Assembly: GCA_903813345.2 (NCBI GenBank)
Contig: CAIIXF020000001.1
Coordinates: 26,102,001 to 26,166,000 of the forward strand
Direction: 5' to 3'
Length of the DNA: 64,000 bases
DNA from: Owenia fusiformis
Taxonomy: Eukaryota
Shown here: in pieces, positions 1-64,000 of the stretch
Layout of the letters: every line of letters begins with the position of its first letter
Position numbering within the stretch: the first letter of the stretch is position 1
The notes under the pieces: model-generated
Told to the model about the DNA's origin: nothing
Database searches by the model: none
What the model saw: the letters and a program-made list of their open reading frames with translations, nothing else
Made by a program: the position numbers and the translations under genes

Positions 1-181
1 AAAAGGCCCCATGAAAAGTTTTATCCACTTAAATAATATTTAATTTACATGGAGCCATCAATGACAAGTCTGTTAAGCACACTCTTTTGGCCAAGTTTTG
101 GGGTCTTGGCAACATCATTTGAGAATCCAATTAAATGTCACATATCATATAATGAGAAATAGCCAATAGTTTGATATCTTA

Positions 182-373
<192 letters not shown>

Positions 374-1915
374 CTAATCACAAGACACTGGCTACATCTA
401 TACTATAAACTGACCCACTAAGAGACATCATTCAGGTTGTAAATGAAATGCATACTGTTTCTGAGAAGACTACGGATAATGAAAACAGTCGCTAATATTA
501 TTCCCTGGGGGGTCCACTGTATATAAATTATGGCAGGGTCCTAGGCTGAATCCTCAGTTATCAATATGTCCCTATACCAATCTGTCAAATTTCAACGTGT
601 TCCCATACCAACCAAAATAATGCCCAAAAGCCATACTAAATATCCAAATATAGGACTAATGCCATACCAAATTTCCAGATATAAGACCAAGCCATACCAA
701 ATGTCTTAATTAATATAGGACCAATACCATACCAAATGTCCAAATTAGAAAAAAGCTAATATTCAAACTGAAGAATGCCTTGAGAAGAAGGCAAATCTAT
801 GCAGAAAAGGATCAAAAACAACCTCAAATTAAGAATATGTGTAACTATTAGACCAATACCATACCACAATTGTGAGGTAACATATTTTCCAAGAGAATTC
901 TCATACCAGAAAGTGGAAAATCTGGCCATTGCCATACCTCAAGTCAAAATTTGGAGGGCATTCTATAACCAGATCCTAAAATTTGGGTTGACTGCCATAC
1001 CAAATGTCCAAAAAGGTACCCCATGTGCGCCGAAGATCCCCGTCAAGGTTTATATATAGTGAACCCCCTGGGTAGCCAGTCTTTAATCTGTGTTGTCTTG
1101 TTGGCCAGACAGGCTTAATTTCCATGCAGATCTTGGTAATGGTTATTTTCTTAGGAAGAAGAGTAACCTCATTGCCCTGTATCATTTTTAGTCAATTCAG
1201 GAGTAGCGTCTCCTCATGTGGGTAAGATGTACAATGCCCTATCCATGATTATCAGGCCCATAGGCGTAGCCAACCCCCTGGCCAAAAAATCTTTCAAAAT
1301 CATGGAATTTTTCACCATTCTGAGAACTTTTCAAGTGATTCTGGCTTATCCCGTGTCAGGACTATAGTCCTGGAATGAGCCCAATCTTTTGCCTGTACGA
1401 TTACAACTTGGGAGAATTATCTACGCCCCTTACACTTTAGATACCTACTTCAATAGATTCCTTGGTATTTTAGCATTCTTTTCGTGTAGTTGAATCCAAA
1501 ATTGTCTGGGTTTATCGGCAGAACGAACGAATTTTTGTTACAGGTGTGAACCCCTCTTGGATTTTCAGGCCCATTTTTAAAAGTGAATCCTGTTTTAAAC
1601 GCTGGCTTTCAAGGGAGGTGTAGTGTAACAAGCCAGATACTAAGTTTACACAAAGCTATCTCCTGAGAGATCTATCTAAAGATGGCTATGTGCAAATATA
1701 GTAAATACTGGTCATGAAAGGGTGTGTTAAGTGTAAAAGTGATCTAAATGTAAAGAACATTCGATTTCGGAAACTCAGCAATTTTTGAGATCAAGTCAAG
1801 ATTCATGCAAACTCTGAAAAAATAATCATATAACATTGATTGACGTTTCCTGGACAATCGAATGATATGAATCAGGAAACTTGTATTTTCTAGAAGCCTA
1901 AAAATTTTATCTTAC

Positions 1916-2100
1916 CCTTCGACGTACTTTAAGACGAACAATCAAGAGTAACGTCCCTTTTACGATCGATTAAAATAAAATCTGAAAATTTCTGAACTTT
2001 TATACTAAGAAGATTACGTTCAGAAGTCATCTGTGATTGGTCAATAAACCGGAACTCTAAAGTTTTACCGCGAGATTTGAAAATGATTGATGGTCAGATA
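1916..2100 (-). promoter_or_regulatory. LZIC: Probable LZIC promoter and non-coding first exon
   Basis: Minus-strand donor (AAGG|GTAAGA) at 1915. CpG-richer patch with CCAAT box (GATTGG), ETS motif CCGGAA and a CGCG..TTTGAA CDE/CHR-like motif. Confidence 0.5.
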
Positions 2101-2932
2101 GTCGAGTATTCTATATTATATAGCCCTCTTTAGTCTACAACCATTCCCAAGTCTCAGTTCGTAACACCCGTAAATGTGACATATTTTGGATGTCAGCCAT
2201 TGGGAATAATCCATTCTTATAGGCCCATGATTGGAATAAAGTTTAGCCCTGTGTTTAGATTACATTTGTAGGCCTACAACTAGAGTTTACTCCCATATTT
2301 CCCTAAATATAAAATAGTAGAGTCTAACTTATGTTTTGGGGTACAAAACTGATATTTTAGAGTATGACTAAACACTTAATTTGCAGATTATATGATCTAA
2401 ATGGCCCCTGCCCGGGATTACAAATATATCTGGAGATTCTCACATGGAAACCCTGGGCTTATCTATGGATCACAGTCTATGGATTCTTAAAAAAAATATT
2501 GAGTGTCATAAACCATACTTGTTTTTGGTCTCATACTTTACATAATTGTGTTTTATACTGATAGAGCCCCCATGTAAAATTTGGGTACAAATATTGAAAT
2601 AAGATACATTTTCCCTCTTCATGAATACACTGTAGCTATGGGTTTCTTCAAAAAGCAAGCTGTTACAATAAAGCACCCACTGACCATATTCTTGGTGGGC
2701 CTAATGAATCTCCCTTTGATCAATCCATCCATCTGTCCAGCAACAATTTTGGGACGAAGTTTCTTTCTAAACTTATGCTCACATCCATTTTATGGGGGTG
2801 CATACTGCTCAGATGAAAATAATGATATATTATGTGGTTTATATGTGACACCTGGATTTCCATGGCGAAACATGTATGTTAGAAGTATGAAGAATTTTAT
2901 TCTTTATATTTCTGACTAATTGTGTTCTACTT

Positions 2933-3238
2933 GGTTTAACCTAAGGTGGTTCGCGGTGATTCAGGTCAGCACCGAAAAAATCAAATGACCTACTTAAAAT
3001 GTGAACATTTTATTTTTGAACGCATTTTGATGGCTGATATAAAAACTCTGATGCTAAAATACCTTGGCATGATTGATTAAAATGTTGGCCACACACAACA
3101 TACTGTTCATAATGATCTAGAAATGACATTGATGACATTGACAGTTGACTGAGGAGCAATATTCATATTTCAATTTGGTCATTTTGAAACTTATTTCGTG
3201 CAGACCTGATCCACCATGAACCACCTTTGGCTCAACCC
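2933..3238. mobile_element. Small MITE-like element
   Basis: Imperfect ~45-bp inverted termini (ggtttaacctaaggtggttc...gaaccacctttggctcaacc). Confidence 0.45.
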
Positions 3239-4398
3239 AGCACCACCTTCCTGTTTGAGCAGTACATCAGTTTAATACTCAAGAATGTACAGTAGAAATA
3301 TTAGTAAGAATTATGAAATAATAAAAAGGTCGTAATAAAAAAGGCAGGGCATTTTTATCAGTACTTATTGAACGCCCTATAATATTTGGGACTTAATGGT
3401 CAAATATTGGCATAATTGATTATCACGTATATAACTTGTGAACGAATGTTTGGAAGTCACCATTAAACAATTTGCTAGATTTATGGTCACCATTTGTAAT
3501 GGATATAAAGAGAAAAGCTGCTGAGCTAAGTTGCTTCAATAAGTCCAAAAAGAACAAATTGTTATATGATATACAACACAAGGATTGATGTTTGATGGGA
3601 GACAATTATTAAAGATGTACAGGTGTGCACATTCATCAATTTTTCCAATCTAAAATAAATAGTCTTTAAAGTTCCTATGGGGATGCTAATGGGTTGAGTT
3701 GTTTAGAGCCTTAACAGCACACAAATAAAAAAATTAAGATATTTCTTAGAATAAACCCATTTATTTTATTAATTGCAAATATAGAAAATCTTTCAATGGT
3801 AGGATAAATCTATATTTACCATTATTTCACGTCTTCTTATAGTCATACATTAACAAAACTATTCTATACATATTTCTTATATCTATATTACAACATTTTT
3901 ATACAAAATATAATACCAAGTTGTAACTTAGTAACAACATCCAAGCTGAGCGTTTATGAATATGAACCTCCTAAATAAACAATTTGAAGGAAAAAAATCA
4001 TTAGGCAATTTGAAAAAAAGAATAGTGCAGTATATGTAAGATTACAGACATGACAGATGCATTGTATAGTTAATGACAAAAACTAATGATAATAAGTAAT
4101 GAAGTAAGGAACATAATTCTCTGATCTTGAGATCACCAGTGAAGATTTCTTAGATTTAAAAAACACTTTATCCATCATATTCAAGTGTAACAAACATTTA
4201 TCCTTAAAAAAACATGTCTCATGTAATGATAAAATGAGCAGGGTGATTGGCCAAAAACACATAAATATGACCAATTGGCCTACATGCTGACATAATCAGC
4301 CTTAGTCAGTCACTGAATATTGTCCATTAGATGATTACTAGTATGTCAGAGATACTACATACTATGAAGATCTTTCTGTATATGTTAAGCATTGTGAA

Positions 4399-4483
4399 TC
4401 AGTCCGTGTCTGTAGATCGATAATGGTCATCATCTATAGTAGAGAATATATGACCCTCACCACTCAGGAACTCAACAGAATCC
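4399..4483 (-). CDS. RPA2: RPA2 last coding exon (winged-helix C-terminus)
   Basis: [29 protein letters not shown] acceptor at 4484-4485. Confidence 0.95.
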
Positions 4484-7400
4484 CTGGAAATGTACAAGCA
4501 ACATTATACAATACTTGTAAGTTGCAACTCGTAATGTTATTCTTCGACAGACATTTTATACAATTTTTAAGGATAAATTCATTAACTGGGCAAACAATTA
4601 TCTTCTAGCTTTGACTTCCTACAGACTGACAGAGAGTGAGCTGTCCTTACCTAATAGCTTTTTCAGGTAGACCTCTTAGTTGTTGCATTATGTTTTGTAT
4701 GCTGATACCTGCCTCATCACTGGCTGACCCTCTTATAATCGTTAGTACCTGAAGTATAACATAACAATTGCTTATTACTGTTATGTATAGTGATGTAAAC
4801 CGTGTCTGCTTTTCAAGTTGTTTTGCAAGGAGAGGTAACTGACTAAATCTCTGCAAAAATTGAAGTTGTTTTAGCAAAATATGCACTGAACAAAATAGAA
4901 CAAAATTACAATGAGTTAAATTACATGTACCATGGAAATTTAAGTATACTAGTATTTAATTTCATGATTTTGGCAGATACAACTAGAAAACAGCAACTCC
5001 ACGGAATAGCAAATCCCATTGAACAAAACTTTTATTAGATACACAGTCATTATCCTCATTATCTCAGAAGAACTCAAGTTGATTGAGTCTCAACAAGTAG
5101 ACTCATGTGGGAGAGTATTGGTAGAATCCATTTTCAATAGTAAGAATGGGGATTTTAAAACAGGACATTAAACAGTTTAACCAGATTAACTAGGGCATTT
5201 TTGAAAATTTGGTTAGCTCTATATGACATTTTGAAAACATTGGGTACGGCTACAATTTAAGTTTGAGTGGTTTAAACTTTTTTGGGGGCTTTTAAAGAAT
5301 GATGAACATTTTTTTACCTGTTGTTGAACATTAGACATACTGTTGTCAGTCATGGCCCCTGCATATGTGTTTTTAGCTGGTGTAGCGTTTGTCTCATGGT
5401 GGCCATTTGTTTGGTTTGCAGACTGGATTATAAAACAGAAAATTCATCAATTGGAATTCAATTGAAGTTACAGTAATAATATCTAGGAGGTAAAGATACT
5501 TTTAATTGTTTTGATTGTCAGGTTACTGAGTTTAAAAAATCAACCAGAAGTCTTTGTTTTGAAATCACAATTGAGACTTTTACACAAATACTGAGCAGAA
5601 CATAAAACAAGAAAGACTGTTCATGTGATGAAGACCATTTATCATTTTTTTTAAATAAGTCATATACAGTTAAGAATAGGGTTGTGTCAACCTTACATAG
5701 GTACTCCCAATGCCTTTTACTTTACCCCATGGGTGAATGGATTTATTTATATTGTTGGGTTTTTCTAAGTCATGCTAGGTTTCAATTCTTACCTAAAGAT
5801 GGCAGCATAGCTGTCCATCAAGACTTAACAAAATCAGTGAAGCCAAAAGCCACAACTCTGTTCTTTTCACTCATCATATAGGCAACACTTAGTCATTTCT
5901 CATAACCAGACTAGCTGGACTCTGTTATTTTCACGAACCTGTATCTCAATACTTAAACATTTTACATCCAACCAAAGGCGCTGGACTCTGTCATTTTGCA
6001 GCAACAGTGGTTCATGACTTAGGCAATTTTATTCATTCATACAGTTGGACTTAAGCATTTTCAGTGACATTTCAGTAAGAACTTAGAATAATTTGGTCAT
6101 TAAGTTTCATTGGCACTTTGCCAAATTGGTCATTGGCAGGTTGCCAATCGTGGTTTGGCAACATGCCAATATTGGGACTATATAAGAGGCTTCGAAACCT
6201 CACCCTGGCAGTTACGAGTAGTTCTTTAGGAGTTATGATCTGCAGTTATGATCTGGAGTTATGATCTGGAGTTATGATCTGGAGTTACGATCCAGAGTTA
6301 CGATCCAGAGTTATGATCTGCAGTTATGATCTGGGAGTTATGATCTGGAGTTATGATCTGGAGTGACGATCCGGAGTTACGATTTGGGTCTCTTAGTCAG
6401 TACAGTAGCTCAGTAGTATATAACTTGTAAATAGATAGTGTAGTTTGACTCTTTATAATAAAGTATCGTATGTTACTCTGAACTCTGAAGTTTGTCGTAT
6501 CATATTGGCGTCATCGTTTCGTAGAGACCCAACACTGGTGAGCAGCGATGGGATATGAACTTATACACGCTTATAGCGCTACCAACAATTAAGAGACTTT
6601 AAGATGGCGCCAAGAAAATATAAAGATAAACCAGCTAAACGGAGACATGATCGTTACCAAAACTTGCAGAACATTTGCAGATTTGCACAACATTTATTCT
6701 CTCATTAGAGAGTGGTGGCAGCAAACTTTTTATATTATGATTAGTGACATTTAATTTTGGAATGCAGTATTGAACTTAGGATGTCAGCACGGGGTACCAT
6801 GATGTCACGTCGGGGTAAAATTCTCAACATGCAGGATCAGCTGTACTCAGCTTCACATTGTTTGAGGGACTTTGTTCATACTGAACTTTTGCGAAGAAAG
6901 CAGTGCCATTATGAAGCCATTTTGGGATGGGTCGCAGTTATACTCATTCTAATTACCTTGTTAATGGTTCATTTGTTTATTGATGTACAGGATCCCATAC
7001 CTGTCATCTTGGACAAATTCAGTCAGGTGTTATATTTGTGTTATTGGAGTATGTCTATGATGCGTCCGGACATACGTAGGATCAGAGAGACACTAGAGAT
7101 TCAGAGATCAGAGATTGATCGAATCTTCAGTTTTATATGCGGAGATCAGAGATTGATCGAAACTTCAGTTTTATATTTAGAGATCAAAGATTGATCGAAT
7201 CTTCAGTTTTATATGCAGAGATCAGATATTGATCGAAACTTCAGTTTTATATTCAGAGATCAGAGACTGACCAGTTCTTAATTCAGAGAGACATTTTCAT
7301 GGGATCCAGGATACTGCTAAAATGCCTTTTGACTATTATTTGGTGATCAAGACACAGTGTGAACTATAATACAATATCGAGAACTAATAAGACTGGTCGT

Positions 7401-10400
7401 TAGCCTACATTCAGCACTCAGTGACAGATCAACAAGACAGAGATATCCTTCATTGTAAAGTTGTGAAACCAGGCCAGTCTTCAGTACACATTGTACCAGC
7501 TAATTCACTTCCCATCATCAGGAGTCCAGTGCAGTGCAGATATCAAGATGATCAAAGGAGGAATTTTGATTTGTGAATTTGAAAACCTTATATTATTTTG
7601 GCTGTGTGTGGTTATTGAATGCCTACATCATTGTCATTGATTCAGTGTGTTGAACATGACAAATGGTCTTCCTTTTAACTTACTAAAGTTGAAAGAAACC
7701 ACAATATTAAAGATAAACATAGCATATAATATTATGTTATATGTCAGTGGACTGTGAAACTAAAAGGAAGTGTGTGGGTGAAAGATTGCCCAATATTATT
7801 GACTCATAACATGAATTATCTAGTTCTTTATCAGAATGTTATAGAAATATTTGCATTGCTGAATGATTTTGAAGAAGTGATCAGGTTCAATAAACATTGC
7901 ACTTGACACTGAACACTTTGATTTTCATGCCTTCATTGAAGTGCAACAGACTGTAATATTAAAACATTTAAAATAACTTTATGAACTTTTGAGGCTGATA
8001 GTGTTTTTAATTATTCTGAAATTAAGAGTGCTTTAAAAGTGGAACTTGCTTTTGAGTCTTCGTAACATTCTGATGGTTTTGATATGATTTGATACAAAGT
8101 TTCAGTCAGTTGAAAGTTTACTCATCAATTTAGTTAGGTAAAAAAATGTGGCATAACAGTTCTATTATTTGGTGATGTCATTTTTGTTCATAACAGGTTT
8201 GGTCTTCGACACAATTGTCTCATAATTGACCTTTGTTATTTTATCTTGGCTTAACAGTAATGGTTTCATTATATAGTTGATGAACATTGGCTACTCTTGT
8301 TTTTATATTTTTTTTGATTACGGTTTAAAAGGGGTTGTCAATATGCTGATATCATTTTAACAAGGTTAATTTGAAACTTGTTGTGACCAGGAGGTCACAA
8401 AGCTAGTGGGGAGTAGTGTTGGGTTTTTCTAAGTCATGCTAGGTTTCAATTCTTACCTAAAGATGGCAGCATAGCTGTCCATCAAGACTTAACAAAATCA
8501 GTGAAGCCAAAAGCCACAACTCTGTTCTTTTCACTCATCATATAGGCAACACTTAGTCATTTCTCATAACCAGACTAGCTGGACTCTGTTATTTTCACGA
8601 ACCTGTATCTCAATACTTAAACATTTTACATCCAACCAAAGGCGCTGGACTCTGTCATTTTGCAGCAACAGTGGTTCATGACTTAGGCAATTTTATTCAT
8701 TCATACAGTTGGACTTAAGCATTTTCAGTGACATTTCAGTAAGAACTTAGAATAATTTGGTCATTAAGTTTCATTGGCACTTTGCCAAATTGGTCATTGG
8801 CAGGTTGCCAATCGTGGTTTGGCAACATGCCAATATTGGGACTATATAAGAGGCTTCGAAACCTCACCCTGGCAGTTACGAGTAGTTCTTTAGGAGTTAT
8901 GATCTGCAGTTATGATCTGGAGTTATGATCTGGAGTTATGATCTGGAGTTACGATCCAGAGTTACGATCCAGAGTTACGATCCAGAGTTATGATCTGCAG
9001 TTATGATCTGGGAGTTATGATCTGGAGTTATGATCTGGAGTGACGATCCGGAGTTACGATTTGGGTCTCTTAGTCAGTACAGTAGCTCAGTAGTATATAA
9101 CTTGTAAATAGATAGTGTAGTTTGACTCTTTATAATAAAGTATCGTATGTTACTCTGAACTCTGAAGTTTGTCGTATCATATTGGCGTCATCGTTTCGTA
9201 GAGACCCAACAATATTTAGGCATAATCTTTGGAATCAACTTCCCCATTGAGGGACTGTAACTAAATAGTCCACTTTACTCATATTGTGACAGATTATGAA
9301 AACCCACATCTACAGTACTTAAGAAGTAGCCAATGTGTTACGCTACAGATGTACTTACTACAGGTTGTGTTAACTCTAAATGTACTTTGATAGTCTCCAG
9401 TATGTGAGAAGTGAGCTCATTCATGTCTGTGATTGGGAGCACCTTGAAGGCAGTGATGTTCTGCTTGCCTTGGAATGATCGCAGATTGCCATATACTCTG
9501 ACGTATGTGTTCTCCATCATGGGGCTCACTCTCTCCTCCTCTGGTACACTTTCCTGTAGAACAAGCAGTACAAATTAAAACAAGGCATTAACTTGCAAAA
9601 TGTCACCACCTGTCATTTGTTACAGATGCCGAATGCCGACAAACAACCAACAATGCCAAACACAGAAACAAAAAAGTTGGAGACTATGAAACTATGTCCC
9701 CAATTGTCATGGTGACATAAAAATGATTTAAACTGCAATTGCAATTTTGTTATAAACTAATAATTGTTTTAAAGTATCCCAAGGTAGAAGCTTAATTTGC
9801 AATATTGTAAATATGAGCTTTTTAAACCATACAAAGAGATAAACCAAAAGCTTCTTCTCATAAATAATAGCATTATATTTATAGACACAAATTTAATGTG
9901 TGGTTTTATTTCCCAGCCTGATAGGATGTGAGGGTTGCCTGAGTGTTACACTAAATTATATACATATATATACTGAAATCCCTTTTTTATTTCCAAACCA
10001 CCCATTGACCTTTATTAGCCACCAACTCAAGTGATAATCTACAGAATTTAGTACAAATCATATGAGACGGTGCTTTACTGTGTTACAAATTATCCAACAT
10101 GTTTTCATTATGAGTACATCTTTCAGCACATTCCCTCTGATCCAACCATACCACACCCAAAATTAATGACATACCATGGCAAGCCAAGGAGCAACTTACA
10201 TCATTATCTACAAACTGTTTGACTTCAATAATGGGACCAGTACCATCATCCAGCCCATAGTCTATCCTGGTTGGGGCAACACTCACAGACTTCACTAGCC
10301 CTACTATGGTTACCTAATATAACAGGTTAACAAAGAACTTGTATATAACAATGAACTAACATGCAAATAACAATCAACTAACTTCTTAATATAAAACAAT

Positions 10401-13400
10401 GATAATGTTTACTGTAAAACATGATCTTTCAGATTGGATTTCTATTATCTGGAAAAATGAAACAGAAGTCAGAGAAAGTACTTGATGAAAAGACATTGCA
10501 GAATGAAATTGACTTATCTATTGTGAGTGTAATTACTGTTCATAACATGAGATAAATACACCCATAGAATTAAGATAGAATATGTAGAATAAGATCATGT
10601 TTTACAGTTTACAAAAGCAGAGTTCATAAAACAGCATATGTGTATATATTCTGTAGTCTGAGTTGCCTCACTAATAGGTAAATAGGTGATACACATCAAA
10701 TCAGCACCAGTTAATGAGCACAGATGGGTGATCTCCCAAGCATGGAAGCAACCGAGGGGGGAGCAACAGCATATGTATGCCTGCTATTGTTAAACATTTG
10801 AAAATTAATTTGCACTCACTGCACACTCGGTTAGATATCAATATGCACCCAAACACGAAAGGTAAAGTTTGACCAGTTTCACAATGTCAAAGTTGATAAA
10901 ATGTCCTGGAAACGCTGCAGACTGTTTAATGAACTCATCAATGTAATATGAAACAAAGAACTATTCAATAATATCCTGCAATATAGAAGTCAATGTTATG
11001 TCAAAGGACTTTAATCATGGACATGTAATCCAACCTTCTGGAATTTTTTTCAAATATACTTGAATTGGGTCTTGAGACTCTCTGAAAAGAGAATTTGAAA
11101 CTTAGGAAAATAACTTTACTTAGCATAAAACTCAAAGTTGTTTGGTAAACATATCAGCACAAAAGTTACCGAAGCATAGTAGCATTGAAGAAAATATTGC
11201 AGGATAAATAACTAATTTAAGTGTGGTAACTATGGTAACCTACTCCATCCATCCACAATTTGCAATAAATATCACCGAATGTACTGTCATTGATAGTGTA
11301 TGAGATACTTGTGTTGTCTTGTTTCACTGATGTCACAAGACCAACTAAAGTCACCTAGCGTAATGATTAATACAAAATAATTCCTTTATTTATATCCTTA
11401 AATGAGCTAGAGAGAAAATACCCCAGAATTCATGAACCTAGAGGTATATCTTTATATGGAGAGGTTAATCGATGGATTCTGAGCTATTTCCTCCATTTTT
11501 GGTGAGCAGTTGAATTTTGAATTTGAATATTTTTAATGTTTAATGTCAGAATGTCAGTCTTCCACCTGCATTTAAGCTAGTGTACATCCTATTGAAAATT
11601 CTAATATTGACAATTCATAATTTGAAGTCTTGCAACAAGTCTCTGGACACTCAGCCCATCTTATTCCCCTTTTAGAGGTGATAGGTATGTGGCTAGGGTC
11701 ACATGGGGTTGAAGCAAGACTATTAGTTTGCATTCAATTGAGAACTTTAAAAAGCATAAATTGAAATATTTTTGATTGTTCGAGAAGATTCAACATAACA
11801 TTGAACCACTTGGCATTTTAGCTTGAAAATGATCTAAACGTGAACTCTGTTTCAAATTAACCCTACCTGATGTAATTCAAAGCCATCTGCTATAAACCTG
11901 TCACCATCATGGTTAGCTGACAGTACTTGCGCTATGGTACAGGGAATGATGTTGCTTGGACGCTAAAAGGTAAATATGTTCCATCAGAGAAGACATTAAA
12001 TGATTTTAAACACGATTGTTGTGATAAACACAGAAACATTTATGACATACTGTAGATACACTTAATTTGGCTACTATTTTAATTTGACTGATTGGCGGAT
12101 TGAAAAAAATCCACCAAATTAAAAATCGCCAATTTTCAGATTTATTTTGGAAAATCAGAATTTATAATTTTCAATTATTTCACTTGAGAATTTATAATTT
12201 TCAATTATTTCACTTGAGAATTTATAATTTTCAATTATTTCACTTGTGTAAGTATTCCTATTTGGATGTCAGTACTATACCAAGACCCTGGGACCAAGAC
12301 TGGAAATAGAACACATGAATCTAAAATGTTCTTTCCAGATCTATGATAAAACTTGAGCTCAGGCTTGACTCCACCAAATTAAATAGCCGCAAATATTTGA
12401 AATTGAGCAAATCTGTCAAATTAAGTAGCGTCAAATTAAGTGTATCTACAGTAACAGTGACCCGCTATGGCTCAGTGGCAGAGTCAAGGTTACCAATATC
12501 GCTTGGCCCCGGGTTCGATTCCTGGTTCAGACAAGTTTGTTTGTGCGTTATGTAAATCTGGGTGTTTGACTGAGTGGTTCACGACTCGTATAAAAGGCTG
12601 TGGTGTGTACCTCTATGTCTGTGTACCTGTGCACACAAAATAACACAGGGCTCCTCCAAGGAGGGGTTTCTGGCTCTATCTTGAAGTGTAAAATACGTAA
12701 AAATACGGAACATACCAATGAGGTATTGCTCGCCAAATATGGCGGTAACCAATATTCAATAATAATAATATACATTCATCATCCCATAACAATACATGTA
12801 GTTCAATAGTAGTATAAGCATTCAATGATATGATTGACCCATCTTGGACTTTCAAGGTATGACGTTTTCATCAAAAATACAACTCTTAAGATGTAACATT
12901 TGGAAACAATATGCAAATTTTAAAAATAGACAAATGCTAATGCCTTGTACAGGCTAGGCAAACAAGGATGCAACCCTGGTGATGAGATTGCAAATCAAGA
13001 ACATACATTGACGTTATCCTATCTGAATATACTCACAGCTCTTTTTTCTCCTCCCTGTGATTGTGGAGAACTGAAACCTCCCCCAGCTGGAGATGCAAAT
13101 CCACCTTGCTGGTCAAAGCCCCCATCTCCTAAAAATAAAGGGAGTAGTTCATTAATGCTCACCTTGTGTAAAAACTTTCAGGTCAGTGAAATTTATGGAA
13201 AATTCATCTACACATTTATACTATAAACCACCCTAAATATTATCGTGAGTTTAGTCAAATCTAGATCCAGTCTATAAAGATTACAGTGGGGGACAAAAAT
13301 AAAACTCAACGTTCACAAGTTGTCACAATGATCTAAATTCCAAGTTTCCAATCTAAATTCCAAGTCTCAAACTCTCCCAAGTGGTAGAAAAATAATTCCC

Positions 13401-15704
13401 ATTCACTAAAGTAGCACAATAAATGAATCCAAAGCTTCATACCTGCAAATAATGGATAAATCCCTACCAAATCGAGCAAATGTTTTCATGAATCGCCATG
13501 TTTGTTATCCAAGGATGGTTGACTCCCAGAATGCAACATCAGTTAACCGTATTTACTCGTGACAGTTTTCAAAATGCGGGACAGCATTTTGAAAGCTGGC
13601 ACGTGTCATGTTGCATTCTGGGAGCCAATCCTCCGTTCCGGCGCAATCGGGCGACAAAATCACTTCAACATTTGAAGAGTCAGCATTTACCATATTCTAT
13701 GGCCACTGAGTGTGGCCATACAATATAAATAAGACACTCTTTGTTGTTTTGAATTTGCCTTAAATTGCCGAGCTGTTTTATTTTTATTGATGTAAACATA
13801 ATAAACTCACCTGCATTGATCTTTACACGTAGTCCTATTTCATAAATTGGTCTACTTCGCAGGATATTTAATCACAAAATAAAACTGAAGGAAATTTTCA
13901 CAACAAGCGGCCATCTTGACTAAATCGCTATAGCGGAAAAAAGGCATGCTTTCAAAATGGAGAACGAGACGACGTCTATTTTAAATGAAAACGTTCAATA
14001 TCTCATCAATAAGATAAGCCGTTATCATTTCAATTCATGAAATATGAACAGAATGATTTTTAGAATATTACATAAATTCATTGAACGCCGGCTTAAGGAC
14101 AGGGTGCATGTTGGGAAATTTTCTGCATTCCTCAATTGAGTCACATGTTATTTTTCAAACAAGAATAACTCCTTCCCCACATGGTCTACATCTTCCAAGT
14201 TTGCACAAAGAGTGCACTTATGTGCCTAGAAAAGCCTTGTGAGAAGGTTTGTTTTGTAAAATGTATAAAAAATGAGTAAATTCAGTGAAAAAAAATTCTT
14301 AAAATTTTCTGATTTTTTTCATGTAGTCCACCCGTGTAGCTCAGCGGTAGCGCAGGTACCTCTTACGCAATAGGTCCCGGATTCGATCCCCAGTTCAGGC
14401 AAGACTAAATTTGCTTGTTTGCGTGAAGTACTTCAGGGTGTTTGACTGAGTGGTCCGCAACTCGTACAAAAGGCTGTGGTGGTGTGTATGTCTATGTATA
14501 AGTGCACATAAAAGAACACCGGGCTCCTTCAAGGAGGGGTTTCTGGGTCTATCTTCCAGGTTAATTACGTAAAATCCGACCGTTTATATACGGGATATAC
14601 CCAAGAGGTACAGTGGGGATCATAAAGAATTGCAAAAGCTATGAAAATTACATGTTGTCGCACATGTAATAAATTCTTACCTCAGTGTATTCAGTGCTCT
14701 ATTTTCTCCGTCTTAGTAAGTCCAAATATAGTGGAATTTGTGTCCCTAATGACAAATAAGAACTTCAAAAGTTGAATTGGATATTCACATGTTATGCCGA
14801 CTCTTCAAATGTTGAGGTGATTTTGTCGCCCGATTGCGCCGGAAACGGAGGATTGGCTCCCAGAATGCAACATGACACGTGCCAGCTTTCAAAATGCTGT
14901 TCCGCCATTTTGAAACCTGTCATGAGTAAATACGGTTAACTGATGTTGCATTCTGGGAGTCAACTGTCCTTGGATAACAAACATGGCGATTCATGAAAAC
15001 ATTCATTCGATTTGGTAGGAATTTTATCCATTATTTGCAGGTATGAAGCTTTGGATTCATTTATTATGCTACTTTAGTGAACGGGAATTATTTTTCTACC
15101 GCTTGGGAGAGTTTGAGACACGAAACTTGGAAATTAGCTCATTGTGACAACTTGTGAACGTTGAGTTTTATTTTTGTCCCCCACTGTATTGCTCACCTTC
15201 ATTGGTGGTAAACAAAATACAATACAATACAATACAATTGAGGAATGCAGAAAATTTCCCATCATGCACCCTGACCTTAAGATTTTACAATAGTTCACGG
15301 TGTTCTAGATGGAAACACTTCTAGCCAAGAATTGGCTAGAGACTCGAGTAAGTCGGCATAACATGTGAATATCTACTTCAACTTTTTAAGTTCTTATTTG
15401 TCATTATGGACACAAATTCCACTATATTTGGACTTAATAAGACGGAGAAAATAGAGCACTAAATACACTGAGGTAAGAATTTATTACATGTGCGACAGCA
15501 TGTGATTTTCATAGCTTTTGTATTTCTTTATGATCCCCACTGTAAAAATGTTAATGTCAATGTGGGCGATAATATGTGATGTTGTAAATTTCCATCAAAT
15601 GAAACGCTTCAATCGGCCAGTAAAGAATATAAATATTAGTAAAATACATTTTCTTTGAATCAGTATACCATTGCTTTATATTTACCTGCTTGATTGTTCC
15701 ACAT
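4399..15704 (-). CDS. RPA2: Replication protein A 32 kDa subunit (RPA2), 267 aa with exon 4b. Coding exons: 15686-15704, 13037-13128, 11867-11962, [11244-11354 or 10200-10313], 9359-9553, 5318-5422, 4651-4748, 4399-4483
   Basis: All exons are GT-AG flanked with compatible phases. Protein: MWNNQAG, G/S-rich tail with SP/SQ sites, OB fold ([42 protein letters not shown]), winged helix ending [25 protein letters not shown], as in metazoan RPA32. Confidence 0.96.
4651..4748 (-). CDS. RPA2: RPA2 exon 7
   Basis: [37 protein letters not shown] flanked. Confidence 0.92.
5318..5422 (-). CDS. RPA2: RPA2 exon 6 (linker)
   Basis: [35 protein letters not shown]; phase 0/0. Confidence 0.88.
5753..6534 (+). 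repeat. 5' LTR (782 bp)
   Basis: TATA (CTATATAAG), internal 13-14-bp GAGTTATGATCTG tandem repeats, AATAAA; direct repeat of 8417-9211. Confidence 0.93.
8417..9211 (+). repeat. 3' LTR (795 bp)
   Basis: Appears identical to the 5' LTR by eye, except for one extra 13-bp repeat unit. Confidence 0.93.
9359..9553 (-). CDS. RPA2: RPA2 exon 5 (OB-fold C-terminal half)
   Basis: [65 protein letters not shown]. Confidence 0.95.
10200..10313 (-). CDS. RPA2: RPA2 exon 4b
   Basis: [38 protein letters not shown]; 114 nt, TAG/GTAAGT, phase 0/0. Confidence 0.93.
11244..11354 (-). CDS. RPA2: RPA2 alternative exon 4a (duplicate of exon 4)
   Basis: [37 protein letters not shown]; 111 nt, TAG/GTAGGT, phase 0/0, no stops, homologous to exon 4b. 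Confidence 0.82.
11867..11962 (-). CDS. RPA2: RPA2 exon 3
   Basis: [32 protein letters not shown]. Confidence 0.93.
12050..12451. mobile_element. Tc1/mariner-type MITE
   Basis: TA-flanked TIRs CTGTAGATACACTTAATTT / AAATTAAGTGTATCTACAG; internal 30-bp repeat in about 3 copies. Confidence 0.75.
12459..12770 (+). mobile_element. tRNA-derived SINE (Nin/Deu-domain-like)
   Basis: A box TGGCTCAGTGG, B box GGTTCGATTCC, core AAAGGCTGTGG..GTGCAC..AAAA, (AAT)n tail; second copy at 14326. Confidence 0.85.
13037..13128 (-). CDS. RPA2: RPA2 exon 2
   Basis: (G)[30 protein letters not shown]; phase 1/0. Confidence 0.92.
14326..15238 (+). mobile_element. Second tRNA-derived SINE copy, interrupted by a MITE
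   Basis: A/B boxes (TAGCTCAGCGG, GATTCGATCCC), same core as the 12459 copy; resumes after 15186 and ends in a (CAATA)n tail. Confidence 0.82.
14611..15186. mobile_element. Intact Tc1/mariner-type MITE (576 bp)
   Basis: TA-CAGTGGGG...CCCCACTG-TA inside the SINE. Confidence 0.85.
15686..15704 (-). CDS. RPA2: RPA2 first coding exon
   Basis: ATG TGG AAC AAT CAA GCA G|GTAAAT (MWNNQA-G), matching the MWN start of RPA32. Confidence 0.9.
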
Positions 15705-15860
15705 TACTGTTGTTATGCTTTATTTGACAAACTTTTGTTGTTGAATGATTTTATGCGGCGCAATATTTTATTTTCGCGGTAATTCTTGCTGCCATCTGGT
15801 GAGGAAAAGTTTAAATAGATCAGATGTGAAAATATTTTGGTAAGTAAGCGGGTAAGTATT
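15705..15860. promoter_or_regulatory. RPA2: RPA2 promoter, possibly bidirectional
   Basis: E2F-like TTTTCGCGG at 15771 in a local CpG cluster; two plus-strand GTAAGT donors at 15840 and 15852. Confidence 0.5.
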
Positions 15861-16314
15861 AAGAGGCATTTGTCAACTCACTGTCAATGTCAGGTTTTTT
15901 GTTTGTAGACATGTACATTATTTAAAGATATTTCACAAGTTTCCACTTATACTTGTCATCTAATTACTCTAGGCATCAGATGCTGACTGTGCACTTTCCC
16001 TTGCAAAATTGGGAGAAAATGAAGGAGGGAAATCTATCCGATACCTATGTGGATTGAAGTGATTATTTTCTTATCTTTCAGAAAAGGAGGTTGTTCTCGG
16101 CTTGGGGTTCCTTTTATAATGAAGGGGGGAGGGAATTCAGGCCCGTCTAAGATTTCCCAAGCTGTGGGGGGTGCGACTTGCGGTATGGATGGATTGCACT
16201 GCTGACACATACACACTCACACTCATTCTTTGAGGCCTTACAAAATCCCCAAAATATTTGGGCCTTAGAATTTATTTCACACTCTCTCATTGGTACATTC
16301 TGAGCATATCATGA

Positions 16315-16813
16315 CAGGCCTGTCAACTTGGGAACACCTAACATGAGTGACTTGGAAATGTTGAACACCTCCCCTCAAAATGTGGACACCTTGGTCCAAA
16401 TCTGAACACCTTGATCCAAATTTTGAACACCTTGGTATAAATTTTATTACATCTTGCCAAATTTTGAACACCTCAAATTTTTCGCGCTCGCTACGCTCGC
16501 GTTTCAAAACATCCGTCAACGGGGGGGGGGGGGGGGGGAGGTACGAAATATTTCGAACGGAATGCGTGACATATACGTAATTCGCATGAAAAGTCCGAAC
16601 GATATGCGTACGTTTTTTTCCGGCGTTCGTATTTTTGCTGTGTAAACGATCTTTTTAAAAAAAAATTCTACAGAAATATTTTTGCTTGACAATTACCAGG
16701 TAAAATGCGTATTTGCGTGACATTTTCTGTCACGCAAAAATAACTGGCGTGACTTCAAATTCTTCAGCAAATGCGTGACAAATACGCAAATTGCGGGACA
16801 GTTGACAGGCCTG
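16315..16813. mobile_element. hAT-like MITE, copy 1
   Basis: TIR CAGGCCTGTCAACT; homologous to 42257-42740. Confidence 0.8.
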
Positions 16814-17542
16814 TCATTATCATATATATTTCGAAAGGGGGGGGGGGGGGGGCAGTTGCCCCCAACAACCTACCCGGTCCTATTACCATCTCTAATTGGC
16901 GCCTCGGTGGTAGAAAAATTGATGTTGCCATATATTTAAGTCAAAGTTTGTTTTTTTTAAAAACTACGGATCCATGTCTCGGTAGTATAACATATGAACT
17001 GTGACATATAAGAATTTAGAGCCTCTATCTACTAATATGACGGGCTGAGACCGAATAAATTGTAGTGGTATGGTTAACTGGCGCCCGTAGTCGTGGTTCA
17101 CAAAAATAGACTATCTCTCTTAATTTTATGAGAAATATCAATCACCCAAACCCCCCTGGCCAAAAATTCTTTCAAAATCATGCAGTTTTTCACCATTTTG
17201 AGCACTTCTCAAGTGATTTTAGCTATATTTGGGCCAAAATTGTCAAATGTGAACCCCCCCTGGAAATTTTTGAAAACTGAACCCCCCTTGGCAAATCCTG
17301 GCTACGGGCCTGGTTAAATCATCATTATTTTGATTATTGCAACTTTTAAAAGTTGTTTAATTCACTTTACTCACTTCCTCGAAAAATTGTCTGGCCTAAT
17401 AAGTCTAGGTTATTATTTTCCTATCCTTGAATCATCAAATATGTTCACGCATACGTATAACATGTACTATACAATCCATAGAGAAATTGAACATGGCATT
17501 TTGTTGCCCTTCGTTATAAGAAGCAATTCCCATCGTCGTGCC

Positions 17543-18103
17543 ACTTGGTAGTGGTAAATGTGGTTAATTGCCGCTTGGTAGTGGTAAATGTGGTTAATTG
17601 CCGCTTGGTAGTGGTAAATGTGGTTAATTGCCGCTTGGTAGTGGTAAATGTGGTTAATTGCCGCTTGGTAGTGGTAAATGTGGTTAATTGCCGCTTGGTA
17701 GTGGTAAATGTGGTTAATTGCCGCTTGGTAGTGGCAAATGTGGTTAATTGCCGCTTGGTAGTGGTAAATGTGGTTAATTGCCGCTTGGTAGTGGTAAATG
17801 TGGTTGATTGCCACTTGGTAGTGGTAAATGTGGTTAATTGGCGCTTGGTAGTGGTAAATGTGGTTAATTGGCGCTTGGTAGTGGTAAATGTGGTTAATTG
17901 GCGCTTGGTAGTGGTAAATGTGGTTAATTGGCGCTTGGTAGTGGTAAATGTGGTTAATTGCCGCTTGGTAGTGGTAAATGTGGTTAATTGCCGCATGGTA
18001 GTGGTAAATGTGGTTAATTGGTGCTTGGTAGTGGTAAATGTGGTTAATTGGCGCTTGTTAGTGGTAAATTGCCGCTTGGTAGTGGTAAATGTGGTTAATT
18101 GGC
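17543..18103 (+). repeat. 30-bp minisatellite (TTGGTAGTGGTAAATGTGGTTAATTGSCGC), about 19 units
   Basis: Direct inspection. Confidence 0.97.
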
Positions 18104-18999
18104 GGGGGGGGGGGTGTATAGAGATATTGTATATCGTATAAGAGGCTGAAAATTTATTGTATATTGTGTAAGAGGGGGCAAAATTTATCGTATATGGTAT
18201 AAGAGGTGTAAAAAATATCGTATATGGTATAATAGAAAATATATGGTATCTAGAATTAAAGAAGGCTAATTATGAAGAAATTGTACCCCAAAGTTCCCCA
18301 TTGTGCCATACTGTAACCGTGTTGGAAAAACATGTAAAAGTAGTCTCTCTAATTAGTTCCACATTCCAGGTCAATCAATACTGTTAGTTTAGAGAAAATC
18401 CTTCTCAAACTAAGAGTTTTGTGCCCTTTTCATTCAAATTTTCACAGGAGGTGTTAAATATAGTCTCAAATAAGAATCATGCCCGATGATCAGAAGAAAT
18501 GAATGGAGGGGGAGTAGATCTAGCTGATTTTCGGTAGAAAATTCAACAAATCTTGAAGATTTATTTTTATAAGAGAAAGTTTACAATTGAATGGCTAAAT
18601 GAATAGACGCAGTGGACGGGGGAATATGTTAGGTCTTCTTGGATTTTTTTTGAACTCTGGAGTTCTAAAATAAAAGATCTATTAAAAAAGTGCAGCGTCG
18701 CCAACGTGCAAATGCCAATTTTTTGCTATAAATCAACCAACAGGGGTCTACACGACCTGTAATAAATACTCGTAAGTGAAGTAATTATCACAAAACTATT
18801 GTCATCATTGGTTTTGTAAAACATGTTACCATACGTTATATAAAAAGTAATCGAAAGTTATTAAAATTGAACGGAGGGGGGAGTAATGTGTCTATAAGAC
18901 AAATGAAAACTTCCATTAACTCCACATGTCCCCATTTTTCACTTTTCAGAGTTGTAACATCAAGTTACTGCCCCGGCGAAAAAGCATGGAATAATTCCT

Positions 19000-21120
19000 G
19001 ATTATTCGTGAATTATTCATCAATATTCATGTAAAATATTCATGAATAATCCACCAATGAAGAATAATTATTCATGAACTATTCATGAATATGCGTGATC
19101 ATCAATTTGGACACTTCCCCAAAATTCTTCAAAACTGAATTACTGGAATATTCATGAATAAACTTTCAAGGACCCGTGAAGAATAAACAAGAACAAAAAA
19201 GAAAGAAATATCAAGGAATTTTTGAAGAATAAACATGAATTTATATTCCTTTTTATTCTTCACATTCTGATTCAGCAAAAATCATGAATTCTTCAAGCAT
19301 ATGCTTGAACATCAATTTGGATATTCTTCATTATTCTTCAAAATCCTTCTATGTTCATCATTTATTACTCATTTTTCATCATATGATAACTAGCACACCT
19401 GCCATGAATTATTCAAGAATAAAGATGAATAAAAATTTTAATTGTCGTGGAATTTTATAAGAATAAAGAAGGAGAAATTTTTATGAATCTTTAAGAATAC
19501 ACAAGAATGAGCATTCATGATTTTTGACGAATAAACAAGAATTAATATTCTTCTTTATTCTTCAAATTTCTAGTAAGCAAATTCATGAATTATTCAAGCA
19601 TATGCTTGAACATCAATTTGGACATTCTTCATTATTCTTCACAATCCTTCTATGTTCATCATTTATTCCCCAAATTTTCATCATATGATAACTTGCTCAC
19701 CTGCCATGAATTATTAAAGAATAAAGATGAATAGAAATCCTGATTATCAGGAATTTTTTAAGAATAAAGAAGGAGAAATCTTTATGAATCTTTAAGAATA
19801 CACAAGAATAAACGTTCATGATTTTTGACGAATAAACAAGAATTAATATTCTTCTTTATTCTTCAAATTTCTAGTAAGCAAATTCATGAATTATTCAAGC
19901 ATATGCTTGAACATCAATTTGGACATTCTTCATTATTCTTCACAATCCTTCTATATTCATCATTTATTCCCCAAATTTTCATCATATGATAACTTGCTCA
20001 CCTGCCATGAATTATTGAAGAATAAAGATGAATAGAAATCCTGATTATCAGGAATTTTTTAAGAATAAAGAAGGAGAAATCTTTATGAATCTTTAAGAAT
20101 ACACAAGAATAAACATTCATGATTTTTACGAATAAACAAGAATTAATATTCTTCTTTATTCTTCAAATTTCTAGTAAGCAAATTCATGAATTATTCAAGC
20201 ATATGCTTGAACATCAATTTGGACATTCTTCATTATTCTTCACAAACCTTCTATGTTCATCATTTATTCCCCAAATTTTCATCATATGATTACTTGCTCA
20301 CCTGCCATGAATTATTAAAGAATAAAGATGAATAGATTATCAGAATTTTTTAAGAATAAAGAAGGAAAAATCGTCATGAATCTCTAAGAATAAACAAGAA
20401 TAAACATTCTCGTTTTTGAAGAATATATATTAATAAATATTCTTCTTTATTCTTCAAATTTCTAGGAAGCAAATTCAAGAATTATTCAAGCATATGCTTG
20501 GACATCAATTTTGATATTCTTCAATATTCTTCACAATCCCTCTATGTTCATGATTTATTCCTCAATTTTCATCATATGATAACTTGACACTTTCCATGAA
20601 TTATTCAAGAATAAAGATCCTTATTATCAGGGATTTCTTAAGAATAAATGAGAAATCTTCATGAATAAACATTCATGTTTTTGATGAATAAACAAGAATT
20701 AATATTCTTCTTTATTCTTCAAATTTCTAATCAAATTGATGAATTATTCAAGCATATGCTTGAAAACTAATTCTTAAATATTCATCGGTAATTCTTCAAT
20801 TTTCAAACTTCCAGTCACTATTGAGTTCCCAAGAATAAAGATGAATAAACATTCAGGATTATTATTATCACTTTAGAATAATGAAGAATAAATTCTTCAT
20901 GAATAAACAAGGATTCCTTTATGATTTTTAAGAATGAAAATATTTTAAAGAATAAATGATAAAAACTTACCTCATTTCTTTTTACTGAGTTATTCATGTA
21001 TATGCATCATGGGTAGTAATCAGAAAATGCTTCATTATGCATCACCTCAATTTTTTATCTGATGTTTGCACTTTCCCTGAGTTTCTCAAGAATAAATATG
21101 AATAAAGAATAAACAATTCA
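19000..21120. repeat. Left subterminal repeats of the CACTA element (~300-bp higher-order units)
   Basis: Recurring blocks such as caagcatatgcttgaacatcaatttggacattcttc at about 300-bp spacing. Confidence 0.85.
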
Positions 21121-21259
21121 ATTGAAGTTACATAGAACTGCTTTATATTATTCTTAACAAATACTGTCAAACTACAAAATGAGTGTCCTTCTACAGGAAA
21201 GTTACAAAGTTACAAATACAAGTGTCTTGTCAAGTTGCAAATACAAGTGTCTTACGCAT

Positions 21260-23785
21260 CTACATTCTATTTTTTAAGCGTAATGCCTTTTGAATGTTAG
21301 CAATTTTTTCCTTCGTAATTTTTGGAGAAGTCTTACAATGTCTTTCCACTAAAGTTAGCACTCTGTTAACATTAGTCTGGTCTAGTGGGGGTCTAGAGCT
21401 CTCTGAACGACTTGATTTTTTCCCGGTGACACTATGGAGTATCAACTCTTCTTCTGTGAAAAAATAGCTTACCAGCTTTTTTGTCACTGAACGGACATCA
21501 CTTGCTGGTAGATGCTTAATAACATCATAAGCAATGTCATTTTCGTCCATATGCATTGCTTTTCTTATTTCAGCAACTTGGTTCTCGAGGTCCTTTACTC
21601 TCCTCTTTAGGCTTCTAATAGTTCTAGCAGACCTATATTGAAATAAATTGGAGACATTCAAAATCACAGGTATTTTTTCATACTTTTTTCTGAAAGGTAA
21701 ACATGGTCATGCAGGGGTTTCAATAAATATGTTTTCAACAGGCTTTTTTGGCGATTTCAATAGGCTGGAACTTATTTCACCAAAATTGCTAAGGACAATG
21801 AATTTTTTTCTCAATATTTGAACAGGCATACTTGTGATTTTTTGCCGTCTGCCTGACTCATTATGAAAAGGCCAGAGGGATTAAAGAAGTAGTTTAAGTA
21901 AACCTCTTTCAGTAACTAGTAATTTATGCTTGAGTTAACAACGTGAAATAAATAGGTAAAAATTATCTTACTTGTTCCCAGAGTTTGGGGGATTTTCTTC
22001 TTCCAAGTCTTTCAATGAATGCTCATCTTGGTTGGTTTTAATTTTTTCCCTTGATGCCTTTGCAGATCTGTTATAAATAAATTGGTGGCATATTTAAAAT
22101 CTGAGGCATATTTTAATTTTATACTTTATTTCTGAAAGGTGAAACATGGTCATGCAGGAGTTTCAATAAATATGTTTTTAATAGACCTTTTGGCAATTTT
22201 AATAGGATTTCACTAAAATTGGTAATTTCTCAAAATTTGAACAGGCTTAATTGTGATTTGAAATGGTTTTTTGCCATCTGCCTTTGACTCATGGTCAAAA
22301 TGGCAGAGGGAATTCTTTGAAGTATGGTAGTTAACTTAAAGGGGCAATAAGGCTTGTAGAGAGAAAATAGGAAAATTTCAACTTTTTCTGAGCTATCAAG
22401 GCAACATTTGGCTTAACATCTTCTTTGACATACCTATTTTCTTAAAATGTATGGATAAACTATCAATTTCAGCATTAAGAAGTGTAAATTCAGTTCAAAG
22501 CTAAATGGGACGTCCACTTTTATATTTTTAAGATCCACCATGTTTCAAGAGGAATATCAGCTGAAATAATGTTTATCTAGAGACTAGCGGGTTTCATTGT
22601 AGATAATAAAAATAGATGTTAGTCTTGATGAAGTATCCAAACTTAAATATATTTTGACACTGGTCCATGATCGTTAAATAGCCCCTCTGCACTAATTGTT
22701 GCACCTAAATTATGCTTGACTTAACAACATGAAATAAATAGGTAAAAATTATCTTACGTGTTCTCAGAGGCTGAGGCATTTTCAGAGGCTGAGGCATTTT
22801 CTGGCGAACTAGCCATATCATCTGTGTCACTCGATGAATGCTCATCTGTCATGTCTGTCTCCCTGTCCCCGGCATCTTCAATGCAACCACCTCGGTTGCG
22901 TGCGATGTTACCCCAATATGCCTTGATTAGACATATAATCTCATCTTGGGTTAAATTCTCATCAATGTACTTATCTGTCTTTTTGGCAGCTTGTACAAGC
23001 TCTGCATCGGACAATGATGCTAAAATAATAAGAGAAATTTCTCAGTCTAAAACTCAATCAGTCTCTAACTATAATGTTAGCCTGTAAGCGCAAGTCTTCA
23101 GTGATCAAAATAGAATAAAATCAACAACCCCAAAATTTTACGGGTGACAAAGTTTTTCATCCGTCAAAATAACCTACCTGTCAATATTTCGACAGATTAA
23201 AATTAGTTCCCTTCGAATGATGACCTGCAGGCCCTTAGCCAGGATTTGCCAAGGGGGGGTTCACTTTTCAGAAAAATTCCAGGGGGGTTCACGTTGACAA
23301 AGTTGACCCAAAATCACATGAAAATGCTCAGAATGGTGATGCATGATTTTGAAAGAATGTTTGGCCAGGGGGGGGTCCGAACCGAATCGACCCCCCCCCC
23401 TGGCTACGGGCCTGACCAAAAGGTCAAAAGTCAATCACACGAGTCGCAACTGACAGAGAGAGAAAAGTTGTTGGGCCAAATGTGTTACAGGGCCTCAATT
23501 AATGTGCCTTTATGTCATTAAAAGGCCTTTAAGGGCCTCATTTTTAAAGAAACTGACCCTAAATTTTCAAAATTTTGAATTCTAACAGTCTTGCTTACCT
23601 CCGATCCCCAAGCAAATAGCGTCGTGTTCTTTAGCTTTCTTTCCAGCACCAAATCTACAAACGACAAATTCACCTAGTTCTGGGCATGTTCCTTTAGATC
23701 TATTGACAAGATTCCTGGCAGGCTCGATACTTTGTGTAAAATCTTCCACCCAAAGTAGCAATAAATAGTCTGTTTTCTCCGCCAT
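21260..23785 (-). CDS. BEN-domain protein (305 aa), accessory gene of the CACTA element. Exons: 23599-23785, 22758-23019, 21972-22067, 21260-21632
   Basis: GT-AG exons with compatible phases (1,2,2). Coiled coil followed by the BEN-type pattern KKLVSYFFTEEELILHSVTGKK..RPPLD..V. Confidence 0.82.
23228..23414. mobile_element. Short hAT-like MITE
   Basis: CAGGCCC.TAGCCAGG...CCTGGCTACGGGCCTG termini; related fragments near 1253-1345 and 17150-17312. Confidence 0.65.
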
Positions 23786-25432
23786 CTTCTTCGAAAATTC
23801 GCGCGTCTGAAGATTGACGTAATGAAATATTAACCAATCAGCAGCAATGATGCTGTACCCAGGATGCATCGGGGAAGTGAAAGAAAATGGCAAAATTTAC
23901 TCTGTGATTTTGTATCGGATTTGTTAAATATTATTATTGATGTGCATACAAACGTAAATGTTATCCTATTTTCGGTATAAATACGTACAAAACTACAGTA
24001 TAATAAGAGTAAAACAGTCTGATTTATGGAATTTACATTAAAAGTAAAGGCGCGACGGTGTAATTTCGTTTAGTTGAGGTTTCAATTTAGACAGATTAAC
24101 TACTTCCGGCAAATCCGTAAAAACAATTTTAGATCAATATTTTGATTAAAAATAACAAATCAGGTTAGTAAATTCAATCTATTTCCATGCATAGATGCCG
24201 GCAAGATTATTTTTTAGAAGGATAGCTCAATATTATATTATTCAGATGGGACGGTCCCCTCGAAAAAAATCAAATTTAAAATTTACGTCAACGATCACGA
24301 GTCGGGGGGGGGGGGGGTGCCGCTGAGACTCAAAATATCTACCCACATCTTGGGATTTTGTTCTCTAAAAATGAACCCGGTTTTCTTTCAAAAATAGACC
24401 CACTTCAAGGTAATTTTTAAAACACAAGACCCACTTCCGGCGATTTTTTTCAAAAACAATACCCAGTTTTAGGATTTTTCCAAAAATAGACCCATCTCTA
24501 GGGATTTTTTCCCAGATTTTTTTTATCAAAATGAAACCTCAATCTAGGGTTTTTTCTTCAAAATGGGACCCACACCTAGGGATTTGGCGAAAGAGTGACC
24601 CATTTTAGTGGCACGTCCCCATATATTACTCGAGTCTCTAGCTTACAGCTAGATGTAACTTGATTGATTTCGTATGTTTTCCTGAAAAAATGTCATACAC
24701 GCACCTTGAACTCATTTTTAATAGTTTCTATAAATATTTATAAGAATATTAATCATATTGATGTAGAAGCTTTGCTTGTCTGAATTTGGTAGTTTAGAGA
24801 ATACAACACCAAGAAAATGCATGCTGGTGGCTCCCAGAGGGTATACACATTTTTCACCAAGTGCTTTTTTCATCTCCAATCAAATTGCAGGATTCGATCA
24901 CGTGAACAATCATGGGCACATGCTCTCTCAGTGCTGCGCATGCGCAGAGTTAAATTTGAAATCGTGGGAATGGCGCTTACATCAGTTCAACATCGTCATT
25001 TCAAACCTATGGTAATACTATTGAAGTTACTCGATCCATACTTGTAAAGAATACTCATAAAACTACAGTGAAAATTTGGAGATCCATTTCAACGGCAAAT
25101 TGAGGCCTGTTTATAAAATTTGTTTTCGAACGTGCTAATATGATAGGGCATCTTTGGGGAATCTCCCCCCTGGCCAACACGGTAAAATACCGAATGGCGA
25201 AAAAAGCGAACGCATTCCGTTCGGTCTTTGCACGCGATTGCCGTTTATGTCACGCATTTGGTACAAAATATGTGTATATATCACTCATTTGTTTCGAAAA
25301 TATTCACATCTACTATATATATTTTGCAAGTGGATCCAAGAGACCAAGTGGGCAAGTAAATTATTTTGCAGGGGTGGCATGATACACAGATTTCAATTTT
25401 GTATATAGTGAATTCCCAGTGATTGATTTCAG

Positions 25433-25790
25433 TACAGTAAAACTGTCATAGTGAACACCTCTTTAGTGAAGATCTGTGCCCAGTGACATGCCTCTACTCT
25501 ATTGAACACCTGTGTATATTATAGTGAACACCGATTCCGTCCCAGTCAGTGAGTTCAGTACAGTAAAAATATCCTAATGAACACCTCTTTAGTGAAGATC
25601 TGTGCCCAGTGAAAACATGCGTCTACTCTATTGAACACCTGTGTATAGTGAACACCAATTCCCAGTACAGTAAAACTGTCATAATGAACATCTCTTTAGT
25701 GAAATACTGTGCCCAGCGAACATATGAGTATACTCTATTGAACACCTGTGTGTAAGCGAACACCAATTCCCAGCCAGTGATTTCAGTAAC
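25433..25790 (+). repeat. ~115-125-bp tandem repeat, about 3 units
   Basis: Recurring cagtacagtaaaa...gaacacctctttagtgaa...gtgaacacc. Confidence 0.75.
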
Positions 25791-25811
25791 TTTTAGAGGG
25801 GATTGTACCTA

Positions 25812-26271
25812 CAGTAAAATCTGTCTAATCCAAGGGACCAGCTCAGAGCGTTCGGATTAGGAGGTGTTCACATTTTGAGGTTTTGCATTTGCAAGATTTG
25901 GGTTTTTGAAGAAATAGAAACAAATTCTCAATAAATATTATAGTTCTTTTGACTACTTAGCTTTGGCATTAGAGTGACATAAAAATATGATTCAAATGAA
26001 TTTAGTCATCCTAGAAAGCCCCACCAACAGTGAGATCGTTCAAGTTTTTTTCAAATATTTGATCAATTTATGGAACATGTGATATTTTATGTGTTCAGAT
26101 TAGATAGGTTAATTTTCAAACATGACTGTTCACTGTCAAAATTGGGAGATGTTCATATTTCAAGTTTTTTAAACATTTGAGTCAATGGATGGGAGAAAAA
26201 ACGGGACCAAAAAATGTTCAAATTGGGAGGTGTTCGGATTAGCCAAGTGTTCAGATATACAGGTTTTACTG
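25812..26271. mobile_element. Tc1/mariner-type MITE
   Basis: TA-CAGTAAAA.CTG...CAGGTTTTACTG-TA. Confidence 0.65.
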
Positions 26272-26344
26272 TACTACAATTGTTTTCAATCTTTTGGAGG
26301 AAAGTGTACATCATTCCAGAGAAATGACAGATGCACTGTATATA

Positions 26345-28432
26345 CAGTGATCGCCTACTATTAAAAGTGCGTGATCAAAGACTCGACAAGATGCGCAAAA
26401 TTCAAATATTTTGTAACGGTTACTTTTAAAAGATTTATTTGTGTTTATATTACAGGCTACTGGTGATTCAATTAGGTTTTGTAGGCACAAGAACACCCAT
26501 ATGCTTTGAGAAATATATATTAGTTTGACCATTTTTCGTATATGTTATTGATTTTACAATTTAAAGATATAAATGCGATACAATATGTGTTATTTTATTT
26601 AAAAAGCTTGAAAATATCAAAAACAATAGAACATTTTTACTCTCTTTAATTTTTTATACTTAGGTAGGGTCTTGGACTTCCATTTGACCATGATGAAATT
26701 CACGTTTCCCCTTCAATAACATGGAATAAATATTTTAACACAGAAACGAATGGATCAGCCAATAGCGTGAGTTTCAGCAAACCATACACCCATATCTATA
26801 TGCTTTTCAAGAGAAGAAAATGGGGATCTCGCAAAATGTATGTCCAAACTGATTCAGTCAATTAAATGGTCACTGTGTGTGTGTTCATTTTGTTTTTCTG
26901 CCTAGATTTGAATACATTACCATTAAATGATATATACACTGAACCTCTAGAACCTGCTAAGTGAAACACCTCTTGAAGCGTAACACCTTACAAGTGGAAC
27001 CGTTTTTTAAGTTCCATTTTAGTCCATTTATTTTACGCCTCTGATCCCAAAGTATGAGAACTATACACCTTGGCATCCAAGATGATTGTCGAATTGTAAT
27101 GTAATTGTAATTGTAATAAAATCTGAATTGTACATTATCTATTTCATTGGGGAGTTAAATCATTCTTTTGCAGCAAGGTATCAATAAGTAATGTAATGAC
27201 GTAATAACCTTCAGTAGATGCCAGTAGTCAGTTCCCAGTTTCACCACGAGGTGGCTAACTTGGGTCATATATAAATGACAGGTATAAGGGAAAACTCCTC
27301 TTAGGTATTCAATATTCAGTAGATTTATTGATCAATTTTCAACTAAGGTCTATAAGTGATTAGCTTGAGAATTTTAGAATTGTATGTAATCGAATGCAAA
27401 ATAAACGACCAGTGAGCGTTTTTTAGAGAAACTCTACAAAATGTGAAATAAATACCATGCTATTATCTCTAATGACAGAGTTATGTGGATCGATATGGGA
27501 CCGAGTAAAAGTTCCAGTTTAGGCTTTGCTCAGAGGGGTATCATCTCAGATTAACTGGTGGACACTATTGGAGAATGAGAGTCTATTGTAATTTCAGAAT
27601 CATTTATTGTCATTTCATTACTAATTGATATTCTCGTTCTATTGCAATTTCATTGGTAATTTTATTTGATTTTGTAGCAGTTGTTGAATCAGAGATTCTG
27701 GATGATTTCATTCGATTATTGTCAATCACTGAAATTGTCATGAATTCATCACTTTCTACAAGTATGTGTTTATTTATTGATTTCACTTCATTTGGTATTA
27801 TTCCAGAGAAATTTCTTGTTATCATTCTAGATTTGCTCTATTTTCAGTAATCTTTCTCATCTTCATCTCTTCTTCTTCATGATGTTCTACAAGGTGGTTT
27901 ATAATGATTTGAAATTTAGGAGTTTGTAATGAATGACAGTAAAATCATGTAAACCCAACCACTCTGAAATGCAAAGAACATATCATTAGAATCCACATGG
28001 TAAAATCACCCACTTGGCTGATCATAAATTGTTTTCATAACATCCTTCTTACTCGATACTGAAGGGGAGTTGGAACGTCTGATATGCATGTAATGTTAAG
28101 TATTATGTATATTAACCATAAGCATGTTGGTTTTGTGGTTTTGGTAATCTAAAAACAGAAAATTTGGTGAAATATACATTTTCATTCGGCGGGTTTTTTG
28201 ATTTTGCTTCATTTATTAACTCAGTTCAGGTATTTCGGTTGAACCAATCACCGAATCCTGTTACCAAATGAATCTTGAGTCTCTTATACAGCATATGGAA
28301 TACCATCTGTAGGTAAAATGTCATTAAGGTGGTAAAGAAAAGAGAAACAAACATACCTTTCCTCCGACATTTCGAATTTTGCGCATCTTGTCGAGTCTTT
28401 GATCACGCACTTTTAATAGTAGGCGATCACTG
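26345..28432. mobile_element. TA-flanked ~60-bp inverted-repeat pair (Tc1/mariner-like non-autonomous element)
   Basis: CAGTGATCGCCTACTATTAAAAGTGCGTGATCAAAGACTCGACAAGATGCGCAAAATTC and its reverse complement. Confidence 0.7.
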
Positions 28433-30270
28433 TACATACAGTGAGGTGACACACTGTTATGGGAACTGGTCATATCAGATGTTCCCAAGCTTTTCGTCCA
28501 GAAGAGGTCACTTCCCAGGATTATAGATGAACCCTTGGCCAATCAATGATATAGTTTACATAAGAGAAGTATGACTGTATGAATTCTGGGATATTCCTGT
28601 TTTGTTGAGACAGGTGAGAATAAAATTAACCCTTTGCAAATTTGATCAATACTGCCTCCAATCATCCAATACTTGGCTCAGTTAAAATAGTTGATTTATA
28701 TTTGAATTCGATAATAACATTTAAAAATTAAATGTGTAGTAGTAATACTTTAGTACCTCTTATTAATTAATGTATAATATTACAACATACATAATGATGT
28801 AGGCAATTTGTTTCATAAAAATCTAAAAGTAAAATTCATAATTTAAATTTACCCTCTGTGAGCCCCAAAATTTTAGAAAATGCATTTTCTTGGTGATGTA
28901 TTTTCTAAACTACCTCTGAATTTAGATATTTCAAAATTTCTTTTCGGAAAAACATTCAAACTCAATGGATCCGCCATTTATACACCTCAGTGACCTCATT
29001 CGCAGAAAAATGGTGGCCATTTTAAAATGAAATTTCGTTTTGCGAAATTAAATGCTAAATACACTCGATTAAGACGGGGATATGAGCTGATTTTCTGCAA
29101 ATGTATGCATAAAGGTATGTTTCATATAATAATGACGAAACAACTGTGCGTGGTCACCATGCATTGGCAAATATTGAATACCACAGCTGCTGTAACAGTG
29201 GCTCAAAGCCAGATCATAGAGAAGGCTTTGGAACTAAGTAACCCATATAGATCTAGCCAATATATGGGGGTTGGTTTATATCCTTTCTTTGAGGTGCTTT
29301 AATGTCACCTAGGTGGTCTCTAGTGCTGGTTTTGTCTCTTGTACATTTAGTTTTGCGATTAGCTACTCTTGTGGTTTGTAGAGTCCTTTTTTGTTTTATA
29401 TAAAATCCTGTACAGGTTGGCTAAGATCATATTCATAACTGCGATTGTTATTCACATTGTCGTGCAGCCATTTCAAAAAAATATGAGACATCTCATATCA
29501 AATCATATCTCATTCGAAGCGTCTTGTTATTCTTTAACTTTCTTATCACTAACGAATCGTATACAAACAATTAGACAAAATAGTGATATATATTCAATAT
29601 TGGTGGAAGGCTGTCCAAATCTGAATGTGCTTCTGTGATCCGAGAAATGTGAAGTCAGCATTACAATTATATTTGAATACACAGGATCCCAGAACAAGAT
29701 TCGGTGTCTCATCTTGAGGAATATTTATTGAGCTTCTGATCCCTACTACAAAAGAATTTTGCTGGCATCTATGTTTCCATGTACGTTTTTACTGAAAATA
29801 CATGTCGCATTTCTAAATTGACTTTTTCCTAGAAATTCAAAATTTTGAACCTTAGTCTACAGCACATACAGGGAACAGATAGTACACTGACTGAAATTCT
29901 CTCTGTACCCAGTAGGTAAATTTTGTTCGGTGTACTAAAACTATCTGTTCCCAGGCCTATGGTCTACACAGCCCTAAAGGCTAGAGTTGGAGGAAATGTA
30001 AGTTGGTAGTCGACTTTTTGTGATTTTGATGTCATTTCTGCATTTCACAATCCACAATCGTGTGATTCATAATTGAAAATTAACATGTGACTCTATTGAG
30101 CGTTGCAACAAAATTCACCCTGACCTTTACACCAGATTCAAATTTGTCCCACTCACTTTCGATTTATATTTCTCACATGACAAAACAATAATCAAAATCA
30201 AAAAAGTAGGAGATATATCTAATTTGGTAAATTTTGTATCAGGATTTCCCATCACAAAAAATAATGACTG

Positions 30271-31581
30271 CAGACTTGCCAACCTAAAATGAAAAATTTG
30301 CGTGAGATTTTCAAAAAATTGCGGTACTTTTACATGAGAGTTCTCCAAAATACGGTAGTTTTTGCGGGAGATTTTTGAAAAAACTAGAGTTTTTTACGCG
30401 CGATTTTTGAAAAACTGGAGTTTTTAAGGGAGAGTAGTTTTTAAGTAAATTTTATAAAAAGTGGTAGTTTTTGCGGGAGATTTTTGAAAAAACGGAAGGT
30501 TTTGCGGAGGATTTTTTAAAATACAGGAGTTTTGCGGGAGATTTTTGAAAAACGGGTGTTTTTGTGGGAGATTTTAAAAACGGCGATTTTTATGGGAGAT
30601 TTTTGAAAAAAGGGAGTTTTTACGGGAGAGTTTTGATAAAACAGGAGTTTTCGTGGGAGAGTTTTGAAAAAACGGCAGTTTATGTGGGAGAGTTTTGAAA
30701 AAAACGGCAGTTTTTGCGGGATATGATTTTGAAAATAAACGGAAGTTTTTGTGGTAGACTTTTGACAAACGGTAGTTTTTGCGGGAGATTTTTGAAGAAA
30801 CTGTAGTTGTTGCGGAAGAAAAAATGGGAGGAGCAGATTTTATTATTCTAGAAGCTGATTAAACATGCGTAAAATGCATGGGGCGTGCTACCACTGATCA
30901 TATCAGACTAAATCATGCAAAGTATGCAAACTATAGACTCTAAAAAGTAGTTCTTATCATTTCCATCCCGTTTTGAACGATATCGCCGATTCATACATGA
31001 ATCTGTGACATTAAGGATGCAGTACAGGGTTAGCGTAGCTTACGTTCCAGATATTAGATTATGCTCATATTTTTCGCACTGTATCACAATGATGTTATCA
31101 TTAGCCAAGTGCAATATAAAGAGGACTGACCAGCTGGTTACTACAAGATAAATTATTTACATTGACGGAATTTTTGAAAAAGATTTCTATGCATTTTTCA
31201 TTTTCGGGTCACAGTTTCTTCATAAATATTGACTATGTCCAATAGAAACTTCATCTACCGACAGAAATATAAACCATCTATATTACGGATCCATAAAAAT
31301 GATAAATGGCATGCAAACAGTTAAAAATGTATAAACATATATAAAATGTGCAAACAGATAAGAAAATTGTTGAAAAAATGAAACGGTCCCCGAGTTTGCA
31401 AAATGTAACGCCCAATGCGGAAATCGAACCGAAGACCTTTCGTTCCCAAGAGAGATTTTAGTAGAAATACGGTACGGGAGTGTTTACGGGAGAAAACGGT
31501 ACAGGAGTTTTGTTATTTTTTACGGAAAAACAAAAAATTTACGGGAGATTCCCGTAAAAAAACGGGAGGTTGGCAAGTCTG
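30271..31581. mobile_element. hAT-like non-autonomous element with 5-bp TSD
   Basis: TIR CAGACTTGCCAACC / GGTTGGCAAGTCTG, GACTG duplicated on both sides; internal ~31-33-bp tandem repeat at 30340-30810. Confidence 0.8.
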
Positions 31582-31748
31582 GACTGCAAACTTACATTTC
31601 TGCTGAGAATAGATATATGAGACTGGCGCCAAATTTTGCTCCCCAACTTCTTACTTTCACTGTGCAGCTTGTGGATTGATTATATACATATCATCATAAA
31701 AATTTGTCTTTTTTATTTTGCAGTTAATAGCTTGACTCACCATTTATT

Positions 31749-34700
31749 ATGAATGAATGTGAGAATACAAACCAAAACAGTCCAGGTTTCTTGGTTCTGC
31801 AGGAAAATGGAAAGAAACAATTTGAGTGCAGGGAATGTAGGCGGACTTTTACAAATAAAAGAAACATTGAAATGCATCTACATTCAAGTCATGGCTATTG
31901 TAAGTTTCCATTTTTGAAGTTCAAAAAGTGGTTTTTGAAGGACTTTTTGTTGGAAAATTGTGAATTTGTTTAAAACTAACTTTTAGAGGCCACACGTATC
32001 AATCGCCCATATACAAATGCATGTAGCATTCTCACATAAATAGTCATCATAGTAGTCATATACTATCAGATACATGAAGATTGATCCACTAGAACTGATG
32101 AATATTCAAGTTCAAAAGAACCTTTTTCTATACTTGCTATGGTATCTGACCCGATGTAGCCACCTTGTGGTGAAATTGGTAACTACCTACTGGCATCTGG
32201 GTAATTAAAACTCGATGAATTTTATAATTTATTTTTGAATCCATTTCCCATTGTGGAGTTAACAAATATATTTTCTTACAGCTTCACCAGTGAAGAAGTA
32301 TAAATTGTACGAAAACAAACCAGGATTAAAAGAGAATGTACCAAGGAGTACCGTTTGGTATAGAGCAAATAGGAGTAAATTGGAGAAAGAGCAGGAAGGT
32401 AAATAATTTAGATTTATGTAACCTCATCTTTTAAGCTCACATGGGTCACGGGCTTATCTACCTTGATCCAATCTTATGTTACTATTGTTTTAGTATAGGA
32501 TTCCCTAATATATAAATATGCTTATTCGGCAAGTTTGAAAAGTGCAGCCCCTCTCTATAGGGAAAACCTCTGAACAAGGAAACTTTCCTCCAGTCTCAAG
32601 AGCATTCCCTGTTCGCAGGTTTTACTGTACATATAATTTAATTAAATTGTGCACTTTTCAGGTACAGATGATCAAGGGCCAGATGGAGAACGTCAAAATG
32701 ATCAGAAAGATTCACAGGATGACATCACCCCTGAGTATTCAGACAAGGCCTATACAATTTCTGAAAAAAGTGAAACCACTAGTATTGAACTTGAGAATTC
32801 TATTGCTATTTCATCACTCGTGGGTAATGGTACTGTAGTCCAATCTGTCACTCAATTATCAGATTACAATCATGGTGACAAGATTGATGAAAGTTCATCT
32901 GCAACTGACTATGTTAATGGTAGCGAGCCATATGGCAAACTTGATATTGACTCAGACTCAACATCTATGAACTCGCATTCAGAATTGGACTCTGACGGTT
33001 ATGAAAATATATTTTCTGACTCTGAATTTGATTCTTATAGTGATTCAAGCATATACAGTTGTTCATCTGATTCGGAGACTGAACGCACATCCTGTTCAGA
33101 AATTGAAAATGACTCACTTGATCTTGACAAAGATATAATTGGCAGTGATGTGTATTTAAAGATACTGTCATGTTTTATTCGCAATGAACTTTCAGCTACA
33201 GCTTGCAAAGATGTGTTACAAACATTTCAGAAACTAACTCCAGAATCTCAGGTTTGGAATCAAATATCATATGACAAGATATGGAGCATAGTGGATAATG
33301 TTACCAAGCAAATTCATTATTGCCCAGATTGTAGCAGGATATTTCCCGAGGATGACGTTGACTGTGTGGAATGTCCGTGTGGTGGTCTAAGATATATTGG
33401 TACAGCAGAGGAACAGAGAAAAGCTAATCGACAACCATGCAAAAAGTTTGTGTTTCTTGATCCAAAGAAATACATAAAGGACCTACTTGAGCTACCAGGT
33501 AAAGTATTATTGGAATGTTTCAGTTCAATTGAATAATTTGGCATTATTTTCTAAAATCCTACTTTTCAAGATGGCCACTGAATTTCAAAATGGCGGCCAT
33601 TTTCCCTTAAAAAAACGTAATCTTTGATAACTTAAATACCAGTGAACGGATTTGGTTCAAATTTTATATGATGATGCCTAGGGACAAAGTAGATCTGTTC
33701 GAGTAAGAATTTTCAAGATGGCAGCTGAATTTCAAAATGGCGGCCATTTTTCGTAAAAAAAATAATCTTTGATAACTCAAATACCAGTGAACGGATTTGG
33801 TTCAAATTTTATATGCTCATACCTAGGGACACAGTAGCTCTGTTCAAGAAAGAATTTTCAAAATGGCCACTGAATTTCCAAATGGCTGCCATTTTTATAA
33901 AAGAAAGTAATCTTTGATAACTCAATTGCTAATTGACGCACAAGACTGTGGGTCCTTTATTACATTGTCCTAATTATCTTTTACAGGAACTTATTTTATT
34001 TATCTTTTACAGGAATGTGGGATGGCCTACAGAAAAACAAAGGAGTCATACTCGAACGCTATGAAACTAGTGATGGGGTACTAAAAGATGTTACAGATGG
34101 TGAGGTCTACAGAAACCTAATAAAAACTGGATTTTTATCAAATCCTCACAATATTAGTGTCATGATGAATACAGATGGTGTTAACCTCTATAAATCAACA
34201 GGTGTTGAAATATGGCCGATTTTCCTATCAGTGACTGAACTCCCTCCTGCAGAGAGGTTTGCTCGTGAAAATATGATCCCAGCTAGTTTATGGCAAGGAA
34301 AGGGTAAGCCACCTTTCCAACAGTACATGGAAGTATTCTCATCGGAAATGAACAAACTATATACAGAGGGCATAGATATTCATGTAAATCAAGAAATGAT
34401 AAATGTGAAAGTAGTAGTCATTACATCACCAGCAGACCTACCAGCTAGGGCAAATATGATGAACATGACATATTATAACGGCCAGTATGCTTGCACAACT
34501 TGTGAAATACCAGGCAAAACTGAAGTACAAGGTGGTGGACACACTAAAGCATTTCCAGCCCAGCACACCTACAAATACAGAACAGACAAGGAGATTCGCG
34601 ATTGCATGACAAAAGGCCAAGAGAAAAAAAGAATCCTGGGTTTTAAAGGTAAATCTGGGCTCTATGATCTGAAAGGAGTGGACTTGAGCAAACTTTGCCC

Positions 34701-35763
34701 ACCCGACTACATGCACTGTGTCTGTATGGGTGTAATCCCAAAAATTAATAAAAGGTGGTTTTCTTCTGAAAACAGCAATGAAAGTTACCATGTTGGTAAA
34801 GAAATAAAAGAAATTTCAAGAAGAATGCAGTATATTAAGCCACCAAACATGATAGAAAGGTTACCACGAAACCTGGAGAAACATTATTTACACTTCAAGG
34901 CAACTGAAAATCAAACATGGATGCTTTTTTATGCAGTACCTTGCCTCGAAGGAATCCTCCCTAAGAAATACTTGGACCATTTCAAAAAACTCTCTGAAGG
35001 CATACACATTTTGCTTGGTGACAGTATAACTACAGAACAAATTAACAGAGCAGAACTTCTCCTCAAAGAATTCTACGTTGAATACCCCAAGCTATATCCC
35101 CCTGGAGACTGTACATTGAACTTGCACTACATTGGAGCCCATTTCGGATATTGGGTCCAACAATTGGGACCATTGTGGAATTGGAGCTGCTTTCCCTATG
35201 AAGATTCAAATGCACATATATTAAAAATGTGCCATGGAACAGGGGATGTAACAACACAGATAATGAGGCAAAAAACAGCTGAGATTAAAATAAGGACACA
35301 AAATCAACCAGTCAAAATCAAAGAGTTGAATACAACTGAGGAAAAACTTAAAATACATGGTAAAACAAGGCCATTATCTGATTCTGATCATGATCTGGAC
35401 TCTGTGCCTCAGAACTGTACATCAGTGGCTTCACGAATCTCCATAAATGGAGAGATGTTCTACTCTGATGAGTATGCACGCATGAAGAGGAGAATTTGTA
35501 ACTGTGTGGAATTAAAAAATGGAAAACGTGGTTTCATTAAGAGGTTTGTTACTGATGGCAAAGAAACACATTTTGCAGTAATTGATATGCTCAGAGTGCA
35601 GAGAGGTTCAACTTATGCAAATAAAGCAAAACCTTCAGGGAAAACAGAGCTGTATCACATAAGTGAGCTAAAGAGAAAACTTGTTTTAGTTCAGTGTGGA
35701 GAAAATATGCAAATGTATGTTCTAGCAATGCCTAATGGCATTGGACGCTCCGTTTTCAAATAA
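31749..35763 (+). CDS. CACTA/EnSpm transposase (951 aa). Exons: 31749-31899, 32282-32398, 32662-33498, 34013-35763
   Basis: All introns phase 1 and GT-AG, with no stops. N-terminal C2H2 finger, acidic tract, HYCPDC..CPC motif, then Transposase_21-like motifs (DVTDGEVY, NTDG, WPIF, DLPARA, NG.YAC..C, DYMH, FKATE, GPLW..SCFPYE). Confidence 0.93.
33565..33930 (+). repeat. ~150-bp tandem repeat (about 2.5 units) in transposase intron
   Basis: Recurring caagatggccactgaatttcaaaatggcggccatttt. Confidence 0.75.
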
Positions 35764-36379
35764 AGCATCTGTTCGGGCGATAACTGAAATATTTTCCATT
35801 GTGTTCCTTACACCATATTGAACATAATATTCACATGAAATTGACTTTTATAAAGTTCTTATGCATTGACAATAATCATAATTCTTGAATATTAGAATAT
35901 TTGTAGAATATTTTCCAGGACTTAGATATTTCACTTTATTCTGAAAAAGCTCTGCAAGTGTTGCCAGGATGAATATATATTGAATATTAAATACACAGTA
36001 AAATAATTTGTATCTTTAATACAAAATAATGTTTTATTTTGAATAAATTCTGTAAGTGTTCTTAAACCTAGTACATAGCGTTCTTGAACCTAGGTAAATA
36101 ACAATTTTATGTAATAAAACATACTATAACATACTAGTATGTTGCTGTTGGATTCAAATACAATTTCTTACAATATACTTAAATACTTTTTGAACTATAA
36201 TTCAGAATTCCTGTTATTCTGAAGATAATTCTTGAATTTATATATATATATATAATAATAATATGTATAAAAGTCAAAATTCTTAGTGTACATACTAAAT
36301 ATAATAAAATAATTTGAAATAAAAGCAGAGAAATTCTTCCTACATGTTTCTTTATTTAAACATCTTTCTTGAAGATTTT

Positions 36380-37550
36380 TAAATAAAGAAACATGTAGGA
36401 AACATGTGGTGAAAAAGTGAAGAATATCTGAGAACATATTTTTTAGTTCTTCATTATTATTCAAATATCCTTCAAAGAAGTAGGTGAAAATAAGAAGAAT
36501 TTCCAAGATTACCAATAATTCAAAATGTTCTTTGTTATTCTTAAGATATTCTTCAAATAAGCTGGTGAAAAATTGAAGAATATCTAAGAACACATAAGTT
36601 CGTCATTATTATTCAAATATCCTTTAAATAACATGGTGAAAATATGAAGGATTTCCAAGATTACCAGTAGTACAAAATGTTCTTTATTATTCAACAAATA
36701 TTCTTCAAATAAGGTGGTGAAAAATTAAAGAATATCTAAGAACATAGAAGTTCTTCACTATTATTCAAATATCCTTTAAACAAGGTGGTGAAAATATGAA
36801 GAATTTTCAGGATATCGAACAATACAAAATGTTCTTTATTATTCTTCAGATATTCTTCAAATGAGGTGGTGAAAATGTGAAGAATATCTGAGAACATTGT
36901 AGTTCCTCATTATTATTCAAATATCCTTCAAACAAGTTAATGAAAATATAAAGAATCTCCAAGAATACCATAACTACAAAATGTTCTTCATAATTCTTCA
37001 AATATTCTTCAAATGAGGTAATGAAAAATTGAAGAATATCTAAGAACATAGAAGTTCTTCACTATTATTCAAATATCCTTTAAACAAGGTGGTGAAAATA
37101 TGAAGAATTTTCAGGATATCCAACAATACAAAATATTCTTTATTATTCTTCGAATATCCTTCAAATGAAGTGGTGAAAAAATGAAGAATATCTGAGAATA
37201 TTTTAGTTATTCATTATTATTCTCTCATTCCTTAAACAACATGGTGAAAATATGAAGAATTTCCAAGATTTCAAGAAATAGAAAATGTTATTCATTATTA
37301 TTCAAATATTCTTCATTCAGGGTGGTGAAAATATGAAGTATTTTGAAGAACATGAAACATTCTTTATTTTTCTTCAATTATTCACCATAGAATTTGAAGA
37401 ATATTCAAGAACATAAATTATTCTTTATTATTCTTCAAAAATACAAGAATATGGTTAAATCTTTATTCTTCACAATTTATCTCGATATTACAATATTCAT
37501 CACACCTGAATATTCATGAATAATTCATGAATATTCATATCACAAGAATA
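36380..37550. repeat. Right subterminal repeats of the CACTA element
   Basis: Recurring ggtggtgaaaa..tgaagaat...ttattattcaaatat units. Confidence 0.85.
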
Positions 37551-37898
37551 TCATTTCGCCGGGGTGAGTAAGTGAGTTCATTTTTCAAGTACACAAAGGA
37601 GGAGGGAAATTAGCGCAACAGATTTTGGACAGTCATATGTTGGATTCTGGCCATTTTCTGAGGATTTAAACAATAACATACGTTAGGCCAATGCATCACC
37701 TCCAGGAAAATCACTTCTATAGATGATAAAATAATTTCAACTTTGAGACAGGGTAGATGCAAACAACCCACCCAAATGTTTTTTCTGAAATGTTTTCCTG
37801 ATTTTCGACCCCTTCCATCCCTGCTTTTTGGCTCACACAGTGAGCCTATGGGATTGACCAGGCGTCCGTCCGTTGGTCCATCCGTCCGTTGGTCCGTC

Positions 37899-39897
37899 AT
37901 TGTTCAACTATAGTGAGATTACAGAAAGTATCGACGAAGGCAACAATACAGGAGAATGTGATTGTAATACATCTGAATTTAAGGATGAAGACCATGGTCA
38001 CGTCATAACAGGAAATCTGAAGATTATACAAAATTCAAAATTGAGAAAGCTATTTAGTAAAGGTCCTGGCTATAGAGAAAAACGAAACATTAACTTCAGG
38101 AAAGCAAAAGAAGAAATAAAGAAAGGAATAGATGAATATGCAATAAGTTGGACAAAAAATGAAAAAGTTTCAAAAGTATACTTAAATGAATGGAAAAATA
38201 CTGTAATGGAAAAGGTTAAACAAAAGATTGAGTTACTTCAAAATACAAAATTTAGACATATTAAAAATCCAAAGCAGACACTAAAGGACCATTATGCTAT
38301 GGAAGAACTCAATCAACTCAAGGAAAAATATGCCATTGTACCTATTGATAAGGCAGCAAATAATATTGGGTTTATGTGCAAACAATACTACATAAAGAAG
38401 ATTAAAGAGGAAATTGGGAGTGACACCTATCAAAGGATAGAAGATAAAGGAGAAGAAGATATAGTGGAGGAAATCAAAGAGACAATGAAAACAAAATTCA
38501 AGATTGAACCGGGAGAAGAACAAAATATTATACCAAGGATTCATCTTACAATTAAAATGCATAAACAGCCAATTAAATTTAGATATATCATTGGCTCAAA
38601 GAAAAGTTCTGTAAAACCAGCTGCCAAAAAACTGACCAAAATTCTTAAACTAGTGCAATATACTAACAAAAGATACTGTGAGAAGATTAAGGATTATACA
38701 GGTGCCAATAGGATGTGGATCAGTGACAATAACCAAAATATGTTAGATAATATTAAAAGTGTAAATTTAAGGAACGGGGCAAGAAACATAGCCTCGTATG
38801 ATTTCTCTACACTATACACAAAGATTAATCTAACTGACATAAAGGAAAAACTGAAATGGGTGATAGATAAAGCCTTCAGAGGAGGAACTAACCAAAAGAT
38901 AACAGTAGGTGGAGATGAAGCCAAATGGGGTGGAAAGGCGGATAATAAAAAGGCATATACCAAAGGAGAGTGCAATGATCTAGTGGATTTCATCGTGGAT
39001 ACAGCCTACTTTAAAGCAGGGAAATCAATTCTAAGACAGAAAATTGGAATACCGATGGGAATCGATCCGGCGCCATATATGGCAAACCTATACTTATACT
39101 GTTATGAATTTCAAGCCATTGAGAAAATGTATAGGGAAGACTACTCCAAAGTACTAAAATATGCTAAAACTACAAGATTTATCGATGATTTATGTACTAT
39201 AAACAACGACGGAGAAATGGAGACTGATATGAAGAACATCTATCCTGAAGAACTAGTGTTAAACAAGGAAAATGAGAAGGATACAGAAACAACTTTTCTG
39301 GACATACAAATGAAAATAGTAAATAAACAAATCACTACAAAACTATACGACAAAAGGGAAAACTTCAATTTCCAAATAGTCTCATATCCTGATCTATCTG
39401 GAAATATTCCTAGAAACCAATCTTATGGAATATTTATATCACAAATAATAAGGATTTCAAGAATTTGCAGTCAACTGGAAGATGCAACAAACAGAGTTAC
39501 CAACCTGGGAAATAAACTACAATGTCAAGGCTACAGGAGCAACATACTAAATTCGTATACTAAGAAAGCTATAACAAGAAATAAATGGATATGTACTAAA
39601 TACAATATGCAGGAGAATATCATCATGAAGGACTGGAAAATTAATGAGAGAAGAGAACATTAACAAATGAATATGAAACCGTATCTTCTCCGCAAAGAGG
39701 GTAAACTAAGATGACAAATCAGCATAAGACCAACAGTAAGGGGAAGGGGAGAGTTTTCCGGCCGGATCAAAACGTTTAACCCACCTATGCGCAGTCTCAA
39801 GTCTGTGGACCCTGAAGAAAGATAAGTAACATCGCAATCAAATCAAGACAAAGAAGAAGAAAATGAATGAAGAAACCAATGCAGCAACAACAAATGA
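37899..39897 (+). mobile_element. 5'-truncated Penelope-like retroelement (Naiad-like) inserted in a CCGT microsatellite
   Basis: 16-bp TSD CGTCCGTTGGTCCGTC (37883-37898 and 39898-39913); RT ORF plus a ~230-bp 3' tail. Confidence 0.8.
37900..39663 (+). CDS. Penelope-like reverse transcriptase, N-terminally truncated, no C-terminal GIY-YIG
   Basis: Open frame of about 587 codons with DKAANN, YDFSTLYT, GIPMG..AP..ANLYL, RFIDDL, FLD and YDKR motifs. Confidence 0.88.
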   Translation: MFNYSEITESIDEGNNTGECDCNTSEFKDEDHGHVITGNLKIIQNSKLRKLFSKGPGYREKRNINFRKAKEEIKKGIDEYAISWTKNEKVSKVYLNEWKNTVMEKVKQKIELLQNTKFRHIKNPKQTLKDHYAMEELNQLKEKYAIVPIDKAANNIGFMCKQYYIKKIKEEIGSDTYQRIEDKGEEDIVEEIKETMKTKFKIEPGEEQNIIPRIHLTIKMHKQPIKFRYIIGSKKSSVKPAAKKLTKILKLVQYTNKRYCEKIKDYTGANRMWISDNNQNMLDNIKSVNLRNGARNIASYDFSTLYTKINLTDIKEKLKWVIDKAFRGGTNQKITVGGDEAKWGGKADNKKAYTKGECNDLVDFIVDTAYFKAGKSILRQKIGIPMGIDPAPYMANLYLYCYEFQAIEKMYREDYSKVLKYAKTTRFIDDLCTINNDGEMETDMKNIYPEELVLNKENEKDTETTFLDIQMKIVNKQITTKLYDKRENFNFQIVSYPDLSGNIPRNQSYGIFISQIIRISRICSQLEDATNRVTNLGNKLQCQGYRSNILNSYTKKAITRNKWICTKYNMQENIIMKDWKINERREH

Positions 39898-42256
39898 CGT
39901 CCGTTGGTCCGTCCGTCCGTCCGTCCGTCCGTCCGTCCGTCCGTCAACATTGGCCGCACAAATTAAAACTGCTATTCGGATTGACTCATATCCACATTCA
40001 TTTTATGCATATCCATAATGCCTATTTGACCTATCATCGTCATTTCCCAAGTTCGCCCGGTTTCCGAGAAATTGCAGATTTTGACGTCAAAAAGTCAAAT
40101 TTTCTGTAAATACTAGACACTTTGTTGAAGAAGAACTTTCAAATAACTTTTAGTAGTTGGTGTATATGCAACTTATGTCCTCTGAAGATTTCAAAGCTCT
40201 TGGAATTACGGTTTTTGGTGTTTACTCTATAAAATTTGAAAAAAAGTAGGACTTTGTCATTTTCAGGAAACTTTCTCATGTATAAAGTCAATGGCAGGTT
40301 TTGTGATTGACAAGATTCTTAAAGTTTGCCTTATACTTGATCATTTCCTGCAATAAATTACATCATTAATAGATTTAAGCATTCCTTACATATTTCTCAA
40401 TATATGTCAGCATCAAACTTTTACCGTTTTTGAGATATTTGACGTAAAAAAAACAGTAAAAATAAGTTATTTTTCATTCAATTTGACCAAATGTTTTTTT
40501 GAAAATCATCTACAAGTTGCCAGGAGTTCAAATCTGAAATTAGTTTTAGGATTTGACCTTTACTTGACCTTCAGTGACCTTCGAAAGGTCAAAAAAGTTG
40601 ATTTTTCAAATTGATTTTTGGATGTAAATTTTGGTCAGCTTAATCACAAAAGACCTTACTGAGCTCTGAATAAGTAAAATTTTCAAGGTCATAGGTCATC
40701 AAACTAGGTCACACAACTATGCTATCAAAGTTTCTCAAAGTTCGAGACTACAAATCCAAATCAATATTTTTGTTTGAAAGTCAGGATATAAATTCCTCTG
40801 AAGGTTCCAAACTGTGTGAGCACAGGACCGTGGGTCCTTCATTTTTTAATTTTTCTTGCATCAATATGTTGCGTTTTGACACAAAGTTAACCACTTTAAA
40901 GGAATAAGTGATTCCTCTAGGGGTTTTAAAGATACCCATTATGGGTGACCAAACTTAGCTGAAAGCAATGATTTTCCCTATGGGAAAATAACATGGGAAA
41001 TATTGTTTTCCACTTAATCTTAAAGGAATCACTTATTCCTTTTAAGGGATTAACTTTGTGTCCCTAGAAATTGGCCAAAATCAAACATATGACTGTCCAA
41101 AATCTGTTGCGCTAATTTCCCTCCACCTTTGTGGAAATTTCTTCCACCTTAAAGACATATTACTCCACCCCCTCCCTCCGTTCACTCCCCCCTCCGTTCA
41201 ATTTTAATTATTTTCGATTATTTTTTATCTATCATTTGGAAAATTATTTTAAAATACCGGCAAAGAATTTTGTGATAAAAACATCGCTTATATATTTATT
41301 ACAGGTCGTAAAGACCATTGTTGCTTTATTTATAGCAAAAACATTGGCATTTGCACGTTGGCGAGGTTGCGCCTTTTTTAATAAATCTTTTATCTTAGAA
41401 CTCCATCAGTTCAAAAAAAATCCAAGAAGACCTAACATATTTCCCTGTGCACTGCAACTATTCATTTAGCCATTCAATTTTTTCTTGAAAAAATAAATCT
41501 TCAACATTTGTTGAATTTACCGAAAATCAGCTACTCCCCCCTCCGTTCATTTCATCAGATCACCGGGCGTGAGACTGCCAAAAGTCATTGAATCATCTTA
41601 ACTTTGATGAAAAATATGGTCACTATAGCTACTCGTGTTTCGGGGTATGTGGGATAAATCATTAAAATATTTGAGTATAAAGTGTTCATACAGCGCATGT
41701 TTTAATACAGCATCACAATACTAATATAGCATAATATAGCAAAAGGTTTTTATTTGGTCTTCAAACTGTCATATGTTGGACTTCGGCTATCTATTGGGGA
41801 TTTGAACGGGTGCATATGTTAGGCCAATGCATTAACTCCAGATCAAGCACTCATCGAGGTAATCAAATAATTTGGACTTTGAGACAGGGAAGGTTTTTCT
41901 GAAATGTTGTCCTGATTTTCAGCCCTTTCCACATATGTTTTTTCAATGTTTGAGGCACCAATATGTTGCACTTTGAGACACAGTTAACCTCTAAAATATG
42001 ATTTATTTGGGATCAAGTGGAAAACAGTACATGTATTTCCCATGTTATTTTCCCATAGGGAAAACTCATGTGATCCATTGTTTTCAGCTAAATTTTGGTC
42101 ATTCAAAATTGATACCTTTAAAACCCCTGCATGAATCATATTTTCATTTAAAACGCAACAGAGTGATCGATGCAACAAACGTTGAAAAACAGGTGTGGAA
42201 AAGGCTGGAAATCAGGACAACATTACAGAAAAAACATGTTGATGGGGTGCAAATTT

Positions 42257-42740
42257 CAGGCCTGTCAACTTGGGGACACCTAACATGAGTGACTTGCAAA
42301 TGTTGAACACCTTTGTTCAAATTTTGGACACCTTGGTCCAAATCTGAACATCTTGGCCACAATTTGAGCACCTTGTTTTCAATTTTATTGCATTTAATCA
42401 AATTTTGGACACCTCAATTTTTCGCGCTCGCTACCCTCGCGATCTGACAACGGGGGGGGGGGGGTAGGTACGAAAATTTTCAATTAACATGCGTGACACA
42501 TACGGGATTCGCGTGACAAATACGAACAAATTGCGTTCGGTTTTTTCCGACGTTCGTATTTTTACCGTATCGTCAACATATTTTTAAAAATTTTCTACAG
42601 AAATATTTTTGCGTGACAATTACCAGGTAAAATGCGTATTTGCGTGACATTTTCTGTCACGCAAAAAAAACTGGCGTGACTTCAAATTCTTCAGCAAATG
42701 CGTGACAAATACGCAAATTGCGGGACAGTTGACAGGCCTG
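42257..42740. mobile_element. hAT-like MITE, copy 2
   Basis: TIR CAGGCCTGTCAACT; AAATTT on both sides. Confidence 0.82.
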
Positions 42741-43669
42741 AAATTTGCACCTTCCCTGACTTAAAGTCCAAATTATTTTATAAACTCTATGAGTGCTTGT
42801 CCTGGAGTTAATGCATCGGCCTAACATATGCACCTGTTCAAATCCTCAGAAAATAGCCAAAATCCAATATATGACTGAAATCTGTTGTGATACCGTCTGT
42901 GGTTATTTCTAGTTACATAGAGTAGTTTTCATTCTCATCAATACATCTTTGCCTTGAAATCATTCGTGAAACAAGTGGTTTGACCTTTATGGAAATTTGC
43001 TTAATTTTGACACACCTTTGTTTAACTTATACTGTCTTTAAGGCTGCCTTATCTGAAACCCCGAAGTGTCTCTTGTTTCAAATGTTTAAACAATCAAGTC
43101 TCATCTTGCCTTTATTTCAAACTCTAATTTCCAGACTCGAGTCCAATCAAAAATGAATTATCTACATGGAAGTTTGTGAAGTCCTTTATTTCTGAAACTG
43201 TTTTCAATACTAATTATTTTCAGGTAATTGCTTTACAAAATTATTGTGCATTGTGAATCTTCATTACCTATCTGATACATATTTTCCTCGGCAAACTTTA
43301 TTTTCATAGAACACATCATGAATCTTTTATTCCACATTCTCAATTTTGCATCAGTTATGTTTCAAGGATTTTTTCCCTGGCTCACTAAGAAGGATTCCAT
43401 TAACATTAAAATAAGTCATGGGAAGTAGGTCATAAGAAAGAGGAACACTGAGTTCCACCCATTCCAATGATGCAGGTTTTGTGCTAATTTTGAATATCTT
43501 TATGGTACTTTTACAGGTAATGGGCTAATGGCTTTAGCAAATTGCAGAAATGTTAAAGTTAGTTTTTTGGTCAAAGTAGGTTGTGAAATCACTAAAGATA
43601 AGTCATGAATCTTATATTATAAATGTGTTTTAAATCAACTTGTTTACCTGAAAATAAAATGTGGTCACA

Positions 43670-46600
43670 TAGTAGATGGGTTAACTACATTTCGACTTCA
43701 TTGTATGATGCAAATGTCCCCTTTGGCATGAAAGTACCTTAGGGCAATAGAAATAAATTTATCCAAAGACACAAGCTAGATGACGCTTTATATTGGAAAT
43801 ATACACATTTTTCAAAATGGCCGCCAAAAATTCATCAGAGACAATATCTTTGATTCTGTACATGCTACAATTAAACGATTGGTGTCAAAAAATACAGCGA
43901 TGTAGTCGTAGAATCTATTTTATTAGATCTTGAGTCTTGAAAATTAAGAACTTCCACTTTATATTCAAAATATACGCGTTTTTCAAAATGACTGCCAGAA
44001 ATATAACAAAGAAGATATCTTGACTTACGAATACTTACAAATTAAGATATCTTACCTTACAAAATGTCCCCTTTGGCATTGACATACCTTAGGGCAATAG
44101 AAACAAATTTATCCAAAGACACAAGCTAGATGGCGCTTTATATTGGAAATATACACATTTTTCAAAATGGCCGCCAAAAATGCATCAGAGACAATAGTTT
44201 TGCTTCTGTGCATGCTACAATTATAAGAGAGGTGTCAAAAAATACATTAATGTAGTTGTAGAATCTATTTAATTAGGTTTCAAGTCTTGTAAATTCAGCA
44301 CTTGCACTTTATATTCAAAATATATGCATTTTTCAAAATGGATGCCAGAAATATAACAAAGAAGATATCTTCGCTTCTAAGCATCCTACAATGATAAGAG
44401 TGGTGTCAAAGTATACATAATATTGGGTTGTAGAATCCATTTAAATAGATCTTTCATAATAAGAATTTTCACTTTAAAGGAAATTATGCGCTTTTAAAAA
44501 TGGCCACCAGAAATATAACAATTATGATATCTTCAAATCAGTGCATGCTACACTGATACGATTGGTGTCAAAATTTTATATCTATGGGGTAGGAGAATCA
44601 ATTTTATTAAGTTTGGTGAGATTATAGTTTTCACTTTATATTGGAAATATATGCAGCTGAAAATATAACAAAGCTTGTATCTTTGCTAACAAAGATTGTA
44701 CCTTTGCTAACAAAGATTGTACCTTTGCTAACAAAGATTGTATCTTTGCTAACAAAAATTGTATCTTTGCTAAAAGTCTCTTTACTTCTGGGCATAATAT
44801 TTCATAAAATTGGCTTCAAAATCTACATTTTTGGGAATGTAAAATCTATTTAATTACGCAGATGCAAGTAGGTAGTTACTATTTTCCCCACCAGGTGGTT
44901 AATTCGGGTGAAATAACATTGCAGAGTATTACAAAGTTCCCTTAAACTTGAATATTATTTGGTGGTTCACATTTCATATTACTAGTTTGTATCTGATAGT
45001 TGTACAAACTAAAATATCTCCAGTTAAAGAAAATATTATTTGCACAACACAAGAAAAGATATTTCACTTTTTGTGTTTTACAACATGGGGACTATGGGGA
45101 ATCTCCCTGACCTAAATGTCACATTTTTGAAGAAAATTTAATTTTAAAGTTGATGGACTCATTTCAAAACCACATTTCTTGATGTCTTTTTTATGACGAT
45201 TCCAAATTCAACATCAGATAGACTGAATTTTGAATGACAAAAATAAAGATTGTTACTACTCGCATCTAGTAAATTGGATTATGAGCCTTAAAAATAATCG
45301 CTTTCGGCGTAACACAGCAAATGTGTATTTATCTTTCAATCTTCTTTTTACTCAAATTCACCAGAAAGACCAGTGTCTCTTTAATAACTTGCAATAAACA
45401 AGCATCTGCAATGGTAGTGCAACTTTAGTTGTTGCAATGCAACATACATAACAGAGAAATGTGATAGATAGAAACCACGCAGGACAGACATACATATGTA
45501 CATATAGTTAGAAAGGGCCAGAAACCTTCTGGCGAGAGAAAATCTTGAAGATCGAGATACATTTCAAGGGCTGCATATGATGACAGTAATGCAGAACCCT
45601 CTTCATCTCCTCTGACCAAATCATGGACGATGTCTATGTTTTCCGAGTCCTCCACTAATCCAACCAACAAACTATTAATCTTGTTGATTGGCAACCATTT
45701 TGAAAAAGACATGTATGTACACACATACAGCACTGAATATTGTCATATTGAGAAAAATATTCTTATTTTCTCATTTCAACATTTAAGAGATTAAAATTTT
45801 AAGATTTTAAACGGCAATGTGTCTTTCACCATGACTACTTCTACTATAAATACAGTGTTTATTATTAAAACAATGTCTTTTATTCCAAGTGAAGTCCCCA
45901 TGATTGTAAAATATGAATACAACTTTCTGGAAAATTATGGATTATTATTATATTATTGGCACTTTTTTAAAATGTTTAAGCTTATTTTGTAAAAAGATGA
46001 TCTTGTTTTTCTCAATTAAAACATATCAAAAGTTGTCTCACTTTATATCAACAATTACTTAAAAGTGGACGGTATTTGAAATGCACTGAAGTTGAAAACC
46101 ACATCCCCCATGCTATCCATTGTTTTCAGCATTGTTTCTGTCATGGCTAATTGATATTCAAACTACACTTTCGAACTATTCTACTTTTGAAGTTTAAGAG
46201 CCCTTGTTAGATCTATTTTTGTAATATTTTCCACAGCCATTGGAAAAAGGCATACATTTTCAATAAAAAGTGAAAATGTTAGATAACTAATAGACATACA
46301 GTACAATATCAGAATTTCCGCTGATTTAAACATTTTGGTGACCATTTAGTCAATGCTAAAAATTATATTTAGACAATAAAAAATTGAGATCTAACTTAAT
46401 ATAATGTAACCATACCTTGACGACATATCTAGGAAGTAATAGCTAATCAGCTCCTTCTCTGGGACATTTTGAATTTTCTGAGGCATTAATCATAAAATTA
46501 ACACCATCTTCAATTTAATTGAGTACATATGGCCATACTTTGAAGGATTCTGACAATAATTGCAAAATCATACATAAGATAAACAATGAACTGACAGACT

Positions 46601-47096
46601 GACGGACGGAGGGCTTCACTATATCCCCACTGAACTATATCCCCACTAAAGACTAAAAACCTTATCAAATGAATTCTACCACCCATTAATGTATACTTTG
46701 ATATCAATCTTACTATTGTAGCATGCATACAAGTGAAGATATCATCTTTGTTACATCTTTGGCAGCCATTTTGAAAAAGGCATAATTTTTTGATATAAAG
46801 AGGAAATTCCTAATTTTCAAGACTCAAACCCATATTATATTGATTCTTCACCCACAAAATGTATATTTAGGCACCAATCGTATGATTATAGTATCCATAG
46901 AAGAAAATATATTGTCTCCGTTGTATTTTTGGCGGCCATTTTGAAAAATTTGAATATTTCCAATATAAAGCGCCATCTGGCGTGTGTCTTTGGATAAATT
47001 TGATTCTATGGTCCTAAGGTACTCTCATGTCAAAGGAAACGTTTGCATCATAGATTGAAGTCCAGACCCCCTAAAATGCAGTTAACCCATCTACTA
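43670..47096. mobile_element. Non-autonomous Academ-like DNA transposon (3.4 kb)
   Basis: TIR TAGTAGATGGGTTAACT / AGTTAACCCATCTACTA, 3-bp TSD ACA, long subterminal inverted and tandem blocks (caaaatggccgccaaaaat). Confidence 0.75.
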
Positions 47097-47441
47097 ACAG
47101 CTTTTCTGAACATGCTGATGTACCCGAATGGTGTCTTATTCATAATGTGATAAATGAAATCATTGTGGTATGTATGTGGAGTCTATTTCCATTATAATAA
47201 TACATTTACTTTAGTACATGGATTCTCTCCTAATATTATTTCCTTATAAATATCCAAACTTTAATCAAAAGCAGTTTCAAAATTATCGTATATTGTATTT
47301 CACCTAAAATATCGTATATGGTATAAGAGCTGTGAAAAATATTGTATATGGTATAAAAGGGGTGAAAAAATATTGTATATGGTATAAGAGAGCTGAAAAA
47401 TATTGTATATGCATTTCCAAGACCCTCTATACACCCTCCCC

Positions 47442-49756
47442 ATTGGCGCTTGGTAGTGGTAAATGTGGTTAATTGCTGCTTGGTAGTGGTAAATGTGGTT
47501 AATTGGCGCTTGGTAGTGGTAAATGTGGTTAATTGGCGCTTGGTAGTGGTAAATGTGGTTAATTGGCACTTGGTAGTGGTAAATGTGGTTAATTACTGCT
47601 TGGTAGTGGTAAATGTGGTTATTTGGCGCTAGGTAGTGGTAAATGTGGTTAATTGGCGCTTGGTAGTGGTAAATGTTGTTAATTGCAGCTTGGTAGTGGT
47701 AAATGTGGTTAATTGCCGCTTGGTAGTGGTAAATGTGGTTAATTGGCGCTTGGTAGTGGTAAATGTGGTTAATTGGCGCTTGGTAGTGGTAAATGTGGTT
47801 AATTGGCGCTTGGTAGTGGTAAATGTGGTTAATTGCCGCTTGGTAGTGGTAAATGTGGTTAATTGCCGCTTGGTAGTGGTAAATGTGGTTAATTGCCGCT
47901 TGGTAGTGGTAAATGTGGTTAATTGCCGCTTGGTAGTGGTAAATGTGGTTAATTTGTGCTTGGTAGTGGTAAATGTGGTTAATTGGCGCTTTGTAGTGGT
48001 AAATGTGGTTAATTGCCGCTTGGTAGTGGTAAATGTGGTTAATTGACGCTTGTTAGTGGTAAATGTGGTTAATTGACGCTTGGTAGTGGTAAATGTGGTT
48101 AATTGCCGCTTGGTAGTGGTAAATGTGGTTAATTGCCGCTTGGTAGTGGTAAATGTGGTTAATTGGCGCTTGGTAGTGGTAAATGTGGTTAATTGGCGCT
48201 TGGTAGTGGTAAATGTGGTTAATTGGCGCTTGGTAGTGGTAAATGTGGTTAATTGCCGCTTGGTAGTGGTAAATGTGGTTAATTGCCGCTTGGTAGTGGT
48301 AAATATGGTTAATTGGCGCTTGGTAGTGGTAAATGTGGTTAATTGGTGCTTGGTAGTGGTAAATGTGGTTAATTGGTGCTTGGTAGTGGTAAATGTGGTT
48401 AATTGGCGCTTGGTAGTGGTAAATGTGGTTAATTGGCGCTTGGTAGTGGTAAATGTGGTTAATTGCCGCTTGGTAGTGGTAAATGTGGTTAAATGACGCT
48501 TGTTAGTGGTAAATGTGGTTAATTGACGCTTGGTAGTGGTAAATGTGGTTAATTGCCGCTTGGTAGTGGTAAATGTGGTTAATTGCCGCTTGGTAGTGGT
48601 AAATGTGGTTAATTGGCGCTTGGTAGTGGTAAATGTGGTTAATTGGCGCTTGGTAGTGGTAAATGTGGTTAATTGCCGCTTGGTAGTGGTAAATATGGTT
48701 AATTGGCGCTTGGTAGTGGTAAATGTGGTTAATTGGCGCTTGGTAGTGGTAAATGTGGTTAATTGGCGCTTGGTAGTGGTAAATGTGGTTAATTGCCGCT
48801 TGGTAGTGGTAAATGTGGTTAATTGCCGCTTGGTAGTGGTAAATGTGGTTAATTGCCGCTTGGTAGTGGTAAATGTGGTTAATTGCCGCTTGGTAGTGGT
48901 AATTGTGGTTAATTGCCGCTTGGTAGTGGTAAATGTGGTTAATTGCCGCTTGGTAGTGGTAAATGTGGTTAATTGCCGCTTGGTAGTGGTAAATGTGGTT
49001 AAATGACGCTTGTTAGTGGTAAATGTGGTTAATTGACGCTTGGTAGTGGTAAATGCGGTTAATTGCCGCTTGGTAGTGGTAAATGTGGTTAATTGCCGCT
49101 TGGTAGTGGTAAATGTGGTTAATTGGCGCTTGGTAGTGGTAAATGTGGTTAATTGGCGCTTGGTAGTGGTAAATGTGGTTAATTGGCGCTTGGTAGTGGT
49201 AAATGTGGTTAATTGGCGCTTGGTAGTGGTAAATGTGGTTAATTGACGCTTGGTAGTGGTAAATATGGTTAATTGGCGCTTGGTAGTGGTAAATGTGGTT
49301 AATTGGCGCTTGGTAGTGGTAAATGTGGTTAATTGGCGCTTGGTAGTGGTAAATGTGGTTAATTGGCGATTGGTAGTGGTAAATGTGGTTAATTGCCGCT
49401 TGGTAGTGGTAAATGTGGTTAATTGCCGCTTGGTAGTGGTAAATGTGGTTAATTGCCGCTTGGTAGTGGTAAATGTGGTTAATTGGCGCTTGGTAGTGGT
49501 AAATGTGGTTAATTGGTGCTTGGTAGTGGTAAATGTGGTTAATTGGCGCTTGGTAGTGGTAAATGTGGTTAATTGCCGCTTGGTAGTGGTAAATGTGGTT
49601 AATTGCCGCGTGGTAGTGGTAAATGTGGTTAATTGCCGCGTGGTAGTGGTAAATGTGGTTAATTGCCGCTTGGTAGTGGTAAATGTGGTTAATTGCAGCT
49701 TGGTAGTGGTAAATGTGGTTAATTGCCTGGTAGTGGTAAATGTGGTTAATTGGCGC
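47442..49756 (+). repeat. 30-bp minisatellite, about 77 units, same unit and orientation as 17543-18103
   Basis: Direct inspection. Confidence 0.97.
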
Positions 49757-49758
49757 CT

Positions 49759-49823
49759 AGGTTAGGGTTAAGTTAGGGTTAATTATGGTTAGGTTGAGGG
49801 AGGTGGAAAATGCTAGGGTTAGG
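49759..49823 (+). repeat. Short degenerate TTAGGG-like tract
   Basis: aggttagggttaagttagggttaattatggttagg...tagggttagg. Confidence 0.7.
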
Positions 49824-49850
49824 TAACATTATGCGACATAATAACAAAAA

Positions 49851-52150
49851 ATGGCTACATGTCTCATTTGCACTGGTGAGCTTGGGGAGGGACAAGTTAT
49901 GATTTGTAAGGCGTGCGTTGATGTAGTAAGTCTTCCTTTTCCTTCAAAATCTGATAACCAAACTAAATAAAGTATTGTTTATATGATATTTAAAAATCTA
50001 ATATACTTTTTATGTTAAAGCTTGGACTTATTCTTATTATGTATTTAAATAATTGTTGTTTTGATCCTTTCAGATTGAGGAAAAGCGTAAGGAAAAGATG
50101 AAACATAGTAATATTCTCTTATTAATTTATTTTTGTGTGGAAGAACTTTCTAAATGAATGGATTCTTGTTGTAAATTTCAAATATTTCAGTTAATGTAAT
50201 CTGTACATATTTTAGGACTTATGCTGAAGTGGTGTCTCCTCCAGCTATTGAACTCTGCGGGGATATCATTGCCTGTGTGCAGAAGTAAGTTTAATATTTA
50301 TGCTTCTGAATCAAATTCAATTTACTTAACCCCCTATACCTCGGTTTGAGGCCATTTAGTCATCCTCCTGTCAAAATACCATAATTTTTGCCTTCATATT
50401 AAAACAGCATTTTAGTAATTTCAGATCCGTGGGCAAGTCGTCTGAATCCTTCAGTATTGCACCTGTTTATGTTATGTTTTAATTTACAACCATTTAATAT
50501 CAGAAATCTTTCTGATATAAATGTGTTGACAAAATTGCAAACATCACAATGAAACTCCATTCTGTTTTTTAGAATTAAATACTCAATCCAATTACAGTAC
50601 ATTCTTTTTCTTTACTATATTTTTGAAAAAAATAACCACTTATATAAATTACACCACTGACTTCTATGTTCAAAACTATTTTGATGCATAATACAATTAG
50701 TATTTTGCAATATTGCCCTCATGCATAGCATTATTAAGAAAATTTTAAATTCTGTACTTAGGACGTCTGAGGAGATAGTCCAGGAGGTTGCAGAGGTGGC
50801 TGCAGAGAAGTGGGAGGATGGGAAGCCAGGGACCAGCCAAAGTCCCACTCATGGGTCCTTCAGGTATAAAAAGGTAATAATTAACTGTCAATAGAGAATT
50901 TATTGATATATATTGTTTTACAAATTTAAGCTTATAATATACTTATACAAGGGCCGATCAAAAAGTTCCTTACCATTATGACATATGTGAAGAGCCAATA
51001 TCTCTCGATAAATAATAAGAAATAAAATAAATAAAAATAACATCTAATAATATTTTGATGCATAATACAATTAGTATTTTGCAACATTGCCCCTAAGCAT
51101 AGTATTATTGACAAAATTTTAAATTCTGTACTTAGGACATCTGAGGAGATAGTCGATGAGGCTGCAGAGGAGGCTGCAGAAGAGGGAGGATGGGAGGCCA
51201 GGGACCAGCCAAAGTCCCACTCATGGGTCTTTTAGGTATAAGAAGGTGATAATTAACTGTCAATAGAGAATTTATCGATATATGTTGTCAATTAAATATC
51301 TATTTAAATTATAGAAGGAAAAGAAATCTACCTTAAGGTAGATGTTGTTCTGAAAGAAAGGCAGCAAAATGCAGTGTTCAAGACACGTAATTCAGTGTTG
51401 ACTGTGAGCTCGCAAGGTGTAGTCAAGTAAGTTTTAAGATAAACCAACAAGTATTTTTAGACAATTCTTTCATGGTCTTGTAGCCTAAGTAACCTTCATT
51501 TTTAAGCCTTTTTCCATTACTGAGAATAAGAAATCTTATTTTGTACTAAGGTAAAGTGATTTACCAATGTAACTATATTCATGAATCTTTTCGGCTTGAA
51601 AAGTGTGTCACAGATATAGAAAACAATGTATTTAAATACAACCTTGAAGACATTGAGTTTTCCCAACATCGAGTCCATAAGAAGTTGGTCTACAGGGTGG
51701 GCAAATAAATTGGAACATGGCTCCTGTTTTAATTGATGGAAATTGTGTTGAGACCATTTGAAGGTTACATATTGTATTGTATGTAAGATATTGTATTTTC
51801 AGCAGTGATGTCTCTACCTGAGAAAATTTGGAATTCTTTCATGAAATACATGTACGTTGTACTTTTTTATTGACCCATCCTGTATATATTAAACGAGAAA
51901 AAAAAATATTTGTGTAGCACCTGGTAATAGTTCAAAAATGAGGATTGAATACTCTATGGTTGTCCAATATGGATGCATGTATTCCTGCTTGTTTTATCAA
52001 CCCTTTTATTTTACAAATTCAACTTAAGAATTTACACATTTTTTAGATTGCTTGCCATGAAAGTAATGCATAGAGTGTATTGTTTTGATCTGGATTTACC
52101 AGCAGTTGAGGTTCTTAGTATTATAGAAAGTGTCGCTTTGAAGAAAAAAG
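49851..52150 (+). other. Exon series of an unidentified, probably TE-borne gene
   Basis: GT-AG flanked exon-like blocks: MATCLICTGELGEGQVMICKACVDV (CxxC..CxxC), TYAEVVSPP.., duplicated TSEEIV..GTSQSPTHG exons, ..AVFKTRNSVLTVS.. A complete frame was not resolved. Confidence 0.45.
51693..51882. mobile_element. Tc1/mariner-type MITE
   Basis: TA-CAGGGTGGG...CCCATCCTG-TA. Confidence 0.65.
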
Positions 52151-53112
52151 TGAGTTAAATTCAGTTCTTTTCAAATAAATTGATTGTTTTTACTTATTAT
52201 TTTATGGCATAGTATAATAAAACTGATAATATTGATACCCCTTCAATATAGAGCTGTTGAATGTGTCTATATATCTACTCACAATTCTGATCTAATGCTA
52301 TTTTTGGGTTTTACAGTTTGTCTTTGAGCTATAATCTCGATCATGACATGCTAGTTATATGTGGCTAAATGCTTCTGGTAATGTAATTTACTTCTGAGAT
52401 CAAAAGTTTAACCGAGCCCATGTAAATTTAATTTGAAGATATGCTCAGAAAACTGAGCATATCTCCCTTAGTGAGTAAAATATAGTAAAAAAAATGTTTA
52501 GTTTTATTACATTTTATAAAGGTGCACTCCTGTTATTGTCTCTAAAAAAGCAACTTTTTGTTTTAGTTTTTAACCTTTAAACAGTCAGGGGGAGGCTTAT
52601 ACTCTGAGGGTTAATGCATAATAAGAATGACCTTTAAAACATGATTTAGTTCTTCAACTCAAATGAATTTCTGAAATTTTGGAATTGATGGATGGCAAAT
52701 GTAATCCCAAGATGAAAATAACATTCATAATCAAAGATATAAGCATCTTAAATTAGTTTGAGCAACCTATATGTCCTTTCTCTACTATGTACAGTATTTG
52801 TTTCATTTTTATATAATATTTACTCGGCGTGCATCTCACCACAGTGTTTGTTATGTTTGACTTCATATGATGTTTTGGAAGGAGCCTCATAGAAAAATCA
52901 CAAACTTTCTCTCTTATCCAAGGATTGTCTATAAATTAGAACTTAATGGAGAATTGGATTTATGATAAAATACCTCACTTCATTTTATGGGATATGGGAT
53001 CTAAACAATAACAACTATACCATGTATATATCAAAAATAAAAAATACGAGGCACTTTAAGTTTGTGATTGAATAGAATTTAGCAGTAGTTAGCTAAACTG
53101 TAAAATCTACAG

Positions 53113-54959
53113 AGTGCCAAAACAGATTCAAGTGTCAAAAAAGAAGGAAGCATACCTGCCCAACATGTTTGAATAAATATAGGGACTTTCCTAAACATTT
53201 AAGACAAATACATTTTAAAGATCCAAATTACAAAATTCCCCAAATCTTTAAATCAACATTTTTTCATGAACATTCCAGAAAAAGGAGAGTGCCAAATCAA
53301 GCAAGACAATATAAATATAAAGAATGTAAAAAATGTGGGAAAAACATCCAAAGACTGGACAAACATTTAAAAACATGTGAAACATCTGTACCAAAGAAAT
53401 CAAAATTCAAGACTACAAGTTATTTGTCAAGCAAAATAGACTATGGCGTAATACTATGGTCGCCCTGTCTAAAAAGAGAGAGCTTGAAAATCAAGCAAAT
53501 AGTGGAGAAAATCTCCCGACAAAACAAGACATTAAGGACTTCCATTGTTCGGCTTATGTAAAAAAACGAAGAATTAATCGACCAAGAAAAATTGAAAGTA
53601 GTGATATGTATCACCTGTGAAACTACTTGATGACAATTATCTGCATCTCAAATGCATGCCTGGTGGGACCAATCATGAATCTCGAATGTAGGCATGTCAA
53701 ACAAGCAGACAAAATTGGACGTTATGTTAACCATGTAAGTATTACTGCAAATTAATCATGCAAGCTTCAGTAAACCATTTAGGAAATCGAATTGGAATTA
53801 CTCCTTTTTCCATGTAGTATTTACTGACTGTTTTATGGGGGTTTTGAGACTGACAGATTTTCATGTTGTACTGGGGATTGAATGTAGAATTTACTGAGTG
53901 TTTTATAGGGAATTTGAGAATGTCACTCTTTGATGTTGTAATGGGGATTGAATGAAATATTAACTGATTGTTTTACAGGGGAGAGGTTACAGTTGTATCA
54001 CCAATTCCTGCTTTTGTGTACCAAAGAAATCAAAATTCAAGACTATGAGTTATTTGTCAAGCAAAATAGACTATGTCGTAATACTATGGTCGCCCTGTCT
54101 AAAGAGAGAGCTTGAAAATCAAGCAAATAGTGCAGAAAATCTCCCGACAAAACAAGACATTAAAGACTTCCATTGTTCGGCTTATGTAAAAAAAACGAAG
54201 AATTAATCGACCAAGAAAAATTGAAAGTAGTGATATGTATCACCTGCGAAACTACTTGATGACAATTATCTGCATCTCAAATGCATTCCTGGTGGGACCA
54301 ATCATGAATCTCGAATGTAGGCATGTCAAACAAGCAGACAAAATTGGATGTTATGTTTACCATGTAAGTCTTATTGCAAATTAATCATGCAAGCTTCAGT
54401 AAACTATTTAGTATTTACTGACTGTTTTATGGGGGTTTTGAGACTGACAGATTTTCATGTTGTACTGGGGATTGAATGTAGAATTTACTGAGTGTTTTAT
54501 AGGGAATTTGAGACTGTCACTCTTTGATGTTGTAATGGGGATTGAATGAAGTATTAACTGATTGTTTTACACGGGAGAGGTTACAGTTGTATCACCAATT
54601 CCTGCTTTTGTGTACCAAAGAAATCAAAATTCAAGACTAAGAGTTATTTGTCAAGCAAAATAGACTATGGCATTATACTATGGTCACCCTGTCTAAAAAG
54701 AGAGAGCTTGAAAATCAAGCAAATAGTGCAGAAAATCTCCCGACAAAACAAGACATTAAAGACTTCCATTGTTCGGCTTATGTAAAAAAACGAAGAATTA
54801 ATCGACCAAGAAAAAATTGAAAGTAGTGATATGTGTCGCCTGCGAAACTACTTGATGACAATTATCTGCATCTCAAATGCATGCTGGGTGGGACCAATTA
54901 TGAATCTCGAATGCAGGCATGTCAAACAAGCACACAGAATTGGACGTTATGTCTACCAT
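53113..54959 (+). pseudogene. Degraded zinc-finger / tyrosine-recombinase-like exon with internal deletion; 3' part triplicated in ~600-bp units
   Basis: CPTC..H..H and CKKC..RLDKH, then three copies of QNRLW..ENLPTKQD..NYLMTIICISNA(C/F)(L/W)VGPIMNLECRHV with stops and frameshifts; paralogous to 59014-59924. Confidence 0.75.
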
Positions 54960-55040
54960 GTAAGTATTATTGCAAATTAATCATGCAAGCTTCAGTAAAC
55001 CATTTAGGAAATCGAATTGGAATAACTCCTTTTTCCATGT

Positions 55041-55830
55041 AGTATTTACTGACTGTTTCATGGGGGTTTTGAGACTGACAGATTTTCATGTTGTACTGGG
55101 GATTGAATGTAGAATTTACTGAGTGTCTTATAGGGGATTTGAGACTGTCACTCTTTGATGTTGTAATGGGGATTGAATGAAGTATTAACTGATTGTTTTA
55201 CAGGGGATTTGAGACTGACACTCTTTGATGTTGTACTGGGGATTGAATGTAGTATTTACTGAGTGTTTTAAAGGGGATTTAAGACTGACACTCTCTGATG
55301 TTGCACTGGGGATTAAATATAGTATTTACTGAGTGTTTTATAGGGGATTTGAGACTGACACTCTTTGATGTTGCACTTGGGATTGAATGTAGTATTTACT
55401 GAGTGTTTTATAGGGGATTTGAGACTGTCACTCTTTGATGTTGTACTGGGGATTGGATGTAGTATTTACTGACTGTTTTATAGGGGATTTGAGACTGACA
55501 CACTTTGATGTTGCACTGGGGATTAAATATAGTATTTACTGAGTGTTTTATAGGGGATTTGAGACTGTCACTCTTTGATGTTGTACTGGGGATTGGATGT
55601 AGTATTTACTGACTGTTTTATAGGGGATTTGAGACTGACACACTTTGATGTTGCACTGGGGATTAAATATAGTATTTACTGAGTGTTTTATAGGGGATTT
55701 GAGACTGACACTCTTTGATGTTGTACTGGGGATTGGATGTAGTATTTACTGACTGTTTTATAGGGGATTTGAGACTGACACACTTTGATGTTGCACTGGG
55801 GATCGAATGTAGTATTTACTGACACACTTT
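55041..55830 (+). repeat. 70-bp minisatellite, about 11-12 units
   Basis: agtatttact recurs every 70 bp (55251, 55321, 55391...). Confidence 0.95.
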
Positions 55831-56924
55831 GATAATGTTCTGATGAAACAATAAATAAGTGAAAATCACTGTGATACAAATAATAAATCCAGTATTTTAT
55901 TACCACTCTGCAATTTATCTCAATGAATCTGGTCCATGTAGGATTAATTATATCAATATCCTCTCTTTAAATCAATGTAAGGCGAAGCAAGAGCATGATT
56001 AAGAAACCAGTGTAATAAAAAAATGACCCCCTTCCTTACCTAAGCTATGTTGACAATTGCCTTTATCAACAGCCTGTTTCATTATATGTACATTTTTTGA
56101 TTGTATTTAGACAATTCTATTTTTTTTTGACTCATAAGCATGACAATGATGACATATGTGAAGAGCCAACACCTCTGGATAAATAATAATAAAAGTATAA
56201 AATAAATAATAATGGCCTCTAATTTAAACAACACCATTGACTCCTATGTTCAAAACTATTTTGATGCATGATACGATTATTATTTTGCAATATTACCCTC
56301 TTGCATAGTATTATTGACAAAATTTATAATTTTGTACTTAGGACATCTGAGGAGATAGTCGATGAGGCTGCAGAAGAAGGAGGATGGGAGGCCTGGGAGC
56401 AGCCAAAGTCCCACTCATGGGTCCTTCAGGTATAAGAAGGTAATAATGTTCGAGTAGGAGGAGCCCATATCTCTGGAGGTTCTGGAGCCTGTAGCTGCTG
56501 CAGTAGATGAGGTAGGAGTCAATCCACCACATGACTAGAAATTCCTTTAGTGTGCACCCTTATAAAAAACTACCATTTTCTCCCAAATTAAATTGTTACA
56601 TTGAATATCATGTAACCGTCCAACATTTCAACAATGAAGATCAAAGGAAACATCATTACTTCAAACATTAATGAATAGTACCATGGGTAATGGGCTCACA
56701 TTGTGTTGCTCAAGAGTGAATCATGGCTAAAATGGCAGAGAATAAAAAAAATGGATGTAATTTTTGCATATTTTTTGTTACAAAACTATTTCATACAACT
56801 ACTCTTTACAGTGTCATGACTTTTTACAATGCAGGACACCTTAATTTGATTATTTGTAAAGCTAGACAATAATATATAGTTATATCTAGCGCCAAAAATG
56901 AATAAACCCTATTCTCTTGAATTA

Positions 56925-57444
56925 CTGTACTCCAGGTATTGTTTGCGTGAGATTTGATTTCTCTTTGTTCGCGAATGTAGTAAAATCACCAACATTTATC
57001 GTCGAAAATTTGTCTTTTAAATCCCCAGGGATTTTACCCGTGACTTTTGATATGTTTCTTTCGGTGTAAAACGTCTCATCCAGTGTTGTTGGGCGATAAT
57101 TCTAAAAAGGCCTAAAATGTCTAACATTTTGAACATTTTGAATAGGCTTATTAGGCCAACAAAGGCAAGAACTGTTGATGACAATGACATCCTACAAATT
57201 GAAGTTGAAAAAGCCATTCAAGAATATTCAAATAAATGCCCTAAACATGGGAAATACAAACATTATTCGGATTTTGAACGGGCTAATAGCCAGATACGCA
57301 TTGATTCACGGTTATAAGAAAACAATTCAAGTTGTGCAATCTGCGAAATGTCATCAACTCAAATCCGCGAAATTAAATAGCTAGGAAATTGCAATTTTGA
57401 AAAATCGCGAAATTTTATAGCGTCGAAATTTACCAGGAGTACAG
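56925..57444. mobile_element. Tc1/mariner-type MITE
   Basis: TA-CTGTACTCC...GGAGTACAG-TA. Confidence 0.6.
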
Positions 57445-59013
57445 TATATAGAAAACAATATGCCTATGAACGTGAGCTCCAATATTCTTATTGTTGTTAT
57501 GATATGTAGAAAGTTTCATGCTTCGTTCCATGAATGAACTGTTTCCTGCTTTTTTGCATTATTTCTCTCACTATTAGACACTATGTTTTTTCAGAACCCC
57601 TTTGATATTGAGCAAGGGGTGTGCAGGAGCTGCAAAAGGTACCACCTGGAGACAGAGGTGTGTACCATGCTAATAACTGTTTTATCATGCCTTATAGAAA
57701 TGCATATGCATCTTAGTAATGGTATTCACATTTCCAAATTATCATTTAATATTGTTATCTTCATTCATTTTTAAGAAAGCTTTGGTACTTGCTCGTTCAA
57801 TGTAACCTTTGGAGGGACTTTTGGATCATTAGTTTGGATTTGTCTCTTTTTTAAATCATGTGAGTTAAAGTCCTTTTTTGTTAGACCAAATGTTATTATA
57901 TTGTTTTATTTTTATTTGACATGTACACATGTACCTGAGGCCCCAGCTTCTAGACCAGCCACAAGACCAGCCCAACCAGCATCCAGACCAGCCCCTAAAC
58001 CAGCCCGACCAGCCAGACCAGCCCATATACCAACCCCAATACCAGCCCTTATACCGGTACCAGCCCCAAACACGGTGGAGATCTGCGAGGTGCGATTCCT
58101 CGAGTCCATCCTTGTGTCAGGTACATATTAGACTTATTGTTAGTGTAAACAAACCATCAAAAGTGGTGACATATTGTTATAGCCTTCAACATGGATGATG
58201 GTTGTGTAGTTAATTGATCCGCTTTTGGCTTCTGTAATAAATTCTTACAAAATGGAGACCATAACAAATGGTGTTATTTGTACACAATTTCCAACAAATG
58301 GTATTTGTCTGTAGCAAACATTTTTACAAATGTTGCCTGTAACAAAATCTTACAAATTGCATCTGCAACAAGTTCTTATTATAGAGGGACAAGAACATGT
58401 CGCCATTGACAATGTGATGGCAGATCGAGAGGCAAAGGCTGTGTTCAAGACCCGGAATTCGGTCTTGACTGTCAGTTGCTGGTGTAATAAAGTATGTATT
58501 TACCATAAACCAAGCAATATTTTATATATTTAAAATATAAGGCTAATTTGGAGGAGTTGGTGTGTATAATGTTAACCCTAGATAATTGTTATAGTTGGTT
58601 TTGATTGATTTTAGAAATGTGACCCACTAATGAATTTGACAAAACTACAGATTTATTTTAAAATTCATTTTACAGACTGAAGAGAACGATTGTTAGATAA
58701 GAATAACAAGCTTGATATGAATAATTTATGTATTTCAAGATCCCCTTTAAAATTGGAAGATTTTATTCAGATTTTACCCCATTATCATAATCATAGGCTT
58801 TCAACTAGTTGAAAACCCATGTCATAATCAAATAAACAATAAAGAGTAAATGTTGTACTGAAATCATGAACTAAACATTCATTTAACATTCAGTTTAACA
58901 TGATATAGTATCAATTGAATTTTACTTAGATTTACATGTAGGCATATCAGAAACGTTAATTGAATCAAATGAAATTTTGCAGTAGTTAGCTTGTGTCAAC
59001 TTAATATTTTCAG

Positions 59014-59924
59014 AGCCAACACAGAAGAGAAGAAAACACACATGTCCGACATGCTTTAAAAAGATCAGGTATCTCAAAAAGCATTTCGAGCAGACTCACA
59101 TGAAGGACCCCAAATGCAAGATTCCTGAAAATTACAAAAATGATTTTGCACATGAGTATACGAAGCAAAGGAAAACATCTGGGAATGTTCGGAAATACCA
59201 GTACAAACAATGCCAATCTTGTGGCAAAAGTGTTCAAAGGTTGGACAAACACAAATGTAAAAAGGATGTCACAATTGAATCAGCCACAAACAATTTCAAT
59301 GAGAACCTTAACATGTTTGTCAAAAAGCTCATCTCACCATCAGGAGGTAATAAAAGTGAAGAAAGTGCCAACGTGACGAGCTGCGCAAAATGTTCGGTAC
59401 ATTGAAGACCTTCACGCTGGAGTTGGAGGATATAATCCTTTGGACTCAAACCTTCTGAATGAGAAATTTATAGAGCCCGCCTTGAGTGGAAAATTTCCAC
59501 AAATCAAGCAAGCGTCGACCATTAAGTCATATTTAGAAAGCCTGCAAACTTGCCACCAGTACCTTCTATTATGCAAAAATCCATAGATTTTGCGCAATTT
59601 GAACTATTCAAAAAACAGAATAGACTATGGTGTAATTCTATGAATGTTAGGTCTGAGAAGCGGAAACTTGAAAACCAGTCCAATGATGCCGAAAACTTAC
59701 CGACCAAAGATGATATTGTGAAATATTATGGTTCACAGTATGTCAAAGACACAAAATCTCTCTTTGGCAAAGCTAAAGTCAATATCAAAGAAATGTATGT
59801 AATGAGGAATTACATCATGACCGTTATATGCATTTCTAACGCCTGCCGTGCAGGACCTATAGTAAACTTGGAGTGCAGGCATGTTCGTGTCGCTGACAGG
59901 GTTGGAGACTGCTATGTTTACCAT
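59014..59924 (+). pseudogene. Zinc-finger plus tyrosine-recombinase-like exon (Crypton-like), at least 2 frameshifts
   Basis: CPTC..HFEQTH, CQSC..RLDKHKC, F..KLISPSGGNKS, STIKSYLESL (core-binding-domain-like), RNYIMTVICISNACRAGPIVNL (box-I Arg-like); ends at a GTGAGT donor; frameshifts near 59370 and 59580. Confidence 0.7.
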
Positions 59925-59954
59925 GTGAGTATACTGCACAATGATACAGCATAG

Positions 59955-62745
59955 CGAGAATGGTAATAGTTGGGTTTTATACAAGACTAGAGAGAATGGT
60001 AATAGATGGGCTTGATACAAGACGAGAGAGAATGGTAATAGATGGGTTTGATGTAAGCCTAGAGAGAATGGTAATAGTTGGGTTTTACACAAGACGCGAG
60101 AGAATGGTAATAGATGGGTTTGATACAAGACGAGAGAGAATGGTAATAGATGGGTTTGATGTAAGACAAGAGAGAATGGTAATAGATGGGTTTGATGTAA
60201 GACTAGAGAGAATAGTAATAGATGGGTTTGATGTAAGACTAGAGAGAATGGTAATAGATGGGTTTGATGTAAGCTTAGACAGAATGGTAATAGATGGGTT
60301 TGATACAAGACGAGAGAGAATGGTAATAGATGGGTTTGATGTAAGACTAGAGAGAATGGTAATAGATGGGTTTGATGTAAGCTTAGACAGAATGGTAATA
60401 GATGGGTTTGATACAATATGATAGAGAATGGTAATAGATGGGTTTGATACAAGACCAGAGAGAATGGTAATAGATGGGTTTGATGTAAGACTAGAGAGAA
60501 TGGTAATAGATGGGTTTGATGTAAGCTTAGAGAGAATGGTAATAGATGGGTTTGATACAAGACGAGAGAGAATGGTAATAGATGGGTTTGATGTAAGGCT
60601 AGAGAGAATGGTAATAGATGGGTTTGATGTAAGACTAGAGAGAATGGTAATAGATGGGTTTTATGTAAGCCTAGAGAGAATGGTCATAGATGGGTTTGAT
60701 GTAAGACTAGAGAGAATGGTAATAGATGGGTTTGATGTAAGCTTAGACAGAATGGTAATAGATGGGTTTGATACAATATGATAGAGAATGGTAATAGATG
60801 GGTTTGATACAAGACCAGAGAGAATGGTAATAGATGGGTTTGATGTAAGACTAGAGAGAATGGTAATAGATGGGTTTGATGTAAGCCTAATGGTAATAGA
60901 TGGGTTTGATACAAGACGAGAGAGAGAATGGTAATAGATAGGTTTGATGTAAGACTAGAGAGAATGGTAATAGATGGGTTTGATGTAAGCTTAGACAGAA
61001 TGGTAATAGATGGGTTTGATACAATATGATAGAGAATGGTAATAGATGGGTTTGATACAAGACCAGAGAGAATGGTAATAGATGGGTTTGATGTAAGACT
61101 AGAGAGAATGGTAATAGATGGGTTTGATGTAAGCCTAATGGTAATAGATGGGTTTGATACAAGACGAGAGAGAGAATGGTAATAGATGGGTTTTATGTAA
61201 GCCTAGAGAGAATGGTAATAGATGGGTTTGATACAAGACGAGAGAGAATGGTCATAGATGGGTTTGATGTAAGACTAGAGAGAATGGTAATAGATGGGTT
61301 TGATGTAAGGCTAGAGAGAATGGTAATAGATGGGTTTTATGTAAGCCTAGAGAGAATGGTAATAGATGGGTTTGATACAAGACGAGAAAGAATGGTAATA
61401 GATGGGTTTGATGTAAGACTAGAGAGAATGGTAATAGATGGGTTTGATACAATATGATAGAGAATGGTAATAGATGGGTTTGATACAAGACCAGAGAGAA
61501 TGGTAATAGATGGGTTTGATGTAAGACTAGAGAGAATGGTCATAGATGGGTTTGATGTAAGACTAGAGAGAATGGTAATAGATGGGTTTGATGTAAGGCT
61601 AGAGAGAATGGTAATAGATGGGTTTTATGTAAGCCTAGAGAGAATGGTAATAGATGGGTTTGATACAAGACGAGAGAGAATGGTAATAGATGGGTTTGAT
61701 GTAAGACTAGAGAGAATGGTAATAGATGGGTTTGATGTAAGCTTAGAGAGAATGGTAATAGATGGGTTTGATACAAGATGAGAGAGAATGGTAATAGATG
61801 GGTTTGATGTAAGACTAGAGAGAATGGTAATAGATGGGTTTGATACAAGACGAGAGAGAATGGTCATAGATGGGTTTGATGTAAGACTAGAGAGAATGGT
61901 AATAGATGGGTTTGATGTAAGGCTAGAGAGAATGGTAATAGATGGGTTTTATGTAAGCCTAGAGAGAATGGTAATAGATGGGTTTGATACAAGACGAGAG
62001 AGAATGGTAATAGATGGGTTTGATACAAGACGAGAGAGAATGGTCATAGATGGGTTTGATGTAAGACTAGAGAGAATGGTAATAGATGGGTTTGATGTAA
62101 GGCTAGAGAGAATGGTAATAGATGGGTTTTATGTAAGCCTAGAGAGAATGGTAATAGATGGGTTTGATACAAGACGAGAGAGAATGGTAATAGATGGGTT
62201 TGATGTAAGACTAGAGAGAATGGTAATAGATGGGTTTGATGTAAGCTTAGAGAGAATGGTAATAGATGGGTTTGATACAAGATGAGAGAGAATGGTAATA
62301 GATGGGTTTTATGTAAGCCTAGAGAGAATGGTAATAGATGGGTTTGATACAAGACGAGAGAGAATGGTCATAGATGGGTTTGATGTAAGACTAGAGAGAA
62401 TGGTAATAGATGGGTTTGATGTAAGCTTAGAGAGAATGGTAATAGATGGGTTTGATACAAGATGAGAGAGAATGGTAATAGATGGGTTTGATGTAAGACT
62501 AGAGAGAATGGTAATAGATGGGTTTGATGTAAGACAAGAGAGAATGGTAATAGATGGGTTTGATGTAAGACTAGAGAGAATAGTAATAGATGGGTTTGAT
62601 GTAAGACTAGAGAGAATGGTAATAGATGGGTTTGATGTAAGCTTAGACAGAATGGTAATAGATGGGTTTGATACAAGATGAGAGAGAATGGTAATAGATG
62701 GGTTTGATACAAGACGAGAGAGAATGGTAATAGATGGGTTTGATA
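59955..62745 (+). repeat. 36-bp minisatellite (AGAGAATGGTAATAGATGGGTTTGATGTAAGACTAG), about 77 units
   Basis: Direct inspection; several recurring unit variants. Confidence 0.97.
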
Positions 62746-64000
62746 TGGATCCTTGAAACGTTTTTTTCTCGCCACACCCCTTCCCTTCGGACAGGCTTGG
62801 ATTTTGAGCTCGGATGGGGCGATGTGTTGGTTTGCACAAGCCCCACAAACTCTCTCTATACCCATGCTGCATATGGTTGGGGGTTATATTTCAGTAGTTG
62901 AGGTGGCTCGCTTTACAAACCCCTCTTGTACAAGCTAAGGAGTGTCTGATGTCCACACAACATTACCATTTTGGTGCACCTTTATTGATCCTTAAGCTAC
63001 TGTAGCCTCCTCCGAGGCCACCTCTGTATTCTAGAGACTTGAGTTACTGTAAAGTAGTGCTCTCCCCCCATTAGAATCACCGAGGCACAACATCTAAAGC
63101 ACTAAAATGCTCCTCTATTCAATTGCAGGTGCAGTGAGGCAATTGTTTCTACCAAGGAGGCAAATGTTTTCAATGAGGCAAATATCATTGTTGAGGCAAG
63201 GCTGCAAGGGGGGTGCAGCAAAACCTGTAGGGAGCCCTCGTGTTACGGCCATGTCCCATTTGATCATGGAGATATGCTTTTATGATTTCAGTGATTTCTA
63301 CAGGATTGTTTCTCAAGTGGGTGCAAAATTCTCAAAATATGTCATTTTTTCATAATTTTTCTCATTTTCAAGTGGGTGCAAATCACTTTTCAGGTGGGTG
63401 CAAGCCTTTTTTCAAAATCTCAAGTGGGTGCTGCACCCACTTGCTTTAATACTGGGGAGAACACTCTATTTGATGGAACTATCAGCTGTGTTTTCAGTCT
63501 TTTTTATTTTATGGGTAGGGGTGAGTTAAGATTAGAGTATCCTCCCTTTCTTCAAGCCAATCTTCCTATTTTAATTAAATCTAGGAGATCATTTCTTCAT
63601 CATCCTCGGTAAGACACTCTTTATGGAATGAGTTGGAATTTTTACCGAAACAATGTGGAAGAAACTACAGCAGTAAAAGACAACCTGTTGACAAGAAGGC
63701 TGACACTGCACGCAGAGAGGCTGCTACATGGATTTTACTGCCCTTTGTGGCTTCTGCCCATTGTGCAATGACAGTAAGTACATGTATTGAAGCCACTTCT
63801 TTTCTGCACTGATTTGTTGCTGTTGTTCTGTTTATTGATTTCAGCTTGAAATTATAATGGAAGATAACAAAAATACATCCTTATTTTCAAGAATAAAATA
63901 AGCTACCATATGTACTTTGTAGATGTCTAGCAAAACATGCTCATGTCATATATAACATGGGACGGTTACAAGGAATAATGATAGTATGCAGTGATCTCCC

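Follow-up and report, generated by a model that had tools for sequence, protein, structure and literature searches.

Replication protein A (RPA) is the universal single-stranded-DNA binding complex of eukaryotes, and second flavours of this complex are, to our knowledge, supplied by separate paralogous genes. Whether splicing could serve the same end is a question raised by RPA2 of Owenia fusiformis. A preliminary description of the locus, prepared from the sequence, proposed that two tandem homologous exons between exons 3 and 5, here termed 4a and 4b, encode the same part of the OB fold and are probably spliced in a mutually exclusive manner to give two RPA32 isoforms. We examined this proposal in a window of 64,000 nt (contig CAIIXF020000001.1, positions 26,102,001-26,166,000), to which all coordinates refer and in which RPA2 lies on the minus strand.

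Identity and exon map of the locus

The annotated protein (P0003, which contains 4b) aligns over residues 1-266 with residues 1-269 of 2pi2_A (E 2.8e-56) and carries a Pfam RPA_C winged-helix domain (PF08784) in residues 169-259 (E 7.7e-19; 68.8 bits, cutoff 22.6). The full-length match and the domain together bear out the proposed identification of the gene as RPA2. In an AlphaFold2 model of P0003, with block pLDDT values of 85-98 across residues 41-170, a central five-stranded OB fold (strands at residues 69-81, 85-91, 98-103, 124-134 and 137-147) is followed by a long helix (residues 151-169).

Exon coordinates are given in Table 1. RNA joints confirm the boundaries of exons 3, 4b and 5, and the translation of exon 5 is 100% identical to P0003. 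The intron that is actually removed between exons 3 and 4b spans 10314-11866, as seen in joint 10310|11864 (cut +3). An Rfam search across 4000-16000 returned just two sub-threshold miRNA-like matches, at 13513-13634 and distant from the exons, and ARAGORN found no tRNA in 9000-16000.

Table 1. Features of the Owenia fusiformis RPA2 gene, in order of transcription
Feature	Position	Strand	Description and basis
Exon 1, coding part	15684..15704	-	Start codon; lower boundary approximate; tblastn of P0003 residues 1-7
Exon 2	13037..13128	-	Gly/Ser-rich N-terminal region; joint 11962|13037 (45 reads), transcript contig, tblastn; upper boundary from AG
Exon 3	11867..11962	-	96 nt, 32 codons; RNA joints, translation, tblastn
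Interval from exon 3 to 4a	11355..11866	-	512 nt; RNA depth 1-5, pre-mRNA-like
Exon 4a (candidate)	11244..11354	-	111 nt, 37 codons; boundaries from sequence alone
4a-4b intron	10314..11243	-	930 nt; from sequence; two imperfect internal inverted repeats
Exon 4b	10200..10313	-	114 nt, 38 codons; P0003 residues 70-107; joints 9552|10199 and 10310|11864; transcript contig
Exon 5	9359..9553	-	195 nt, 65 codons; strands b4-b5 and start of C-terminal helix; joint 9552|10199, contig piece 9359-9552
Exon 6	5318..5422	-	Linker region; boundaries from sequence and P0003
Exon 7	4651..4748	-	Start of C-terminal winged-helix domain; boundaries from sequence and P0003
Exon 8, coding part	4399..4483	-	End of winged-helix domain and stop codon; sequence, tblastn

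Two homologous versions of exon 4

Translation of the minus strand exactly reproduced the 37-residue 4a peptide and the 38-residue 4b peptide that had been described. Both exons are open and in phase 0/0, with AG immediately upstream and GT immediately downstream. In a single BLASTP comparison the two peptides aligned without gaps at 16/36 identities (E 1e-7), and when P0003 was used as a tblastn query across the 64-kb window, 4a was the sole extra paralogous match (E 0.017). Exon 4b aligns with residues 74-111 of human RPA32 (2pi2_A; E 7e-5 to 2e-4). The best PDB matches of 4a were also RPA32 chains at residues 74-111, but these were weak (E 0.5-0.8). The two exons are thus tandem homologues that align with the same human segment, 4a only weakly, as had been claimed.

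A profile of the exon, a hidden Markov model (HMM) built from 76 unique segments of 120 RPA2 homologues, gave 73.5 bits for 4b and 39.1 bits for 4a, which is 34 bits lower. The Pfam OB-fold model PF01336 matched 4a alone at a sub-threshold level (E 3.6e-4; 20.8 bits, cutoff 27). Two structural points of the preliminary description also held. The exon 4 segment corresponds in the AlphaFold model to core OB-fold strands b1-b3, and the column of human W107 is occupied by W in 4a and by F in 4b. An alternative alignment of 4a and 4b, in which one codon is inserted and another deleted within the b2-b3 region, was discarded, as both HMMER and global BLOSUM62 alignment favoured the ungapped version. 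By these comparisons exon 4 of Owenia fusiformis RPA2 is the product of a tandem duplication, and its sequence divergence dates that event to long ago.

Signature of selection on 4a

The DNA of 4a and 4b is identical at 56/108 positions (52%). Identity is unevenly spread over the codon, with 21/36 first positions and 23/36 second positions shared (44/72 together) as opposed to 12/36 third positions. The last figure is at the level expected at random, and Nei-Gojobori estimates were pS 0.74, which is saturated, and pN 0.40. The earlier observation that the DNA has diverged strongly while the protein pattern has been kept is therefore correct. Of the 9 positions in the segment that are invariant or nearly so across the family, 4a retains 6 (G74, T84, Y88, D92, T94 and D105, P0003 numbering). 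It departs from the family at an invariant Asp, where D91 is changed to N, and at the near-invariant G95 and V100.

These values were compared with simulations of a neutrally drifting copy alongside a constrained 4b, with 1500 runs for every one of five divergence values (d) spanning 0.2 to 0.6. A run was scored as successful if third-position identity was 12 or less, the profile score was at least 39.1 bits and no stop codon had arisen. Joint success was recorded in 0/1500 runs at every divergence, and multiplying the marginal probabilities gave 1.5e-5 or less, a figure that leaves aside both the lack of indels and the intactness of the two splice signals of 4a. Codon positions, profile score and simulations all point, as proposed, to selection at the protein level, and this pattern argues that 4a was a coding exon under long-term protein-level constraint for most of its history.

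The simulations bear most directly on the idea that 4a was never functional, and is a neutral leftover of exon duplication that is open and similar to 4b by chance. The available data show neither annotation nor expression of 4a, and unused intronic exon duplicates are a known category, as described in the accessible text of PMC9013439. The runs in which the copy was neutral since duplication never reproduced the observed values together, however, and third positions are saturated where first and second positions are not. We consider this explanation barely credible.

The same simulations are less discriminating for a short neutral phase. After drift from 4b at d = 0.2, the 39.1-bit score was still reached in 27% of runs and 58% were free of stops, and an exon silenced for such a period would therefore be indistinguishable from a live, diverged one.

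Exon usage in RNA

RNA evidence came from three raw RNA-seq runs of one study, of which 1.66-1.92 billion letters per run were read (about 6-12% of each run), and from one transcript contig set, together four of the 19 runs listed; tissue and stage are unspecified for this material. Across the three runs, 33 junction reads joined exon 3 to 4b, 75 joined 4b to exon 5, and 10 joined exon 3 directly to exon 5, skipping exon 4 altogether. No joint involving 4a (3-4a, 4a-5 or 4a-4b) was found among the joints listed (the best 15 of 24). Read depth in the two bins that cover 4a was 0.29, 1.36 and 0 and 2.26, 1.24 and 0.67 in the three runs, compared with 14-29 in the bins of 4b and exon 3 and 1-5 in the neighbouring intron, so that 4a lies at intron background. 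One transcript contig has the order 2-3-4b-5. The sole protein on record for the locus is the 4b form, and its cluster has one member.

Exon 4b is the default exon, used in essentially all sampled mRNA. Since 0/43 listed reads from the exon 3 donor enter 4a, its inclusion in the sampled RNA is below roughly 7%, and coverage suggests a value below about 4%. The claim of mutually exclusive splicing at present thus finds no support in these data: every listed junction uses 4b or skips both exons, and none of the listed joints uses 4a, an outcome that the preliminary description itself had named as refuting and that holds for these samples. The preliminary description stands with respect to the gene, the tandem homologues, their place in the OB core, the W/F difference and protein-level selection, and is unsupported in the sampled RNA with respect to current exclusive use.

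One account of these observations is that 4a was long used as a substitution exon and was silenced recently, with a stop, a frameshift or the loss of a splice site yet to arise. The missing joints, the intron-level depth, the contig that lacks 4a and the 4b-only protein record are all as expected from silencing, and the change at D91, the loss of two near-invariant residues, the profile deficit relative to 4b and the drift simulations at d = 0.2 fit a brief period of relaxed constraint. A dead exon of 111 nt, on the other hand, would stay intact only briefly when set against the long retention of 4a, which would favour a priori an exon that is still alive. The RNA also samples three runs of one study and one contig set of unspecified tissue and stage, which leaves room for a 4a isoform of restricted expression. 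We regard recent silencing as a serious possibility, if one that falls noticeably short of an even chance.

Splice signals and layout

By simple measures the predicted splice signals of 4a are at least as strong as those of the constitutive exons. Pyrimidines occupy 13/20 positions upstream of 4a compared with 11-14/20 at constitutive exons, and its donor, GTAGGT, resembles that of exon 3, GTAGGG. We found nothing in the gene layout that would enforce exclusivity. All sites are of the GT-AG class, and both the inclusion of the two exons (+111 nt) and the omission of both (-114 nt) keep the reading frame. At 930 nt, the intron that separates the two exons is long enough for splicing, so that steric exclusion does not apply. 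In a crude whole-intron folding test, inter-intron duplex energies as low or lower were obtained in 28/40, 16/40 and 5/40 dinucleotide shuffles. No docking/selector pairing stood out, and the three inverted repeats that were found each lie within a single intron, with none bridging introns.

A layout that would permit both exons in one transcript suggests another explanation, in which 4a enters the mRNA alongside 4b, or serves as a regulatory decoy or poison exon, so that its inclusion adjusts RPA2 output or yields an in-frame product that does not function. The 111-nt, phase 0/0 exon would keep the frame and thereby spare such transcripts from nonsense-mediated decay, and the 10 reads of the 3-5 joint point to low-level aberrant splicing at the locus. 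Neither the 4a-4b joint nor the 3-4a joint is among the joints listed, however, and coding-type constraint with retention of family-specific residues would not be expected if the product were junk. Judging from the model, doubled b1-b3 strands should not form one OB barrel. This explanation therefore appears improbable.

Other species and protein libraries

No second or alternative exon 4 was found in 121 RPA2 homologues, or in the 38 proteins that carry the segment among the members of ten clusters from molluscs and echinoderms; neither set includes a close relative. The nearest RPA2 proteins retrieved were about 52-55% identical, some of them from molluscs. A word search of a library of 5.8 billion clusters with the 45-residue open frame that holds 4a gave 3 candidates, 0 of which scored. 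Exhaustive phmmer comparison of 4a with 1.84 billion representatives gave a sole match (E 7.6e-4) to a repeat protein without likeness to RPA2, which we attribute to chance.

A possible conditional substitution exon

The account that we tentatively prefer, at close to even confidence, is that 4a is a conditionally used substitution (mutually exclusive) exon and 4b the default. Each copy is predicted to supply strands b1-b3 of the OB fold in RPA32 (DBD-D), and only one would be usable per protein. Exon 4 holds three of the five strands of the barrel, so that two copies or none should break the fold, and substitution would then be the sole coding use that selection could preserve. By default 4a would be skipped; it would replace 4b only in a particular cell type, at a particular stage or under a condition outside the sampled RNA, and the product would be an RPA32 variant with an altered b1-b3 surface, in which, among other changes, the residue aligned with human W107 would be W and not F. 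A second RPA2 protein isoform made through 4a is plausible on these grounds. We infer present-day use of 4a, exclusion of 4b by 4a and a functional difference between the two forms.

In favour of a live 4a are the saturated third positions beside the kept first and second positions, the profile score, the ungapped alignment, the homologous AG/GT borders, the splice signals and the OB-fold match. It is disfavoured by the lack of RNA use, the 4b-only protein, the lack of a 4a-like protein in the libraries searched and of a homologue with a second exon 4 among those surveyed, the departures at D91N, G95 and V100, and a layout that enforces no exclusivity. Whether Owenia, and perhaps other early-branching annelids, make an alternative RPA by replacing 4b with 4a in a restricted context (germline, early cleavage or damage response) is a possibility to which we lean somewhat less than evenly. 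The germline, meiotic or telomeric role put forward for 4a in the preliminary description is pure speculation.

Mammalian RPA4 and the multiple RPA2 genes of plants and nematodes are examples of an alternative RPA in which a paralogue provides the 32-kDa subunit. If 4a is used, Owenia would resemble these systems in that its middle RPA subunit would exist in two forms with different DBD-D OB folds. The RPA4-type systems, however, rely on separate genes and whole-protein differences, whereas Owenia would swap 37-38 residues (b1-b3) by splicing, and its second form has not been seen expressed. Were the preferred account true, splicing would give Owenia a counterpart of RPA4-type alternative RPA, a core replication gene would join the genes diversified by tandem exon duplication, and the b1-b3 swap would be a compact natural experiment on the role of DBD-D in ssDNA contact or in packing against RPA14 and RPA70. 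As things stand, the locus is a clean case of an unannotated duplicate exon that appears selected from its sequence and unused in the available RNA.

Comparison with other duplicated exons

Mutually exclusive exons derived from tandem duplication are known in animals, as set out in the accessible text of PMC9741552, PMC8373072, PMC5740500 and PMC9013439. Like known substitution exons, 4a and 4b are adjacent and homologous, of similar size (111 and 114 nt), identical in phase and bordered by AG/GT, and encode the same structural element of one domain; they have retained the protein pattern through a long divergence. They differ in that each known substitution exon is found in mature mRNA, never both together, whereas Owenia shows 4b only. 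Of the usual devices that ensure exclusivity (a short intron, U2/U12 mismatch, frame-dependent decay and docking/selector pairing), none is evident at 4a/4b.

A term search did not find RPA2 named in the available text of PMC9741552. Full-text literature searching returned no paper in which tandem exon duplication and replication protein A occur together. No connection of RPA2 to mutually exclusive exons was found in a survey conducted mostly at the level of titles and abstracts, with supplementary exon tables outside its scope, and among the matches listed for alternative splicing in Owenia fusiformis none concerned RPA2 by title.

The nucleotide-identity survey of Ivanov and Pervouchine 2022 (PMC9013439), according to its accessible text, contains no pair below 57% identity and uses a main cutoff of 80%. 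Like the intronic duplicates described there, 4a is an unannotated exon homologue in a neighbouring intron, of the kind that needs RNA-seq support. Unlike the pairs in that text, 4a and 4b share 52% DNA identity, are recognisable mainly as protein and carry a measurable signature of coding constraint.

Two homologous versions of RPA2 exon 4

The gene carrying exons 4a and 4b lies on the minus strand. A search with its exon 5 retrieved a 267-residue protein, 'unnamed protein product [Owenia fusiformis]', that is 100% identical across exon 5, is the single member of its cluster, and contains 4b and lacks 4a. This annotated RPA2 protein (P0003) matches human RPA32 over its full length (E 2.8e-56) and Pfam RPA_C (E 7.7e-19), and tblastn places it in eight coding exons. 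The sole additional paralogous match in the window was 4a (E 0.017), which points to tandem duplication of a single exon as opposed to a partial gene copy. Downstream of RPA2, an open frame with a Met start, coiled-coil-like and rich in Glu, Leu and Gln, may be the first exon of a neighboring gene.

As the preliminary description had reported, 4a and 4b are homologous open exon-4 candidates, each starting and ending on a codon boundary, preceded by AG and followed by GT; translation of the reverse complement gave 37 residues for 4a and 38 for 4b, exactly the peptides quoted there. The peptides share 16/36 residues without gaps (E 1e-7, single comparison) and the DNA 56/108 nucleotides, bearing out the claim of diverged DNA with a kept protein pattern. 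Human RPA32 chains were matched by 4b (residues 74-111 of 2pi2_A, E 7e-5 to 2e-4) and weakly, over the same residues, by 4a (E 0.5-0.8). Scores against an exon-4 HMM, for which 120 further RPA2 proteins supplied 76 unique segments, were 39.1 bits for 4a and 73.5 bits for 4b. Alignment to RPA32 also confirmed the difference noted at the human W107 column, which holds W in 4a and F in 4b.

Positions of RPA2 exons and other features in the window
Feature	Position (strand)	Length	Location or value
RPA2 coding exons (eight)	~15704 to 4399 (-)
Exon 2	13037-13128 (-)
Exon 3	11867-11962 (-)
Exon 4a	11244-11354 (-)	111 nt
Exon 4b	10200-10313 (-)	114 nt
Exon 5	9359-9553 (-)
Open frame	179-373 (-)		downstream of RPA2
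High-depth segment	9578-9630	~35-50 nt	4b-exon 5 intron
Direct element copies	5797-6560; 8461-9240	~780 bp	intron 5
MITE-like stretch	12048-12453		intron 2
Transcribed repeat	12460-12780		intron 2
Opposed element copies	13492-13730 (+); 14785-14990 (-)		intron 1
Hairpin-like stretch	13513-13634
Long minisatellite	17467-18269
GC-skewed segments	48001-50000; 60001-62000		skew 0.60; 0.74

Coding constraint on exon 4a

Exon 4a is a genuine, old duplicate that coding constraint has shaped. Identities with 4b at codon positions 1, 2 and 3 were 21/36, 23/36 and 12/36, and the Nei-Gojobori method gave a pS of 0.74, effectively saturated, and a pN of 0.40. Since the bootstrap range of the raw pN/pS (0.54; range 0.34-0.83) would not by itself exclude one neutral lineage, the neutral null was simulated directly. 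Both lineages started at 4b, which stood in for the ancestor; one drifted with intron base composition while the other was constrained (omega 0.15), and a one-lineage version was also computed. A third-position identity of at most 12/36, a family-profile score of at least 39.1 bits and an open frame occurred jointly in 0/1500 drifting copies at each of d = 0.2, 0.3, 0.4, 0.5 and 0.6, and multiplying the marginal frequencies gave no more than 1.5e-5. The simulation is lenient to the null, as it leaves out indels and splice-site loss; 4b as ancestor is a simplification, and a more consensus-like ancestor would somewhat raise the profile-score marginal. That 4a is a leftover that was never used is, given this absence under neutral drift, hardly credible.

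Because drift never yields the three features jointly, we infer, by a test that is blind to present constraint, that the duplication is very old and that 4a stayed RPA2-like coding sequence through most of its later history. A short neutral phase leaves few marks: at d = 0.2, 27% of copies still score at least 39.1 bits and 58% are stop-free. Recent retirement of a formerly used exon is compatible with these figures, and we consider it quite possible, if short of evenly balanced.

Structure and gene layout

An AlphaFold2 model of P0003, computed from an alignment of 40 of the collected RPA2 proteins (mean pLDDT 79.7; blocks of 85-98 across residues 41-170), contains a five-stranded barrel (69-81, 85-91, 98-103, 124-134 and 137-147) with a long helix after it. 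Strands 1-3 of the barrel correspond to exon 4b (residues 70-107), in agreement with the earlier assignment of this segment to the core of DBD-D, the OB fold of RPA32. On this model, a protein with both exon-4 copies, as suggested earlier, or with neither can reasonably be expected to lack a working fold. Exon 4a retains 6/9 of the invariant or near-invariant family positions of the segment and departs from the family at the invariant D91 (N in 4a), at G95 (F) and at V100 (C).

The intron separating 4a and 4b is 930 nt, all splice sites are GT-AG, and 4a resembles constitutive exons in its polypyrimidine content and its donor. The reading frame is preserved with both exons in and with both out; some use of 4a other than substitution for 4b appears improbable. 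Pairing between introns, examined for docking/selector interactions, was no better than in shuffled sequence, and the inverted repeats detected sit inside single introns, with none bridging introns. Judged from the sequence, no device enforcing exclusivity is evident in the gene layout, so a choice of 4a, if it is used, would have to rest on trans-acting factors or on features undetected here.

Exon 4 usage in RNA

Three raw RNA-seq runs under the same species label (X17, X18 and X19; 1.66-1.92 billion letters each, ~6-12% of each run) were mapped to positions 9250-13300, as was a set of transcript contigs (X9), with a likeness threshold of 92 and a reporting share of 1%.

Reads across RPA2 exon joints
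Joint	X17	X18	X19	Total
Exon 5 to 4b	28	16	31	75
4b to exon 3	9	10	14	33
Exon 3 to exon 2 (main form)	19	5	21	45
Exon 3 to exon 2 (variant, 11962|13038)	7	1
Exon 3 directly to exon 5 (9553|11867)	2	8	0	10

The proposed mutually exclusive splicing was not supported by junction reads: both 4b joints were found, and none touching 4a was among the best 15 of 24 joints from the three runs and the contig set. Depth in two 4a bins was 0.29/1.36/0 and 2.26/1.24/0.67 (X17/X18/X19), as compared with 14-29 in the 4b and exon 3 bins and 1-5 in the adjacent intron. X9 depth across 4a was zero, and a 959 nt X9 contig joins exons 2, 3, 4b and 5 contiguously. With 0/43 listed exon-3 donor reads leading to 4a, and with its low depth, 4a inclusion was below ~7% of transcripts by junction count and below ~4% by coverage in these samples, whose tissue and stage are unspecified. 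The RNA at hand thus argues against more than trace inclusion of 4a in the samples examined. A live substitution exon that is used conditionally is nonetheless the reading toward which we lean most, at just under an even chance.

The reads that connect exon 3 directly with exon 5, a joint flagged 'between: not known', skip both 4b and 4a and have only 4 distinct start points. They are 151 nt long with 28-46 nt on the shorter side, so a 111-nt exon cannot hide within the joint. Such transcripts would encode an in-frame RPA32 without OB strands b1-b3; the joint is probably splicing noise. The minor variant of the connection between exons 3 and 2 has one extra T, a single different letter at the end of exon 2, for which an allele carried by the sequenced animals is the simplest explanation.

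Distribution and known systems

The best RPA2 homologues, ~52-55% identical, come from molluscs or unnamed sources, with no close relative among them. None of 121 homologues contained a second strong exon-4 match or a segment closer to 4a than to 4b, and the ten best 4a matches among them all fell on the canonical exon-4 segment. In case isoforms had collapsed at 90% identity, ten clusters from molluscs and echinoderms were read, 44 members in all: 38 carry the segment once each, always of the 4b type, and 6 fragments lack it. Protein library searches with 4a as query gave no genuine match. Since the homologues show only the 4b type and 4a matches nothing real, the duplication appears, in these data, which include no oweniid genomes, to be confined to the Owenia lineage.

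Among known kinds, 4a/4b come closest to tandem-duplicated substitution (mutually exclusive) exon pairs (PMC9741552, PMC8373072, PMC5740500, PMC9013439), which they resemble in sequence but, in the data examined, not in expression. Unannotated duplicate exons in introns are also a described category (PMC9013439), and RPA does not appear in the text of PMC9741552. A literature search found no report of such an exon duplication in RPA2. An RPA4-type alternative RPA would be a parallel to a 4a isoform in function only.

Repeats and other features

The high-depth segment between 4b and exon 5 reached an RNA depth of ~1000-1275 per run, against 20-40 in RPA2 exons. Of all mapped reads in the run, ~93% continue into unlike sequence, and their loose ends accumulate to either side of this segment; it thus belongs to an abundant, strand-biased transcribed repeat family present elsewhere in the genome. 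Rfam gave no match to the segment.

The two intron-5 copies have identical stop-to-stop frames, each with 12-13 copies of a 13-nt minisatellite, and probably represent two insertions, or a duplication, of a transposable element. In intron 2, the MITE-like stretch has a perfect 22-nt inverted repeat pair around 362 nt that include a 30-nt x 3 tandem repeat; the adjoining repeat is transcribed on both strands (depth 50-140, many variant positions), and ARAGORN found no tRNA gene in it. Intron 1 holds one element twice, in opposite orientation with near-identical frames. The hairpin-like stretch gave only sub-threshold miRNA-family matches (bantam, 29 bits where the gathering score is 61; MIR160, 27.5 bits where it is 48). 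The long minisatellite, made of a short repeated unit, stays open for 196-251 codons on both strands and by this evidence is not a gene. The strong GC skew of two further segments suggests that the plus strand carries G-rich simple repeats there.

Follow-up and report, generated by a model that had tools for sequence, protein, structure and literature searches.

Analysis of a 64,000-nucleotide stretch of Owenia fusiformis DNA (the window, whose positions are used throughout) points to two tandem, same-strand units, unit A (~49.8-55.8 kb) and unit B (~56.1-62.7 kb), which are probably anciently diverged paralogues, each representing the front half of a metazoan zinc-finger tyrosine-recombinase gene and each now a remnant. 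The locus is transposon or gene-family debris and not a large intact mobile element; its copies are pseudogene or transposon remnants, that is, ordinary decayed recombinase remnants.

All coding pieces of the two units lie on the plus strand. Unit A starts with a putative first exon (49843..49927), read from the sequence, which runs from an ATG through MATCLICTGELGEGQVMICKACVDV to a gtaagt and contains a CxxC-x11-CxxC motif. Further downstream lie two copies of Block X (50627..50881 and 50972..51253), the first of which contains an exon-like piece (TSEEIVQEVAE...SQSPTHGSFR, with ag/gt bounds) and is 91% identical to the second and 83% identical to its counterpart in unit B (56143..56447). Block Y of unit A (AVFKTRNSVLTVS, 51367..51457) is 78% identical to that of unit B (58434..58523), and the order of X and Y upstream of the recombinase-like ORF is the same in both units.

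The ORF itself is present in four damaged pieces. Copy B (58986..59951) is spread over three frame pieces (58986-59405, 59377-59586, and 59526-59954), which together encode two zinc fingers, a core-binding domain (ASTIKSYLESL), RNYIMTVICISNACRAGPIVNL, and a box I with its catalytic Arg kept (NACRAGPIVNL). It carries two frameshifts and no internal stops, and ends with DCYVYH followed by GTGAGT. Copy A1 (53097..53752) likewise has two fingers, a core-binding region, and box I, with a frameshift, a deletion of most core-binding helices, and an in-frame TGA (53618-53620); its box I Arg is replaced by Leu (NACLVGP), and it ends with ...VNH followed by GTAAGT. Copies A2 (54017..54381) and A3 (54611..54977) are partial tandem duplicates of A1, 93% and 95% identical to it, respectively, with a period of ~600 bp at A2. 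In these, the Arg is replaced by Leu (NAFLVGP) and Trp (NACWVGP), and both end with YVYH followed by GTAAGT. Of the catalytic residues, the first Arg alone is encoded at the locus, and in copy B alone. The 30-bp array, the TTAGGG-like tract, the CxxC...CxxC exon with its ATG, and the ORF pieces with fingers, STIKSYLESL, and RNYIMTVICISNACRAGPIVNL, all of which the earlier note had picked out, are in place.

The end point is common to all four pieces and lies a few codons short of the catalytic Lys. Beyond it they enter unrelated minisatellites, and a stop codon follows within 7-10 codons in every copy. The pieces cover positions 14-357 of the 646-position profile of the parent family described below, which corresponds to the front half of the protein. 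When the family HMM was run on all 1503 six-frame ORFs of the window, nothing past profile position 357/646 was found at E <4, and tblastn with 55 family proteins likewise gave no match to the catalytic half, so that neither search found coding sequence for the catalytic K, second R, H, and Y in the window. Both searches thus bear out the proposal that the copies are frameshifted and that the catalytic K/HxxR/Y exons are absent from it. Given the missing catalytic half, the frameshifts, the deletion, the stop, and the lost Arg, the window copies are unable to recombine DNA.

The shared end could also be read as a splice site. At the last His codon, CAT is followed by GTRAGT in 4/4 copies, both A and B lack an in-frame ATG ahead of finger 1, and an AG lies just upstream of it in both (~53110 and ~59013); these features are also compatible with a conserved exon in a recently functional gene. 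Extending this, unit B could form the 5' portion of a recombinase gene that contains introns and is still live, with the ORF as an internal exon joined to upstream ones, the catalytic exons beyond both the 36-bp array and the window end, and the frameshifts as assembly errors. The conserved order of Blocks X and Y ahead of both ORFs, the intact box I Arg and absence of internal stops in copy B, and the long purifying selection described below speak for such a gene, yet we consider it unlikely. It requires two separate frame changes in copy B, neither the family HMM nor tblastn finds a family match in 62745-64000, and unit A leaves no room for catalytic exons ahead of unit B. Moreover, the GTGAGT/GTAAGT may be old Val-Lys/Ser codons, as relatives continue unbroken across the point where the window copies end (...HVKKHKT or ...TVSNHKT). 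RNA data also argue against a live gene: three runs, sampled at 6-12% and mapped on 55850-59950 (unit B only), yielded no splice joints in that interval in any run (3/3), a depth that never exceeded 1.4 on the putative unit B exons, with 0 to 1.4 over 59001-59950 in all three, and no loose ends or joints at 59925. The spliced multi-exon transcript envisaged in the earlier note was thus not confirmed.

Sequence comparisons place the window pieces in a family of zinc-finger tyrosine recombinases. A phmmer search with the 142-aa piece of copy B (59526-59954) retrieved 35 proteins at E <=1e-3 among 1.84 billion (best 2.1e-9), and a profile built from 29 family proteins matched the window pieces at E 2e-34 (the 142-aa piece), 3e-12, 2e-10, 2e-8, and 2e-7. 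The family, of a kind common in marine invertebrates, occurs in cnidarians, where it is abundant, in a crinoid, and in an annelid. Elsewhere, its intact members consist of one unbroken ORF of ~650-850 aa (e.g., 669 aa within a contig of 2353 bp and 736 aa within one of 2463 bp), in which two CCHH-type fingers are followed by an acidic linker, then by a core-binding domain of the Cre/Xer type, and finally by a catalytic domain of the form R...K...(T/A)xxR...H...Y. R504, K534, and R615 are invariant in 14/14 long members; the consensus has T or A in place of the His of the HxxR motif, and the C-terminal H...Y motif is present. By sequence alone, the ties to known recombinases are weak. Phage_integrase (PF00589) was matched by 9/29 members, none of which reached the gathering score (best E 1e-5; scores shown <=25 bits against a cut-off of 27.1 bits), and by none of the window ORFs. 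The nearest named Atlas clusters to the family carry Phage_integrase. Searching PDB sequences with the family profile brought up no recombinase, and scans of metagenome and viral sequences returned no loci.

The structural evidence comes from a full-length member, P0004, which has 57 relatives, most of them octocoral proteins, grouped into clusters with as many as 24 members. Its AF2 model has a pLDDT mostly above 90 over residues 300-640, apart from short dips, and gave 18 Foldseek matches at E <=0.001, of which all listed rows are tyrosine recombinases, led by XerA (3e-5) and followed by Cre, XerH, Tn1549 Int, and lambda Int. VIA-align scored XerH at Z 14.5, with an rmsd of 5.6 across 295 residues, and Cre at Z 14.0, with an rmsd of 5.7 across 287, and the matches to Cre, XerH, XerA, and lambda Int extend over both domains, with Z 13-15. 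The model of the window's 142-aa piece, built from 34 sequences, has a mean pLDDT of 78 and the helix/strand order of P0004 residues 411-530; folded alone, it gave no Foldseek match at E <=10 and no Z >=5. Since the full-length member matches over a two-domain fold, the tyrosine-recombinase link of the window ORF holds. The kinship proposed in the earlier note is thus supported by the 35 phmmer proteins, the profile match, and the fold of the full-length member, with the window peptide's own link running through its sequence homology to the family.

Compared with Cre, XerC/D/H, XerA, and lambda Int, P0004 shares the two-domain fold at a Foldseek probability of 1.00 over ~370 columns, and the Arg, Lys, and second Arg are conserved in the family too, with a sequence identity of only ~12-16%. 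What sets the family proteins apart from these enzymes is a pair of extra zinc fingers at the N-terminus, the long acidic linker, and a helical domain at the C-terminus; the copies in the window break off ahead of the catalytic Lys.

The divergence between the two units carries a coding signature. In an alignment of 182 codons, the identity between A and B is 65% at first, 78% at second, and 36% at third codon positions, and their pN/pS is 0.28 in frame compared with ~1.2 in shifted-frame controls. Because the differences fall mostly on third positions, the A and B lineages were long under selection, and together with the pN/pS this indicates that they diverged under protein-level selection and not as dead copies. 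Such constraint, combined with the common truncation, raises the alternative that A and B derive from a domesticated, naturally short family of non-catalytic DNA-binding proteins, made of two fingers and a core-binding domain, which decayed recently here. The two copies end alike despite saturated synonymous sites and meet a stop within 7-10 codons of that end in every case, the flanking motif ICISNA...GPI.NLECRHV is kept in the three A copies, none of which retains the catalytic Arg, and a precedent exists in the solo ALOG domains, derived from DIRS-type recombinases, reported for Nematostella and plants in the part of PMC3537659 consulted. We nevertheless regard this origin as improbable: both copies carry frame-breaking lesions, essentially no RNA covers copy B in the three runs, no protein of 78-249 aa that ends there and is close to the window was matched, and full-length ancestors could equally have been the target of selection. 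A broader version, in which A and B would be relics of a lineage-specific domesticated finger and core-binding family, an animal counterpart of plant ALOG, whose parent may be an unnamed Crypton-like superfamily, seems to us a rather unlikely though slightly more plausible option. If true, a domesticated short family would explain the shared truncation point and the strong constraint at saturated synonymous sites. The literature searched yielded no description of the parent zinc-finger recombinase family.

The front-half copies are embedded in repeats. A 30-bp minisatellite (47442..49756; 77.3 copies, 96% matches by TRF) ends 87 bp before the ATG of the putative first exon, and the same unit forms another array at 17539-18101 (19.1 copies). 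Between the array at 47442..49756 and the exon lies a short, degenerate TTAGGG-like tract (49760..49800, plus strand) of two adjoining GGTTAGGGTTA-like units plus debris. This tract is tiny (period 11, 3.6 copies, TRF score 50 over 49761-49800), and GGTTAGGGTTA with <=1 mismatch gave 2 adjacent matches, compared with a chance mean of 0.92 and two or more in 24/100 shuffles. A second 30-bp repeat with the core GTATATGGTATAAGAG (47306..47411, 3.5 copies; also at 18125-18232) edges both 30-bp arrays on their inner sides. In unit A, a 70-bp minisatellite (53812..55822) alternates as short runs (53812-53980 and 54409-54569) with copies A2 and A3, after which it forms an 11.2-copy array (55037-55822). 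In unit B, a 36-bp minisatellite (59952..62744; 77.8 copies, 89% matches) begins ~25 nt past the end of the copy B homology. Comparison of the 30-, 36-, and 70-bp units revealed no kinship among them. Minisatellite growth has probably since amplified the 3' part of copy A into the 600-bp higher-order repeat.

Unit B has additionally received a high-copy interspersed repeat (56670..57630). Its DNA depth is uneven, reaching ~1250 in the peak bin (56672-56808) and ~1 in bin 57220-57356, with a baseline of ~1.1, and RNA reads also pile on it at 85-95% likeness. Over 59412-59685 of copy B, the DNA depth is 8-10 compared with the same baseline, and all reads there share differences from the window sequence, which suggests ~6-9 further copies at an identity of at least 85%.

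The two arrays of the same 30-bp unit, together with the ATG exon located so close behind the one at 47442..49756, speak for the earlier proposal of one very large tyrosine-recombinase element that starts with the array at 17.5 kb, runs past 62.7 kb, and has the minisatellites and telomere-like repeats as structural parts. This proposal, with the left end at 17.5 kb, is not supported, and we judge it very improbable: the 29 kb between the arrays contain unrelated material, namely ORFs for Transposase_21 and a BEN domain, a 601-aa ORF (37858-39663) without a Pfam match, and several tandem repeats, and neither tblastn nor the family HMM found a recombinase-family match there. The mutually unrelated 30-, 36-, and 70-bp units and the broken recombinase copies, which lack the catalytic domain, also argue against it, and the common second repeat on the inner sides is as expected in a split satellite block. 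One old satellite block split by insertions fits the two 30-bp arrays better than element termini do. Neither the arrays nor the TTAGGG-like scrap is a demonstrated end of an element; both are satellite DNA adjoining the units.

Among eukaryotic elements, Cryptons offer a matching architecture, with a tyrosine-recombinase ORF in animal genomes and no reverse transcriptase alongside; the family is likewise multi-copy and dispersed in cnidarians. By this architecture, the family is Crypton-like. The contigs of relatives are too short for a reverse transcriptase, as in the 669-aa example above, and the 45 non-satellite ORFs scanned in 49.8-64 kb of the window gave no match to a reverse transcriptase, RNase H, methyltransferase, or other domain. 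CryptonA recombinases match DUF3504 according to the portions consulted of Kojima and Jurka (2011; PMC3212892), whereas the family does so in 0/29 members at E <=10, in a search where many hits with E above 0.1 are lost to the HMMER filters, and the family is accordingly not of the CryptonA type. Zinc fingers of animal Cryptons go unmentioned in section 8 and 12/23 matching passages of PMC3212892, and truncated and intronized derivatives of fungal CryptonA are reported in the consulted part of PMC13465315.

DIRS/Ngaro elements and their ALOG-type relatives are eukaryotic Xer-like recombinases with decayed copies in marine invertebrates, as here. DIRS/Ngaro was rejected, as no ORF for a reverse transcriptase, RNase H, or methyltransferase occurs in 49.8-64 kb; the 601-aa ORF, which has no Pfam match, lies 13 kb away. 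In ALOG-type DIRS relatives, the core-binding domain can survive alone, as described in the same portion of PMC3537659, but the ALOG zinc ribbon lies inside the core-binding domain, whereas the fingers of the window copies and the family are separate and N-terminal. No ALOG match was found among the first 25 of the 51 Pfam families listed.

By analogy with Cre/Xer and the published Crypton model, a full-length family protein would cut and rejoin DNA via a 3'-phosphotyrosine link, and the element would leave as an excised circle and then integrate by site-specific recombination. Mobility of the family is putative. Near-identical copies are dispersed in other animals, including three Nematostella loci on three different chromosome-scale contigs within one 90% cluster and a cluster of 12 members on many contigs.

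As found, the locus is repeat-region debris and changes little. Its parent family is missed above threshold by current Pfam models and fails the DUF3504 test used for animal CryptonA, and as a zinc-finger recombinase family it could prove to be a further lineage among the few listed eukaryotic elements with a tyrosine recombinase. The shared truncation and the purifying selection at this locus provide a small hint that the DNA-binding half of a recombinase can persist alone.

Two tandem plus-strand units, A (~49.8–55.8 kb) and B (~56.1–62.7 kb), carry the recombinase ORF copies. The arrays, TTAGGG-like tract, ATG exon and peptides described in the earlier note were all found in the window sequence, the repeats with Tandem Repeats Finder. 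The ATG at 49843 starts MATCLICTGELGEGQVMICKACVDV, which is followed by gtaagt, and the peptides quoted in that note sit in the plus-strand ORF pieces 58986–59405, 59377–59586 and 59526–59954. Copy B (58986–59951) has the frame order 0, +1, 0 and thus two frameshifts, near 59371–59405 and 59565–59586; it contains no internal stop and retains the first catalytic arginine, the box-I Arg (NACRAGPIVNL). Copy A1 (53097–53752) has a frameshift past its second finger, has lost most of the core-binding helices, contains a TGA at 53618–53620, and shows Leu where the box-I Arg should be. Copies A2 (54017–54381) and A3 (54611–54977), both on the plus strand, are partial tandem duplicates with 93–95% identity to A1 and have Leu and Trp, respectively, at the box-I position. 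In both units, the ORF lacks an in-frame ATG ahead of finger 1 and has an AG just upstream. Two short stretches, blocks X and Y, precede both ORFs in identical order, with 76–91% identity among three copies of X and 78% for Y. Unit B also contains a proline/alanine-rich exon-like ORF (APASRPATRPAQPASRPAPKPARPARPAH..., 57930–58125, plus strand), which derives its sequence from a degenerate 12-bp repeat and is missing from unit A. A domain scan of 45 non-satellite ORFs in 49.8–64 kb gave no match, to reverse transcriptases or otherwise.

Pfam searches gave only sub-threshold noise for eight window ORFs and nothing relevant for 37 further ones, and word-based protein searches with a 142-aa piece of copy B (the conceptual peptide of ORF 59526–59954) found no homologue at longer or near lengths. 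When 1.84 billion representatives were searched exhaustively by phmmer with this piece, 35 proteins had E ≤1e-3; the top match had 2.1e-9, and no protein reached 1e-10. The long matches (~640–830 aa) share a single architecture: a pair of CPxxC...HLxRHxxxxH-type fingers at the N terminus, then a low-complexity acidic linker, a helical domain carrying PGTxKxYLxSL, and a C-terminal part with NAxRxGxxANM ... HKT ... SFRKA ... LMxHxxxTAxxxY. All 14 long members examined share R504, K534 and R615. The named members belong to Nematostella, Actinostola, Dendronephthya, Paramuricea, the crinoid Anneissia and the annelid Owenia; their sources label one a "Core-binding (CB) domain-containing protein" and two "site-specific recombinase XerD". 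Phage_integrase matched nine of 29 members, every time under the gathering score, and SAM_4 and SAM_1 matched 10 and six of them. The family profile retrieved no recombinase among PDB sequences; the sole match there, to RPB4 (E 0.23), was one of low complexity. Sequence-only links between the family and known recombinases are weak. Searches for relatives of the members P0003 and P0045 in metagenome contigs yielded pattern matches and no relative, and none was found for P0004 and P0023 in viral contigs.

Where sequence is weak, structure decides. The AlphaFold model of the full-length member P0004 is confident across the fingers and residues 300–640. Among the Foldseek matches listed for this model, all are tyrosine recombinases (probability 1.00, ~370 columns), the best being XerA (E 3e-5), followed by Cre, XerH, Tn1549 Int and lambda Int. 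VIA-align superimposed P0004 on XerH with a Z of 14.5 (rmsd 5.6, 295 residues) and on Cre with a Z of 14.0 (rmsd 5.7, 287 residues). By these matches the family is one of zinc-finger-bearing tyrosine recombinases, and they bear out the central inference of the earlier note, that the ORF is related to tyrosine recombinases; its recombinase assignment was right and its observations largely so. When modelled with homologues, the 142-aa piece reached a mean pLDDT of 78, with its helices and strands in the order seen in P0004 residues 411–530. Folded alone, the fragment had no Foldseek match, and its best VIA Z was 4.8, to unrelated helical proteins.

A profile HMM built from 29 family proteins (646 positions) was searched against all 1503 six-frame window ORFs. 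It matched copy B at 59526–59951 (E 2.1e-34, profile positions 241–357) and 59377–59583 (E 2.1e-7, positions 168–233), and the pieces of unit A with E-values of 2.6e-12, 1.9e-10, 1.9e-8 and 6.6e-6; the finger ORFs scored only marginally (positions 14–65). Nothing with E <4 was found past position 357 anywhere in the window, and tblastn with 55 family proteins gave the same picture. The locus therefore codes for the fingers, the core-binding domain, and the catalytic domain as far as its first helix and strands; coding ends a few codons ahead of the catalytic Lys.

In an alignment of 182 codons, A and B share 60% DNA identity, with 65%, 78% and 36% at codon positions 1, 2 and 3. The pN/pS ratio is 0.28 in frame and ~1.2 in two shifted-frame controls; the synonymous-site count behind it is crude (pS exceeds 1 in one block), and the codon-position pattern is robust. 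A and B therefore diverged under protein-level selection, to saturation of synonymous sites, and do not represent a dead fragment duplicated in place. All four pieces (A1, A2, A3 and B) end in ...YV(Y/N)H followed by GTRAGT. Past the last His codon, A and B are alike over ~18 nt only, with a score reached by 19 of 500 shuffles, and unrelated satellites adjoin the 3′ ends, a 70-bp array after A and a 36-bp array after B. The divergence under selection, together with the common end point, cuts against simple decay. Three readings are compatible with protein-level selection plus a common end point: the units may be insertions or duplicates from two long-lived element lineages, with an intron at the end point and the downstream part lost or out of view; B may be the front of a live gene with introns; or a short protein of fingers and core-binding domain may have been functional in itself. 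Each of these fits.

Transcription was assessed for unit B by mapping three RNA runs, sampled at 6–12%, and one DNA run, all with the same species label, to 55850–59950. RNA depth was 0 to 1.4 on every putative exon, including 59001–59950, and these samples contained neither splice joints in the region nor loose ends at 59925. Given the sampling, this is a weak sign that unit B is silent, and it bears on B only. With lesions in every copy, the catalytic half missing and RNA absent, A and B are at present best described as remnants. What the locus holds is two copies set among minisatellites, both confined to the front half of the gene and catalytically dead.

The DNA run also bears on copy number. 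Depth was 8–10 over 59412–59685, with an identical set of differences from the window in every read, which suggests roughly 6–9 further copies at ≥85% identity in the sequenced genome; the family is therefore low-copy, not single-copy, in that genome. Both RNA and DNA reads pile up on 56670–57630 and 58153–58190, with DNA depths (bin sums) of ~1250 at the peak of the former and ~210 in the bin with the latter, over a baseline of ~1.1. These intervals are very high-copy interspersed repeats. The abundant RNA reads there have 85–95% likeness to the window and so show transcription of copies located elsewhere in the genome.

The window is AT-rich (GC ~30–41%), repeat-laden, animal-type DNA. Tandem Repeats Finder called a 30-bp array at 47442–49756 (77.3 copies, 96% matches), a second array of the same unit at 17539–18101 (19.1 copies), 70-bp arrays at 53812–53980, 54409–54569 and 55037–55822, and a 36-bp array at 59952–62744 (77.8 copies). 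The TTAGGG-like tract at 49761–49800 is small (period 11), consisting of two adjoining units and debris; its near-exact 11-mer matches twice, with a chance mean of 0.92 and at least two matches in 24 of 100 shuffles. Pairwise similarity of the 30-, 36- and 70-bp units was no higher than that of shuffles, so a common origin of the two downstream satellites (70-bp and 36-bp) was dropped. Long-period tandem repeats lie at 19218–20618 (301 bp, 4.7 copies), 36406–37353 (152/304 bp, 6.2 copies) and 43712–44371 (350 bp, 1.9 copies), and the satellite content of the region is unusually high.

The proposal of the earlier note, a large element whose left end may be the 30-bp array near 17.5 kb, found no support. 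The 29 kb between the arrays contain unrelated ORFs and tandem repeats, and neither the profile HMM nor tblastn found a recombinase family match there. The inner borders of both arrays share a second 30-bp repeat in the same orientation (core GTATATGGTATAAGAG; 18125–18232 and 47306–47411), and the paired repeats look as if they were one composite satellite, split by ~29 kb of later insertions. The layout is what such a split satellite would look like, and there is no support for reading the arrays as the ends of an element. The ORFs of this interval include a 608-aa Transposase_21 ORF (33937–35763, plus strand; Pfam E 1.5e-15) and a 148-aa BEN-domain ORF (21260–21706, minus strand; E 7.5e-11), both above cut-off, and an uninterrupted lysine-rich 601-aa ORF (37858–39663, plus strand) with no Pfam match at E ≤5, whose ...FIDDL... 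motif may resemble those of reverse transcriptases. The Transposase_21 (tnp2) frame follows a 296-aa open frame with CxxC motifs, and the two (32646–35763, plus strand) have the look of a CACTA/tnp2-type DNA transposon gene that is still fairly intact. Outside the interval, direct repeats at 5750–6534 and 8414–9211 (798 bp, 98% identical, 2.7 kb apart) each hold a 13-bp microsatellite (6229–6387, 8893–9064) and flank a 148-aa ORF (6748–7194); the pair resembles long terminal repeats, as of a small element.

The family shares its fold and motifs with Cre, Xer and Int and would be expected to work like these enzymes. By architecture it is Crypton-like: its recombinase ORF has no reverse transcriptase beside it, and it is multi-copy and dispersed in cnidarians. 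It differs from animal CryptonA, for which PMC3212892 gives DUF3504 as the criterion, in that this domain was found in none of 29 members, and from the ALOG-type relatives of DIRS in lacking the internal zinc ribbon that PMC3537659 ascribes to them. Outside Repbase and the supplements of PMC3212892, the literature searches turned up no animal recombinase family described as bearing zinc fingers, which does not prove its absence. Cryptons, as PMC13465315 describes, are excised as circles and then integrate by site-specific recombination at short microhomology. By analogy, an element with an intact family member would be excised as a circle, which may then integrate through site-specific recombination at short microhomology.
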